From Pyrodictium delaneyi (GTDB lineage Archaea; Thermoproteota; Thermoprotei_A; Sulfolobales; Pyrodictiaceae): a DNA stretch of 32,000 nucleotides. The position numbers were made by a program, and so were the translations under genes. Below the pieces are notes generated by a model, which was given only the letters and a program-made list of their open reading frames with translations, had not been told where the DNA came from and did no database searches. This document shows, piece by piece, positions 1-32,000 of this stretch. The DNA is taken from positions 150,001-182,000 of the forward strand of contig NZ_CP013011.1 in the NCBI RefSeq assembly GCF_001412615.1, written 5' to 3'. Positions within the stretch are counted from its first letter, which is position 1. Each line of letters opens with the position of its first letter.

Positions 1-553
1 CATGCTCTGCTAGGATGTCTCGTACTCGCTTGTACTGCTCTAGTGCGTCCTCCTCAAGGCTCACCACTATAATCACAGCGTCAGCGTTACGCGCTATACC
101 GGCTATACGGGGTATATACTGGGGTGCATCCTCGGAGAGCGGAGGCGTGTCCACTAGCTGGAAGTAGATATCCTTGTAAGGCAGCATGCCGGGAACGGGG
201 AGAGTAGTAGCAAACGGATAGTCGGCTACACGTGTACGCGCCCCAGTAAGCCTGTGTACCAACAGGCTCTTCCCTGCATTAGGCGGCCCTATGACAGCTA
301 TCTGGGCGGCCCCCTCCTTCTCGATGAATATTCGTGGCCCGCCGCCACCCTTTCTCTTCCTCTTCTGCTCCTCTAGCTCCTCACGCAGCTCTGCAAGGCG
401 TCGCTTAGCCCACAGTAGAAGATTCTCCACGCCCTTATGCTTTGGAACAGCCGAGAGGAACTCCTCCAACGCTTGTATCTTCTCCTCAATGGTCTTGGCC
501 TCAGAGTACTTTGCCAGCTTAGCTTGCGCCTCTGGCGGCAGATTGGCTGGCAT
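1..553 (-). CDS. DRG/Obg-superfamily GTP-binding protein, N-terminal 184 codons (gene continues past the left window edge)
   Basis: Own minus-strand translation from ATG (complement of cat 551-553): MPANLPPEAQAKLAKYSEAKTIEEKIQALEEFLSAVPKHKGVENLLLWAKRRLAELREELEEQKRKRKGGGGPRIFIEKEGAAQIAVIGPPNAGKSLLVHRLTGARTRVADYPFATTLPVPGMLPYKDIYFQLVDTPPLSED... It has a helical N-terminus, a Gly run, the P-loop GPPNAGKS and a YPFATT G2-like motif, which is the DRG/Rbg layout. The ORF is open to position 1, so it is absent from the supplied ORF track. The + ORF 291..590 is its antisense shadow. Confidence 0.75.
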   Translation of the reverse strand, partial: MPANLPPEAQAKLAKYSEAKTIEEKIQALEEFLSAVPKHKGVENLLLWAKRRLAELREELEEQKRKRKGGGGPRIFIEKEGAAQIAVIGPPNAGKSLLVHRLTGARTRVADYPFATTLPVPGMLPYKDIYFQLVDTPPLSEDAPQYIPRIAGIARNADAVIIVVSLEEDALEQYKRVRDILAEH

Positions 554-723
554 AGCTGTGCTACCCTCCCCTCTATCCCCGCGCCCTTGATCCTAGCCGG
601 TACATCCTAAGGCTGTTAGAGGCCTATATCCTCTGACGTTTAGGAGGCTATGGCTCCCCAGAGAGTTTATAGAGAGATAAGAGTACAACCCTCCCGGCGC
701 GGAAACCTGGTGGTAGACAAGCT

Positions 724-1260
724 ATGGCACGCCGGCAGCGCAGGAAAGCTATAGCAATAGCCATGGCTGGCCTCTTCATAGTAATCCTCTTCCTTGAGCT
801 TATAGCGATATTCTCACCAGCATTACTAGGTATATTCCGGGGCAATGCGCATCACTATAGTGTTGTTGTATTTGCGCCTCCAGGCATGGAGCAGCAAGCA
901 ATGCAGGTAGCTAAGGATGTGGCTGAACGCCTCGGCGTCAAGGAGTACCGGGTCGAGCCAGTAGATACCAATACCACTTCAAAGCTAATGTCTATAGTGT
1001 TATTTGACAATGATGAGCCTGTACTAGTGCTATTCGCGAATGGAGTCGAAGGTGTTGGTGAAGTAGTCTATCAAATAGCATCACAGATGCTGCCTCGGGT
1101 ACCCAGCAATGCTACACTGCTATACGCGGGTAGCGCGGGAGCCTTCTTACTGCCCAAGAACGCGACACTAGTAGAGGATTTCGTCAAGAGTGTTATAGCG
1201 TCACCATTACCTCAGAGCAACACCACGAATACCACAGAGGCTAACATGACACAGAGCTAG
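724..1260 (+). CDS. hypothetical membrane-anchored protein (N-terminal basic stretch plus one TM, extracellular part with NxS/T sequons)
   Basis: 178-aa ORF. The N-terminus MARRQRRKAIAIAMAGLFIVILFLELIAIF looks like a signal anchor. Sequons: NTT, NAT (x2), NTTNTT, NMT. I recognise no family. Confidence 0.5.
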   Translation: MARRQRRKAIAIAMAGLFIVILFLELIAIFSPALLGIFRGNAHHYSVVVFAPPGMEQQAMQVAKDVAERLGVKEYRVEPVDTNTTSKLMSIVLFDNDEPVLVLFANGVEGVGEVVYQIASQMLPRVPSNATLLYAGSAGAFLLPKNATLVEDFVKSVIASPLPQSNTTNTTEANMTQS

Positions 1261-1382
1261 TAGCGAGGGAAATGATAAGATAGTGTGAGCTACACCACAA
1301 TGGTTATTCGTGCTTAGTCCTTTATGCCGTCTCGGCCTAGCTCTAAGGTTAGTCCCTGTAGACGACGAGGTTATGGACGGAC

Positions 1383-2792
1383 ATGAGTAGAGATAGGAGT
1401 GACGATCTCTCTAGGCTCCGTGAGCGCGTACTCTATACGGAGAGCTTATCCAGGCTGCTCCTATGGCTAGCAGCGCCCCTCATAGTGTCTGGAAGCGTTG
1501 AGGCCCTATACCAGATTGTAGATACGTTCTGGTTATCACGGTTGGGTAGCGCAGCTCTCGGCACGCCCATTGTGTCGTGGCCCTACCGCGGTATACTCGG
1601 GAGCATAGGATTTGGCTTAGCTAGCTCGATCTCAGCCCTAGCAGGCCAGTATATAGGCGCTAGGCGCTTTGACAGAGCTTCACGTGTCGTGGGAAGCGTT
1701 CTCGGCATCCTACTGGCCTTCGGCATACCAGCCTCATTAGTTCTCGTCGCTGGCCTCAACCTATACTTGGAAGCCATGAATGTCCCCGCGGATATACGCC
1801 CGCTCGCAGCAGTATACATAACGGTGACAGTGCTAACGATACCGCTGACATACATATACCTAGTATTCACTTTCGCCCTAGGAGCAGCAGGGAACACGAG
1901 GACACCCACAAAGATAAGCATAGCCTCGACCCTGACGAACGCAGTACTCGATCCCGTGCTTATCTTCTGGGCCAACATGGGCGTGCTTGGTGCAGCGCTT
2001 GCCACAGCTGCAGCGAACGCTCTCTCGGCTAGCTACGCGGTGTACAGCTTCGCTACAGGACGGCACGGTTACCACATAAGGCTGAAGGACCTCGTGCCCG
2101 AGAAGAACCTCCTACCGACAATTGCTAGGGTCTCTGGGCCGCTCGTAGCCCAGAGGCTTGGCACGAATCTAGGCTTCGTATTCATGGTCAGGATAATCTC
2201 CGGGCTTTCAACCCCGGTAGTAGCGGCCTACTCTATAGGCCAAGTGATACTAAACATAGACCACGTGATAGTAATGCCGATGGTGCGCGCCACGGGTATC
2301 GTTGTAGCTCAAAGCCTTGGGGCTGGTATGACCCGGCGGAGCCGCAGCACAGTACTAACTGGGGGGTTAATCATATCCGGCGCAACCCTAGTCTACATAG
2401 CTTTCCTTCTACTCCTACGTGACTGGTTCATATCTCTATTCACTACTGACCCTCAAGTAGTGGCAGCAGCAAGAAACATGCTGACAATATTTGCGCCCAG
2501 CATCATAGGCTTCAACATGTTCATGCTAGCGAACGTTGTAGCGAGGTCAAGTGGGCACACGGTATTCCTGTCGCTGCTAGGCATAGCTAGACTCTGGTTG
2601 TTCCGGATACCATTATCATGGTTGCTCGCATACCGCCTAGGACTTGGCGACCGTGGACTCTGGACAGGTATGGCCCTTAGCAACTATGTGACAGGAGTTC
2701 TAGCAGTAGCCTGGCTTGCACGAAGAGACTGGGCCAGAGCAGTAATAGAAGAAACAAAAACCGTCGCAACACCAGGCATAGGCGGCAAGTGA
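1383..2792 (+). CDS. MATE family multidrug/oligosaccharidyl-lipid efflux transporter
   Basis: 469 aa and hydrophobic throughout, consistent with about 12 TM segments. The N-terminal LLWLAAPLIVSGSVEALYQIVDTFWLSRLGSAALG fits the MatE-domain signature, and a second half repeat follows (ARVSGPLVAQRLGTNLGFVFMVRIIS...). Confidence 0.8.
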   Translation: MSRDRSDDLSRLRERVLYTESLSRLLLWLAAPLIVSGSVEALYQIVDTFWLSRLGSAALGTPIVSWPYRGILGSIGFGLASSISALAGQYIGARRFDRASRVVGSVLGILLAFGIPASLVLVAGLNLYLEAMNVPADIRPLAAVYITVTVLTIPLTYIYLVFTFALGAAGNTRTPTKISIASTLTNAVLDPVLIFWANMGVLGAALATAAANALSASYAVYSFATGRHGYHIRLKDLVPEKNLLPTIARVSGPLVAQRLGTNLGFVFMVRIISGLSTPVVAAYSIGQVILNIDHVIVMPMVRATGIVVAQSLGAGMTRRSRSTVLTGGLIISGATLVYIAFLLLLRDWFISLFTTDPQVVAAARNMLTIFAPSIIGFNMFMLANVVARSSGHTVFLSLLGIARLWLFRIPLSWLLAYRLGLGDRGLWTGMALSNYVTGVLAVAWLARRDWARAVIEETKTVATPGIGGK

Positions 2793-2954
2793 TTACAACA
2801 ATACAATGCTCATGTGCTAATAAGATGGATTAATGCAGCAAGGCAATATATAACTAACAAAATAGAAGCTGTCATTGCGTAGAGGTTGACTGCAATATAT
2901 CTAATAACGAGATACTGCTAGTTCTTACCTTAGAATAAGCCACGTAGTTTAGTA

Positions 2955-5477
2955 ATGAAGGGTGTAGCTAGGTTGAACACAGCGCGTGCATCCTTCCTTG
3001 CACTCGCATTTGCTCTTGTAGCACTCTTATCCATAGCGTCAATCAGCTACACTCTCTATAAGAATGTAGAGGTTCTATCTATACGTGTTACCAATATCGA
3101 GGAAGCAAACAAGTACCTCAATAACAGCATGGGAGAAGTATTTTGGAAGCTCGAAGAAATGACGACACATATTAAGAAGATAGACGAGAAGCTCGCAGAA
3201 CTAGAGAATAATATATACAATGTGAATGAAGATATGCGAGCCTCAATAGAAGAAGTAAAGAACAGCTTAGAAGCAGCATTGGCTGGTATAAGCAAACAAG
3301 TATACAGACTCGCTGAAACCATAACGGCTATGAGAAACCAGGTAGAGGTACTCCAAGAGAAAGTAATCGAGCTAGAGAATTCTGATAGAGTGTCCTCTGA
3401 AAGGATTAACAACATATATCAAAAGCTCTCAGAACTAGAGAGACAGATCACCGACCTTGCAAAAAGACTTGACAACCTAGAACAAGAGGTAGCAAGACTG
3501 GAGGAACAGGCTGGCGAAAATGCCGGAAAAATCACGGACCTCGAAAACCAGTTATCAGTTATCCAGTCTCTATTGTCCAGCCTCGAGCAGGCAGTTGCGA
3601 CACTCCAAAACGTGGCCAAAGACCTGGTAGAGCGCGTAGAGGCCCTCGAGTCCGCTAACGCTACTATAACCGGTGGTGGATCCACCACTACAGCTGTCGC
3701 TAACGAGACTACAACGAAGATGTTTAAGTGGCTTATACTAGTCTACATGGCTGCTGACAACAATCTAGAACACTACGCGATAAAGGATATCAACGAGATG
3801 GAGGAAGTAGGCTCGACCAGCGACGTGGCAGTCGTAGTACTCGTAGACAGGGCTAGGGGCTTTGACGACAGTAATGGAGGTTGGACAGGCACCCGTGTAT
3901 ACCTAGTTACAAGGGATAACGACCCGGATACTATAGGGTCGCGGCTACTTTTCGACCTGGGCGAACAGAGTACTAACGACCCGCGCTTATTACGCTGGTT
4001 CGTAGAAAACATGACTGCTATGTTTCCAGCTGAACACATCTTGCTTATTCTCTGGAATCATGGTGCCGGTATACTAGGCGGGTTCGCGGTAGACATGGAT
4101 TCTAGCCTTGGCAACAAGACTATGGACGTTGTTGAGATTGCTAATGCACTCCGTGGCCTCGACATAGACATTATAGGGTTTGATGCATGTCTCATGGGAG
4201 GCTATGAGGTGGCCTACTACCTCCAGTCGGTTGGCAAGGTGATGGTAGCCTCGGCTGACACTGAGCCGGTAGAGGGTTGGCCCTACAAGGATATACTGGG
4301 GTACATAGCGGCGAACCCTGATGCAGACGTAGCCGAGGTAGCTGCAAGAATAGTGCAGCTCTACGGCGAGAGTCTGACTGAATACAATATGCCGGCCACA
4401 CTCATAGCGCTAAACCTAACATCTCTACAGAGCGTGAACGAGGCTATAGCAGCCCTTTCCTACCACACCTATACGCCGGAGGACGTCTGGGCTCTAGCCC
4501 GCGCCATGGATGCAGCAGTGATGTACCCGCTCTCCGACCAGTACATGCTATTCCTAATGGGTGTAGCACAATACGGCTACATAGACCTCTACAACGCCCT
4601 CGCTATAGCAGAGCAACTGGCAACCCAGTATACAAGAGGCGTAATAGAGCAGCTAATGGGAGTGTTAGAGAACGCTGTGATAGCCAGCTACGTTGGTACG
4701 GAGTCGCCGGAGGTGCTCGGGCTCTCAGCTATAGGCCGTGAGTCGCTCTATTCAATGACAGCAGAACTGTATAACAAGACGCTGTGGGAGGCCCTCGCGA
4801 CTCCATGGAGCAGTCTAGTAGACAAGGTCGATACAATACTCCTGCAAGACCATGAGCCGCCGCGCGCCTCTGCGAACGTCGTCGAGACCCCTGAAGGAAT
4901 GGAAGTGAATGTTAAAGTGGAGTCGCAGGATGTCTCGAACTTGTATCTAGAGATACGGGATAGTAGAGACAATGCTACACTCAGTATAGTGTTGCTCGCG
5001 CCTAGTACCGGTATAGAGATTGGAGACGAGTATATACCGGTGTGGTTGAACGGCTCAGAGTCGAGCTATGTGTGGAGTGGCGCTGTGTACCAGCTTGTAT
5101 TTAGTGGGACCGTGTATCCCTCGACGGTGGTGATTGACACGGCTACGGGGCTAGGCATAGTACCTGGTATATACCGGGGCGGTCCGCTAGACTATGCAGT
5201 CCCGGCGGTCATGTTCTTCAACTTGTCCACGGGAGAACCGCTCTACGTGGTAGATGCGGAAAACGCGCTACTGGTAGAGCTGACTGAGACCTCTGAGTTC
5301 CTTCCGCTGCTATTGACGCCTATGGGCTGGAGTCATACGAGCGGGTTCCTCCCGGTAGAAGGCCTCCGGCTAGAGCAGGTAGCCCCAAGCGACCTGGGCG
5401 CGGGGCTAGATGTCTACCTCGTTGCGGTAGACCTCGCGGGCAACTTCGCCGAGGAACTATTGTACAGCACAACGTAG
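2955..5477 (+). CDS. membrane-anchored coiled-coil stalk fused to a clostripain-family (peptidase C11) cysteine peptidase, with a C-terminal beta-rich region
   Basis: 840 aa. TM segment SFLALAFALVALLSIASISYTLY. About 200 aa of heptad-like E/L/N/K-rich sequence (LAELENNIYNV, VIELENSD, LSELERQITDL, LDNLEQEVARLEEQ, ITDLENQLSVIQSLLSSLEQAVATLQNV). Thr-rich linker GGGSTTTAVANETTTK. C11 hallmarks: LVYMAADNNLE, catalytic-type His in LILWNHGAG (codon 4059-4061) and Cys in IGFDACLMGG (codon 4188-4190), then VASADTEPVEGWPY. Confidence 0.8.
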   Translation: MKGVARLNTARASFLALAFALVALLSIASISYTLYKNVEVLSIRVTNIEEANKYLNNSMGEVFWKLEEMTTHIKKIDEKLAELENNIYNVNEDMRASIEEVKNSLEAALAGISKQVYRLAETITAMRNQVEVLQEKVIELENSDRVSSERINNIYQKLSELERQITDLAKRLDNLEQEVARLEEQAGENAGKITDLENQLSVIQSLLSSLEQAVATLQNVAKDLVERVEALESANATITGGGSTTTAVANETTTKMFKWLILVYMAADNNLEHYAIKDINEMEEVGSTSDVAVVVLVDRARGFDDSNGGWTGTRVYLVTRDNDPDTIGSRLLFDLGEQSTNDPRLLRWFVENMTAMFPAEHILLILWNHGAGILGGFAVDMDSSLGNKTMDVVEIANALRGLDIDIIGFDACLMGGYEVAYYLQSVGKVMVASADTEPVEGWPYKDILGYIAANPDADVAEVAARIVQLYGESLTEYNMPATLIALNLTSLQSVNEAIAALSYHTYTPEDVWALARAMDAAVMYPLSDQYMLFLMGVAQYGYIDLYNALAIAEQLATQYTRGVIEQLMGVLENAVIASYVGTESPEVLGLSAIGRESLYSMTAELYNKTLWEALATPWSSLVDKVDTILLQDHEPPRASANVVETPEGMEVNVKVESQDVSNLYLEIRDSRDNATLSIVLLAPSTGIEIGDEYIPVWLNGSESSYVWSGAVYQLVFSGTVYPSTVVIDTATGLGIVPGIYRGGPLDYAVPAVMFFNLSTGEPLYVVDAENALLVELTETSEFLPLLLTPMGWSHTSGFLPVEGLRLEQVAPSDLGAGLDVYLVAVDLAGNFAEELLYSTT

Positions 5478-5505
5478 AGGTCCCGGGCCCTGTCTCTTGG
5501 ATCCT

Positions 5506-6222
5506 CTACCCTCTTCTCTTCCACGTGTAGGAGTGCTCTAATATGAAGTAGGCGGCATCGAGTAGGTCTTTTGCCACGTAGTCGGCCTCCTTGACGACAC
5601 GCTCGTCGTGCGGGTTCACTGCTATGGCTAGGCACGCCTCCCTCATGCCTCGGAGGTCCCAGTAGCTATCGCCTACGAAGGCTACCTCTCTCATACTGTA
5701 GCCTAGCCGGCGCGCTAGGGACAGTACTGCGCGGTCCTTGCGGTCGGCTTCTAGCCGTGGCTCGCCCCCAGGGACGAGGCGGCCCCAGGGGTCGAAGGAT
5801 AGTACTGGTGAGACCCAGTAGCGGATGCCGAGCTCCCTCGCGACGCGCGAGACAAGGACGTCTACGCCGCCGCTGACAAGGGCGGACTCTATTCCGGCTT
5901 CTCTGAGGATGTGTATAGCCTCGTAGGCGTCGCGGTTGATAGGGACCTCGGAGAATAGCTGCTCGAGGTCCCACCGAGTTATGCCGGGTACTGCTTCTAC
6001 CCATGCAAGCGTGTCGAGGAACATCCACTCCCAGTAGCCTATCCTGCCCTCCATGAACAACCGATAGTTTAGGCTGCTCTCAGCGGTGGTGCCGACGCGC
6101 TCGTGAAGATAACCCCAGCTGCTACGTATAGGCACGATTACCCCGTCCACGTCGAAGGCTACGAGTCTTATACGGCACCGGCCCGGATCATGCAACCCAC
6201 TAGCCCCTCTAGGCCTCTGCAC
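5506..6222 (-). CDS. HAD-superfamily hydrolase, phosphoserine-phosphatase-like (subfamily IB type)
   Basis: HAD motif I VAFDVDGVIV, motif II-like ALVSGGV, motif IV FVGDSYWDL. The annotated start is GTG at 6222. An in-frame TTG at about 6195 would give a shorter N-terminus, so the start is uncertain. Confidence 0.75.
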   Translation of the reverse strand: MQRPRGASGLHDPGRCRIRLVAFDVDGVIVPIRSSWGYLHERVGTTAESSLNYRLFMEGRIGYWEWMFLDTLAWVEAVPGITRWDLEQLFSEVPINRDAYEAIHILREAGIESALVSGGVDVLVSRVARELGIRYWVSPVLSFDPWGRLVPGGEPRLEADRKDRAVLSLARRLGYSMREVAFVGDSYWDLRGMREACLAIAVNPHDERVVKEADYVAKDLLDAAYFILEHSYTWKRRG

Positions 6223-6308
6223 CCAGGCGTACTGCTCTATGAGGCTGCCGCTAAGCGTATCAAGGAGGAAGTCCCGGGGCTCCTTCTCCGGGGAGGCGCA
6301 TAGCGGCT

Positions 6309-6830
6309 ATGAACCCTCTGTTGACCGTCCTGGTTCTCATTCTCGCCCTAGCCCAGACGCCAGCAGTCTCGGACGAGCCTGCTACGCCAGTGCCCGGCGA
6401 CTACGCTGTATACCAAGTCGAGACGAGCACTGGGCTAAGAATGCGCGTGAGAGTAGACATCCTCGGCTCTGATGAGCAGAGCATCCTAGTGGAGACCAGG
6501 GTGCTTGAGGCTCAAGGCCTGCATGACCCCCTAGCTAGACTGATTGTAGGAGGGCTAGAAGGTAGATACACTATACCACGCGATAATAAAGCAAACCTGG
6601 CTAGGACGCTAATGCTGGGCTCAGGGGCGGGACTACTCTACGTAGAGCCAACTAGCCTGCCCGACGGAGGAGTCATGAGGCTCACCCTCAACATGATGGG
6701 GGCGGAGCTAGTAGTCGAGGCCTCGTGGAGCCCCGAAAACGGGTGGCTACGCAGCCTAACAGCGAGCATCAGTGGCCTCTACCGGCTAGTAGTCAAGCTC
6801 GTGGAGTCTAGCTTCATGCAGGCCTCGTAG
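6309..6830 (+). CDS. hypothetical secreted protein
   Basis: 173 aa with signal-peptide-like MNPLLTVLVLILALAQTPAVS. By eye it shares motifs with the secreted protein at 24910..25512 (see findings). No known family recognised. Confidence 0.5.
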   Translation: MNPLLTVLVLILALAQTPAVSDEPATPVPGDYAVYQVETSTGLRMRVRVDILGSDEQSILVETRVLEAQGLHDPLARLIVGGLEGRYTIPRDNKANLARTLMLGSGAGLLYVEPTSLPDGGVMRLTLNMMGAELVVEASWSPENGWLRSLTASISGLYRLVVKLVESSFMQAS

Positions 6831-6898
6831 GGCTGTGGCACCGAGTATTAATCCCTCCGCAGACTAATACCTATCATACTAGTGGAGGAATCAACCCC

Positions 6899-7792
6899 AT
6901 GTCTACCCGTGCATCCCGCTCCTCAGCCCCAGTGGTTGTGAGCCTCCCCGGAAGCCTCTCCGGGGTAACAGCAATTGCAGCCAACAAAGTACAAGCCACG
7001 GTCACCCTCGAACAGCTCTCCGACGAGGGCATCGCGGTAGAGACCCGGGGCCCCCAGGGCCCGGCTCTACGCGCAGCCTACGAGACCGCGAGGCTACTCC
7101 TCGAAGCCCTAGGCGAAGAAGCCCAGCTACGCGTCATGCTCGAGCTAGAAAACCCGTCGATAAGCCCTATCTCCTCAGCCGCAGCAGCCACAGCGGCAGC
7201 ACTCATAGAACTCCTCGGGGTCGAGCCCGGCCCCCAGGAGCTAGCCCGGGTGCTAAACCGCGCCGTAGCAATAGCCTCCGGCAGGCCCCGCGCCGCACTA
7301 ACAGCCGCAGCCCTCCTAGGCGGCCTAGCCTCCGGCAGCGAGCAGCCACCCTACTACGCGCGCCACCCGGTCAAGCCCCCGAGCTGGCGGATATACGTAG
7401 CCAAGCCCTGCAAGCCCCTACCCGAGCCACCAGTCCTCGTCACAGCAGACAAGCTGCTCCAGCTAAGCCAGGCAGCAGCAACCCTACTAGCAGCAGCCGC
7501 GACAGAGGGCTGGAATACCCGCCTAGCAAAGCTAATGGCGCAAGAGAGCCCATGGGACTACGCTGCCCCCGAGCCGGTGAAGCGAGCCCGCCGAGAAGCC
7601 CTCGAAGCAGGCGCGGTAGCCGCAGGCCTAGACCCCTACACCGGCGTACTCGTAGTCCTCGCAGAGGAACCCGGACCAGCCGAGCGGGCGGCAGCGATAC
7701 TAGAAGCAGCCCAGGGCTGCCGGCCAGAACTAGTAGAGCTACAAGCATCAGACAAGGGAGCACTATTACGTAGAGAAGCCGAGGAGGTATAA
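6899..7792 (+). CDS. Ala-rich protein resembling a GHMP-kinase fold with a degenerate ATP-binding motif (function uncertain)
   Basis: 297 aa. ELENPSISPISSAAAATAAALIELL sits where GHMP kinases carry PxGSGLGSSAA, and a later AALLGGLASG resembles GHMP motif III. The size fits archaeal GHMP enzymes. The Gly residues of motif II are missing. Confidence 0.35.
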   Translation: MSTRASRSSAPVVVSLPGSLSGVTAIAANKVQATVTLEQLSDEGIAVETRGPQGPALRAAYETARLLLEALGEEAQLRVMLELENPSISPISSAAAATAAALIELLGVEPGPQELARVLNRAVAIASGRPRAALTAAALLGGLASGSEQPPYYARHPVKPPSWRIYVAKPCKPLPEPPVLVTADKLLQLSQAAATLLAAAATEGWNTRLAKLMAQESPWDYAAPEPVKRARREALEAGAVAAGLDPYTGVLVVLAEEPGPAERAAAILEAAQGCRPELVELQASDKGALLRREAEEV

Positions 7793-7993
7793 GCTCTCAC
7801 CTACAGTATATGCCATCACCCTTGTCTAAAAGAGGTAACACAATGGCCATCCAATCGGGGGCATGGGGTACTCCTTAGCAGGTGTATCACATTATTAACA
7901 TTATTAACTTCGCAGTTGCGACATGGTATATGATAATGTAGTGGATCTAAGTGGAGCAGGATACTCAGCCGACAAAGATCTGAAGGAGGAATG

Positions 7994-8072
7994 TGGTGCG
8001 GCGGCCGGGATTTGAACCCGGGATCACCGGCTTGGGAGGCCGGCGTCCTAGTCCAGGCTAGACGACCGCCGC
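7994..8072 (-). tRNA. tRNA-Gly (anticodon CCC), genomically encoded 3' CCA, no intron
   Basis: The reverse complement reads GCGGCGGTCGTCTAGCCTGGACTAGGACGCCGGCCTCCCAAGCCGGTGATCCCGGGTTCAAATCCCGGCCGCCGCACCA. It has a 7-bp all-G:C acceptor stem, anticodon stem CCGGC/GCCGG with loop CTCCCAA, T arm CCGGG-TTCAAAT-CCCGG, discriminator A and CCA. Folded by hand. Confidence 0.9.
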
Positions 8073-8137
8073 GCCCTGCTGGGCCCGCAGTGTTTGGCCC
8101 GGCCGCTCCATTGGTTTCTCTCGTCGCTGGCTCCGGG

Positions 8138-8145
8138 TTTTATAG
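8138..8145. promoter_or_regulatory. TATA-like box TTTTATAG (CTATAAAA on the other strand) between tRNA-Gly and thpR; possibly bidirectional
   Basis: This is the only A/T-rich element in the GC-rich 91-bp spacer. It begins 26 nt upstream of the GTG at 8164, giving a leaderless or near-leaderless thpR mRNA. It also lies about 66-73 nt upstream of the tRNA 5' end on the other strand, which would imply a roughly 40-nt tRNA leader. Confidence 0.35.
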
Positions 8146-8163
8146 GGTTTCCCTGGGCCCCTG

Positions 8164-8763
8164 GTGGCTCCTGGGTGCGGGTCTGGCTTGAGTGTCGAGC
8201 GTATACGCGCCTTCATAGCGGTCGATATTGAGGATCCACGGGTGGTTTCGCGGCTGGTGCAGATACGTGACGCGTTTGTGGCTACGGGTGCTCCTATGAA
8301 GCCTGTTGAGGACCAGAACCTGCATATCACGCTCCGGTTCCTTGGGAATATACCGTTGAGCCTCGTGGACGAGATTGAGCGTGTGATTGCCGCGTCTACT
8401 CCCCGCCGCGTGGTGATAAGGCTTCGCGGGGTGGGCGCGTTCCCGAGCCCAGCGCGGCCCCGCGTGATATGGGTGGGCGTGTCTGATGGCGCTGAGGAGC
8501 TCGAGCGCCTCTATAGGGAGATCGAGAGGGGGCTACGGCGGCTAGGGTTCCGGCCGGAGCGCGAGCAGTTCGTGCCCCATGTGACGCTTGCACGGCTCAA
8601 GGGGTCGCGGAACCTTGACCGTGTGGTGAAGCTGCTGCGGGAGATGGAGGACGTGGAGGTTGGTGAGATAGTGCTGGAGAGTGTCAGGCTCAAGCAGAGC
8701 ATATTGACGCCGAGGGGTCCGATATACCGGACACTGCGCGAGGTGAAGGCCTCTGAGTCCTAG
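8164..8763 (+). CDS. thpR: RNA 2',3'-cyclic phosphodiesterase / 2'-5' RNA ligase (2H phosphoesterase, ThpR/LigT family)
   Basis: 199 aa with both HxT/Sx motifs of the 2H superfamily: NLHITLRFLG and FVPHVTLARL. The family-typical N-terminus is RAFIAVDI. The start is either GTG 8164 or the in-frame TTG 8188. Confidence 0.85.
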   Translation: MAPGCGSGLSVERIRAFIAVDIEDPRVVSRLVQIRDAFVATGAPMKPVEDQNLHITLRFLGNIPLSLVDEIERVIAASTPRRVVIRLRGVGAFPSPARPRVIWVGVSDGAEELERLYREIERGLRRLGFRPEREQFVPHVTLARLKGSRNLDRVVKLLREMEDVEVGEIVLESVRLKQSILTPRGPIYRTLREVKASES

Positions 8764-9041
8764 GCCTCCCTTTCCCCGTCCTTGCTGCTCTTGTAGCGCT
8801 GCCAGATGGTGCCGCCTTCCCCGTCCTCGATGGCTATGACCCGGTGTAGTGGTATAACTGTGCCGTCTTCTAGCACTAGGTGGCTCCGGGTCACCCTGGC
8901 TATGCGCTCCCGGGGTATCCTCTTGACCCCGGTTGCTGTACCACGCTCGGCTATCACGATGTAGCCTGTGGATGATGTGTGGAAAAACCTTGCCACAGCC
9001 TCGTGTATCTCTCCACGTCGTCCAGGCAACAGTGTGTACAC
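8760..9041 (-). CDS. MJ1316/DUF504-like small protein (RNA cyclic-group end recognition domain)
   Basis: 93 aa. YIVIAERGTATGVKRIPRERIARVTRSHLVLEDGTVIPLHRVIAIEDGEGGTIWQR matches my recollection of the DUF504 consensus (..y.dRg...g.k.ip...i......fl.l.dg..IP.HRI..I....g..iW.R). It lies 27 nt downstream of, and on the same strand as, the flavin-reductase-like gene. Confidence 0.6.
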   Translation of the reverse strand: MYTLLPGRRGEIHEAVARFFHTSSTGYIVIAERGTATGVKRIPRERIARVTRSHLVLEDGTVIPLHRVIAIEDGEGGTIWQRYKSSKDGEREA

Positions 9042-9068
9042 CCTTCCGCGCGGCCTGCCGGGGCTGCT

Positions 9069-9677
9069 CTACACGTTGAGGTCGCTTCTAGCTCTTGGTG
9101 TCCTCTTCGGGGTGTATATGCCGCTGTTGGTGGTGAAGGCGCGGCCGGTGCTGTGGAGGAGTATCCGGGCCTTGCGTAGCTCCCAGCCGTAACGGGGATT
9201 GTAGAGCTCCGCGTCAGCGTAGGCTGCTGCCACATCGGCCACTATTAGGTGGACGTCATCTGCTAGGTCGCTGAGAACCCTGTAGACACGGGCCTCGACA
9301 ACGCCCACTGGCCGGGGCTTGACTAGCCTAGGGGCCCCCGTGACCGTGTCGCGGGCGACCTCGGCGCCGAGGAGCCTCAGCTTGTCGACCTCCCTGCCGC
9401 TGGTCGTGCCGGCAGCGTAGACGAAGTCTACCTCGTCCACAGTGAACACGTTGACGGTGAATACGCCAGACTCTATTATCAGCTCCGGGGTGTAGGCCTC
9501 CCTGTCGAGGGCGGCGACTATCCGTGGCGGCTCCTCGCTGAAGGGCATCACCCAGGACGCTGACATGAAGTTTACCCGGCCCCGGGCCTCGGCTACGAGC
9601 ACGTAGGCTGGCCGGGGTGCTAGGACACGTGGCCACCGCTCACCGGCGTCCACGTAGCCTTCGGGGACTCCTGCCAC
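9069..9677 (-). CDS. flavin reductase-like FMN-binding domain protein
   Basis: 202 aa. PRPAYVLVAEARGRVNFMSASWVMPFSEEPPRIVAALDREAYTPELIIESGVFTVNV is the typical core of the flavin_reduct split-barrel domain. GTG start. Confidence 0.75.
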   Translation of the reverse strand: MAGVPEGYVDAGERWPRVLAPRPAYVLVAEARGRVNFMSASWVMPFSEEPPRIVAALDREAYTPELIIESGVFTVNVFTVDEVDFVYAAGTTSGREVDKLRLLGAEVARDTVTGAPRLVKPRPVGVVEARVYRVLSDLADDVHLIVADVAAAYADAELYNPRYGWELRKARILLHSTGRAFTTNSGIYTPKRTPRARSDLNV

Positions 9678-9868
9678 GGCGCAGACACCGAGTGTGTTCC
9701 TAGATTCGGCGCCCTATACTAGCTCCTACACGGGTTGCCCAGTCGTCTGTGGCGTGTGTCGGCTGGGTAGAGTGTCCGGGACGTACGCTATAATTGGGGG
9801 TTCACGGTGGTAGTGGCCCCTGGGGGAAACCACTCGGCCTAGAGCGAGGACGCGAGGTGTAAACACGT

Positions 9869-11323
9869 ATGAGCGCGAGGATACCCTTGAAGAGGGTTAG
9901 CGACTATGAGTGGATGATACCTAAGGGCGCTAAGCCCTGCATGAGGGTCCCATCGATAATCTTCGCCGATGACTTCCTGCTCGAGAAAATGAAGGGCGAC
10001 CTCACGCTAGTACAGGCTGCTAACGTAGCCTGCCTCCAGGGTATACAGAAGTACAGCATTGTGATGCCCGACGGACACCAGGGCTACGGATTCCCGATCG
10101 GCGGCGTAGCAGCCATGGCTATAGACGAAGACGGTGTGATAAGCCCCGGCGGTGTCGGTTACGATATCAACTGTGGTGTACGCGTCATACGTACCAACCT
10201 CGACATAAAGGATGTGAAGCCTAAGCTACGCGAGCTCATAGAGGAGCTATTCCGCAACATACCAAGCGGCCTCGGCAGCACTGGCAAGATACGCCTCAGT
10301 GTACAAGAGCTAGACCGTGTACTAAACGAGGGTGTCGAGTGGGCGGTACAGAAGGGCTACGGCTGGGCCGACGACCCGGAGCACATCGAGGAGCGGGGTA
10401 GCTGGAGCCTAGCAGACGCTAGCAAGGTGAGCCAGCGCGCTAAGAGGCGTGGCGCTGAACAGCTAGGCACCCTGGGCAGCGGTAACCACTTCCTAGAGGT
10501 ACAGGTAGTCGACAAGATATACGACCCAGAGATAGCCAAGGCGATGGGTATAACCCATGAAGGCCAGATAATGGTCATGGTGCATACCGGCAGCCGTGGC
10601 CTAGGCCACCAGGTCGCAAGCGACTACCTCATGATAATGGAGCGTGCCATGAGGAAGTATGGTATAAGGCCGCCAGACCGCGAGCTAGCCAGCGTGCCCT
10701 ACAGCACCCGCGAGGCTCAGGACTACCTCCGCGCAATGGCAGCAGCGGCCAACTTTGCCTGGACCAACAGGCAGCTCATAACCTACTGGACCCGCGAGAG
10801 CTTCCAGCGCGTATTCCACCGCGACCCAGACCAGCTCGACATGAAGATAGTCTACGACGTAGCCCACAATATAGCCAAGATAGAGGAGCACGACGTAGAC
10901 GGCAAGAGGATGAAGCTCATAGTACACCGCAAGGGCGCCACTAGGGCCTTCCCACCAGGCCACCCAGAGATACCCAAGGACTACCAGGCGATAGGCCAGC
11001 CCGTGCTCATACCCGGCAGCATGGGTACTGCGAGCTACATACTGGTAGGTGTCCCCACTGGCGCCCGTGCCTGGTACACAGCGCCCCACGGCGCAGGCCG
11101 CTGGATGAGCCGCGCAGCGGCCAAGAGGAGCAGGAGCTACCACGAGGTCATAAGGGAGCTAGAGCAGAAGGGTATACTGATACGCGCTAGCAGCCGTGCC
11201 ACAGTCGTAGAGGAGATGCCACAGGCCTACAAGGACGTAGACCGTGTAGCCCTCGTAGCCCACAAGGTAGGCATAGCCAAGATGGTCGTAAGGCTACGCC
11301 CCATAGCCGTGACAAAGGGCTAA
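9869..11323 (+). CDS. rtcB: RNA-splicing ligase RtcB (3'-phosphate/5'-hydroxyl RNA ligase), intein-free
   Basis: 484 aa with the RtcB signatures PDGHQGYGFPIGG, GGVGYDINCGVR, GSGNHFLEVQ, HTGSRGLGHQ, DVAHNIA, PGSMG and APHGAGR (the guanylylated-His motif). Confidence 0.95.
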   Translation: MSARIPLKRVSDYEWMIPKGAKPCMRVPSIIFADDFLLEKMKGDLTLVQAANVACLQGIQKYSIVMPDGHQGYGFPIGGVAAMAIDEDGVISPGGVGYDINCGVRVIRTNLDIKDVKPKLRELIEELFRNIPSGLGSTGKIRLSVQELDRVLNEGVEWAVQKGYGWADDPEHIEERGSWSLADASKVSQRAKRRGAEQLGTLGSGNHFLEVQVVDKIYDPEIAKAMGITHEGQIMVMVHTGSRGLGHQVASDYLMIMERAMRKYGIRPPDRELASVPYSTREAQDYLRAMAAAANFAWTNRQLITYWTRESFQRVFHRDPDQLDMKIVYDVAHNIAKIEEHDVDGKRMKLIVHRKGATRAFPPGHPEIPKDYQAIGQPVLIPGSMGTASYILVGVPTGARAWYTAPHGAGRWMSRAAAKRSRSYHEVIRELEQKGILIRASSRATVVEEMPQAYKDVDRVALVAHKVGIAKMVVRLRPIAVTKG

Positions 11324-11361
11324 CCTCGTGCCCAAGCCTTTGTCTTCATCAAAATGTTTTT
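11311..11361 (+). terminator. hairpin spanning the rtcB stop codon followed by a T5 tract (putative archaeal terminator)
   Basis: GACAAAGG (11311-11318) pairs with CCTTTGTC (11337-11344) across an 18-nt loop that contains the TAA stop. TTTTT lies at 11357-11361. Oligo-T is the usual archaeal termination signal. Confidence 0.35.
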
Positions 11362-11564
11362 ACGCGTGGCATCCAAGCTGTCCACCTTCTCCCCATGTCC
11401 CTAGGTTATCCCGGCTACGACTCTCTCAGCTACAAGCCTGCGAGGCCCCCGGGCCAGAGTTGTTGCGTGACGTATGCTACTTCTGGTGTCTCTGCCAGCA
11501 AGGGAACCCCTATCAGTCGGTAGACACCTAGGTAGAAGCCTCTCGGGGAGGAGGCTGGAGAGGA

Positions 11565-12071
11565 ATGAGCGGTGAGGGCCCCTTCGAGGACATCGAGAAG
11601 GGTCTACGCGAAGTGCTAGCCCAGCTAAAGTGCCCCGGCTTCGCTCATGCGCCCCATACAGCGGACATAATCATAGTCGCCCGTGGCCGTAGTCTTGAGG
11701 AGGCGTTCGAGCAAGCGGCGCGCGGCGTCTACGAGGTTATAACCGATACGAGTAAGGTCGAGCCCCGCGAGGAACGGGTAATAGAGACTAGCGGTGTCGA
11801 CCTCTACCAGCTCCTCTACCGGTGGATAGAGGACCTCCTCTACTACACTGATAGTGAGGGCCTCGTGTTCTCAAAGTTCAAGGTGGAGCGTATAGAGCGG
11901 ATTGGCGAGGGCGAGGAGGCCGAGTACCGTCTAAAGGGCCGAGCCTGGGGCGAGCCCTTCAACGAGGAGAAGCACCCGCACCGTACCATAGTTAAGGCTA
12001 TGACCTATGCTATGATGGAGATTGTAAAGGAGAATGGCTGCTGGAGAGTACAGTTCGTTGTCGACATATAG
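11565..12071 (+). CDS. archease (RtcB activator/chaperone)
   Basis: 168 aa. It has the N-terminal HTADIIIVARGRSLEEAFEQAARGVYEV and the C-terminal VKAMTYAMMEIVKENGCWRVQFVVDI typical of archease. A GGAGG-rich stretch lies directly upstream. Confidence 0.9.
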   Translation: MSGEGPFEDIEKGLREVLAQLKCPGFAHAPHTADIIIVARGRSLEEAFEQAARGVYEVITDTSKVEPREERVIETSGVDLYQLLYRWIEDLLYYTDSEGLVFSKFKVERIERIGEGEEAEYRLKGRAWGEPFNEEKHPHRTIVKAMTYAMMEIVKENGCWRVQFVVDI

Positions 12072-12168
12072 CTGCGGCGAGATCTGCGGCTTCCCGCCCT
12101 CTATCTACTGTGGGGTCATTTACACCTCCTACCGGTCTAGCCGGTGGAGGACTAATATTCTGTAGACA

Positions 12169-12573
12169 GTGCTAGGGCTTTTTGGTGGGTCTGTGGTGGG
12201 CTTGCTTACTAGCCTACTACGAGGCCTCGTAGTGCGTCGACCCGGCCTTGAGGGCCAAGGTGGTGCTGAAGGACCCTTAGCAGATAGGCTGCGGGAGGCT
12301 GAGGAAGCACTTCGTAGCGTGGTGCTCCCGGGCTACGATGTAGACATAATCTCCGCGGGGCTCGTCGAGAGGATACGCGTCGGGCTCGACGGTAAGTCGA
12401 TCATGGTTGTGCTGGGATATAGTAGGAGTAATCCTGGCTGCAGCTTCTGCCGCTTCATAAGCAGTGTTGCGTGGACAAAGATTATACGTGACACGAGGCG
12501 TGCACTAGCTGCTAGAGGGTTCGATAAGATAGTACTGGTCGATGGAGCTACGGGCGCCGAGCTTGACGCATAG
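12169..12573 (+). CDS. small protein with a DUF59/MIP18-like (Fe-S assembly-type) core; function uncertain
   Basis: 134 aa. EEALRSVVLPGYDVDIISAGLVERIRVGLDGKSIMVVLGYSRSNPGCSFC resembles the DUF59 pattern (V.DP....ivdlGlv..i.v.......v.m.lT..gCP). GTG start and a hydrophobic N-terminal extension. Confidence 0.4.
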   Translation: MLGLFGGSVVGLLTSLLRGLVVRRPGLEGQGGAEGPLADRLREAEEALRSVVLPGYDVDIISAGLVERIRVGLDGKSIMVVLGYSRSNPGCSFCRFISSVAWTKIIRDTRRALAARGFDKIVLVDGATGAELDA

Positions 12574-12602
12574 AAAGACAAAGGTGTAATGGAGGAGGGT
12601 TC

Positions 12603-14651
12603 TTAGTCCTCGTTCCTCGCGCCGGGTATGTGCTTGTTTAACCAGTCAAGTATGAGCTGTAGCCTCTTCACCCGGTGCCTGGGCTTACCGCTACGGGAGA
12701 GATCGTGGTTCTCGCCCGGGAATATCGCTAGCTTTGTTTCGACGCCACGGAGCTTCAGCGCAGTGTAGAGCTGTAGTGCCTGGTCGAGCCAGCAACGATA
12801 GTCCTCGTTAGAGTGGATTATCAGTGTAGGTGTCTCTATGCGGTCGGCGTAGCGGAGTGGGCTCTTCTCCCAGCAGAGGTCGCTCCTCCTCCACGGGGTG
12901 CAGCAGAGCTGGTCCTCGACAAAGTACCAGCCGATGTCCGTGGTGCCGTACATGCTTATCCAGTTAGATATACCCCTCATCGTCACGGCTGCGCGGAAGA
13001 AGCTCGTGTGTCCTATCACCCAGTTGGTCATGAAGCCGCCGTAGCTCCCGCCCATCACGGCTGCGCGGCTCTTGGGGAGACCGAGCTGCTTCACAACGTA
13101 GTCTACAGCCTCCATGAGGTCCATGTAGTCGCGCTCGCCGTAGCGGCAGCGTATATCGGCGAAGTCCTCGCTATAGCCGTCGCTGCCTCGGGGGTTAACG
13201 TATACCACCGTGTAGCCAGCGTTGGATAACACGTGGAACTCGTGCATGAACCCGTAGCCCCACATAGTCTTGGGGCCGCCGTGGATATAGAGTACCCAGC
13301 CGCGCTGCTCTACCCCCTCCGGCGGTGGGAGCACCCAGCCCTCCACAGTGGCGCCGTCGCTAGCTCTGAAGCTAAACCTCCTTGGCTGGGCTAGCTTGTA
13401 GCGCCTCTTCCAGGCCTCGGTATGCCGTGTGAGCCTCCGGGCCTCCATGCCCCGGTAGAGGTACAGCTCCTTGGGATCCACGGGAGTCATTAGAGTATAG
13501 GCTATTATGGAGCCGTCGCGACTGGCTGAGAACTCGTCGACAACAGCCTCGCCAGGGTCTAGTACGGGCTCCGGCTCCATGCCGGGCTGGACACGGTATA
13601 GAATAACACGCCCAGAGTCACTCACGAGGAAGTATATGCCGCGTATGGTCCACTGTAGCTTCTTGAGGCAGCTACGGAACCTGACATCACTGTTTACTGT
13701 GTTCACGGCGTTACGGTCGAGGCTACAAGTGAGGCACTCGAGCCCGCCAGTCTCAGGGTTTAGCAGCATTATCTTCTGGTGGCTAGAGAAGCCCCTCTCG
13801 CCCCGGTGTCCTAGGTAAGCTAGCAGTTTACTGTCGGGGCTCCAGGCTAACTCTCCGTAGCCCCGTAGACCTTGAGCGACTACATGTGCCTCTCCGTTCT
13901 CCACGTCGTAGACGTAGACGTCGAGCAGGTATGGTCGCAGCATGTCGGCTGCGACGCTTATGGCTATTTTCTTACCGTCAGGGCTCCAGGCTACGTCGCT
14001 GACCTGGAGCCAGTTAAGGCCAAGCTCTATCCTCTCCATTATGCCGGAGTCCACATCTATTATGAAGGGCTCTATACGGGTTTTGTAGACGAAGCCCTTA
14101 CCGTTAAACCAGACCGGCAGCGTCTCTATCTCCTTGACGTCCTCGTCCGGCCTCCCCATGGGCGATGCTGCGGCCAATCTTCTGCTATCTGGACTCCAGG
14201 AGAGCGAGACTATGCCTTCGACCCTGGCGATTAGTTGGCTAGCACCAGGTGCATCAAGGCTAGCTAGCCGTAGCTCTATACCCGGCAGCTTATTCCCTCT
14301 CCTATCCCTCTGCTCAACCTTCCTAGCGAAGACGTAGCGCCGGCCGTCAGGGCTCGGTACGGGACACGAGTCCCGAGGCCCGCTCTGGAGCACAATTTGC
14401 TCGCCGCTATCGACCTTCACGGCCAGTATGCTCGACTCATAGCTGTCTGTGGCGAGACTCACACGGGCAGCTGTGTAGAGAATGTAGCGGCCATCTGGAG
14501 TCACGGCAGGATTCGAGACTAGAACAAGGCCATCAAGACTATCTGGGCCAAGCTTTTCAGCACCAGGCATGCCGGTTCCTCTCCACAGCCCAGGAATGCT
14601 CCTAGTATATGTGGTGAAAAGAATCGTGCGGCTCCGCATAGTAGACCTCAC
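12603..14651 (-). CDS. S9-family serine peptidase (prolyl oligopeptidase / acylaminoacyl-peptidase type)
   Basis: 682 aa. The N-terminal half has repeated WSPD(G/S) beta-propeller motifs (WSPDSRRLAA, WSPDGKKIAI, WSPDSKLLAY). The C-terminal alpha/beta hydrolase has the nucleophile elbow GGSYGG, an Asp in HSNEDYRC and a His in FPGENHDL. An alternative start at Met28 (ATG 14570-14568, MPGAEKLG...) is plausible. Confidence 0.85.
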   Translation of the reverse strand: MRSTMRSRTILFTTYTRSIPGLWRGTGMPGAEKLGPDSLDGLVLVSNPAVTPDGRYILYTAARVSLATDSYESSILAVKVDSGEQIVLQSGPRDSCPVPSPDGRRYVFARKVEQRDRRGNKLPGIELRLASLDAPGASQLIARVEGIVSLSWSPDSRRLAAASPMGRPDEDVKEIETLPVWFNGKGFVYKTRIEPFIIDVDSGIMERIELGLNWLQVSDVAWSPDGKKIAISVAADMLRPYLLDVYVYDVENGEAHVVAQGLRGYGELAWSPDSKLLAYLGHRGERGFSSHQKIMLLNPETGGLECLTCSLDRNAVNTVNSDVRFRSCLKKLQWTIRGIYFLVSDSGRVILYRVQPGMEPEPVLDPGEAVVDEFSASRDGSIIAYTLMTPVDPKELYLYRGMEARRLTRHTEAWKRRYKLAQPRRFSFRASDGATVEGWVLPPPEGVEQRGWVLYIHGGPKTMWGYGFMHEFHVLSNAGYTVVYVNPRGSDGYSEDFADIRCRYGERDYMDLMEAVDYVVKQLGLPKSRAAVMGGSYGGFMTNWVIGHTSFFRAAVTMRGISNWISMYGTTDIGWYFVEDQLCCTPWRRSDLCWEKSPLRYADRIETPTLIIHSNEDYRCWLDQALQLYTALKLRGVETKLAIFPGENHDLSRSGKPRHRVKRLQLILDWLNKHIPGARNED

Positions 14652-15279
14652 ACGTCCGTTAAGCCCTGAGACAAGAGTGTATCCTGGCGACCCGCCTGTG
14701 AGAATAGAAGCTATAGCAGATATCGAGAAAGACGGTTACTACAATCGCCTCTTACACGTACACGAACACGTCGGGACACACGTGGACGCACCAGCCCACA
14801 TGATACAGGGAGGAGCCACTATCGACATGCTCGAGCCGGCCAGGCTAGTAGCGCCAGCAGTAGTAATGGACCTCTCTAACGCCTGTGGCCCGGTCACTAG
14901 CCGGGAGATCATAGCTGCTCTCCGGCTCCGCCGGCTCCCTCTGCCCCAGAATGGCTGGTACCTCCTACTACGCATCGGCGGAGGCTGCCGCAGCATATCC
15001 ATTGATGCTGCAGAGTGGATGGTTAGGATGAAGCTTGCCGGGCTAGGAGTAGACGCTGCTAGCCCAGATGGCCCGCCCTACAACGTACACCGGGTACTCC
15101 TCTCCAGCAATATGTTGATAATAGAGAATCTCAACATACCTAGCATGCTTGACGGTGAAATAGTGACAATCGTGGTAGCCCCTCTCCTCGTCAAAGGAGG
15201 TAGTGGCGCTCCTGCTCGCGTCTACGCACTACTGGACGGCGGCCGGCTCGGCAAATGGCTTAGGGGAGAGCAAGTATAA
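14569..15279 (+). CDS. cyclase-family protein (kynurenine formamidase-like metallohydrolase)
   Basis: 236 aa. IVDLTRPLSPETRVYPGDPP followed by HVGTHVDAPAHM (the HxGTHxDxPxH motif) is diagnostic of the putative cyclase family. The true start may be the internal Met at 14596 (MLLVYVV...). Confidence 0.8.
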   Translation: MPVPLHSPGMLLVYVVKRIVRLRIVDLTRPLSPETRVYPGDPPVRIEAIADIEKDGYYNRLLHVHEHVGTHVDAPAHMIQGGATIDMLEPARLVAPAVVMDLSNACGPVTSREIIAALRLRRLPLPQNGWYLLLRIGGGCRSISIDAAEWMVRMKLAGLGVDAASPDGPPYNVHRVLLSSNMLIIENLNIPSMLDGEIVTIVVAPLLVKGGSGAPARVYALLDGGRLGKWLRGEQV

Positions 15280-15357
15280 CCCCTCTACACACCTAGCATG
15301 TGTCCAGCAGGGGCGACGACGGCCCGGATACTCCAGAGCTAGCGCTAGCATGAAGCG

Positions 15358-16959
15358 GTGGCAGCGGGGATGTCGCGCCAAGAAGCCAGGAGCGTCGAGG
15401 CGGGGAGACAGTTGGTCCTACGTGTCCCGCCTCTGATACGCTACATATCGCTCCCCGTAGCTGCTGCAGGGATATCCCACCTGCTCTCAGCCACTATCGG
15501 CTTCATTGAGGGAGACCACATATACTCCATAGAACTCATGCTCTGGGCAATTATATACCTAGCATCCTCGGTAGCCTGGATGACCATACTCCAGCCATCC
15601 CGCAGTCTATCTAAGGAGGAGACACTCATACTCGTCGGCTTCAGTTGGCTCACAACGCCGCTTCTATCAGCTATACCAGTCTCGTACGCTCTAGGGGTTC
15701 CCTTGATAGATGCATGGTTTGAGTCTGTTAGTGGCTTTACTACTACTGGTCTCAGCGTGTTTAATGGCGCGGTGGATCCTGACTACAACGTATACATACC
15801 CTCAGTAGAGGAGCTGCCGCTCAGTATCCTATGGTGGCGCGCCGTAACAGAGTGGCTTGGCGGCTTCGGCATTGTGGTGATGTTCTACGTGTTTGCCCGG
15901 CTAGGCGGGCTCCCAGCACACCTAGTAGGCTTCGCCGAAGGCCGATTCGAAAGACTAGAACCAAGCATAGCTAAGAGCATCCAGGCCCTCATGGCGCTCT
16001 ATCTGTTCCTAACGATAACCGGCGCTATACTCCTCTACATAGCTGGTATGACGCCTGCTGATGCCGTCTACCACTCTATGACGGGTATAGCGACTGGAGG
16101 GTTTAGCACACATAGCGAGAGCGTAGGCTTCTATAATTCAGTGATAGTAGAAGCTGCGGCAATAATAGTAATGGCTCTTGGTGCGGCTAACTTCGCTGAC
16201 CTCTACGCGCTAGTGAAAGGTATTCCTCGTAGGTTTAGCCGCGAAATAGAATCCTTCATTGCTGTCGCATTGCTCTCCATATTCGTGGGTACAGCGATAC
16301 TCTACATCACCGGGTGGACATTGTATCACCCGCTACGCGAGGCGGCTTTCGACGTAGTTACAGCTCTCTCGGGCACGGGATTCGGTATAAGCGACCTCTC
16401 GAAGGCTCCTGAGGCTTGGAAAGCGTTCCTAGTACCCCTGATGCTCATAGGTGGTTCGGCGTTCTCGACAACCGGCGGCATAAAGCAGTACCGGTTAATG
16501 GTTCTTGCTAAGAACATTGTCTGGATGGTCACGGAGACCGTGTATGGCACGGGCCGTATAACAGTGAGAAGGGTTGGAGGCTACGCCATTACAGAGTCTG
16601 AGCTGAGACGCGTAATGACCATAGTAACTCTATTCACGTTGACGCACATGGGTGGTACACTTGCACTAATGCTGCTTATACCTGGCTGTAGTCTTGCAGA
16701 CGCGGCCTTCGAGGCGGCGAGCGCTCTAGGTACTGTGGGCCTAAGCGTGGGTATAACGAGCGCAGCAGCTACATGGCAGGTAAAAGCGGTACTAATGGTG
16801 CTTATGACCTTAGGCCGGCTTGAGATAGCAGGCTTTCTCTATACACTAGCAGCAGCAGCTAAGATGACAAAACGAGTACGGATAGAGGAGCGCAGAAAAC
16901 CAGGCATGCTGAGATTCAAGGAACGGAGAACGTACTTGGGTCCAAGCCTGCATGCTTAG
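15358..16959 (+). CDS. trkH: TrkH/KtrB-family potassium uptake membrane protein
   Basis: 533 aa polytopic protein with four pore-loop glycine motifs spaced as in TrkH: SGFTTTGLSV, GIATGGFSTH, LSGTGFGISD and ALGTVGLSVG, plus STTGGIKQYR. The start is GTG 15358 or ATG 15370. No trkA is adjacent. Confidence 0.85.
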   Translation: MAAGMSRQEARSVEAGRQLVLRVPPLIRYISLPVAAAGISHLLSATIGFIEGDHIYSIELMLWAIIYLASSVAWMTILQPSRSLSKEETLILVGFSWLTTPLLSAIPVSYALGVPLIDAWFESVSGFTTTGLSVFNGAVDPDYNVYIPSVEELPLSILWWRAVTEWLGGFGIVVMFYVFARLGGLPAHLVGFAEGRFERLEPSIAKSIQALMALYLFLTITGAILLYIAGMTPADAVYHSMTGIATGGFSTHSESVGFYNSVIVEAAAIIVMALGAANFADLYALVKGIPRRFSREIESFIAVALLSIFVGTAILYITGWTLYHPLREAAFDVVTALSGTGFGISDLSKAPEAWKAFLVPLMLIGGSAFSTTGGIKQYRLMVLAKNIVWMVTETVYGTGRITVRRVGGYAITESELRRVMTIVTLFTLTHMGGTLALMLLIPGCSLADAAFEAASALGTVGLSVGITSAAATWQVKAVLMVLMTLGRLEIAGFLYTLAAAAKMTKRVRIEERRKPGMLRFKERRTYLGPSLHA

Positions 16960-17270
16960 GTCTCGCTCGTTGCGATCTCGTGTTGCTCGGCTATGCCATG
17001 TGGTGGTGAGACTATCGCTAGCAATGGCCTCTCGGCACCAGACTTCAGCGCCTCTAGCAGCTTCCTGGCATATATAGTAGCGCTGTACACCTTATAGCTA
17101 CCCTTTACGAATACTGGCTCTATAACCCCAAGGGCCTCAAGGCACTGGAACGCAGCCAGCACAAGGTAGCGTGGCAGCCCGGTCTCAACTACAGCGTCGC
17201 CAGGGGATACTACGTCTTTGGACACTATCACCTCGAGTATAGCGCGTAGCCTCTCGCGGCTAGCATCCAC
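16956..17270 (-). CDS. small winged-helix-like putative DNA-binding protein
   Basis: 104 aa. SPGDAVVETGLPRYLVLAAFQCLEALGVIEPVFVKGSYKVY has the helix-turn-helix plus beta-wing pattern of archaeal wHTH regulators. It is convergent with trkH, with a 4-nt overlap. Confidence 0.45.
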   Translation of the reverse strand: MDASRERLRAILEVIVSKDVVSPGDAVVETGLPRYLVLAAFQCLEALGVIEPVFVKGSYKVYSATIYARKLLEALKSGAERPLLAIVSPPHGIAEQHEIATSET

Positions 17271-17353
17271 GGCTACAACCCCGAGCTAAGATGTGTGGAG
17301 AAGCTCTGGGCTAGAACCGCGTAGGGCTAGTAACACCGAACACACGTACCACT

Positions 17354-18043
17354 CTAACCGTATAGTACATTATCCAGGCTCCTTACTTCGATCCGGGCTA
17401 CGCCACCCGCAGGATAAAGGGATACTACGATACGTTCTCTACAACTCCACCCCGGAGGATCTCGGGGTAACGCCGCAGCTGCTATAGCTGAGCCGTCTCT
17501 GTACCCCGTGCATAGCCTCAGCCTCCCTGAGACCGCTATAGCTGCTACAGGTGCGGGGGTACGGCTCCTAGATACTAGTGCTAGCACAAGCCCGGCTCCA
17601 CCGCCAGCCCTCTCGGCTATCTTTGCTGCGAGTCTCTCGGGCCCAGCGCCTTCGCGTATCAAGCGACTGGAATACGAGTACAGTACTGCATGGCTATCGC
17701 TTCTCGCAGGTGTTGGTGGATTACCAGTCAACACTGCTTGGCGGCCGAGTCTCCGGAGGCTACACGTCATAAACTTTGCCGGTGCCCCACTCGGCATAAA
17801 CCCGGTGAAGAAGTTACAGATCCCGCCGCCTAGCACATAAACTCCTAGACTACCTCCTGCAAGCCATGCTGCAGCGTCAATAGCCTCACTTAGCTCGACA
17901 ACCTCGCGGTATTGAAGACTCCAATAGCCGGAACGGCCTCTCTCACGATAGGCTAGCAATGTAAGGGACTCATTGGGGGCGTAGCGAAGAACATCTAGTA
18001 GGCCATCAACACTACCGCGGGACACTATGGCTGCGAGAAGCAA
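17354..18043 (-). CDS. hypothetical protein (no recognisable family)
   Basis: 229-aa ORF, 8 nt downstream of the membrane-protein gene on the same strand. Its codon usage resembles that of its neighbours. The antisense ORFs 17508..17840 and 17578..17772 look spurious. Confidence 0.45.
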   Translation of the reverse strand: MLLAAIVSRGSVDGLLDVLRYAPNESLTLLAYRERGRSGYWSLQYREVVELSEAIDAAAWLAGGSLGVYVLGGGICNFFTGFMPSGAPAKFMTCSLRRLGRQAVLTGNPPTPARSDSHAVLYSYSSRLIREGAGPERLAAKIAERAGGGAGLVLALVSRSRTPAPVAAIAVSGRLRLCTGYRDGSAIAAAALPRDPPGWSCRERIVVSLYPAGGVARIEVRSLDNVLYG

Positions 18044-18051
18044 TGCTCCGG

Positions 18052-18651
18052 CTAGCCTCCTTTCTCGTCGCTGTTACCCACGGTACCCGGCTCGCCCGTT
18101 TTCCGCGCTCTAGGCTTGAATTCAGTAGCTCCAGCAATAGCTAGTACTGTAAAGGCAGGCGTGGGACCACCTATCAACGGTGCAGCAAGCAACAGTAGAG
18201 CAGACGCGAAGTAGAGCTGGCTGGAGGGAGAACTATTCCGCTGATAAAGCGCATAGCCGTAGACTATTAACCCTATGGACCCGGTAATCCAGGCACTCAT
18301 GAGTAGCATCATGGCCAGGTCAACTAACTGATTAGCGTCTATGAGGGCGCTCGCGAAGACTAATGCCCCGGCTACCACTGCTATGAACCCGGCAAGAGAA
18401 GCTGCCAGAGCTCCTACAGCACCTAAGCCCAGTCCAGCTCTTCGGAGCTGCATGCTGGCAGTCGCGAAACCCAGGCTGACGAGGAGTCCGCCGGTAATCC
18501 CGGCTGCTAGGCCAGCCACGGAGCCAGCGGGACTTTTGCCTAACAGAAGGCTAGCAGCTGCTAGTAGTAGAGCGCCAGCAGCTATTACCATAGGAGCCCT
18601 TGCGGAGAGTGTCAGCGTCACGGCCAAGCTCTCCGCATATACACGGGGCAT
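18052..18651 (-). CDS. hypothetical polytopic membrane protein (Ala/Gly/Leu-rich, about 5-6 TM)
   Basis: 199 aa and almost entirely hydrophobic helices, with a charged C-terminal tail (KPRARKTGEPGTVGNSDEKGG). It lies 43 nt downstream of the RNA methyltransferase gene. Confidence 0.5.
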   Translation of the reverse strand: MPRVYAESLAVTLTLSARAPMVIAAGALLLAAASLLLGKSPAGSVAGLAAGITGGLLVSLGFATASMQLRRAGLGLGAVGALAASLAGFIAVVAGALVFASALIDANQLVDLAMMLLMSAWITGSIGLIVYGYALYQRNSSPSSQLYFASALLLLAAPLIGGPTPAFTVLAIAGATEFKPRARKTGEPGTVGNSDEKGG

Positions 18652-18694
18652 AGGATCCTAGAATACAATACGCCCTACAATCCCGGTGTACACG

Positions 18695-20113
18695 TTACCC
18701 CCTCTTCTCTAGAAGTGCGTAGAAGAAGCCTATAGTGTCATGCCGGTGCGGCCATGCCCTCATAGTGCCAGGCAGCAGTGGCGACTCGTCGTAGGGGCCT
18801 CGAATCGGTACTAACCGGAACTCGGGATGACGTTCGAGAAACCACTTGATGTTTTCCTCGTTCTCCTCAGGCAGGAGGCTGCACGTGGTATAGAGGAGCC
18901 GGCCACCGGGCTTGACAAGCCTTGCAGCGGCCTCCAGCATCTCCCGCTGTAGCTTCACTATCTCGTCGAGCCCGTCCTCCCGTATCCTCCACCGCAGCTC
19001 CGGGTTCTTAGCTATAGTGCCAGTGCTGGTACACGGTGCATCCAGCATAACCCGGTCGGCTACTTCTTCCCCTAGTACACGAGGCGCCCTCCTAGCATCC
19101 ATCTTGAATATCTTCACGATTGTTATCCCCATGCGGCGGAGTATCATTCTCATCCGCTCTATACGCTTCTCGTCAATATCAAACGCGTATATCCGGCCAC
19201 GATTCTTCATAAGCTCGGCCATGTGGCTAGTCTTCCCGCCAGGCGCAGCGGCGAGATCAACCACAGTCATCCCGGGTTCTGGCGCCAATATGAGTGAGGC
19301 AGCCGCACTAGCCTCCTCCTGGATCACCATCTTGCCGCCCCGATAAAGCGGACTATTATCGAAGTCGTAGGGCCCCTGGAACTTCACTACTACCGGTACA
19401 CGCTTACTGACCACAGGCTTCTTGCCCTCGCGCCGGAGAGCCTTGACAACCTCCTCTACGCTGGCCTTAAGCGTGTTAACCCTGACGCTTATCAAGGGCT
19501 TCTTGTTGAGAGCCTTGAACAGCTCTTCGGCCTCCTCGGGCCCTAGTAGCCTCCTCATACGCTGTATGAACCAGGCAGGGAGAAGATACCGCCACTCCAA
19601 CGCTTCCTCGATGCTGCGGGGGCGCGGCCGATAGTCTAGCAACTTATCAAAGACTCTCCAGTAGTACATGCCCACATAAGGATGCGTTATTGCAGATAGA
19701 TAGTCAGCGATACCCCATTTCAACGCGTTCAACGTAGCCTTGTCGGGCCTGTGGAACAACACAATATCAGCTGCGACGCGGAGGGCAGCACGCAGCCATG
19801 GGTCGAGTATGAGTGGCGACTCTACACCCGTCAGCTCTCGCGCAACACGATCGAGCAGCCCCATCCTCTTCATAGTATCGTAGAACACGGAGGTGAGGAG
19901 CCGGTCAAGCCCGGTACCGAGGATACCATGCCTCTTGAATACTACACGTTTAGCATGCTGGCTCGGCTTAAACTCTTCCGCAGCCTTCACAGTCTCAACT
20001 AGTATCCTAAGCCCCCGAGCCGGTATAGACAGCTTAGGCTTCCCAGCCCTCTCAGCCTCCACAACCTCCCAGACCTGTTGTGCAAGCTCATCAAGCCTCT
20101 GTTCGGCAGTCAT
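18695..20113 (-). CDS. NOL1/NOP2/Sun-family RNA (cytosine-C5)-methyltransferase
   Basis: 472 aa. SAM motif VVDLAAAPGGKTSH, the catalytic Cys motifs LDAPCTSTGT and LLYTTCSLLPEENE, and an N-terminal helical RNA-binding-type extension. Confidence 0.9.
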   Translation of the reverse strand: MTAEQRLDELAQQVWEVVEAERAGKPKLSIPARGLRILVETVKAAEEFKPSQHAKRVVFKRHGILGTGLDRLLTSVFYDTMKRMGLLDRVARELTGVESPLILDPWLRAALRVAADIVLFHRPDKATLNALKWGIADYLSAITHPYVGMYYWRVFDKLLDYRPRPRSIEEALEWRYLLPAWFIQRMRRLLGPEEAEELFKALNKKPLISVRVNTLKASVEEVVKALRREGKKPVVSKRVPVVVKFQGPYDFDNSPLYRGGKMVIQEEASAAASLILAPEPGMTVVDLAAAPGGKTSHMAELMKNRGRIYAFDIDEKRIERMRMILRRMGITIVKIFKMDARRAPRVLGEEVADRVMLDAPCTSTGTIAKNPELRWRIREDGLDEIVKLQREMLEAAARLVKPGGRLLYTTCSLLPEENEENIKWFLERHPEFRLVPIRGPYDESPLLPGTMRAWPHRHDTIGFFYALLEKRG

Positions 20114-20478
20114 GGCACGTCAACCTCGCCTCAACCTGGCAGCCACGGTCATCAGTCCCGACATGAGGCCCTATTTGGTGACACCTGTGCGGAGAGACCG
20201 CGGCTTACATACCCTAGGGCTCTATGCAGTGCTCCTAGTATACTCTACACTAGTCCTAGGCCCAAGTGTACCATCTTAATATTACCTCAAGTCTGTAACC
20301 AACAGGTTAGTATTAGCAGTAAATATTTAGTAATAGTATTAATTAATGATGTAGTGTAAGGTATGATAGTTTTGTACATAATACTAATCAACGTAAAAAC
20401 TTTTATGTGTGGAACTAGGAGACCAAAAATTTACGGTTACCGTCATCTAGGCGGTAGAAGGCTTCCGGGTGCAGTTAT

Positions 20479-21045
20479 ATGGCGCATCTACTCGAGCATA
20501 TGGATGCAGTAGTGCACGGCTTATCCGTGATGAGTAGCCAGGTGCTGGTGAATCAGTTACCACGTATGATAGAGGAGCTGCTAGGCGTGCGCGAGGGCTC
20601 CGTTATAGTGGCCAGGCTTTTGGAGATGGGCGCTCGGGAGGGTTTCCAGACGTTCATTAAGACACTCAATGTTGATCCATCGCAGTTCAGTCTAGAAGAG
20701 CTTCTGGGAATATTTGTAAGGCAGGAAGGACAACCACCCCGCCACCCATTTCAAGTATTTGGCAGCGTAGAATGCAGCAACGACAAGTGCATCCTAGAAA
20801 CGAGGGAATGCTACTACCTCGACACGGTGAGGAAACACCCGGCAGCGAAAGCTGTATTCATAGGAGTAGTAGCAGGTGTTCTCGAAGCCGCGGGATATCA
20901 TGTACGCTGGCTAGTAAATACAGCTGCAAAGAAGTACCTATGTGGCAACGGCAAACCCGACATAGTGATCTATGTGGACGAGGAGATAGAGCTGCCGGCA
21001 TGTAGACTCGTAGTGGAGAAGTACTCGTGCAAGAAGAAGGCTTAG
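20479..21045 (+). CDS. hypothetical Cys-containing protein, possibly V4R (4-vinyl-reductase-like) small-molecule-binding domain
   Basis: 188 aa. VECSNDKCILETRECYYLD....AVFIGVVAGVLEAAGY loosely resembles the V4R pattern (eC...C....C.f..G...G.leg). This is a weak by-eye assignment. Confidence 0.35.
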   Translation: MAHLLEHMDAVVHGLSVMSSQVLVNQLPRMIEELLGVREGSVIVARLLEMGAREGFQTFIKTLNVDPSQFSLEELLGIFVRQEGQPPRHPFQVFGSVECSNDKCILETRECYYLDTVRKHPAAKAVFIGVVAGVLEAAGYHVRWLVNTAAKKYLCGNGKPDIVIYVDEEIELPACRLVVEKYSCKKKA

Positions 21046-21794
21046 AGCGGCGATATGGGCTTCTCCACAGACTTCAGCAACCGGTAGACCTCGTCTGGGC
21101 TAGCGTCTATGCCTAGCCTCTGGGCCTCCTGCGCTATCACCCTAGCAGCGGCTCTCAGAGCCTCCTCGAGGCTGCCCCTTTCGACAGCATCGCGGAACTC
21201 TGGATCCTCGTCTATCCGGTAGTATATCGGCACACGGTCCTTAGCCCGGGGTATGAGCCGCTTAAGAACCGGCTTAACCCTCCACATAGCCTCGTAGAGG
21301 GTCTCGAGCCCCCGGTCACCCTCGAGACACTCTCTTATCTTGTCACGGGCGTGCCGCGCTGCCACCCCTGTACGGCCCTCAGTAGTGACGGCCACCCGGA
21401 GACCGCCACCGTAGAGCTCAAGTGTATAGGGCACAACGATCTCAGTTCTCTCCGCGTCAGTGGCATCGTTGACCCAGCGCCGGAGTTCGCGGGCCAGTCT
21501 CCACACGGCCTCGTTAACCCCAGGATTGTCAGTAGCTATGACAACTATGTCGGCCCACTCCACGTGGGGCCCGAGCGCCTCGGTGTCGCTCGCATCTAGC
21601 TCCACGAGCTCCAGGCTCTCGTCCTCCTCAGCCTGTCTCCGTAGCTCTTCGGAGAAGCTTAACCCAACAACCCGCACAGCGGCGCCAGCCTGCCGGAACC
21701 AGAGCGCCCTCCGCGTCCCGACACTGCCTCCGCCAACGACAAGGACGCGTCTACCACTCATCTCGAGCCATAGCGGGACACGCACAGCCACCAA
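21042..21794 (-). CDS. precorrin-2 dehydrogenase / sirohydrochlorin ferrochelatase (SirC/Met8/CysG N-terminal domain type)
   Basis: 250 aa. VPLWLEMSGRRVLVVGGGSVGTRRALWFRQAGAAVRVVG parallels the CysG N-terminus (LPIF..L..R.vLvVGGG.VA.RK). That supports the GTG start at 21794 over the internal ATG at 21761. Confidence 0.75.
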   Translation of the reverse strand: MVAVRVPLWLEMSGRRVLVVGGGSVGTRRALWFRQAGAAVRVVGLSFSEELRRQAEEDESLELVELDASDTEALGPHVEWADIVVIATDNPGVNEAVWRLARELRRWVNDATDAERTEIVVPYTLELYGGGLRVAVTTEGRTGVAARHARDKIRECLEGDRGLETLYEAMWRVKPVLKRLIPRAKDRVPIYYRIDEDPEFRDAVERGSLEEALRAAARVIAQEAQRLGIDASPDEVYRLLKSVEKPISPL

Positions 21795-21885
21795 GCCCCG
21801 AGATGCAGGGAGGAGCCAGCCCTTCTAAGAGCTATACCGTAACAGAACTGGACAGTTTGACGAGACAAGAGGAGAGGAGAGAGTA

Positions 21886-22011
21886 GGCGGATCCCGGCTT
21901 GGGGGCGCTGCGGGGCCTCGCGGACCCCACAGCCTCCCCCAACGCGGCCGGCTTAACTTCCGGGTTCGACACGAGTCCGGGTGTTGCCCGACCGCTATGG
22001 CCGGGTCCAGG
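21886..22011 (-). rRNA. 5S ribosomal RNA, stand-alone gene (ends +/- about 5 nt)
   Basis: The minus strand reads ...CTGGACCCGGCCATAGCGGTCGGGCAACACCCGGACTCGTGTCGAACCCGGAAGTTAAGCCGGCCGCGTTGGGGGAGGCTGTGGGGTCCGCGAGGCCCCGCAGCGCCCCCAAGCCGGGATCCG... The block GGGCAACACCCGGACUC...UCGAACCCGGAAGUUAAGCC is the conserved crenarchaeal 5S core as I recall it from Sulfolobus. The termini pair as helix I (GGACCCGG with CCGGG-A-TCC). A pyrimidine-rich tract follows the 3' end. Confidence 0.9.
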
Positions 22012-22034
22012 TACCGGAGCTAGCAGCCTCAGGG

Positions 22035-22042
22035 CTATTTAA
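22035..22042 (-). promoter_or_regulatory. TATA box (TTAAATAG on the minus strand) with a purine-rich BRE-like GAGAGCC upstream; 5S rRNA promoter
   Basis: The minus strand reads GAGAGCCGTTAAATAGCCCTGAGGCTGCTAGCTCC|GGTACCTGGACCC. The TATA box begins 27 nt upstream of the GGTAC that precedes helix I, which is canonical archaeal promoter spacing. Confidence 0.55.
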
Positions 22043-22074
22043 CGGCTCTCCTGGCTCTATGTCTTCGTCTCCGG

Positions 22075-22986
22075 GTGATTGTTATGGCTGGTGGCGTGCT
22101 AGACGAGAGCGCTAGACGGCTCGCTGAGAAGTTCTGCAGGGAGGAGATAACGGTATACCATGTCTACAGCTGGCTCGCCGAGAAGGAAAAGGATCCCGTG
22201 CGGCGGGAGCATCTCCGGAGGCTCGCAGAGCAAGAGTTGAGGCACTATAAGTTCTGGAGCCGGCTATTGGGCAGCGGCTGCCGGCCCTACGGAGTGACTA
22301 TGAAGAGGATAATGTTGCTCTACCGGCTCCTGGGCCCAGTGTTCACGCTCCGGCTCCTCGAGCGCGGCGAAGAGGTGACTATAGAGCAGTATCAGAGGTT
22401 CCTAAACAGGATTCACGATGAGCAGCTACGCCGAGAGCTTGAGCAGATAATACGCGAAGAAGAGGAGCATGAAGAAACGCTGCTTAGCGGTATCGAGGAT
22501 ACGCGTGTAAAGTACATGGGGTTCATAGCCCTGGGGCTCGCAGACGCTATCGTGGAGATAACTGGTGTCCATGCAGGCTTCCTCGGTGCTACATCGAGCA
22601 CTATTCTCGCCGGTGTAGCAGGGCTAGTGGTGGGCTTCTCCGCGGCCCTCTCCATGGCTGGCGCAGCCTACCTACAGGCTAAGCATGGCCGCGAGACACG
22701 CCCAGTCGTAAGCGCGGGGGTAACCGGCGTATCATACATAATCTCTGTGATACTCCTTGCTCTGCCATACTTCCTCCTCCACACTATGTTCGAAGCGTTC
22801 ACAGTATCACTAGTCATAGCCACGGTCATAATAGCGGGCTTCACCTACTTCAGCGTCGTCGTACAGAATAAGCCATTCCTAAAAGAATTCCTCGAGAGTA
22901 CGGGGCTAATGCTGGGCACAGCGCTCGGCAGCTACGCCTTCGGGAAACTCCTTGGAAGCCTGCTAGGCGTAGAAGCAATCCTATAG
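22075..22986 (+). CDS. ferritin/rubrerythrin-like domain fused to a VIT1/CCC1-family iron (Fe2+/Mn2+) transporter
   Basis: 303 aa. The N-terminal four-helix-type part has ExxH pairs (EQELRHYKFW, EEEEHEETL). The C-terminal membrane part GLADAIVEITGVHAGFLGA...AGVAGLVVGFSAALSMAGAAYLQAK fits the VIT1 signature (G.nDGlv...GlA.l.aGa.SMa.GeY). The start is GTG 22075 or ATG 22084. Confidence 0.8.
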   Translation: MIVMAGGVLDESARRLAEKFCREEITVYHVYSWLAEKEKDPVRREHLRRLAEQELRHYKFWSRLLGSGCRPYGVTMKRIMLLYRLLGPVFTLRLLERGEEVTIEQYQRFLNRIHDEQLRRELEQIIREEEEHEETLLSGIEDTRVKYMGFIALGLADAIVEITGVHAGFLGATSSTILAGVAGLVVGFSAALSMAGAAYLQAKHGRETRPVVSAGVTGVSYIISVILLALPYFLLHTMFEAFTVSLVIATVIIAGFTYFSVVVQNKPFLKEFLESTGLMLGTALGSYAFGKLLGSLLGVEAIL

Positions 22987-23242
22987 CTCCAGGCCCTCCT
23001 TTTCTCCACTCCACCGTTTCTCCAGGCCAAGTAACCCGCAGAATCGTGTTGGATACAGGGGGACACCATCTAATCCGCCGTCAGAACTCTCGGCTCCCCG
23101 CTACATAACCCGCGAAGAGCCGGCCAAGCAGAGCCGATGGCCTCTCTCGCATTCATCCCCTAATCCCGGCTCAGCCGGAGCAATGGTTATCAACGAAGGC
23201 ATCATAGTCGAGTACCTTGTGTGAACCTGCCCAGACTAGAAC

Positions 23243-23899
23243 ATGAATAGTGTAGCACCATACCCTATGAATATCCTGGTATTCCTGGTGGACGCTGGGC
23301 AGCTAGAGAGGAGGATGCGTGGGGCTAGTACTATGAGCAGGGAGAAGCATGGCAGTATAGACGAGAGGGAGCTGGGGAAAACAGTACAGTTGCTCTACGA
23401 GGCCTTCCAGTCAATAGAAGCTGTTGGTGGTAGCCTCTCGCCCTACGTCCCGACGCAAGACTACATAGTGGAGCCCATACTACAGCTCCTAGACGCTATG
23501 GCTCATGGTCGTCGTAGTGCGAGAGGAGAAGGCCAGCAGCCAGTCTACTACGAGCCCGGTTGTGGAGCCGGCAGAGTAGCCGAGAGAGCGGCGAAGAGGG
23601 GCTTCTACACACTCTGTCTCGAGCTAGACGAGTACCTAGCCAAAGCTGCAGCAGAGAAGCTCGCCAACAGCCCCAACGCGGACGTGGTAATAGGCGACCT
23701 CTCCGTTTTCCGACCCCGCCGGGTAGACGCGGTCTACGCCTACCTGCTACCCCGGGCTGTACAGCGCGTCCTAGACGTCCTCGCAGGGCAGGGGGCTCCA
23801 CTCCTGAGCCTAGACTATCCTGCCGAGGACGACAGTGGCGTGCTAGCAGCAGCGCGGCTAGAGATAGAAGCACGGAGCATCTACGCTTACAAGCTCTAA
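23243..23899 (+). CDS. class I SAM-dependent methyltransferase (substrate unknown)
   Basis: 218 aa. It has motif I VYYEPGCGAGRVAERAA, then an acidic motif II (LCLELD) and motif III-like VIGDL. The true start is probably an internal Met (MRGAS.. or MSREK..). The antisense and alternate-frame ORFs 23496..23873 and 23560..23907 look spurious. Confidence 0.6.
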   Translation: MNSVAPYPMNILVFLVDAGQLERRMRGASTMSREKHGSIDERELGKTVQLLYEAFQSIEAVGGSLSPYVPTQDYIVEPILQLLDAMAHGRRSARGEGQQPVYYEPGCGAGRVAERAAKRGFYTLCLELDEYLAKAAAEKLANSPNADVVIGDLSVFRPRRVDAVYAYLLPRAVQRVLDVLAGQGAPLLSLDYPAEDDSGVLAAARLEIEARSIYAYKL

Positions 23900-23907
23900 G
23901 GCTATAG

Positions 23908-24519
23908 CTACAGCTCTCTATTCACTGACTTGTAACGCTCCCGGAGAACAGCGAGCAAGCGCTCACGGTTAGGCTCTAGATCTAGCCTCGTGAACACCAT
24001 GTCCCTGCCATAGCCGATCACACGGCCGCCCAGCTTGTCCACCATAATTCTCCTCATTGCTATGTTTCCGGGGTCGAAGTAGGCTTCAAGGGCATGGTAC
24101 CCCTTCTCTAGCAGACAAAGCGCTAACAGCGCGGTTAGCGTTGTGCCGAGCCCCTTGCCCTGGAGGTCGTCTCGGACGACTATGCCAAGCTCGGCTATAC
24201 CACGTATACCGGTATCATACGCTTCAGCGCTGGCCACAGCCTCTCCGTCCCGGAGCCCTATTATTATTATCCTAGCATTGGATAGTATGTCGTTGACCAC
24301 TGGCTCCCAGTACTTGATAGGCCTCAGAAACCTTAACAACACGGTATCGAGACTAAGCTTCTGAAAGAGACCAAGCAGCAGATCACGTGCATCCTCGCCG
24401 GGAGATGATATCCCGACAGTGCTTCCGTCCTTGAGGGTAGCGTTACCTGGCACGAAGCTGCACACGAGCCTCTCTTGCCCATTCAAGGGGCTCCTTCTCC
24501 TCCAGACACCGTATAGCAT
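23908..24519 (-). CDS. GNAT-family N-acetyltransferase, Pat-like (protein lysine acetyltransferase type)
   Basis: 203 aa. GNAT motif A: IVVRDDLQGKGLGTTLTALLAL. LSLDTVLLRFL and EAYFDPGNIAMRRIMVDKLGG resemble the GNAT domain of Pat/YfiQ-type protein acetyltransferases (archaeal Pat acetylates Alba). The start codon is uncertain because in-frame TTG and GTG codons lie downstream. Confidence 0.7.
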   Translation of the reverse strand: MLYGVWRRRSPLNGQERLVCSFVPGNATLKDGSTVGISSPGEDARDLLLGLFQKLSLDTVLLRFLRPIKYWEPVVNDILSNARIIIIGLRDGEAVASAEAYDTGIRGIAELGIVVRDDLQGKGLGTTLTALLALCLLEKGYHALEAYFDPGNIAMRRIMVDKLGGRVIGYGRDMVFTRLDLEPNRERLLAVLRERYKSVNREL

Positions 24520-24763
24520 ATCAAGCCAAGCCCTAATTTAAAGCCAAGCCATCGTTGTATCATCTGAGAGAAACTCCTAGACCATAAAGACACGATGAGT
24601 AGGATGAATCGGAAACGATGCTAGAGATTCAAGATAATTTTGGGATGGAGGGTTTAACTGTAATATTTGTAGTTTGATGATAAAGACGTGAGCCAAAACT
24701 TGATAAATGGCGTGGGCTGAGCTATGTCTCTTGTTTCGCATCGATGTATTGCAAGAATTGGGC

Positions 24764-24913
24764 TTAGTGATCTATTCTCGGTCTTTTCCTAGACAATATT
24801 GCTATAGCTATTACTATAGGTATAGCCACCATGGTGGTCAACGTAATGTAGTTTATTTGGTTGCCTGAACTCTCTATGATGTTGCTATCTAGAACTGTCA
24901 ACTGGATTTTCAT
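24764..24913 (-). CDS. candidate 49-aa small membrane protein (below the ORF-track length cutoff)
   Basis: Own translation: MKIQLTVLDSNIIESSGNQINYITLTTMVAIPIVIAIAILSRKRPRIDH. Its ATG overlaps the TGA stop of the upstream gene (ATGA at 24910-24913). It has a C-terminal TM helix followed by a basic tail. It lies in AT-rich DNA, so a chance ORF is possible. Confidence 0.3.
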   Translation of the reverse strand: MKIQLTVLDSNIIESSGNQINYITLTTMVAIPIVIAIAILSRKRPRIDH

Positions 24914-25512
24914 CTCGACCCCATGTGATCCATGGAGGTCTCGACCTTCTTTAGGAACCCGGTAGCAGCGTCGTAGACGGCCATGCTGGATGTGGTCTCG
25001 CTCTCTAGCATGATGCGTATCTCGTTGTCCAGCCTCTCTACTCTTGCACCTTTTCGCTCAAGGCTGTTGGCCATCTCGTTAAGCTTGCTTAGTGGACAGT
25101 AGAGCGGAACCTCGTTGGCGCCACCGTCACCCGGTATGAAGCAGTCATCATACCTAGCCGTATACTCCAATACCTGCTCGCCCTTCATGCTCTCTACTAG
25201 GCTAGCTAGTTGTTGGCGCGCTTCTTCGGGTTTTACCTTGATGCTTGTTATCTTGCTTGCTATTCTTACTCGGAAACTCTCATCACCGGTCTCTATGATT
25301 TCCAGTCTTACCTTGCCAGAGGCATCGAGATACACCTTCTGGCCGTTGTGGTACGCGCTAAGCCCGAGATCTAGCTGGTACTCGATGTACCTTCCTTGCT
25401 GGGCCCAGCCTGGTGTTGCATGAGAAACCGTTGTTGCTAAGAGTAGGAGCAACAACACTGAAAGAAGGACATGTGCCAGTCTATCTATATCATGCAAGAT
25501 TTGATCAGACAC
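24910..25512 (-). CDS. hypothetical secreted or membrane-anchored protein
   Basis: 200 aa. The N-terminal hydrophobic segment HVLLSVLLLLLLATTVSHATPG acts as a signal peptide or anchor. By eye it shares motifs with the 6309..6830 product. Confidence 0.5.
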   Translation of the reverse strand: MSDQILHDIDRLAHVLLSVLLLLLLATTVSHATPGWAQQGRYIEYQLDLGLSAYHNGQKVYLDASGKVRLEIIETGDESFRVRIASKITSIKVKPEEARQQLASLVESMKGEQVLEYTARYDDCFIPGDGGANEVPLYCPLSKLNEMANSLERKGARVERLDNEIRIMLESETTSSMAVYDAATGFLKKVETSMDHMGSR

Positions 25513-25593
25513 ACCACTATGCCATGTAAGTAGGTAGCAGCTAGTACAGGTAGTCTAGACACCAGCACACTGGTATATAGCTGCTATGGAGTC

Positions 25594-26331
25594 CTAGCTG
25601 TTCGGAAAAAGCGGGGCATGTACGTATAATGGCAACCCGGTGGCCCGACTCCTAGCTATGAGTGGCACGAGCCTTGCACCTAGCTCGCTTAGCCATGCCT
25701 CGAGACGCTCTGTCGACACAACGACGTCAGCTACAGCAGCTTCGCAGCCGCTGCCTCGGCAGAATAGCCTCCCGTCCATGCATGGCTCTACCCCGGTTGC
25801 CTCTACAGTATAGGTTGCTAGCGGGTGGATAGGTGGAGGTACGAGTGGGGGTAGGAGGAGCAACATACGTATCCAATTGGCCTGGTGTTGCGTCGACGTA
25901 CCCTCAACTGTGTGAGCCTCTACGGGGAACACTGCTTCCCCGTGTATAGCCTCTAGTGTCTCGCGTCGGGCGCCTAAGAGGTGCTCAAGTCTATAGGCTA
26001 TGGTTGCTAGCGTGTCTGAGTCGTGGTAGTACAGCTCGGCCATTACTGTGCCTTTTCTGCACTTCGATAGCAGTACCAGGCCGCCGGCTTCGGCGAGGCA
26101 GGCGTCTCGGAGCTGGATTCTCCCTGCGAAGATCCCTCCAGCCATGAGCCCGTGGAGTCGCCCACCGTAGGCCAGGTCGCCGCCTGCAGCATAGGGGACA
26201 CGTGTCGGTACAGCTGTGGTTGCTGCGACTAGCTGCTCCTCAGCCATACCCGGTGGCCCGTATGGTAGTGTATGTTGGCCAGGGACACCTATATCTAGGG
26301 GTCGTGGTGTAACGACGTAGTGCAGCAGCAT
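25594..26331 (-). CDS. hypothetical protein with a C-terminal Cys cluster (no recognisable family)
   Basis: 245 aa. It has the Gly-rich segment AAGGDLAYGGRLHGLMAGGIFAGRIQL and the cluster CMDGRLFCRGSGC. It is divergent from the MoxR-module operon across a 110-bp spacer. Confidence 0.5.
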   Translation of the reverse strand: MLLHYVVTPRPLDIGVPGQHTLPYGPPGMAEEQLVAATTAVPTRVPYAAGGDLAYGGRLHGLMAGGIFAGRIQLRDACLAEAGGLVLLSKCRKGTVMAELYYHDSDTLATIAYRLEHLLGARRETLEAIHGEAVFPVEAHTVEGTSTQHQANWIRMLLLLPPLVPPPIHPLATYTVEATGVEPCMDGRLFCRGSGCEAAVADVVVSTERLEAWLSELGARLVPLIARSRATGLPLYVHAPLFPNS

Positions 26332-26441
26332 CTAAGGCCCATTAGCCTCACCGTTATGATTACAACTCCATTAGTCGTCGAGGGATACAGACTCTAGAGC
26401 CTTACAACCGGATAGCGATATACGGGGCGTGGCATACAACC

Positions 26442-29400
26442 ATGCATCTTCGGGATAGCCGACGCGTTACGGCACTAACACTACTTGTACTGGTGCTGCT
26501 ATCAGTCCTCATCCCCGCTCTACCGGCCCATGCACAATCATCAACAGACCTAGCCGATCAACTCCGTAGACTGCTCGAGCAGCTCTACAACAACACGATC
26601 AACTATAGTGAGGCAGTCCAGCTCTACCAGGATATAGCCTCATGCTCGCAGCCTCCGCTCTCGGACAAAGCTGCTAGGACAGCAAAGGTTCTAGAGGAGG
26701 CGGCCCAGGGTCGAGTCACGACCCAGCTAGTCAAGGAGACATTGTTAGACTACGTGTACTCGGCGGGAGAGAACATAGACGCCTTCGCGGGCTGTAGCTC
26801 CAGTCTAGTTTACCGGAGCATCCTGCTAGCATTCTCTGTCCCAACACCTGCTGGGCTCCTCCCCGCCTCCCTGCCCACAGACACCATGAGCCAGACTGCG
26901 ATGCAGCTAGCCTACGAGATAGTGTACAGACTCACCGGGAGCAGCGAGCTAGCGACAAGGGCAGCAAGTATAGCCCGTGCGGACCCCTACGCTGGCCTAC
27001 TCCTGGTCGGGCTCGCTGGCCGCCCAGACCAGGACTTCTGGACAACCATAGCCACGAATACCACTAGCCGCAGCGGCCTCTGCCTCGTATACTCGCTTGC
27101 CTCGACAGACGTCATACCCTCAGACACAGCGGTTGCAGCCCTCGCTGCCGTGGCAGGGGCGGCCTACGCCTATGGCCCCGGAGAAGTATTGTCGAAAGCA
27201 GCCCATATGCTCGAGACGGGCGACCTCATATGCTATGCAGCCACCGTGAACTTGTTAGACGCAGCGTACCGCGGCTACGTTGACAGACTCCTCCCCCTCT
27301 ACACGCTCCCCGAGGGCCTAGAGCCACCCGAGGCCCCAGTAGTAGGGGGCCTCGACGCAGCCCGACTAGCCGGCGCACTTGCTGCAAGGGAAGGGCATGA
27401 GCCTAGCATCCTACTCGCAGCCCTGGCCAGGATACAGGGCAGGCTTGTGGCTAGCCCCTCCGGGCTAGCAGCGGTCATGCGGGCCCATAATGCCTCTATT
27501 CCGTCGTTGCCCAGCGGGAGTAGCTACTGTACAGTTTTCGAGGCTGCTGTGAGGAGCATCCTCGACCCCGACGTAACAGAGACCCAAGCAGCGTGGAGCG
27601 TCGCTGCTGCGGCGGCGAGCCTCTGCTACGCCGATACCGGGTCCCCCGAGCCGCTGATAGCCCTACTCCTCTTCCAGCCCTTTACGGCCCCCGACCCGTG
27701 GCTGTTAGCCGAGGGCATCAAGCGCCAGGCTAGCCAGAACGGTGACCAGGCCTTCGCCGGCTATGCCTCGAAGGTATCCCAGCTCGCGTGGGAGGGGAGG
27801 CTGGAGGAAGCAGCAAGTGTAGAGCCCGAGGGGCCTCCTGAGACCCGTCTAGCATACATACTGTTCTCGGCTGCTGTAGCAGGGCTACAGGAAGGATTCA
27901 ATCCCCTTGTGGTCAACGTGGACAATTCTACTGCTTTAGCCTTGCTCGAGGCGGCTGGTTTCGAGTCGCCCCGGGACGCAGTCCTAGTAGTGCTGGACCC
28001 GGCCCGAGTGATGGAAGAGATTGTGAAGAGTAATACTACGTCACTGGAGCAGTTAGGAGCCCTCGCCCGAGCGGCCTCGATACGGCCCCTCCACGGGGGC
28101 TACGTTCTCGACTATGCCGACGTACGCGTGGTGTCCTGGACTATAGTCCACATGTACTCCTGGCTCCGCGATGGCTACGAGTTACCGCCTCCAGGCCAGC
28201 CTCCCGGCGGGGATACGCTACTATCCTGGGCTCTGGGCTACCTGACTACCATGCAGCCGCCGGCCAAGCCGGCTGGGGACGCCGGAGAGGGTCAGCATGT
28301 GGCCATAACGAACACAACAACTGTGGAGGGAGAGCCTAGCACGACTAGCAATACTACAGCAAATAGTGAGGCTAGCGCGCCCGTTAACGCCACGGATATA
28401 GGGGTGGCATCGCCCGAGATAGAGCAGCTCGCCCGACAGCTAGAAAGCCTAGCTGACATGCTCCGCACGGTGCCTGGTAACGATACAGCTAGGCAGGCTC
28501 AGGCTGAAGCAATAGCGGAGCTGCTAGACCAGATAGCCCAGAGCATACGCGAAGGAGACTACGCCTCCGCGGTAGCCGCTAGCCAGCAGCTACAACAGAT
28601 GCTAGAGGAGACAACAGGTAGTGATGTACTGCAGCTACTCCAGCTAGCCCAGCTTCTCCGAAACGATACAAGCTCCTGGGATGTAGCCCAAATTCTGGCC
28701 AAGGCGGCTAGCCTCAGGCTAGAGAACAGCACAGTGTCGATAGACCTAGGGGAGATGAGCCAGCTAACCGACCTCCTCGCCACGACTGGGCAGCAGAGTC
28801 TTCTAAACGAGCTAGAGAGAGCTGTAACAAGTGGAGAGGCCGAGAAAGTCGCAGACATAATAGAGACGATAGCTAGTAGAGGCGGCGAAGAACAGCTCCG
28901 TGAGGCCATCAGGATTCTCGCCGAGGAGAGCGGTGCCGGCGAAGAAGTGGCAAGGATCTTAGAGATAAGAGGGCTTGGAGACTTGGCAGCCCAGCTCTAC
29001 CAGGTCCTTGGAGGCCAGACGCCCCAAGCGGTAGCAGGTACAGCCCAGGAGGCCGTAGAGCTGCCAGTCTCCGGCAGCTATACTGCTGGCTCACAGGCAT
29101 CGAATGCTACGGTGTACCAGTCTCCAAGCCTCCCCAAGCTCCCGCCAGCGCCTAGTCTCCCTAGCAACCTCCCAGGCTTAGCTGGGCTCGGCTTCCTAGC
29201 AGCACCACTACTCCTTGCAGGTCTAGCACTACTAGCGGCTACCCGGTACCGGGAGATAATGGCTCTCGTTGCCCGCGTAAGGCTCGCAAGGCTAGAACGC
29301 CGTCTAGCATCCTCAGTGGCTGGAGACGCTAGGCCCCGGGAGGCACGAAGAGTAATAGTGGAGGCGTTTAGCCAGATCCTCCGCCTCTATGAGGCCGTCT

Positions 29401-29642
29401 ATGCGCCCCGAGCGGTTAGCGAGACGCACCGCGAGTATGCTGGGAAGCTGCCCGTGGAGGAGAAGACGCGTTACATCCCGGCGGCGATGGTCTACGAGAA
29501 GGCAAAGTTCAGTAACGAGCCGGTTAGCGGTCGCGACGTGGAGACTCTGCAGAGGATTCTATCCGAGATAAGACGCGTCATAGGAGCGCTGGATAATGCG
29601 AAGAGTGGTATGAAGAGGAAGCTGCTAGGTGGCAGGAAGTGA
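26442..29642 (+). CDS. large secreted glycoprotein-like protein with a C-terminal TM anchor and a cytoplasmic DUF4129-like tail
   Basis: 1066 aa. Signal peptide MHLRDSRRVTALTLLVLVLLSVLIPALPAHA|QSS. The Ala-rich helical ectodomain of about 900 aa carries many NxS/T sequons and a Thr/Asn linker (NTTTVEGEPSTTSNTTANSEASAPVNAT). A coiled-coil-like Q/L/E-rich stretch and a Pro-rich PSLPKLPPAPSLPSNLP segment follow. The TM is GLGFLAAPLLLAGLALLAAT followed by RYR. The tail EARRVIVEAFSQILRLYEAVYAPRAVSETHREYAGKLP...AAMVYEKAKFSNEPVS fits the DUF4129 pattern (..tp.E....l.....ye.arys..p). Confidence 0.8.
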   Translation: MHLRDSRRVTALTLLVLVLLSVLIPALPAHAQSSTDLADQLRRLLEQLYNNTINYSEAVQLYQDIASCSQPPLSDKAARTAKVLEEAAQGRVTTQLVKETLLDYVYSAGENIDAFAGCSSSLVYRSILLAFSVPTPAGLLPASLPTDTMSQTAMQLAYEIVYRLTGSSELATRAASIARADPYAGLLLVGLAGRPDQDFWTTIATNTTSRSGLCLVYSLASTDVIPSDTAVAALAAVAGAAYAYGPGEVLSKAAHMLETGDLICYAATVNLLDAAYRGYVDRLLPLYTLPEGLEPPEAPVVGGLDAARLAGALAAREGHEPSILLAALARIQGRLVASPSGLAAVMRAHNASIPSLPSGSSYCTVFEAAVRSILDPDVTETQAAWSVAAAAASLCYADTGSPEPLIALLLFQPFTAPDPWLLAEGIKRQASQNGDQAFAGYASKVSQLAWEGRLEEAASVEPEGPPETRLAYILFSAAVAGLQEGFNPLVVNVDNSTALALLEAAGFESPRDAVLVVLDPARVMEEIVKSNTTSLEQLGALARAASIRPLHGGYVLDYADVRVVSWTIVHMYSWLRDGYELPPPGQPPGGDTLLSWALGYLTTMQPPAKPAGDAGEGQHVAITNTTTVEGEPSTTSNTTANSEASAPVNATDIGVASPEIEQLARQLESLADMLRTVPGNDTARQAQAEAIAELLDQIAQSIREGDYASAVAASQQLQQMLEETTGSDVLQLLQLAQLLRNDTSSWDVAQILAKAASLRLENSTVSIDLGEMSQLTDLLATTGQQSLLNELERAVTSGEAEKVADIIETIASRGGEEQLREAIRILAEESGAGEEVARILEIRGLGDLAAQLYQVLGGQTPQAVAGTAQEAVELPVSGSYTAGSQASNATVYQSPSLPKLPPAPSLPSNLPGLAGLGFLAAPLLLAGLALLAATRYREIMALVARVRLARLERRLASSVAGDARPREARRVIVEAFSQILRLYEAVYAPRAVSETHREYAGKLPVEEKTRYIPAAMVYEKAKFSNEPVSGRDVETLQRILSEIRRVIGALDNAKSGMKRKLLGGRK

Positions 29643-31009
29643 TAGGTCTCAAAGGGTTTCTAGCAGGATTGTCACTAGTAGCTCTCGTAGCCGCTATACT
29701 ATCCGCTCCAAAGGTGGTCAAGCTAGGCTCTATGCCCGAGTTGCGAGCCGGCTCGCCGGGCGATGCAGGACCCCAAGGACACTCGCTACTAGCTAGACTC
29801 CTTGAGGACAGAGGCTACCAAGTCTCCTATGATGTCGAGCCGCCGCTAGACTGGCAAGGCTCTGTGGTCTACTTCATAGCAGGGCCTACAGATTGTAATG
29901 CTGAGGTAGTCAAGGAGGTAGCAGAGAATGCCAAAGCACTTGCAGCAATAGGACTGCGCGTAGGTATAATAGTGGCTGACGAGGGCGCGTGTGCCCAACA
30001 TCTACTAGGCATGCTAGGTGCACCTACCATAGGGCTTTCACCTGGGCCACAGAATGAGCCATGGCTAGCACTGTACCAGGATCAAGGCGTGATATTCGCA
30101 ATGTATACTGCATCCATAATCACGTATATCGCATCGACACCTAATGGTGGAGAATGGCAACAGACAGCTGTGACGCTGTATCCTCGTGGATTCCCGGCAA
30201 TACTTGAATGGAATAGTAGCTTAAGAGTAGTCTATATACCGGATAGCCACGTTTTCAATAACATGGTACTAGGGGCGGCTAATGAGACGGGGCTGGGTAA
30301 CGCGGAGCTAGCAGTAACGCTTGTCGAGAAGCTAGGCGGCAACAATGCTATCGTTCTTATGCCTTTAGGTTTCTATCAACTCGTAAACCCTAGCATCCCC
30401 CTCTTAGCCTACATACACCCTGGCATGCTTATTCTCCGGGCTGTAGAGAGGTTATCCGGCTTCGAGGCTATGGTAATCGAGTCAATGATGATGAATCCGC
30501 TTGCAGCAACAGTGCTGGTTATAGGAGTAATGTCTGTGCTCTACATGGCTTTTGCACAGATGACAGGTAAAGACTGGGTTGAGGAAAGGCCTCCACAGCA
30601 GCCCGAACCGTCCCGGGTACTCGGTGCCTCCCCCGTGCTTGAGAAGCTACAGAAAGGCGTAAAGCTTACACGGGAGGAGGCTCGTCAAGCGCTTGCAACT
30701 CTCTACGAAGTGGTTGACGAGGCTCTACGGCTACGGCTCGGTGCTGGGTTGAGAGAGGTGCTTGAGAACCCTGGGCTCCTCGAGAGCGTAACACGTGGAG
30801 CCGGGATAGACTATGAACGGGTTCTCGAGGGGCTCAAGGAGCTGTACCGGCTCTACGATGTTAAGATTAGAGCTAGACGGCTCTTTCCGCTCGTATTTTC
30901 CTGGAGGCGTAGGCTATACTACGTGCTTGAGCGTGTAGAGCCTCTACTCGAAACTATGGGCGTAGGGCTAGCGGAGGTAAGGAGTATTGAGTACAGCTTC
31001 ACCCGTTAG
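29639..31009 (+). CDS. two-anchor membrane protein, DUF4350-like extracellular domain plus cytoplasmic helical tail
   Basis: 456 aa. The GTG start overlaps the upstream stop (GTGA, 29639-29642). N-terminal [19 protein letters not shown]. The ecto part begins [18 protein letters not shown], like the DUF4350 opening (G.sal..lL...G..v). A second hydrophobic segment is [21 protein letters not shown], followed by a roughly 150-aa charged helical C-terminus. Confidence 0.6.
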
Positions 31010-31940
31010 TACAATAGCTAGGCTAGCCGAGAGGGTTACCAGCGAGGTATCAAAAGTAGTCTATGGGTTAGAGGAGGAGCTACGCATAATTCTCGCAGCT
31101 CTGCTGGCTGGAGGACATGTGCTCCTGGAGGGTGTCCCAGGTGTCGCGAAAACAACACTAGCCAAGGCGCTCGCTTCCAGCATGAAGCTGGAGTTCAAAA
31201 GGATACAGTTCACTCCTGATCTCCTTCCTAGCGACATAATCGGCACGATGGTCTATGACCAGAGGAGTGGCGAGTTTCGGCTCCGCCGCGGCCCCGTGTT
31301 CACCAATATACTCCTTGCAGACGAGATCAACCGCGCCTCGCCTAGAACCCAGAGTGCATTGCTGGAAGCGATGCAGGAGCGGCAGGTAACCATAGAAGGG
31401 CAGACCCTCAGTCTCCCCGAGCCGTTCCTCGTCATAGCCACCCAGAACCCGATAGAGCTTGAGGGCACATTTCCTCTACCCGAGGCGCAGATAGACAGGT
31501 TCCTCGTCAAAGTAGTCATCCCGATGCCTGGCAGAGAAGTCCTGCGAAGGATACTCCGCGGCCTCGAGACTATCGAGAGCTGGCCGGTCGAGCCAGTAGC
31601 AAGCAGGGAAGACGTAGTAGAAGCCCGAAAGGCCATATGGAGCGTAGAGGTCAGTGATCCGGTCCTAGACTACATCATAGACCTAGTAGAGGAGACCCAT
31701 CGCCATCCCGACGTGAGACTCGGCGCAGGCCCTCGAGCAGCCATTGCACTACAGCAGGTGGCGCGTGCCCTTGCAGCCATGGAGGGCCGGAGCTACGTTA
31801 TACCCGATGATGTGAAGACTGCAGCGCGTTACGTGCTAGTACACAGGATTATACTCAAGCCCGAAGCCGAGGCCGAGGGACGCCGTCCTGAAGATGTATT
31901 GGACACAATACTATCCAAGGTGCCGGTTCCCGTTCCCTAG
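30987..31940 (+). CDS. MoxR-family AAA+ ATPase
   Basis: 317 aa. Walker A: [18 protein letters not shown]. Walker B and sensor region: [31 protein letters not shown]. Then [24 protein letters not shown] and the C-terminal lid [12 protein letters not shown]...YVIPDDVK. All are canonical MoxR (AAA_3) features. The TTG start overlaps the upstream gene by 23 nt. Confidence 0.9.
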
Positions 31941-32000
31941 TCAAGCCTGCATAGATACCTTATAGGTTCTATAATCTGGGGGCGGCAAGGGTATTGATCG

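Follow-up and report, generated by a model that had tools for sequence, protein, structure and literature searches.

The open reading frame at positions 2955 to 5477 of the window, the 32,000-nucleotide stretch of the Pyrodictium delaneyi genome analysed here, encodes Pyrde_0172, which is most likely an endopeptidase with a type II membrane anchor and probable Arg/Lys specificity, kept within the pseudo-periplasm. The complete explanation, in which a membrane-tethered, stalked and catalytically competent C11 endopeptidase acts outside the cytoplasm, is in our estimate slightly more apt to be right than wrong. The enzyme family is well known, and the RefSeq annotation already names a C11-family protease; what is particular is the layout, which is genus-specific. 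Its features are as follows.

2955..5477, + strand: open reading frame of 840 amino acids and a stop codon, Pyrodictium delaneyi Pyrde_0172 (ALL00222.1)
2973, + strand: alternative TTG start, the RefSeq choice, giving the 834-residue form WP_197272692.1
2955..2993, + strand: basic N-terminal tail, residues 1-13 (K2, R6, R11), putatively cytoplasmic by the positive-inside rule
2994..3059, + strand: hydrophobic helix of 22 residues, residues 14-35, without Pro or Gly (Kyte-Doolittle)
3060..3659, + strand: heptad coiled-coil stalk, residues 36-235 (heptad occupancy and Fourier period)
3660..3722, + strand: Thr-rich (38%) flexible linker, residues 236-256 (composition and sequons)
3723..4859, + strand: catalytic domain of the peptidase C11 family (clan CD) with its helical C-terminal subdomain, residues 257-635 (Pfam, PDB alignment, AF2/Foldseek)
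4860..5474, + strand: all-beta C-terminal domain of about 200 amino acids, residues 636-840 (AF2 model, hhalign)

The initial annotation of this DNA, made from the letters alone, had described a complete C11 core whose His and Cys match the catalytic residues of the family, and had proposed a Pfam search as a check. That search places residues 263-585 on positions 1-313 of the 359-position profile PF03415 with E=1.9e-44 and 153.1 bits, far above the cut-off of 25.8. In alignments with solved enzymes, H369 (LWNHGAG) falls on the His of LWSHGTG in 6mzo and of MANHGGG in clostripain (9cip), and C412 (FDACLMG) on the Cys of FDACYMS and FDACLMG in the same two structures; D268, N269, H369, D410 and C412 are invariant across a 31-sequence alignment. 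An AF2 model of residues 258-840, built from 31 trimmed homologs (pLDDT 79.3, pTM 0.74, core above 90), contains the caspase-like alpha/beta/alpha fold together with the C11-type C-terminal subdomain. Foldseek relates this model of the head to clostripain 9cip at E=1.1e-21 and to the Bacteroides C11s 6n9j, 6mzo and 6nag at target-normalised TM scores of 0.73-0.75. On the clostripain equivalog of NCBIfam, TIGR02806, the protein reaches 52.8 bits where the cut-off is 550, so that Pyrde_0172 is a member of the C11 family rather than a clostripain ortholog. The codons of the active site lie within the catalytic domain.

4059..4061, + strand: codon of the catalytic His369, in LWNHGAG (alignment to solved C11 enzymes)
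4116..4118, + strand: codon of Lys388, a speculative candidate autoprocessing site (sole basic residue in the post-His loop)
4182..4190, + strand: codons of D410-A411-C412, the S1-pocket Asp and the catalytic Cys, in FDAC (alignments)

Judged by these residues, the head is apparently catalytically competent. Asp410 is expected in the S1 pocket, and cleavage with Arg or Lys at P1 is predicted from it; Pyrde_0172 is therefore probably an Arg/Lys-specific endopeptidase. An S1 Asp that precedes the Cys by two residues is common to Pyrde_0172 and the solved C11 enzymes (clostripain, PmC11, thetapain/iotapain and distapain; 9cip, 3uws/4yec, 6n9j, 6nag, 6mzo), which also have the same fold and dyad. 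These relatives are soluble or of lipoprotein type and lose a signal peptide by cleavage, whereas Pyrde_0172, predicted to be extracytoplasmic as they are, carries a transmembrane (TM) helix, a stalk and a beta domain of about 200 amino acids, and its activation loop is short. With just 44 residues between His and Cys, this loop is short for a C11 enzyme, and ahead of the next helix it offers a single basic residue, K388 (joined by R384 in two orthologs). The equivalent position is Y, N or G in other short-loop homologs; since it is not conserved outside Pyrodictium, K388 is a candidate autoprocessing site only.

The atypical shortness of the loop leaves the mode of activation open, and to this extent favours a domain that is no hydrolase in vivo, serving instead as a transpeptidase or ligase or as an inactive scaffold. 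Clan CD does include transamidases and ligases, and structures of butelase and legumain appear among the weak fold matches. However, the nearest structures are hydrolytic C11 proteases, the catalytic and S1 residues are invariant without exception, and no member of family C11 is known to us to be a transpeptidase. We regard such a loss or change of activity as very improbable, and retain the reading of an active endopeptidase.

An archaeal counterpart is offered by globupain, a C11 enzyme from an Archaeoglobales MAG which is thermostable, Arg-specific and caseinolytic and needs reducing conditions (PMC10315481). Globupain demonstrates that a C11 from an archaeon can act as an Arg-specific endopeptidase and, as with Pyrde_0172, it is a vent C11 of acidic pI (4.2 for globupain, 4.3 for Pyrde_0172). 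The two differ in architecture and in their loops: globupain has 481 amino acids, a cleaved signal peptide of 21 amino acids and no stalk, and is processed at K137/K144, just past H132 (PMC10315481), whereas the loop of Pyrde_0172 offers only K388, 19 residues past the His.

Beyond the catalytic Cys, the initial annotation had described about 350 further beta-rich residues, and this requires correction. In the AF2 model the C11 fold (alpha/beta elements and the helical subdomain) continues from residue 413 to about 632, and only residues 638-840, about 200 amino acids, are all-beta, probably as two beta-sandwiches by the same model. No Pfam family was found for this C-terminal domain. Its HMM alone gave marginal matches to the collected proteins (E 0.2-0.3), and a word-indexed search with it returned one fragment and missed known orthologs. 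Profile-profile comparison settled the homology: against the same regions of eight C11 proteins (P0115, P0109, P0107, P0093, P0006-8 and P0012), hhalign reported a probability of 93.7% and E=1.9e-7 over 192 columns. Full-length profile alignments extend to profile positions 754-761 in P0107, P0109 and P0115. The hallmark of the subfamily, a beta domain of about 200 amino acids directly after C11 whose last strand reads hydrophobic-x-D-x-(A/S)-G-N, is present in Pyrde_0172, which ends V-A-V-D-L-A-G-N. By these alignments, the tail is a domain common to a C11 subfamily and not an unknown appendage.

At the other end of the protein, a TM helix had been proposed, and residues 14-35 are indeed its sole strongly hydrophobic stretch: only here does the 19-residue Kyte-Doolittle mean exceed 1.6 (maximum 2.43), and a basic tail precedes it. 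A full-length AF2 model built with three orthologs (pLDDT 39) was used for secondary structure only, and at this low confidence draws residues 4-92 as one unbroken helix. We infer that residues 14-35 form an uncleaved signal anchor and that Pyrde_0172 is a type II membrane protein.

The same N-terminus might alternatively be read as a cleavable Sec signal peptide, from which the released protein would go on to dock via its coiled coil on another stalk or on the S-layer. An S-I-A-S small-residue motif at residues 26-29, inside the hydrophobic segment, could conceivably be cleaved after the Ala, but it is not kept in the orthologs, which read L-S-A-I at this point. The h-region, moreover, has 22 residues and neither a helix breaker nor a polar c-region; the secreted protein encoded nearby (6309-6830) has one of 12, and the cleaved signals of this neighbour and of the reverse-topology relatives described below look different from the Pyrde_0172 segment. 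Non-covalent docking has a precedent in the STABLE protease on the tetrabrachion stalk of Staphylothermus (PMC5744192), and the fast divergence of the Pyrde_0172 stalk would be expected of a surface adapting to a partner. Set against these points, heptad-compatible spacing continues directly from the hydrophobic helix into the stalk, and we consider release from the membrane unlikely.

The stalk itself is plainly periodic. Residues 36-235 contain no Pro and four Gly, and strong hydrophobics occupy 22 of the 29 a positions and 26 of the 28 d positions, as against at most four of 28 at any other. The Fourier period is 3.52, with a power of 5.19 compared with 0.65+/-0.32 in shuffled sequences (z=14; none of 2000 shuffles reaches the observed power). 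The heptad-like coiled coil of some 200 residues noticed in the initial annotation is borne out by these values. The Thr-rich, sequon-bearing linker that it had placed after the stalk is likewise present. Identity of the stalk to the two ortholog groups that lie further away, P0002 and P0003, is just 43-46%, with hydrophobicity at a and d retained. No tandem or internal DNA repeats were found beneath the stalk. Matches to coiled-coil families in Pfam and NCBIfam (DUF1664, DUF16, SlyX, SMC, Rad50, SlaB and others) all fall below the curated cut-offs, and we have treated them as compositional.

The arrangement of these heptads bears on the shape of the stalk. A skip of one residue occurs near residues 93-97, so placed that the first segment is off by one residue in phase relative to the three later ones (98-140, 145-183 and 186-235), whose phases are near-identical at 344, 341 and 348 degrees. 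A common phase with a skip is expected of one continuous coiled coil, and would not be needed by hairpins; the chance of such three-way sharing is roughly 2%. This tells against a compact antiparallel bundle, with helices of 57, 43, 39 and 50 residues, that would leave the protease near the membrane. Such a bundle is suggested by helix breaks at 93-97, 141-144 and 184-185 in the low-confidence AF2 monomer model, by the top PDB sequence match of the stalk (9rgy, a designed single-chain antiparallel three-helix coiled coil, E=1.8e-5) and by weak, sub-cut-off Pfam matches to bundle-type families, among them DUF1664 and Baculo_PEP_C. The breaks, however, span 2-5 residues, contain no Pro and lie where the pLDDT of the model is 50-73. 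We therefore hold the bundle to be distinctly unlikely, and favour an extended homo-oligomeric rod, which would measure about 30 nm if fully extended. No measured width of the Pyrodictium pseudo-periplasm was found in the accessible literature.

The number of chains in the rod was left unassigned, as core residues and coiled-coil matches in the PDB give contradictory signals. The core contains the polar residues N52 (a), D144 (a) and N189 (d), and in-register R-h-x-x-h-E motifs begin at R44, R171 and R227, R44 being kept in the orthologs. Asn at a hints at dimers, whereas Asn at d and the R-h-x-x-h-E motifs hint at trimers. In the linker, the N250-E-T sequon is invariant in three orthologs, and N235-A-T adjoins the linker. 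Seven of the ten N-X-S/T sequons are conserved in the three orthologs and the catalytic C412 is the sole cysteine of the protein, a combination which fits an exported glycoprotein.

Two known envelope systems invite comparison. Firstly, the initial annotation had likened the protein to the S-layer of Staphylothermus marinus, in which the STABLE protease is carried on the long, membrane-anchored coiled-coil stalk of tetrabrachion (PMC5744192). The analogy stands insofar as both, in our proposal, hold a protease at a defined height on a membrane-anchored stalk; it does not extend to the type of repeat or the anchored end. Tetrabrachion, built of 11-residue repeats, forms a right-handed four-helix coiled coil that measures 70 nm and is anchored at its C-terminus, whereas the Pyrde_0172 stalk is heptad-based (3.52, not about 3.67), N-terminally anchored and no longer than about 30 nm. 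STABLE is, furthermore, a separate, non-covalently bound, subtilisin-like protein, whereas stalk and C11 protease are here fused in one chain, as the initial annotation had recognised in pointing to a single polypeptide and another class of protease.

Secondly, SlaB of the Sulfolobales resembles Pyrde_0172 in having a coiled coil beside a TM anchor, which in Pyrde_0172 would likewise span the pseudo-periplasm. Its order is the opposite: a signal peptide and beta-sandwich domains are followed by a C-terminal coiled coil and TM segment, there is no enzyme domain, and the protein pairs with SlaA. The NCBIfam SlaB model NF040788 reaches 27.6 bits, far short of its cut-off of 700, over residues 157-238 only, and the stalk weakly matches 8qox_B (E=9e-5), a 475-residue 'conserved membrane protein' of which three chains are deposited; we take 8qox to be SlaB of S. 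acidocaldarius. Given their extent and scores, these matches look compositional.

The layout is confined to one genus. An exhaustive profile search of 1.84 billion representatives yielded 14,895 C11 relatives, and full-length matches occurred in Pyrodictium only; a scan of genome contigs for exact query peptides found one Pyrodictium MAG only and is uninformative on distribution. The TM helix and stalk are the sole lineage-specific part of the protein, and the order N-terminal TM, coiled coil, C11 is found in Pyrodictium alone. The rarity that the initial annotation had supposed for this architecture is thus upheld for the exact layout; fusion of a C11 domain to a membrane stalk, on the other hand, is not unique to it.

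At least nine Desulfurococcales-type protein clusters (P0085, P0089-P0091, P0150 and P0234-P0237; loci L002-L006), drawn from metagenomes of hyperthermophiles or vents, present the mirror image; among their sources are MAGs labelled Desulfurococcales and, for one cluster, Staphylothermus. As in Pyrde_0172, a C11 domain is covalently joined to a heptad region and a single TM anchor, but in the opposite order: signal peptide, C11, short beta domain, stalk, C-terminal TM. Their stalks have periods of 3.50-3.60 over about 84-215 residues and are richer in Gly and sequons than that of Pyrodictium, and comparison by hhalign shows no homology between their beta domain and the C-terminal domain of the Pyrodictium protein (probability 0.1%). 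A neighbour-joining tree of C11 cores (100 bootstraps) does not resolve which lineage is sister to the Pyrodictium clade (8-9% bootstrap); with no supported sister relation, the N- and C-terminal stalk fusions are probably independent. That a separate lineage has fused C11 and stalk in the opposite order argues that stalked display is functional and, taken with the Pyrodictium proteins, suggests that proteases on rigid spacers are a recurrent design in these archaea. We found no description in the literature of a stalked archaeal C11 in either orientation.

These observations may be assembled into a working model. The N-terminal signal-anchor helix would tether Pyrde_0172 to the cytoplasmic membrane, N-in and C-out, and a parallel heptad rod some 200 residues long (at most about 30 nm) with a glycosylated Thr-rich hinge would space the head from the membrane. 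The head, a conserved module of C11 and beta-sandwich also found in unstalked C11 proteins, would have received its anchor and stalk in Pyrodictium. His369 and Cys412 would catalyse cleavage after Arg or Lys in the hot, reduced pseudo-periplasm, at or under the S-layer. Envelope proteins or captured polypeptides would thereby be cut at a fixed height above the membrane by an enzyme that stays bound to the cell in vent flow, and the products may be taken up by co-induced peptide transporters. To our knowledge, almost nothing is known of the processes that occur in the pseudo-periplasm of S-layer-enveloped Crenarchaeota. Pyrde_0172 offers a one-polypeptide system for asking how stalk length relates to envelope geometry, how a thiol protease functions at about 90-100 C, and what its substrates are.

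On the S-layer or pseudoperiplasm-spanning nutritional or processing role that the initial annotation had suggested, the only functional data come from published TMT proteomics. The protein was detected there, and its level rises about 10-fold from nitrate (9-20 normalised units) to ferrihydrite (134-160; padj 1.4e-16; PMC8105010 Table S1). Pyrde_0172 is therefore both expressed and regulated by electron acceptor, and the hypothesis is testable in a cultivable organism. Dipeptide and branched-chain amino-acid ABC binding proteins belong to the same up-regulated set (PMC8105010 Table S1). A purely nutritional role is, however, weakened by the autotrophy of the host, as P. delaneyi is described in the title of Lin et al. 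2016. The same anatomy could instead be dedicated to maturing or remodelling specific envelope proteins, whether subunits of the S-layer, multihaem cytochromes on the surface or adhesion filaments required when the cell touches Fe(III) oxide directly. Induction on insoluble ferrihydrite, the reduction of which the authors of that study attribute to direct contact (PMC8105010), accords with this, as do the autotrophic host, the moderate abundance and predicted narrow specificity of the enzyme, which would suit processing, and the proposal that STABLE too processes its own S-layer precursor. Nevertheless, the co-induced binding proteins and the retention of an ortholog in the heterotrophic P. 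abyssi speak against such a dedicated role, the substrates named are candidates rather than established targets, and a part in cannula assembly was rejected because P. delaneyi Su06 has no CanX homologs. We consider dedicated processing a quite conceivable role, if not a probable one, and the general cutting of envelope or captured polypeptides remains our preferred account.

A bolder conjecture would unite these threads. Envelope proteases of the Desulfurococcales may have been mounted on stalks at least three separate times, non-covalently in STABLE, by C-terminal fusion in the P0085-type C11s and by N-terminal fusion in the Pyrodictium C11s, with the P. delaneyi enzyme forming part of the response to insoluble Fe(III) oxide. 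We think it unlikely that this holds in full. Were it true, these S-layer envelopes would have been selected for cleaving proteins at a set height within the pseudo-periplasm, and the stalked C11 of P. delaneyi would remodel the envelope, or its cytochromes or adhesins, for direct contact with the mineral.

The gene looks like a stand-alone transcription unit, preceded by one further feature.

2793..2954, + strand: AT-rich intergenic region (34% GC) upstream of the open reading frame, the presumed site of the gene's own promoter

Upstream lies a MatE gene on the same strand and downstream a convergent HAD gene, and the same neighbours flank the 66%-identical ortholog in a Pyrodictium species (L008).

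The 840-codon ORF at positions 2955..5477 of the window (+ strand) was identified by exact look-up as Pyrde_0172 of Pyrodictium delaneyi Su06 (ALL00222.1). Its RefSeq entry is annotated 'clostripain-related cysteine peptidase', and to that extent the protein is already known. What is new is a genus-restricted type II anchor and coiled-coil stalk on a C11 protease, as well as a mirror-image arrangement which related archaea appear to carry independently; a literature search found no paper on either the N-terminally stalked Pyrodictium C11 or the reverse-layout C11 proteins. The start of the gene is ambiguous, with an ATG at 2955 (GenBank, 840 aa) and a TTG at 2973, preceded by a GGGTG motif (RefSeq and 93%-identical metagenomic copies, 834 aa). 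The choice affects the cytoplasmic tail alone, of 13 or 7 residues.

Pyrde_0172 is a stand-alone gene. Upstream, 162 bp of intergenic DNA (34% GC) lie between it and a MatE transporter gene on the same strand, and its downstream neighbour is a convergent HAD hydrolase gene. The order MatE / C11 / HAD ... LigT ... RtcB also occurs at L008, the locus of a Pyrodictium species with a 66%-identical ortholog, from which we take the gene to have been passed down vertically in the genus for a long time, and to be part of neither an operon nor an island.

Membership of peptidase family C11, proposed in the initial annotation from sequence motifs, is bona fide. The Pfam profile PF03415 matches residues 263-585 (E=1.9e-44), and H369 and C412 fall on the catalytic dyad in alignments to solved C11 enzymes; both are invariant in a 31-sequence alignment, as are D268, N269 and D410. 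The last of these, within the F-D-A-C motif, is the S1 Asp, which accompanies Arg/Lys specificity in the family (PMC10315481). When residues 258-840 were modelled in AlphaFold2 from the same 31 sequences, the model reached a pLDDT of 79.3 and a pTM of 0.74, with most of the C11 core above 90. In Foldseek searches, the head model matched clostripain 9cip (E=1.1e-21) and C11 enzymes of Bacteroides and Parabacteroides (target TM 0.73-0.75). Orthology to clostripain itself was ruled out, as the TIGR02806 profile scored 52.8 bits where 550 are needed. PmC11 and globupain, a characterised archaeal C11 protease, are autoprocessed in the loop after the catalytic His (PMC10315481 for globupain). In Pyrde_0172 this loop is short, with K388 its sole basic residue, joined by R384 in two orthologs; the K388 position is non-basic in related short-loop homologs.

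The initial annotation had placed some 350 beta-rich residues after the C11 core, a description which holds for the distal portion only: in the AlphaFold2 model residues 638-840 are all-beta (pLDDT ~60-87), whereas 413 to ~632 belong to the C11 fold, helical subdomain included. The beta domain matched no Pfam family, and its Foldseek matches, to tandem FnIII-like sandwiches, were weak and unreliable. It is nevertheless no orphan, as profile-profile comparison aligned it with the post-C11 regions of eight other C11 proteins (P0115, P0109, P0107, P0093, P0006, P0007, P0008 and P0012, some from Chloroflexota) at 93.7% probability (E=1.9e-7, 192 columns), a match which includes a terminal '...V-x-D-L-(A/S)-G-N...' strand. 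The C11 and C-terminal domains thus constitute a pre-existing module.

At the other end of the protein, a short tail (residues 1-13, with basic K2, R6 and R11) precedes the sole strongly hydrophobic stretch, residues 14-35 (Kyte-Doolittle 19-mer maximum 2.43), whose 22 residues include neither Pro nor Gly. We suggest that this helix is retained as a signal anchor and that the N-terminus faces the cytoplasm; a cleaved signal peptide combined with non-covalent docking of the mature protein is less likely. About 200 residues of coiled coil had been proposed to follow, and the sequence bears this out. Residues 36-235 contain no Pro and four Gly, and strong hydrophobics occupy 22 of 29 a and 26 of 28 d positions, with at most 4 of 28 at any of the remaining positions of the heptad. 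Hydrophobicity repeats every 3.52 residues, with a power 14 SD above that of 2000 composition-preserving shuffles, none of which reached it. In a monomer model of low confidence the helix is interrupted at 93-97, 141-144 and 184-185, which would favour a folded-back bundle. Segments 98-140, 145-183 and 186-235 nonetheless share a heptad phase (344, 341 and 348 degrees), and it is chiefly this continuity which makes the bundle less likely than one long rod. Segment 36-92 is out of phase with the rest by about one residue, and a skip is therefore placed near residues 93-97. At 0.148 nm per residue, such a rod would measure ~30 nm. The linker which follows (236-256) is 38% Thr and holds the sequon N250-E-T, with N235-A-T adjoining it; three orthologs share seven of the ten N-X-S/T sequons in the protein. 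Apart from the catalytic C412 there is no cysteine.

When 5.8 billion proteins were searched with a word index, full-length matches came from three clusters only, P. delaneyi, P. abyssi (69% identity) and a metagenomic Pyrodictium (66%), while all remaining matches began at about residue 258. Likewise, among 14,895 relatives recovered when 1.84 billion cluster representatives were searched exhaustively with a HMMER profile, full-length matches were confined to the Pyrodictium cluster and one fragment, and scanning all 347 collected proteins with simple heptad and TM criteria turned up no other N-terminal TM and coiled coil before a C11 domain. Between P. delaneyi and the two other species the stalk is 43-46% identical and the C11 domain 82-84%, with the a/d hydrophobic pattern of the stalk kept, which is the mark of a spacer in which selection acts on structure and length and not on sequence. 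The stalk-coding part (3060-3659) has a GC content of 43%, relative to 52% for the C11 part and 56% for the C-terminal part (jointly 3723-5474) and 52-63% in the genes nearby; the E/K/N/I-rich composition of the stalk may be explanation enough, or the stalk may have had an origin of its own. In many of the best-scoring relatives a single polypeptide has two or three C11 domains in tandem (P0080, P0081, P0083, P0084, P0086, P0087, P0092); P0081 and P0086 also have a long extra C-terminal region, and P0084 a C-terminal TM with a Gln/Pro-rich tail.

The same heptad and TM scan revealed a coherent group in which the order is reversed: signal peptide, C11, short beta domain, heptad region (~84-215 residues, period 3.50-3.60), C-terminal TM helix and basic tail. 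Its members are P0085, P0089, P0090, P0091, P0150, P0234, P0235, P0236 and P0237, from sources labelled, among others, 'Desulfurococcales archaeon' and 'Staphylothermus sp.' MAGs, on contigs with archaeal neighbouring genes. Their stalks are sequon-rich.

Loci of reverse-layout C11 genes
L002:3107-5368, reverse-layout C11
L003:306-2534, reverse-layout C11
L004:6001-8043, reverse-layout C11
L005 and L006, reverse-layout C11 also present

The beta domain after their C11 shows no homology to the Pyrodictium C-terminal domain (hhalign 0.1%). In a bootstrapped NJ tree their C11 cores form a clade of their own, and the Pyrodictium clade has 100% support with an unsupported sister (8-9%). From these comparisons we infer that a C11 protease was joined to a membrane-anchored stalk twice, independently. 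The likeness to tetrabrachion/STABLE, the Staphylothermus marinus S-layer stalk with its bound protease, which had been remarked upon earlier, extends to the manner of working and not to membership: tetrabrachion has undecad repeats, a C-terminal anchor and a bound subtilisin, whereas Pyrde_0172 has heptads, an N-terminal anchor and a fused C11. Membership of the SlaB family of Sulfolobales S-layer stalk proteins was also rejected. The stalked Pyrodictium C11 is of moderate interest to specialists of the archaeal envelope.

In TMT proteomics of P. delaneyi, Pyrde_0172, listed as 'Uncharacterized protein' (A0A0P0N192) and undiscussed in the paper, is one of 64 proteins with significantly raised levels on ferrihydrite relative to nitrate. 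Its normalised values are 134, 140, 149 and 160 on ferrihydrite and 14.9, 12.9, 19.8 and 9.0 on nitrate, a ratio of ~10-fold; the table itself gives a log2FC of 4.95 and a padj of 1.35e-16 (PMC8105010 Table S1). The protein is thus real, translated and regulated. It is not tied to cannulae, as strain Su06 is without cannula proteins. Dipeptide and branched-chain amino-acid ABC binding proteins (Pyrde_0361, Pyrde_1292) appear in the same up-regulated list (PMC8105010 Table S1). In the proposed working of the enzyme, the heptad region would form a parallel homo-oligomeric rod of up to ~30 nm, a glycosylated Thr-rich hinge would let the head move freely, and the head would cut after Arg/Lys in a reduced pseudo-periplasm, at or under the S-layer. 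The role we prefer is that of a tethered protease for degradation or scavenging, its products perhaps captured by the co-induced peptide transporters. The main functional rival is a dedicated role in envelope maturation, to which the host's reported autotrophy and the induction on ferrihydrite lend weight.

Several further genes in the window deserve mention. Two small orphan envelope-type proteins flank the locus, both without a Pfam match; one combines an N-terminal TM with a tail rich in sequons (NTTNTTEANMT), and the other bears a classical signal peptide. On metagenomic contigs resembling P. delaneyi, both occur together with the C11 gene, and at L008, in the more distant species, no gene was called at the position of the second. 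An RNA repair and ligation cluster spans 7997-12071. Towards the end of the window, two large ORFs run with overlapping stops and starts into a MoxR-type gene, and 26442-31940 may be a MoxR-associated operon of unassigned function.

Other features of the window
724-1260, small orphan envelope-type protein
6309-6830, second small orphan envelope-type protein
7997-8072 (-), tRNA
8164-8763, LigT 2'-5' RNA ligase-like
9869-11323, RtcB
11565-12071, Archease
12603-14651 (-), S9 prolyl-oligopeptidase with PD40 propeller repeats, a second peptidase near Pyrde_0172
21889-22008 (-), 5S rRNA gene
22075-22986 (+), rubrerythrin-VIT1 fusion protein
26442-29642, large ORF of 1066 aa, without Pfam match at 1e-5
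29639-31009, large ORF of 456 aa, without Pfam match at 1e-5
30987-31940, MoxR-type AAA_3 ATPase gene

Follow-up and report, generated by a model that had tools for sequence, protein, structure and literature searches.

RtcB, with its activator archease, joins RNA ends bearing a 2',3'-cyclic phosphate or a 3'-phosphate to 5'-OH ends in a GTP/Mn-dependent reaction. The two genes form a known tRNA splicing operon (Desai et al. 2014, PMC3973293). In E. coli, the RNA 2',3'-cyclic phosphodiesterase ThpR leaves 2'-PO4 ends, and RtcB does not act on these (Remus et al. 2014, PMC4201822). The MJ1316/UPF0248 domain, widespread in archaea and eukaryotes, has a function described computationally only: comparative genomics led to the proposal that it recognises cyclic-phosphate ends of RNA (Burroughs & Aravind 2016, cited in PMC6514570), and we found no biochemical evidence for any family member in the literature. 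In metazoa, the flavoprotein PYROXD1 is in physical complex with RTCB and shields its active-site cysteine (PMC12263435).

The initial annotation of a 32,000-nucleotide stretch of the Pyrodictium delaneyi genome (contig NZ_CP013011.1, positions 150,001 to 182,000; hereafter the window) placed five RNA-end-related elements within 4 kb, and all five are there, in a span of 4078 bp. It did not include a sixth, flavoredoxin-like gene that sits mid-locus between MJ1316 and rtcB. The features, numbered from the first letter of the window, are as follows:

7994-8072, minus strand: tRNA-Gly(CCC) (ARAGORN; Rfam RF00005, 61.8 bits)
8139-8144, plus strand: TTTATA element, likely an archaeal TATA box, some 20 nt ahead of the thpR start (direct sequence reading)
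8164-8763, plus strand: ThpR/LigT-type 2H RNA 2',3'-cyclic phosphodiesterase (TIGR02258, PF02834)
8760-9041, minus strand: MJ1316/UPF0248 (DUF504) small protein (PF04457, NF003272, family profile)
9069-9677, minus strand: flavoredoxin-like FMN-binding protein, Flavin_Reduct family (PF01613, 69.7 bits against a cut-off of 27)
9869-11323, plus strand: RtcB 3'-phosphate/5'-OH RNA ligase, the tRNA-splicing ligase (PF01139, motifs)
11565-12071, plus strand: archease, RtcB activator (PF01951, NF001617)

ThpR had been called a 2H phosphoesterase with both HxT motifs, and its translation indeed carries HITLRF and HVTLAR; it scores 150.3 bits against the TIGR02258 equivalog model (cut-off 65.7) and matches PF02834 at E 2.7e-30, with an alternative TTG start at 8188 that would give 191 aa. 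RtcB matches PF01139 with 600.3 bits along all 426 profile positions, shows the active-site stretches DINCG, GSGNHF, HTGSRGLGH and APHGAGR (including Cys102 and the APHGAGR histidine), and is intein-free as first described, no intein being found in this full-length match. Among relatives, L047, L051 and L055 have rtcB genes with an insertion of 1.1-1.4 kb at N101/C102. The archease assigned next to RtcB is likewise supported by profile matches (PF01951, 159 bits; NF001617, 208.9 bits against a cut-off of 126); its gene follows rtcB on the same strand after a gap of 241 nt, and this gap has a T-run behind rtcB and an SD-like GGAGGAGG 8 nt before the archease ATG. The tRNA-Gly(CCC) gene, read directly, encodes its CCA end and has no intron, and is therefore not a splicing substrate. 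None of the seven proteins searched against PADLOC models matched a defence system.

The assignment of the 93-aa product to MJ1316 required more than a single search. Against PF04457 it scores 23.6 bits (E 8.6e-5), under the gathering score of 26.3, and against NF003272 33.6 bits (E 4.7e-8; cut-off 92). The protein is 99% identical to Pyrde_0177, its close orthologues bear precomputed PF04457 assignments, and a profile built from it and its orthologues retrieved 66 family proteins, of which those scanned match PF04457, several above cut-off. Four residues (R33, P64, H66 and R67, in an IPLHRV motif) are invariant in a 57-sequence MJ1316 alignment, and a local MJ1316 HMM recovered all family loci at 52-100 bits. 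Membership in MJ1316/UPF0248 is thus firm from profile searches, orthologues and invariant motif, although the Pfam score itself is sub-threshold. The likely true start is a TTG at 9029, preceded by an SD-like GGAAGGGTG, which would give 89 aa. An AF2 model (pLDDT 77) has a helix and a small beta-barrel whose nearest folds, SspB, Hfq and WYL, are weakly similar, none below E 1e-3, and no PDB sequence match for the protein was found. Most likely the protein is a small barrel that binds RNA ends, in which the invariant Arg, His and Arg are candidates to hold a terminal (cyclic) phosphate. One family member retrieved (P0062) is a fusion of MJ1316 with an RtcA cyclase.

The genes lie on both strands and, judged by strand and spacing, form at least four transcription units from tRNA to archease, so the locus is not an operon. 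The tRNA-Gly gene (minus) would stand alone, and thpR (plus), convergent to MJ1316 with stop codons overlapping by 4 nt, likely has its own promoter in the TTTATA element, which is kept in P. occultum and aligned with a TTTAAG variant in L005. On the minus strand the flavoredoxin-like gene, divergent from rtcB, lies upstream of MJ1316 with a gap of 27-39 nt; in P. occultum the two overlap by 8 nt, and they are probably co-transcribed as a bicistron. The remaining unit would consist of rtcB followed by archease. Among solved structures, the flavoredoxin-like protein is closest to the flavoredoxins 3bnk (E 2.3e-10) and 2d5m.

Within Pyrodictiaceae, the clustering extends beyond this genome in part. 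P. occultum (L012/L013) has the complete block, with synteny ending just past the tRNA, while in other members of the family it is split on either side of MJ1316, leaving tRNA-Gly/ThpR/MJ1316 or MJ1316/flavoredoxin/RtcB. The latter trio is kept between different flanks, with ThpR absent, in L001, L002, L020 and L100 (Pyrofollis); archease is also absent from L001, L002 and L100, the sequence of L020 being too short to count. MJ1316 is near ThpR in L003, L004 and L005, where RtcB is absent within 10 kb, and the tRNA-Gly gene adjoins thpR in P. occultum (L012) and L005, though not in L003 or L004. In L022 and L023 only RtcB and the flavoredoxin-like gene are kept, in convergent orientation. The flavoredoxin-like gene adjoins rtcB in all examined loci whose RtcB is at least 85% identical (the window, L012/L013, L001, L002 and L020-L023), as it does in L100, for which there is no RtcB identity value; this adjacency is kept in three orientations (divergent, tandem upstream and convergent) while other flanks change, and is the most persistent link of the locus. 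Within Pyrodictiaceae, the trio of MJ1316, flavoredoxin and RtcB may be linked in function, and the adjacency of ThpR and tRNA is best taken as gene order retained by descent. Because this evidence comes from one family only, it represents roughly one evolutionary event per link.

Outside the family the clustering disappears. ThpR, RtcB, archease and flavoredoxin are all absent from the 12 MJ1316-centred loci examined, and 30 RtcB-centred loci (RtcB 62-80% identical) contain no partner within up to 6 kb of flank. In a more distant soil group (RtcB 57-62% identical), 45 of 46 loci have archease as sole partner, directly upstream of RtcB, which is the operon already described (PMC3973293). The full block of thpR, MJ1316, rtcB and archease is thus absent from 12 MJ1316-centred and 76 RtcB-centred loci of other lineages. 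Elsewhere MJ1316 neighbours include gatD/gatE, an aminoacyl-tRNA synthetase with the tRNA intron endonuclease, and a Clp1-type kinase with a nucleotidyltransferase, company that fits a general tRNA/RNA-end role. Half of the MJ1316 neighbourhoods elsewhere have no connection with RNA (Mo-hydroxylase, glutamate dehydrogenase, transporters), which weakens inference on MJ1316 from context. The broader cyclic-phosphate-end locus first envisaged is accordingly not upheld as a conserved module: it does not recur in independent lineages, its tRNA-Gly has no intron, and its ThpR gene is convergent with a TATA element of its own.

We lean slightly towards the reading that the locus is a real juxtaposition of housekeeping RNA-end genes, restricted to the genus Pyrodictium, and not an operon or a multi-gene system under conservation. 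On this reading RtcB with archease would ligate tRNA exons after splicing-endonuclease cleavage. ThpR, if the regiochemistry of the E. coli enzyme applies, would open cyclic phosphates to 2'-phosphates and so withdraw ends from the RtcB pathway and not feed them in. By back-of-envelope estimate, in a genome of ~2000 genes the probability that two named genes, thpR and MJ1316, both fall at most four positions from rtcB is (8/2000)^2, about 1e-5 to 2e-5; this low joint chance indicates that the clustering of protein genes is non-random in P. delaneyi, which need not hold for the position of the tRNA gene (p ~0.1 for one inside 4 kb, similarly estimated). Three RNA>p-related units in 4 kb are improbable by chance, an observation that counts against so local a reading, as integration might exceed what it allows.

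It is possible, if doubtful, that these are independent housekeeping genes made neighbours by accident in the Pyrodictiaceae ancestor and now drifting apart, with RtcB-archease as the sole functional pair. The cluster decays at family level, no link is repeated in an independent lineage, and MJ1316 neighbours are heterogeneous elsewhere; even archease is not beside RtcB in L001, L002, L022 and L100, and we reason that single-gene inversions would trivially preserve adjacency. Against such an origin stand the joint probability estimated above, a flavoredoxin-RtcB pair that survives, often with MJ1316, the change of every other flank, and the independent MJ1316-RtcA fusion, which makes a connection to RtcB or ThpR biologically plausible.

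The initial annotation had instead modelled an integrated repair or splicing system, in which MJ1316 recognises 2',3'-cyclic-phosphate ends and hands them to RtcB/archease for sealing or to ThpR for hydrolysis. We consider this unlikely, even though two Pyrodictium species share the full block between differing flanks, MJ1316 stays with one or other partner after rearrangement, and the fusion with RtcA exists. None of the 12 MJ1316 and 30 RtcB loci of other Thermoproteota show the block, which is confined to one family and splits within it on either side of MJ1316, matching the expectation of random breakage; its genes lie on both strands under separate predicted promoters, and its tRNA has no intron. 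Its chemistry is also difficult, since the product of E. coli ThpR is not sealable by RtcB (PMC4201822). ThpR and RtcB had been suggested to compete for, or sequentially process, the same ends: by analogy with the E. coli enzyme sequential processing is unlikely, and competition, which is possible, is the sole option left. Finally, because the flavoredoxin-like gene stays beside rtcB in every family-level locus examined, in three orientations and with changed flanks, one might see in this FMN protein and MJ1316 a lineage-specific accessory of RtcB, the former keeping the cysteine/Mn active site functional as a non-homologous prokaryotic counterpart of PYROXD1 and the latter capturing 2',3'-cyclic-phosphate exon ends, but this is quite improbable, and the PYROXD1 analogy is speculative.

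It is important to note that on the favoured reading, of a juxtaposition restricted to Pyrodictium, there is no new system here: both the components and the pairing of RtcB with archease were known before, the genome sequence is public, and only one genus has the larger cluster. The position of MJ1316 between genes for a cyclic phosphodiesterase and a cyclic-phosphate ligase makes this a convenient genome for testing MJ1316 function with thermostable proteins, and the adjacency of flavoredoxin and RtcB, not reported previously, offers a modest new lead on the upkeep of RtcB's oxidation-sensitive active site outside metazoa.

Compared with the rtcB-archease operon (PMC3973293), the Pyrodictium genes are likewise same-strand neighbours, both full-length, high-scoring members of their families. 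They differ from the sampled soil-archaeal loci (n=45), with archease directly upstream, in having rtcB first and archease after a 241-nt spacer, and, unlike in the operon, archease is not beside rtcB in sister Pyrodictiaceae genera and ~30 other Thermoproteota loci. Pyrodictium ThpR shares with E. coli ThpR (LigT) and P. horikoshii PH0099 (PMC4201822) the HxTxxF and HxTxxR motifs and the TIGR02258 equivalog match; it is a predicted enzyme, and only in Pyrodictium and its close relatives does the gene stand beside MJ1316 and near rtcB. The MJ1316 protein resembles its family in being a standalone archaeal protein of ~85 aa with the IPLHRV motif, the invariant Arg/His/Arg and an RNA-repair-type genomic context, and departs from it in a Pfam score below the gathering threshold and in an immediate, probable operon partner that is flavoredoxin-like and not an RNA enzyme. 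The likeness to PYROXD1-RTCB is that of a flavin-binding protein tied to RtcB, by gene adjacency in Pyrodictiaceae and by physical complex in metazoa (PMC12263435). The folds are unrelated, an FAD pyridine-nucleotide-disulfide oxidoreductase in PYROXD1 as against an FMN split-barrel Flavin_Reduct domain in Pyrodictium. The settings differ as well, Pyrodictium being a strict anaerobe.

The block at 7994-12071 is a genuine arrangement of known RNA-end genes, confined to one genus, in a genome that is public and annotated; it is not a new system. The initial annotation had described five elements here, and all five are present, but the genes number six, the one missed being a flavoredoxin-like gene:

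7994-8072, minus strand: tRNA-Gly(CCC), a tRNA gene
8164-8763, plus strand: thpR (TIGR02258, 150 bits; both HxTxxF/R motifs)
8760-9041, minus strand: MJ1316/UPF0248 protein (PF04457)
9069-9677, minus strand: flavoredoxin-like Flavin_Reduct gene (PF01613, 69.7 bits)
9869-11323, plus strand: rtcB (PF01139, 600 bits; without intein)
11565-12071, plus strand: archease (PF01951, 159 bits)

The locus, with its divergent and convergent genes, is not a single operon. A TTTATA element lies ~20 nt upstream of thpR, which is divergent from tRNA-Gly, and it is kept in P. occultum; thpR and MJ1316 are convergent, with a 4-nt overlap of their stop codons. Flavoredoxin and MJ1316 follow one another on the same strand with a gap of 27-39 nt, and the SD-like GGAAGGGTG lies ahead of the annotated TTG start of MJ1316. 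Given the short same-strand gap and an 8-nt overlap in P. occultum, the two genes probably form a bicistron, divergent from rtcB. The 241-nt spacer between rtcB and archease holds a T-run and the SD-like GGAGGAGG; when small RNAs were sought in this spacer and elsewhere in 7700-12700 (Rfam, E <= 1), the tRNA alone was matched. Elsewhere in the window, 2955-5477 (plus strand) encodes an 840-aa protein with a clostripain-family (Peptidase_C11) domain, whose N-terminal ~240 residues resemble coiled coil, and a stand-alone 5S rRNA gene occupies 21889-22008 (minus strand; Rfam RF00001, 59.7 bits).

The tRNA-Gly gene is intron-less with CCA encoded, and is therefore not a splicing substrate for RtcB. 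A reading of the gene as an integration site, its att half duplicated, was rejected on the finding that the window holds no second copy of the tRNA 3' half. Downstream of the tRNA, 7880-7950 is an AT-rich intergenic stretch with a tandem 'CATTATTAA' repeat, not kept in P. occultum or in L005, a locus from another member of the family; synteny there ends at the tRNA.

Membership of the 93-aa product in the MJ1316 family, which the initial annotation had proposed as a match to PF04457, is accepted on several lines of sequence comparison, although the score against that profile (E 8.6e-5, 23.6 bits) falls under its gathering score of 26.3. The ORF matches NF003272 at E 4.7e-8 and shares 99% identity with Pyrde_0177; precomputed annotation assigns PF04457 to its orthologues. 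Searched with an MJ1316 profile, 1.8 billion representatives yielded 66 proteins, mostly of 75-100 aa; those that were scanned match PF04457, several above threshold, and in an alignment of 57 sequences R33, P64, H66 and R67 are invariant, in an IPLHRV motif. An exact-product look-up of the P. delaneyi protein found nothing on record. Its AlphaFold model (pLDDT 77) predicts a helix at the N-terminus and a small beta-barrel after it, for which Foldseek returned weak likeness to SspB, Hfq and WYL barrels, none below E 1e-3, and a PDB search with the sequence found no relative. The biochemical function of MJ1316 is a prediction from comparative genomics (PMC6514570). Two of the representative proteins are fusions: P0062 (475 aa) joins an N-terminal MJ1316 domain to the RNA 3'-phosphate cyclase RtcA (PF01137 and PF05189), and in P0069 the partner of the domain is a xylose-isomerase-like TIM barrel. 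The MJ1316-RtcA fusion is independent support for a link between MJ1316 and cyclic-phosphate chemistry, and the locus offers a natural place in which the MJ1316 prediction could usefully be tested.

By our own estimate the chance probability of finding both thpR and MJ1316 beside rtcB is ~2e-5, and clustering by chance within the P. delaneyi genome is unlikely. Conservation of the cluster beyond this genome held at the level of the genus and no further. P. occultum carries the entire block, tRNA included, plus the downstream 144-aa and S9-peptidase genes, its synteny with the window stopping just past the tRNA. In other Pyrodictiaceae the block is divided on one side or the other of MJ1316. 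At L001, L002, L020 and L100 (the last from Pyrofollis japonicus), MJ1316 is divergent from a tandem flavoredoxin-rtcB pair, ThpR is absent and the flanks differ; archease is missing from L001, L002 and L100 (L020 is not long enough to show this). At L003, L004 and L005, MJ1316 lies near ThpR, and RtcB is absent within 10 kb; the tRNA is present at L005, and at L003 and L004 an additional gene is inserted. Because they are seen in one family only, the MJ1316-ThpR and MJ1316-RtcB links each count for about one evolutionary event, and breakage on either side of MJ1316 appears as neutral decay would predict.

ThpR, RtcB, archease and flavoredoxin are all missing from 12 further MJ1316 loci (by tblastn at E 0.5, precomputed Pfam and local profile), which represent a Hyperthermus-like MAG, Sulfolobales, Desulfurococcales, other Thermoproteota and more distant archaea. 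A locus scan with a narrower MJ1316 alignment gave 11 loci, P. delaneyi and P. occultum not among them. Neighbours in the 12 loci are heterogeneous, and some encode a Mo-hydroxylase subunit, glutamate dehydrogenase and transporters. In L016 (5703-8672) gatD and gatE flank MJ1316, and the gene ends overlap; in L019 (5412-8880) MJ1316 follows a class II aminoacyl-tRNA synthetase and has a tRNA intron endonuclease 1 kb away; another locus has a nucleotidyltransferase and a Clp1-type kinase beside it, and three have a HIT protein and an overlapping kinase-like protein of ~455 aa. In the Desulfurococcales MAGs L014 (7240-8607), L017 (7240-8622) and L018 (1852-3207), a conserved downstream ~455-aa protein overlaps MJ1316. 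Weak APH/WaaY/RIO (protein-kinase-like) matches of this recurrent ~455-aa partner cover its C-terminal third only.

The most persistent association at the locus, missed by the initial annotation, is that of flavoredoxin with rtcB. The gene at 9069-9677 is 100% identical to Pyrde_0178, and its nearest solved relatives are flavoredoxins. It adjoins rtcB in every examined locus whose RtcB is at least 85% identical (the window, L012/L013, of which L012 is from P. occultum, L001, L002 and L020-L023), and also in L100, where RtcB identity was not computed. Relative to rtcB the gene is divergent, tandem upstream or convergent downstream, three orientations in all, while the outer flanks, ThpR, archease and MJ1316 vary around the pair. 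In an RtcB-centred sample of 80 metagenomic loci, flavoredoxin was adjacent in 4/4 with RtcB at least 86% identical, and 30 loci at 62-80% identity had no partner in the flanking sequence at hand (up to 6 kb). Outside the family the adjacency disappears; flavoredoxin homologues there, 52% and 46% identical, are not near rtcB, and an exact-product look-up of the Hyperthermus flavoredoxin gave no entry. Because single-gene inversions trivially keep neighbours and all loci belong to one family, the adjacency is no more than suggestive. In metazoans the flavoprotein PYROXD1 shields RTCB from oxidative inactivation (PMC12263435), so a non-homologous archaeal flavoprotein partner would be of interest; our literature search gave no paper that connects RtcB with flavoredoxin or flavin reductase.

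For ThpR and RtcB acting on the same ends, competition or diversion is the one plausible option left, on the assumption that archaeal ThpR shares the regiochemistry of the E. coli enzyme. The alternative in the initial annotation, sequential processing by ThpR and then RtcB, was rejected as contrary to published regiochemistry: the ends left by E. coli ThpR carry a 2'-PO4, RtcB is inert on them, and the cyclic phosphate is opened by RtcB itself (PMC4201822). A defence-system reading fails, as no component matches PADLOC models.

Among soil archaea in the RtcB-centred sample, archease lies directly upstream of RtcB in 45/46 loci at 57-62% identity. The RtcB homologues of L047, L051 and L055 are interrupted by ~1.1-1.4 kb exactly between N101 and C102 (window numbering), consistent with an intein at the catalytic cysteine; the window RtcB is without this insertion. 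The arrangement in the 45 soil-archaeal loci is that of the published rtcB-archease operon (PMC3973293), which sometimes includes a tRNA m5C methyltransferase modulated by archease. In the window an RsmB/NSUN-type m5C RNA methyltransferase (18695-20113, minus strand; PF01189, E 3e-61) is not adjacent, lying 6.6 kb from archease.

Follow-up and report, generated by a model that had tools for sequence, protein, structure and literature searches.

An archaeal gene neighborhood encoding DUF4350, MoxR, and vWA proteins was described in 2015 by Makarova, Galperin and Koonin, who predicted that its products form a secretion or membrane-remodeling complex and who proposed a novel secretion system for the cluster of arCOG01314, COG0714, and vWA membrane proteins (PMC5898192). 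The published function is a prediction only, and in the portion of that text available a protein with a DUF4129 tail is not named as a component. Chaperone-like maturation of dedicated complexes is the role described for MoxR ATPases (PMC3893208). Of the DUF4129-tail class, we found only one protein that has been studied by experiment, TgpA (PA2873) of Pseudomonas aeruginosa, which has a periplasmic transglutaminase domain and is reported to be co-transcribed with the upstream genes PA2875 and PA2874 (PMC3507681). The TgpA architecture (TgpA_N, Transglut_core, and DUF4129) also adjoins a MoxR-DUF58 pair in an Alkaliphilus locus (L049). We take PA2875 and PA2874 to be MoxR and DUF58, respectively.

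Two further groups of systems place MoxR at the cell envelope. In the envelope-associated Bat/aerotolerance operons of Bacteroidota and spirochaetes (MoxR-DUF58-BatA-BatB; PMC5700661), DUF58 and membrane proteins likewise come after an MRP-type MoxR, but the DxSxS MIDAS motif of their DUF58 and vWA proteins is canonical, extra vWA paralogues are present, and DUF4129 and DUF4350 partners are absent. The Esr pathway and the MoxR-vWA-beta-propeller ternary systems (PMC13622651; Kaur et al. 2020, PMC7159879) combine a large surface protein with a MoxR-vWA pair, in some cases together with a transglutaminase, and share the cross-envelope link of the locus considered here. They carry beta-propeller sensors, outputs of the Ser/Thr kinase, phosphatase, and FHA types, or effectors, however, none of which is present in the Pyrodictium operon. 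Finally, DUF4129-DUF4350-MoxR-DUF58 strings ordered as in the Pyrodictium operon, annotated but uncharacterized, occur in Actinobacteria and Geoglobus and include a DUF58 protein with a degenerate MIDAS.

A six-gene operon in Pyrodictium

The window, a stretch of 32,000 nucleotides, is from Pyrodictium delaneyi, a hyperthermophilic crenarchaeon as the first-pass annotation had supposed. Its positions 26442–32000 hold genes 1–3 of a six-gene operon on one strand (Table 1), the products of which we call P1 to P6. Gene content, order, overlaps, family assignments, and conservation can be read directly from this locus and its relatives, and the operon represents, in this organism, a membrane module of MoxR, DUF58, DUF4350, and DUF4129 proteins that is widespread.

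Table 1. Coordinates of features in the window
Feature	Positions	Strand	Description
Upstream intergenic region	26332–26441	+	From divergent upstream gene to P1, read from sequence; candidate operon promoter
P1 (Pyrde_0197)	26442–29642	+	ATG start, 1066 aa; bitopic surface protein, DUF4129 tail predicted cytoplasmic
P1 residues 1–33	26442–26540	+	Predicted signal peptide: basic N terminus, hydrophobic core, AHA-Q
P1 residues 34–605	26541–28256	+	All-helical N-terminal ectodomain; six invariant cysteines; orphan domain
P1 residues 606–656	28257–28409	+	Variable disordered linker, Thr/Ser/Asn-rich, sequon-dense
P1 residues 657–860	28410–29021	+	Second helical ectodomain region (AF2 secondary structure)
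P1 residues 910–936	29169–29249	+	Transmembrane helix; hydropathy peak 2.27
P1 residues 937–1066	29250–29639	+	Net-basic tail, predicted cytoplasmic
P1 residues 976–1040	29367–29561	+	DUF4129; invariant T995 and E998
P2	29639–31009	+	GTG start, 456 aa; divergent DUF4350/GIFT-fold bitopic protein
P2 residues 25–259	29711–30415	+	Alpha/beta ectodomain; class-I glutamine-amidotransferase-like (flavodoxin-like) fold
P2 residues 261–308	30419–30562	+	Long membrane-spanning helix; hydropathy 277–310, AF2 helices 261–285 and 287–308
P2 residues 311–456	30569–31006	+	Conserved helical-bundle tail, predicted cytoplasmic; no known family
P3	30987–31940	+	TTG start, 317 aa; MRP-type MoxR AAA+ ATPase
Downstream of MoxR	31941–32000	+	53-nt spacer, no oligo-T run; then first 7 nt of DUF58 gene

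The first three genes are joined without spacers at exactly the positions first annotated. The P1 stop and P2 start share GTGA at 29639–29642, and the P2 and P3 genes overlap by 23 nt at 30987–31009. Purine-rich, Shine-Dalgarno-like sequences precede the P2 start (AGGTGG, 29627–29632) and the P3 start (GGAGGT, 30973–30978, and AGGAG, 30980–30984). A TATA-like A/T-rich element, ATATA at 26418–26422, lies ~22 nt ahead of the P1 ATG, and we infer a candidate operon promoter in this region. Overlaps are found at both junctions in P. occultum and P. abyssi as well, P1/P2 by 4 nt and P2/P3 by 23–44 nt, and the arrangement is therefore not due to chance. All six genes are kept in order, with their overlaps, in the three species.

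One might ask whether the three genes are a functional unit at all, given that P2 and the P1 ectodomain lack direct family matches and that the GTG and TTG starts were assigned mechanically. The overlaps, however, recur in three species at 45–65% protein identity, the TTG start of P3 is supported because MoxR relatives in several loci align from its residues 1–3 onward, and the four module families are found together in bacteria as well as in archaea. Chance adjacency or mis-annotation, to which we attach a negligible probability, is effectively refuted by synteny in the three Pyrodictium species.

The DUF58 gene expected directly downstream begins 53 nt after MoxR, with a TTG start at 31994, and is cut by the end of the window, which runs 60 nt past the MoxR stop. 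On the public contig (L001), the vWA-like DUF58 protein P4 is encoded at 11008–12411 (Pfam, 4.4e-20), followed by P5, a polytopic membrane protein of 412 aa, and P6, a 2-TM protein of 86 aa, both beyond the window. A transglutaminase-like gene had also been anticipated there, but none is present; the operon ends with P5 and P6, both orphans. The 53-nt gap could hold an internal promoter, a point that counts against the explanation preferred below.

Predicted architecture of the components

Topology was assigned from hydropathy (Kyte-Doolittle), charge, and sequon statistics only. Hydrophobic segments fall at residues 6–33 and 910–936 of P1 and 1–31 and 277–310 of P2, a pattern that predicts large domains outside and tails inside for both proteins. 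P1 is thus predicted to be a surface glycoprotein with a signal peptide, ~870 extracellular residues, one transmembrane helix, and a DUF4129 tail. Of the 22 Asn residues in the ectodomain, 13 lie in N-X-S/T sequons, where 3.2 would be expected (binomial p = 1.6e-6); no sequon falls in the tail. The ectodomain is acidic (K+R/D+E, 50/102) and the tail basic (28/16), with four K+R in the 15 residues after the transmembrane helix and one before it.

The DUF4129-like segment recognized at the C terminus of P1 passes the Pfam cut-off marginally (E = 1.8e-5; 25.1 bits versus 24.8) and keeps the family's invariant T-x-x-E: of 31 family representatives, all have T995 and 30 have E998. The tail is the best-conserved region of P1 (54–64% identity between species). 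Identity is 49–62% over residues 34–605, where AF2 places helices at moderate confidence and Foldseek returned no match, and 18–22% over the linker (residues 606–656), which has pLDDT <50 and sequons at 624, 637, and 649. Residues 657–860 possibly form a stalk, judging from the model; weak matches of this region to Med21 and BrxC were judged to be spurious helical matches. The overall AF2 model of P1 is of low confidence (pLDDT 58.5). P1 matches the P. delaneyi protein Pyrde_0197 at 100% identity, and its homologues fall into only five clusters, all Pyrodictium-type.

At 1066 aa, P1 was taken to be unusually long for a DUF4129 protein. In a sample of 47 DUF4129-tail proteins no other is indeed as long, but versions of 600–800 aa exist; the actinobacterial protein, in contrast, is short (at most ~230–320 aa). 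P1 resembles TgpA in having an extracytoplasmic domain followed by a transmembrane helix and a C-terminal segment. As described, however, TgpA has an active transglutaminase ectodomain and a polytopic N terminus; P1 lacks a transglutaminase core and begins with a single signal peptide, and the TgpA system as published lists no DUF4350 partner.

P2 is, on the strength of profile transitivity and a confident AlphaFold model, a divergent DUF4350/GIFT-fold protein. The DUF4350 likeness originally seen thus holds through intermediates and structure, whereas the direct Pfam search proposed for it gave no match at E ≤ 1. Profile searches gave relatives in 106 representative clusters, and 44 of the 71 sampled match Pfam DUF4350 (PF14258); the family profile matches the IFT52 GIFT domain in the PDB (E = 1.6e-5). 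The ectodomain model (block pLDDT mostly 83–98; pLDDT 90 for the model) matches 7bob_C (Foldseek E = 2.7e-4) and the CPSase small subunit. In the tail, pLDDT is 84–98 for residues 331–440 and ~55 for the 311–330 linker, and the C-terminal end also scores low. Many distant relatives align best over a stretch that is mainly this tail, which has no relationship to DUF4129 detectable by hhalign (probability 8%).

By sequence, P3 is unambiguously an MRP-type MoxR AAA+ ATPase, as first identified, matching AAA_3 (2.8e-67) and AAA_lid_2 (2.3e-25) in Pfam and 2r44_A in the PDB (2.6e-85). Walker A (GVPGVAKT), sensor-1 (ATQN), DRF, and GAGPR motifs were found by pattern, and Walker B (LLADE) was read from the translation. 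The match to bpMoxR (4.4e-10) is far weaker than that to classical AAA_3, which sets P3 apart from the ATPases of the beta-propeller ternary systems. Could P3 serve as a classical MoxR chaperone for a soluble or respiratory enzyme whose gene lies elsewhere, inserting its cofactor or maturing it, and have only a loose relation to the membrane neighbors? CbbQ-CbbO, NorQ-NorD, and the MoxR of methanol dehydrogenase mature specific enzymes. So, as reported, does RavA-ViaA, a characterized member of the MoxR family (PMC3893208). This role is very improbable here, given that the genes are tightly linked, with overlaps and across phyla, to those for DUF4129 and DUF4350 membrane proteins, that the MIDAS of DUF58 is degenerate, and that the operon of the three Pyrodictium species has no candidate enzyme gene.

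At first, the ATPase was taken to have nothing but the tails of P1 and P2 within reach in the cytoplasm, but P4, with an N-terminal membrane hairpin, no N-X-S/T sequons, and ~400 predicted-cytoplasmic residues, and the charged loops of P5 are there as well. P4 has D-A-L-P-T instead of the canonical DxSxS MIDAS motif, and a classical metal-mediated contact between vWA and ligand thus cannot be assumed. Loci with a canonical-MIDAS DUF58 have DUF4129 or DUF4350 partners in 0/15 cases.

Remodeling, sensing, and export as readings of the module

Of 80 MoxR-anchored loci, 46 have a DUF4129-tail protein, 25 a DUF4350-like protein, and ~70 a DUF58 protein. The DUF4129-DUF4350-MoxR-DUF58 string that the first-pass annotation cited for Actinobacteria and haloarchaea recurs in Streptomyces, Kribbella, Geoglobus, haloarchaea, and other Thermoproteota, in identical order in at least 15 actinobacterial loci and Geoglobus. 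The closest archaeal MoxR genes are adjoined by DUF4129, DUF4350, DUF58, and a P6 homologue in permuted order. Their loci also hold a polytopic protein, but no homology was detected between P5 and the polytopic proteins that take its place in other loci, and the partner in a Streptomyces locus (L043) is from another family (DUF7544/GPDPase_memb-like).

We prefer a plausible reading in which the operon is a form of this module that remodels a membrane complex from the inside out at the expense of ATP, and we give that explanation as a whole an even chance of being right. On the cytoplasmic side, a MoxR hexamer would dock on DUF58, an adaptor tethered to the membrane, and would spend ATP to remodel or assemble a membrane complex via the conserved cytoplasmic tails of P1 and P2. 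Remodeling would set the assembly state or conformation of the P1 and P2 ectodomains in a compartment without ATP, in a mode that may resemble mechanotransmission by FtsEX or MacB-type ATPases. Physical contacts, direction of information flow, and biological role are what we infer here. Counted against this explanation are the noncanonical MIDAS of P4, the missing Pfam match of P2, the low-confidence P1 model, the lack of homology between P5 and its counterparts, and the fit of a constant tail with a variable ectodomain to a receptor family.

That last point raises the possibility that information flows from the outside in. DUF4129-tail proteins carry ectodomains with a transglutaminase core, with Ig-like or CarboxypepD_reg domains, very short ectodomains, or, in P1, an orphan helical one; receptor families typically pair a constant tail with ectodomains that vary greatly, and the P1 ectodomain evolves faster than its tail. 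As has been proposed for Esr and for the ternary MoxR-vWA systems, the ectodomain, perhaps with that of DUF4350, would detect an envelope or extracellular cue and relay it through the transmembrane helix and tail. DUF58 and MoxR would receive the cue and act as a threshold switch, with an output in the cytoplasm or the membrane. Sensing fits the operon equally well and has a recent experimental precedent in oral Actinobacteria, which transduce epibiont sensing via a surface filament, MoxR, vWA, and transglutaminase (PMC13622651). We nevertheless consider it unlikely, because the operon has no kinase, phosphatase, FHA protein, beta-propeller, effector, or transcription factor, a PADLOC defense search returned nothing above P-loop noise, and P3 is much closer to AAA_3 than to bpMoxR.

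Export would be the reading closest to the 2015 model, with the GldG-like DUF4350 protein, P5, P6, and MoxR-vWA as an export or surface-assembly machine and P1 as cargo or an envelope-spanning component. The neighborhood matches the published arCOG01314/COG0714/vWA membrane-protein cluster (PMC5898192), haloarchaeal versions include DUF1616 (PF07760), which is arCOG02884 of that study, and MoxR1 of Mtb reportedly helps RipA to be exported by the Tat route (cited in PMC12067865). However, P1 has its own predicted Sec-type signal peptide and stop-transfer helix, so a special exporter is not needed, and no channel-forming or secretin-like family was detected in the operon. To our knowledge, MoxR ATPases are not translocation motors. 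The Ig-like S-layer-type proteins of the published system are also absent from the Pyrodictium operon, and we regard export as quite unlikely.

The module is not new; its DUF4350-MoxR-vWA neighborhood had already been described in archaea (PMC5898192). As far as the published description goes, both systems have a membrane-anchored protein with a GldG/GIFT-like flavodoxin-fold ectodomain, MoxR, vWA/DUF58, and extra membrane proteins in one predicted operon; the Pyrodictium operon differs in the predicted ~150-aa cytoplasmic tail of its DUF4350 protein, the orphan P1 ectodomain, and the orphan P5. Given the recurrence of such strings elsewhere and the 2015 prediction, the operon is of a known kind, to which P1 adds an orphan, all-helical, sequon-rich ectodomain of 870 aa. 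This very large, lineage-specific surface domain on the DUF4129 partner is the sole unusual trait of the Pyrodictium operon.

A six-gene operon and its surroundings

The operon comprises six genes. Their products are a soluble ATPase of the AAA+ class, a vWA-like protein tethered to the membrane, two bitopic proteins, each with a conserved tail predicted to be cytoplasmic, and two integral membrane proteins. The first three, P1 (a surface protein with a DUF4129 tail), P2 (a DUF4350/GIFT-type protein) and P3 (a MoxR ATPase), lie within the window, and an ORF call places them exactly where the first-pass annotation had put them. The raw sequence shows both overlaps that it had described, GTGA between P1 and P2 and 23 nt between P2 and P3. 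Purine-rich Shine-Dalgarno-like motifs precede the P2 start (AGGTGG, 29627-29632) and the P3 start (GGAGGT, 30973-30978, and AGGAG, 30980-30984). Alignments of MoxR relatives from several phyla begin at query residues 1-3 and so support the TTG start of P3; upstream of residue 10 there is no in-frame start other than this TTG. P1 has the same sequence as Pyrde_0197 of Pyrodictium delaneyi (100% identity), and window positions 26442-32000 agree at every base with the public contig NCQP01000006.1. We found no mention of Pyrde_0197-0199 or CF15_01165/01170 in the literature.

Coordinates of the operon genes and other features of the window
Feature	Position	Strand	Description
P1	26442-29642	+	ATG start, 1066 aa (ORF call)
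P2	29639-31009	+	GTG start, 456 aa (ORF call)
P3	30987-31940	+	TTG start, 317 aa (ORF call)
P4	from 31994		DUF58 protein, 467 aa, continuing beyond the window
Divergent gene directly upstream of P1	25594-26331	-	245 aa, no TM, no family match
Gene with 1-bp deletion	24910-25512	-	signal peptide; C-terminal TM anchor lost through the deletion
5S rRNA gene, stand-alone	21889-22008	-	
tRNA-Gly(CCC) gene	7994-8072	-	

A DUF58 gene had been expected just downstream of the window, and the gene for P4 (PF01882, 4.4e-20) follows the MoxR stop after 53 nt, across a spacer that has no oligo-T run. It is overlapped by 4 nt by the gene for P5, a polytopic protein of 412 aa that matches no family, and the gene for P6, an 86-aa protein with two TM helices, begins 12 nt after P5. 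A transglutaminase-like gene, which the first-pass annotation had suggested looking for downstream, is absent from the operon, including the part beyond the window; P5 and P6 follow DUF58. The synteny anticipated for related genomes is borne out, as P. occultum and P. abyssi have the same six genes in the same order and with the same overlapping junctions, at protein identities of 45-65%. Set beside this shared arrangement, chance adjacency of the genes has an almost negligible probability.

The surroundings of the operon vary. Upstream of P1, P. delaneyi has two small uncharacterized genes (244/249 and 245 aa), and the gene sizes at this position are different in P. occultum and P. abyssi. 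Relative to NCQP01000006.1, a 1-bp deletion at about 24919 shortens the product of the more distal gene from 249 to 200 aa, and four SNPs lie near this indel (23679, 24049, 25122 and 25286). Beyond the window, at 13916-15361 (minus) of L001, the public contig piece of P. delaneyi, a convergent gene overlaps the P6 stop by 4 nt; it encodes an N-terminally anchored protein of 463/481 aa with no family and, judged by eye, many N-X-S/T sites. Of the three species, P. delaneyi alone has this gene, and P6 directly abuts an ABC-transporter gene in the other two. The G+C content of the window is 0.48 at 2001-4000, 0.625 at 8001-10000 and about 0.56 elsewhere.

The two bitopic proteins

P1 matches DUF4129 (PF13559) over residues 976-1040 with 25.1 bits, just above the gathering score of 24.8 (E=1.8e-5), so that the direct assignment, taken alone, is marginal. 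It is strengthened by precomputed PF13559 matches in all five members of the P1 family, by the scores of the short positional equivalents of P1 in the nearest archaeal loci L003 and L004 (4.7e-7 and 2.2e-7), and by the retention of the near-invariant positions T995 and E998, conserved in 31 and 30, respectively, of 31 non-redundant DUF4129 tails. The residues conserved across the family are T-x-x-E and YE.ARY/F in a C-terminal segment past the last TM helix, and P1 has the Thr and the Glu of the former. The DUF4129 tail that had been proposed for P1 is upheld by these observations, although the T-x-x-E pattern could be just a helix-capping box. PF13559 was named from a transglutaminase-core context. 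No Transglut_core was found in P1 at E<=1 with Pfam; attachment to such a core is a common context of DUF4129 and not a prerequisite.

Hydropathy predicts a signal-like N terminus and a single TM helix at 910-936. Of the 22 Asn residues of the ectodomain, 13 belong to N-X-S/T sequons, where 3.2 would be expected (p=1.6e-6), and sequons are absent from the tail. The charges differ as well, with a strongly acidic ectodomain and a basic tail. Residues 34-605 are rich in Ala and Leu, conserved within Pyrodictium, predicted to be nearly all helical and marked by six invariant cysteines. A hypervariable linker rich in Thr, Ser and Asn (606-656) leads into a second stretch of predicted helix (657-860). 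The best conserved part of P1 between species is the tail. A word-indexed search found five relatives and no homologues outside Pyrodictium-type organisms. The AlphaFold model, built from this five-sequence alignment, is poor (pLDDT 58.5), and Foldseek gave only generic alpha-solenoids at E>=0.1; no fold is assigned from this model. Sub-threshold matches to Med21 (1.3e-4) and PADLOC BrxC (4.3e-5) on residues 597-796 were dismissed as apparent resemblance between long helices. Kinship between the P1 and P2 tails was also dismissed (hhalign probability 8%).

P2 had been called DUF4350-like, and this holds through intermediates and fold but not through a direct match: no Pfam family, DUF4350 (PF14258) included, matches P2 at E<=1, and NCBIfam is likewise silent. 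One of five close relatives touches DUF4350 (E=0.012). A word-indexed search returned just four relatives, all Pyrodictium-type, from which P2 would be taken for an orphan; that inference is wrong, because an exhaustive search with a P2 family profile recovered 106 representative clusters, of which many are full-length. Among 71 sampled relatives, 44 match PF14258 (best 1e-13), four match ABC_transp_aux (GldG-type) and one IFT52_GIFT, and against the PDB a second family profile finds the GIFT domain of IFT52 (5fmr_A, 1.6e-5).

The AlphaFold model of P2 from the family alignment is confident (pLDDT 90.2). In it, an N-terminal helix precedes an alpha/beta ectodomain at residues 25-259, and a long membrane helix (261-308) separates this ectodomain from a helical bundle at 332-455; hydropathy predicts hydrophobic segments at 1-31 and 277-310. 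With Foldseek, the ectodomain finds a glycosidase domain (7bob_C, 2.7e-4) and CPSase small-subunit chains (6e-3 to 6e-2), with TM-scores that are low (0.2-0.3) because a single domain is aligned. The ectodomain is predicted to have a flavodoxin-like/class-I glutamine-amidotransferase-like fold, and the same fold class was inferred for DUF4350/GldG by Makarova et al. (PMC5898192). Only G47, P83 and N208 are near-invariant in the family and residues of catalytic type are not conserved, and the ectodomain is therefore read as a putative binding or scaffold domain. P2 has the arCOG01314-type layout, with a signal or anchor, a membrane anchor after the ectodomain and an operon with MoxR and vWA genes, but differs from DUF4350/arCOG01314 in an additional tail of about 150 aa. 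By transitive homology and modeled fold, P2 is classed as a divergent DUF4350/GIFT-type protein without direct HMM membership.

The ATPase, its DUF58 partner and the proposed direction of action

P3 is, as judged from its sequence, a textbook MRP-type MoxR AAA+ ATPase, as had been proposed. It matches the Pfam families AAA_3 (PF07726, 2.8e-67) and AAA_lid_2 (PF17863, 2.3e-25), and its nearest solved relative in the PDB is 2r44_A (2.6e-85). A pattern search located Walker A (GVPGVAKT, 49-56), sensor 1 (ATQN), the arginine-finger region (DRF) and sensor 2 (GAGPR), and Walker B (LLADE) was read from the translation. Operons of MoxR with DUF58 are assigned to the MRP subfamily in reviews, which also give the role of DUF58 as unknown (PMC12067865), and the adjoining PF01882 gene places P3 in such an operon. 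A role for this MoxR-DUF58 pair in cofactor insertion appears very improbable.

For P4, a hairpin of two helices is predicted at about 21-71, with a basic stretch after it, and the protein contains no sequons. On these grounds, its C-terminal part of about 400 residues is placed in the cytoplasm together with MoxR. The earlier view that the ATPase has no cytoplasmic parts within its reach other than the two tails of P1 and P2 is thus not sustained. At the first MIDAS motif, canonically DxSxS where the first beta-strand ends, P4 reads D-A-L-P-T in P. delaneyi, D-A-W-P-S in P. occultum and D-A-H-P-S in P. abyssi. Among 71 MoxR-adjacent DUF58 proteins, the canonical motif occurs in none of the 46 with a DUF4129 or DUF4350 partner in the locus, compared with 15 of the 25 without one, and the canonical proteins are mostly in Bat-type loci. 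The comparison covers motif 1 only, read on the HMM alignment, and its Fisher p=3.6e-9 is uncorrected for phylogeny and inflated by relatedness, many loci being from Streptomyces. These sequences argue against taking a classical metal-mediated vWA contact for granted in the module.

We propose that MoxR would dock on DUF58 on the inner side of the membrane, where the docked ATPase would remodel the complex via the P1 and P2 tails, giving it control of the ectodomains. The identity of the module is, in our judgment, highly probable. That it acts from the inside out is a tentative reading, inferred and somewhat short of an even chance, and for module identity and inside-out action taken together as the best explanation we see the chances as about balanced. 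The opposite direction has a precedent in a 2026 preprint, in which a surface filament with MoxR, vWA and transglutaminase takes part in outside-in threat sensing (PMC13622651). Outside-in sensing is a live but less likely account of the Pyrodictium operon, from which the beta-propeller, kinase/FHA and effector domains of MoxR-vWA-beta-propeller, Esr and defense systems are absent by Pfam. A defense-system reading was dismissed separately, as PADLOC gave only weak P-loop or coiled-coil matches.

Inside-out action also has to be weighed against export. Makarova, Galperin and Koonin (2015; PMC5898192) described a neighborhood in which arCOG01314 (DUF4350) is joined by an ATPase of COG0714, by a vWA protein and by membrane or S-layer-like proteins, and for it they proposed a novel secretion or membrane-remodeling complex. 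The Ig-like S-layer-type parts of that model (arCOG02884/PF07760 and relatives) have no counterpart in the Pyrodictium operon, and we regard an export machine as a live alternative of still lower probability here.

A recurrent module with replaceable ectodomains

The survey took in 80 loci around the closest MoxR homologues, with one genome per species; HMMs built iteratively from the proteins of the operon were run against the ORFs of all six frames. DUF4129-tail proteins are present in 46 of the 80 loci, DUF4350-like proteins in 25 and DUF58 in about 70. The order DUF4129-DUF4350-MoxR-DUF58, which the first-pass annotation had described for other organisms, occurs in at least 15 Streptomyces/Kribbella loci and in Geoglobus. 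In the archaeal loci closest to the operon (Ignisphaera L003 and the Thermoproteota MAGs L004 and L005), DUF4129, DUF4350, DUF58 and a homologue of P6 are all present, but their order is permuted. The place of P5 is taken there by a polytopic protein without detectable P5 homology; kinship of P5 to these 7-TM proteins was dismissed at an hhalign probability of 0.1 (single-sequence and profile-profile).

The DUF4129 segment is C-terminal in 48 of 48 matched ORFs (46 other loci and this locus, counted twice), and what precedes it varies. The ectodomain gives weak, sub-threshold Ig-like/CarboxypepD_reg matches in Geoglobus, the haloarchaeon Natronosalvus and Methanocellaceae, carries TgpA_N and Transglut_core in Alkaliphilus (L049), and is very short in Actinobacteria. 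The only studied protein with a DUF4129-type tail that we found is TgpA of Pseudomonas aeruginosa. This protein is essential, its transglutaminase domain is periplasmic, and its gene shares a transcript with PA2875 and PA2874 (PMC3507681). The surveyed DUF4129 proteins are 90 to 797 aa long, so that the claim that P1 is unusual stands insofar as it is the longest sampled but not as a separate class, as it lies on a continuum.

The polytopic partner varies as well. In haloarchaea, where it follows the DUF4129 protein, it is a DUF1616/PF07760 protein (L015, 16085-17158, and L070, 16577-17500; E about 1e-100), and these two loci thereby carry the arCOG02884 component of the 2015 model; it is DUF7544/GPDPase_memb-like in Streptomyces (L043) and an orphan in Pyrodictium. 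The ten polytopic partners scanned are DUF1616, DUF7544/GPDPase_memb, one unrelated TauE or without a match, and SpoIIM/DUF95 or RDD identity is absent among them. ORFs of 1979 aa (Natronosalvus L015, upstream of the DUF4350 gene) and 1989 aa (Bifidobacterium castoris L031, directly upstream of MoxR), both with predicted TM helices, lie near MoxR modules; the latter is probably fn3 of the PFNA operon. Very large surface proteins beside MoxR-DUF58 therefore recur across unrelated lineages.

Overall, the first-pass reading had the composition largely right and overstated the novelty. The operon is a lineage-specific variant of a kind of module that has been described computationally and is experimentally unexplored, not a new kind of system, and it is set apart by its orphan giant ectodomain and by a gene order unlike that of its nearest archaeal relatives. 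Modules of MoxR and DUF58 partnered by DUF4129 or DUF4350 are very common and adjoin over half of the nearest MoxR homologues sampled, across Actinobacteria, Chloroflexota, haloarchaea, methanogens and Thermoproteota. The split between tail and ectodomain and the loss of the MIDAS serines in this DUF58 subclass together leave fewer possible couplings between ATPase and envelope. In a speculative extension, to which we give a low probability, the DUF4129 tail and the C-terminal bundle of DUF4350 would be universal cytoplasmic handles, through which a MIDAS-less DUF58 and the MoxR ring would pass ATP-driven force across the membrane to ectodomains of unrelated structure, be they transglutaminase, Ig-like or, as in Pyrodictium, an orphan helical glycoprotein; in Pyrodictium the module would have come to serve a protein long enough to span the pseudo-periplasm. 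If true, this would be a general AAA+ system of inside-out mechanotransmission in prokaryotic envelopes, and P1 would act on the S-layer or extracellular matrix. The Pyrodictium operon is a clean, compact six-gene example of constant cytoplasmic tails with a replaceable ectodomain, and the orphan, sequon-rich, cysteine-containing ectodomain of P1, about 870 aa long, is a candidate envelope component of Pyrodictium.
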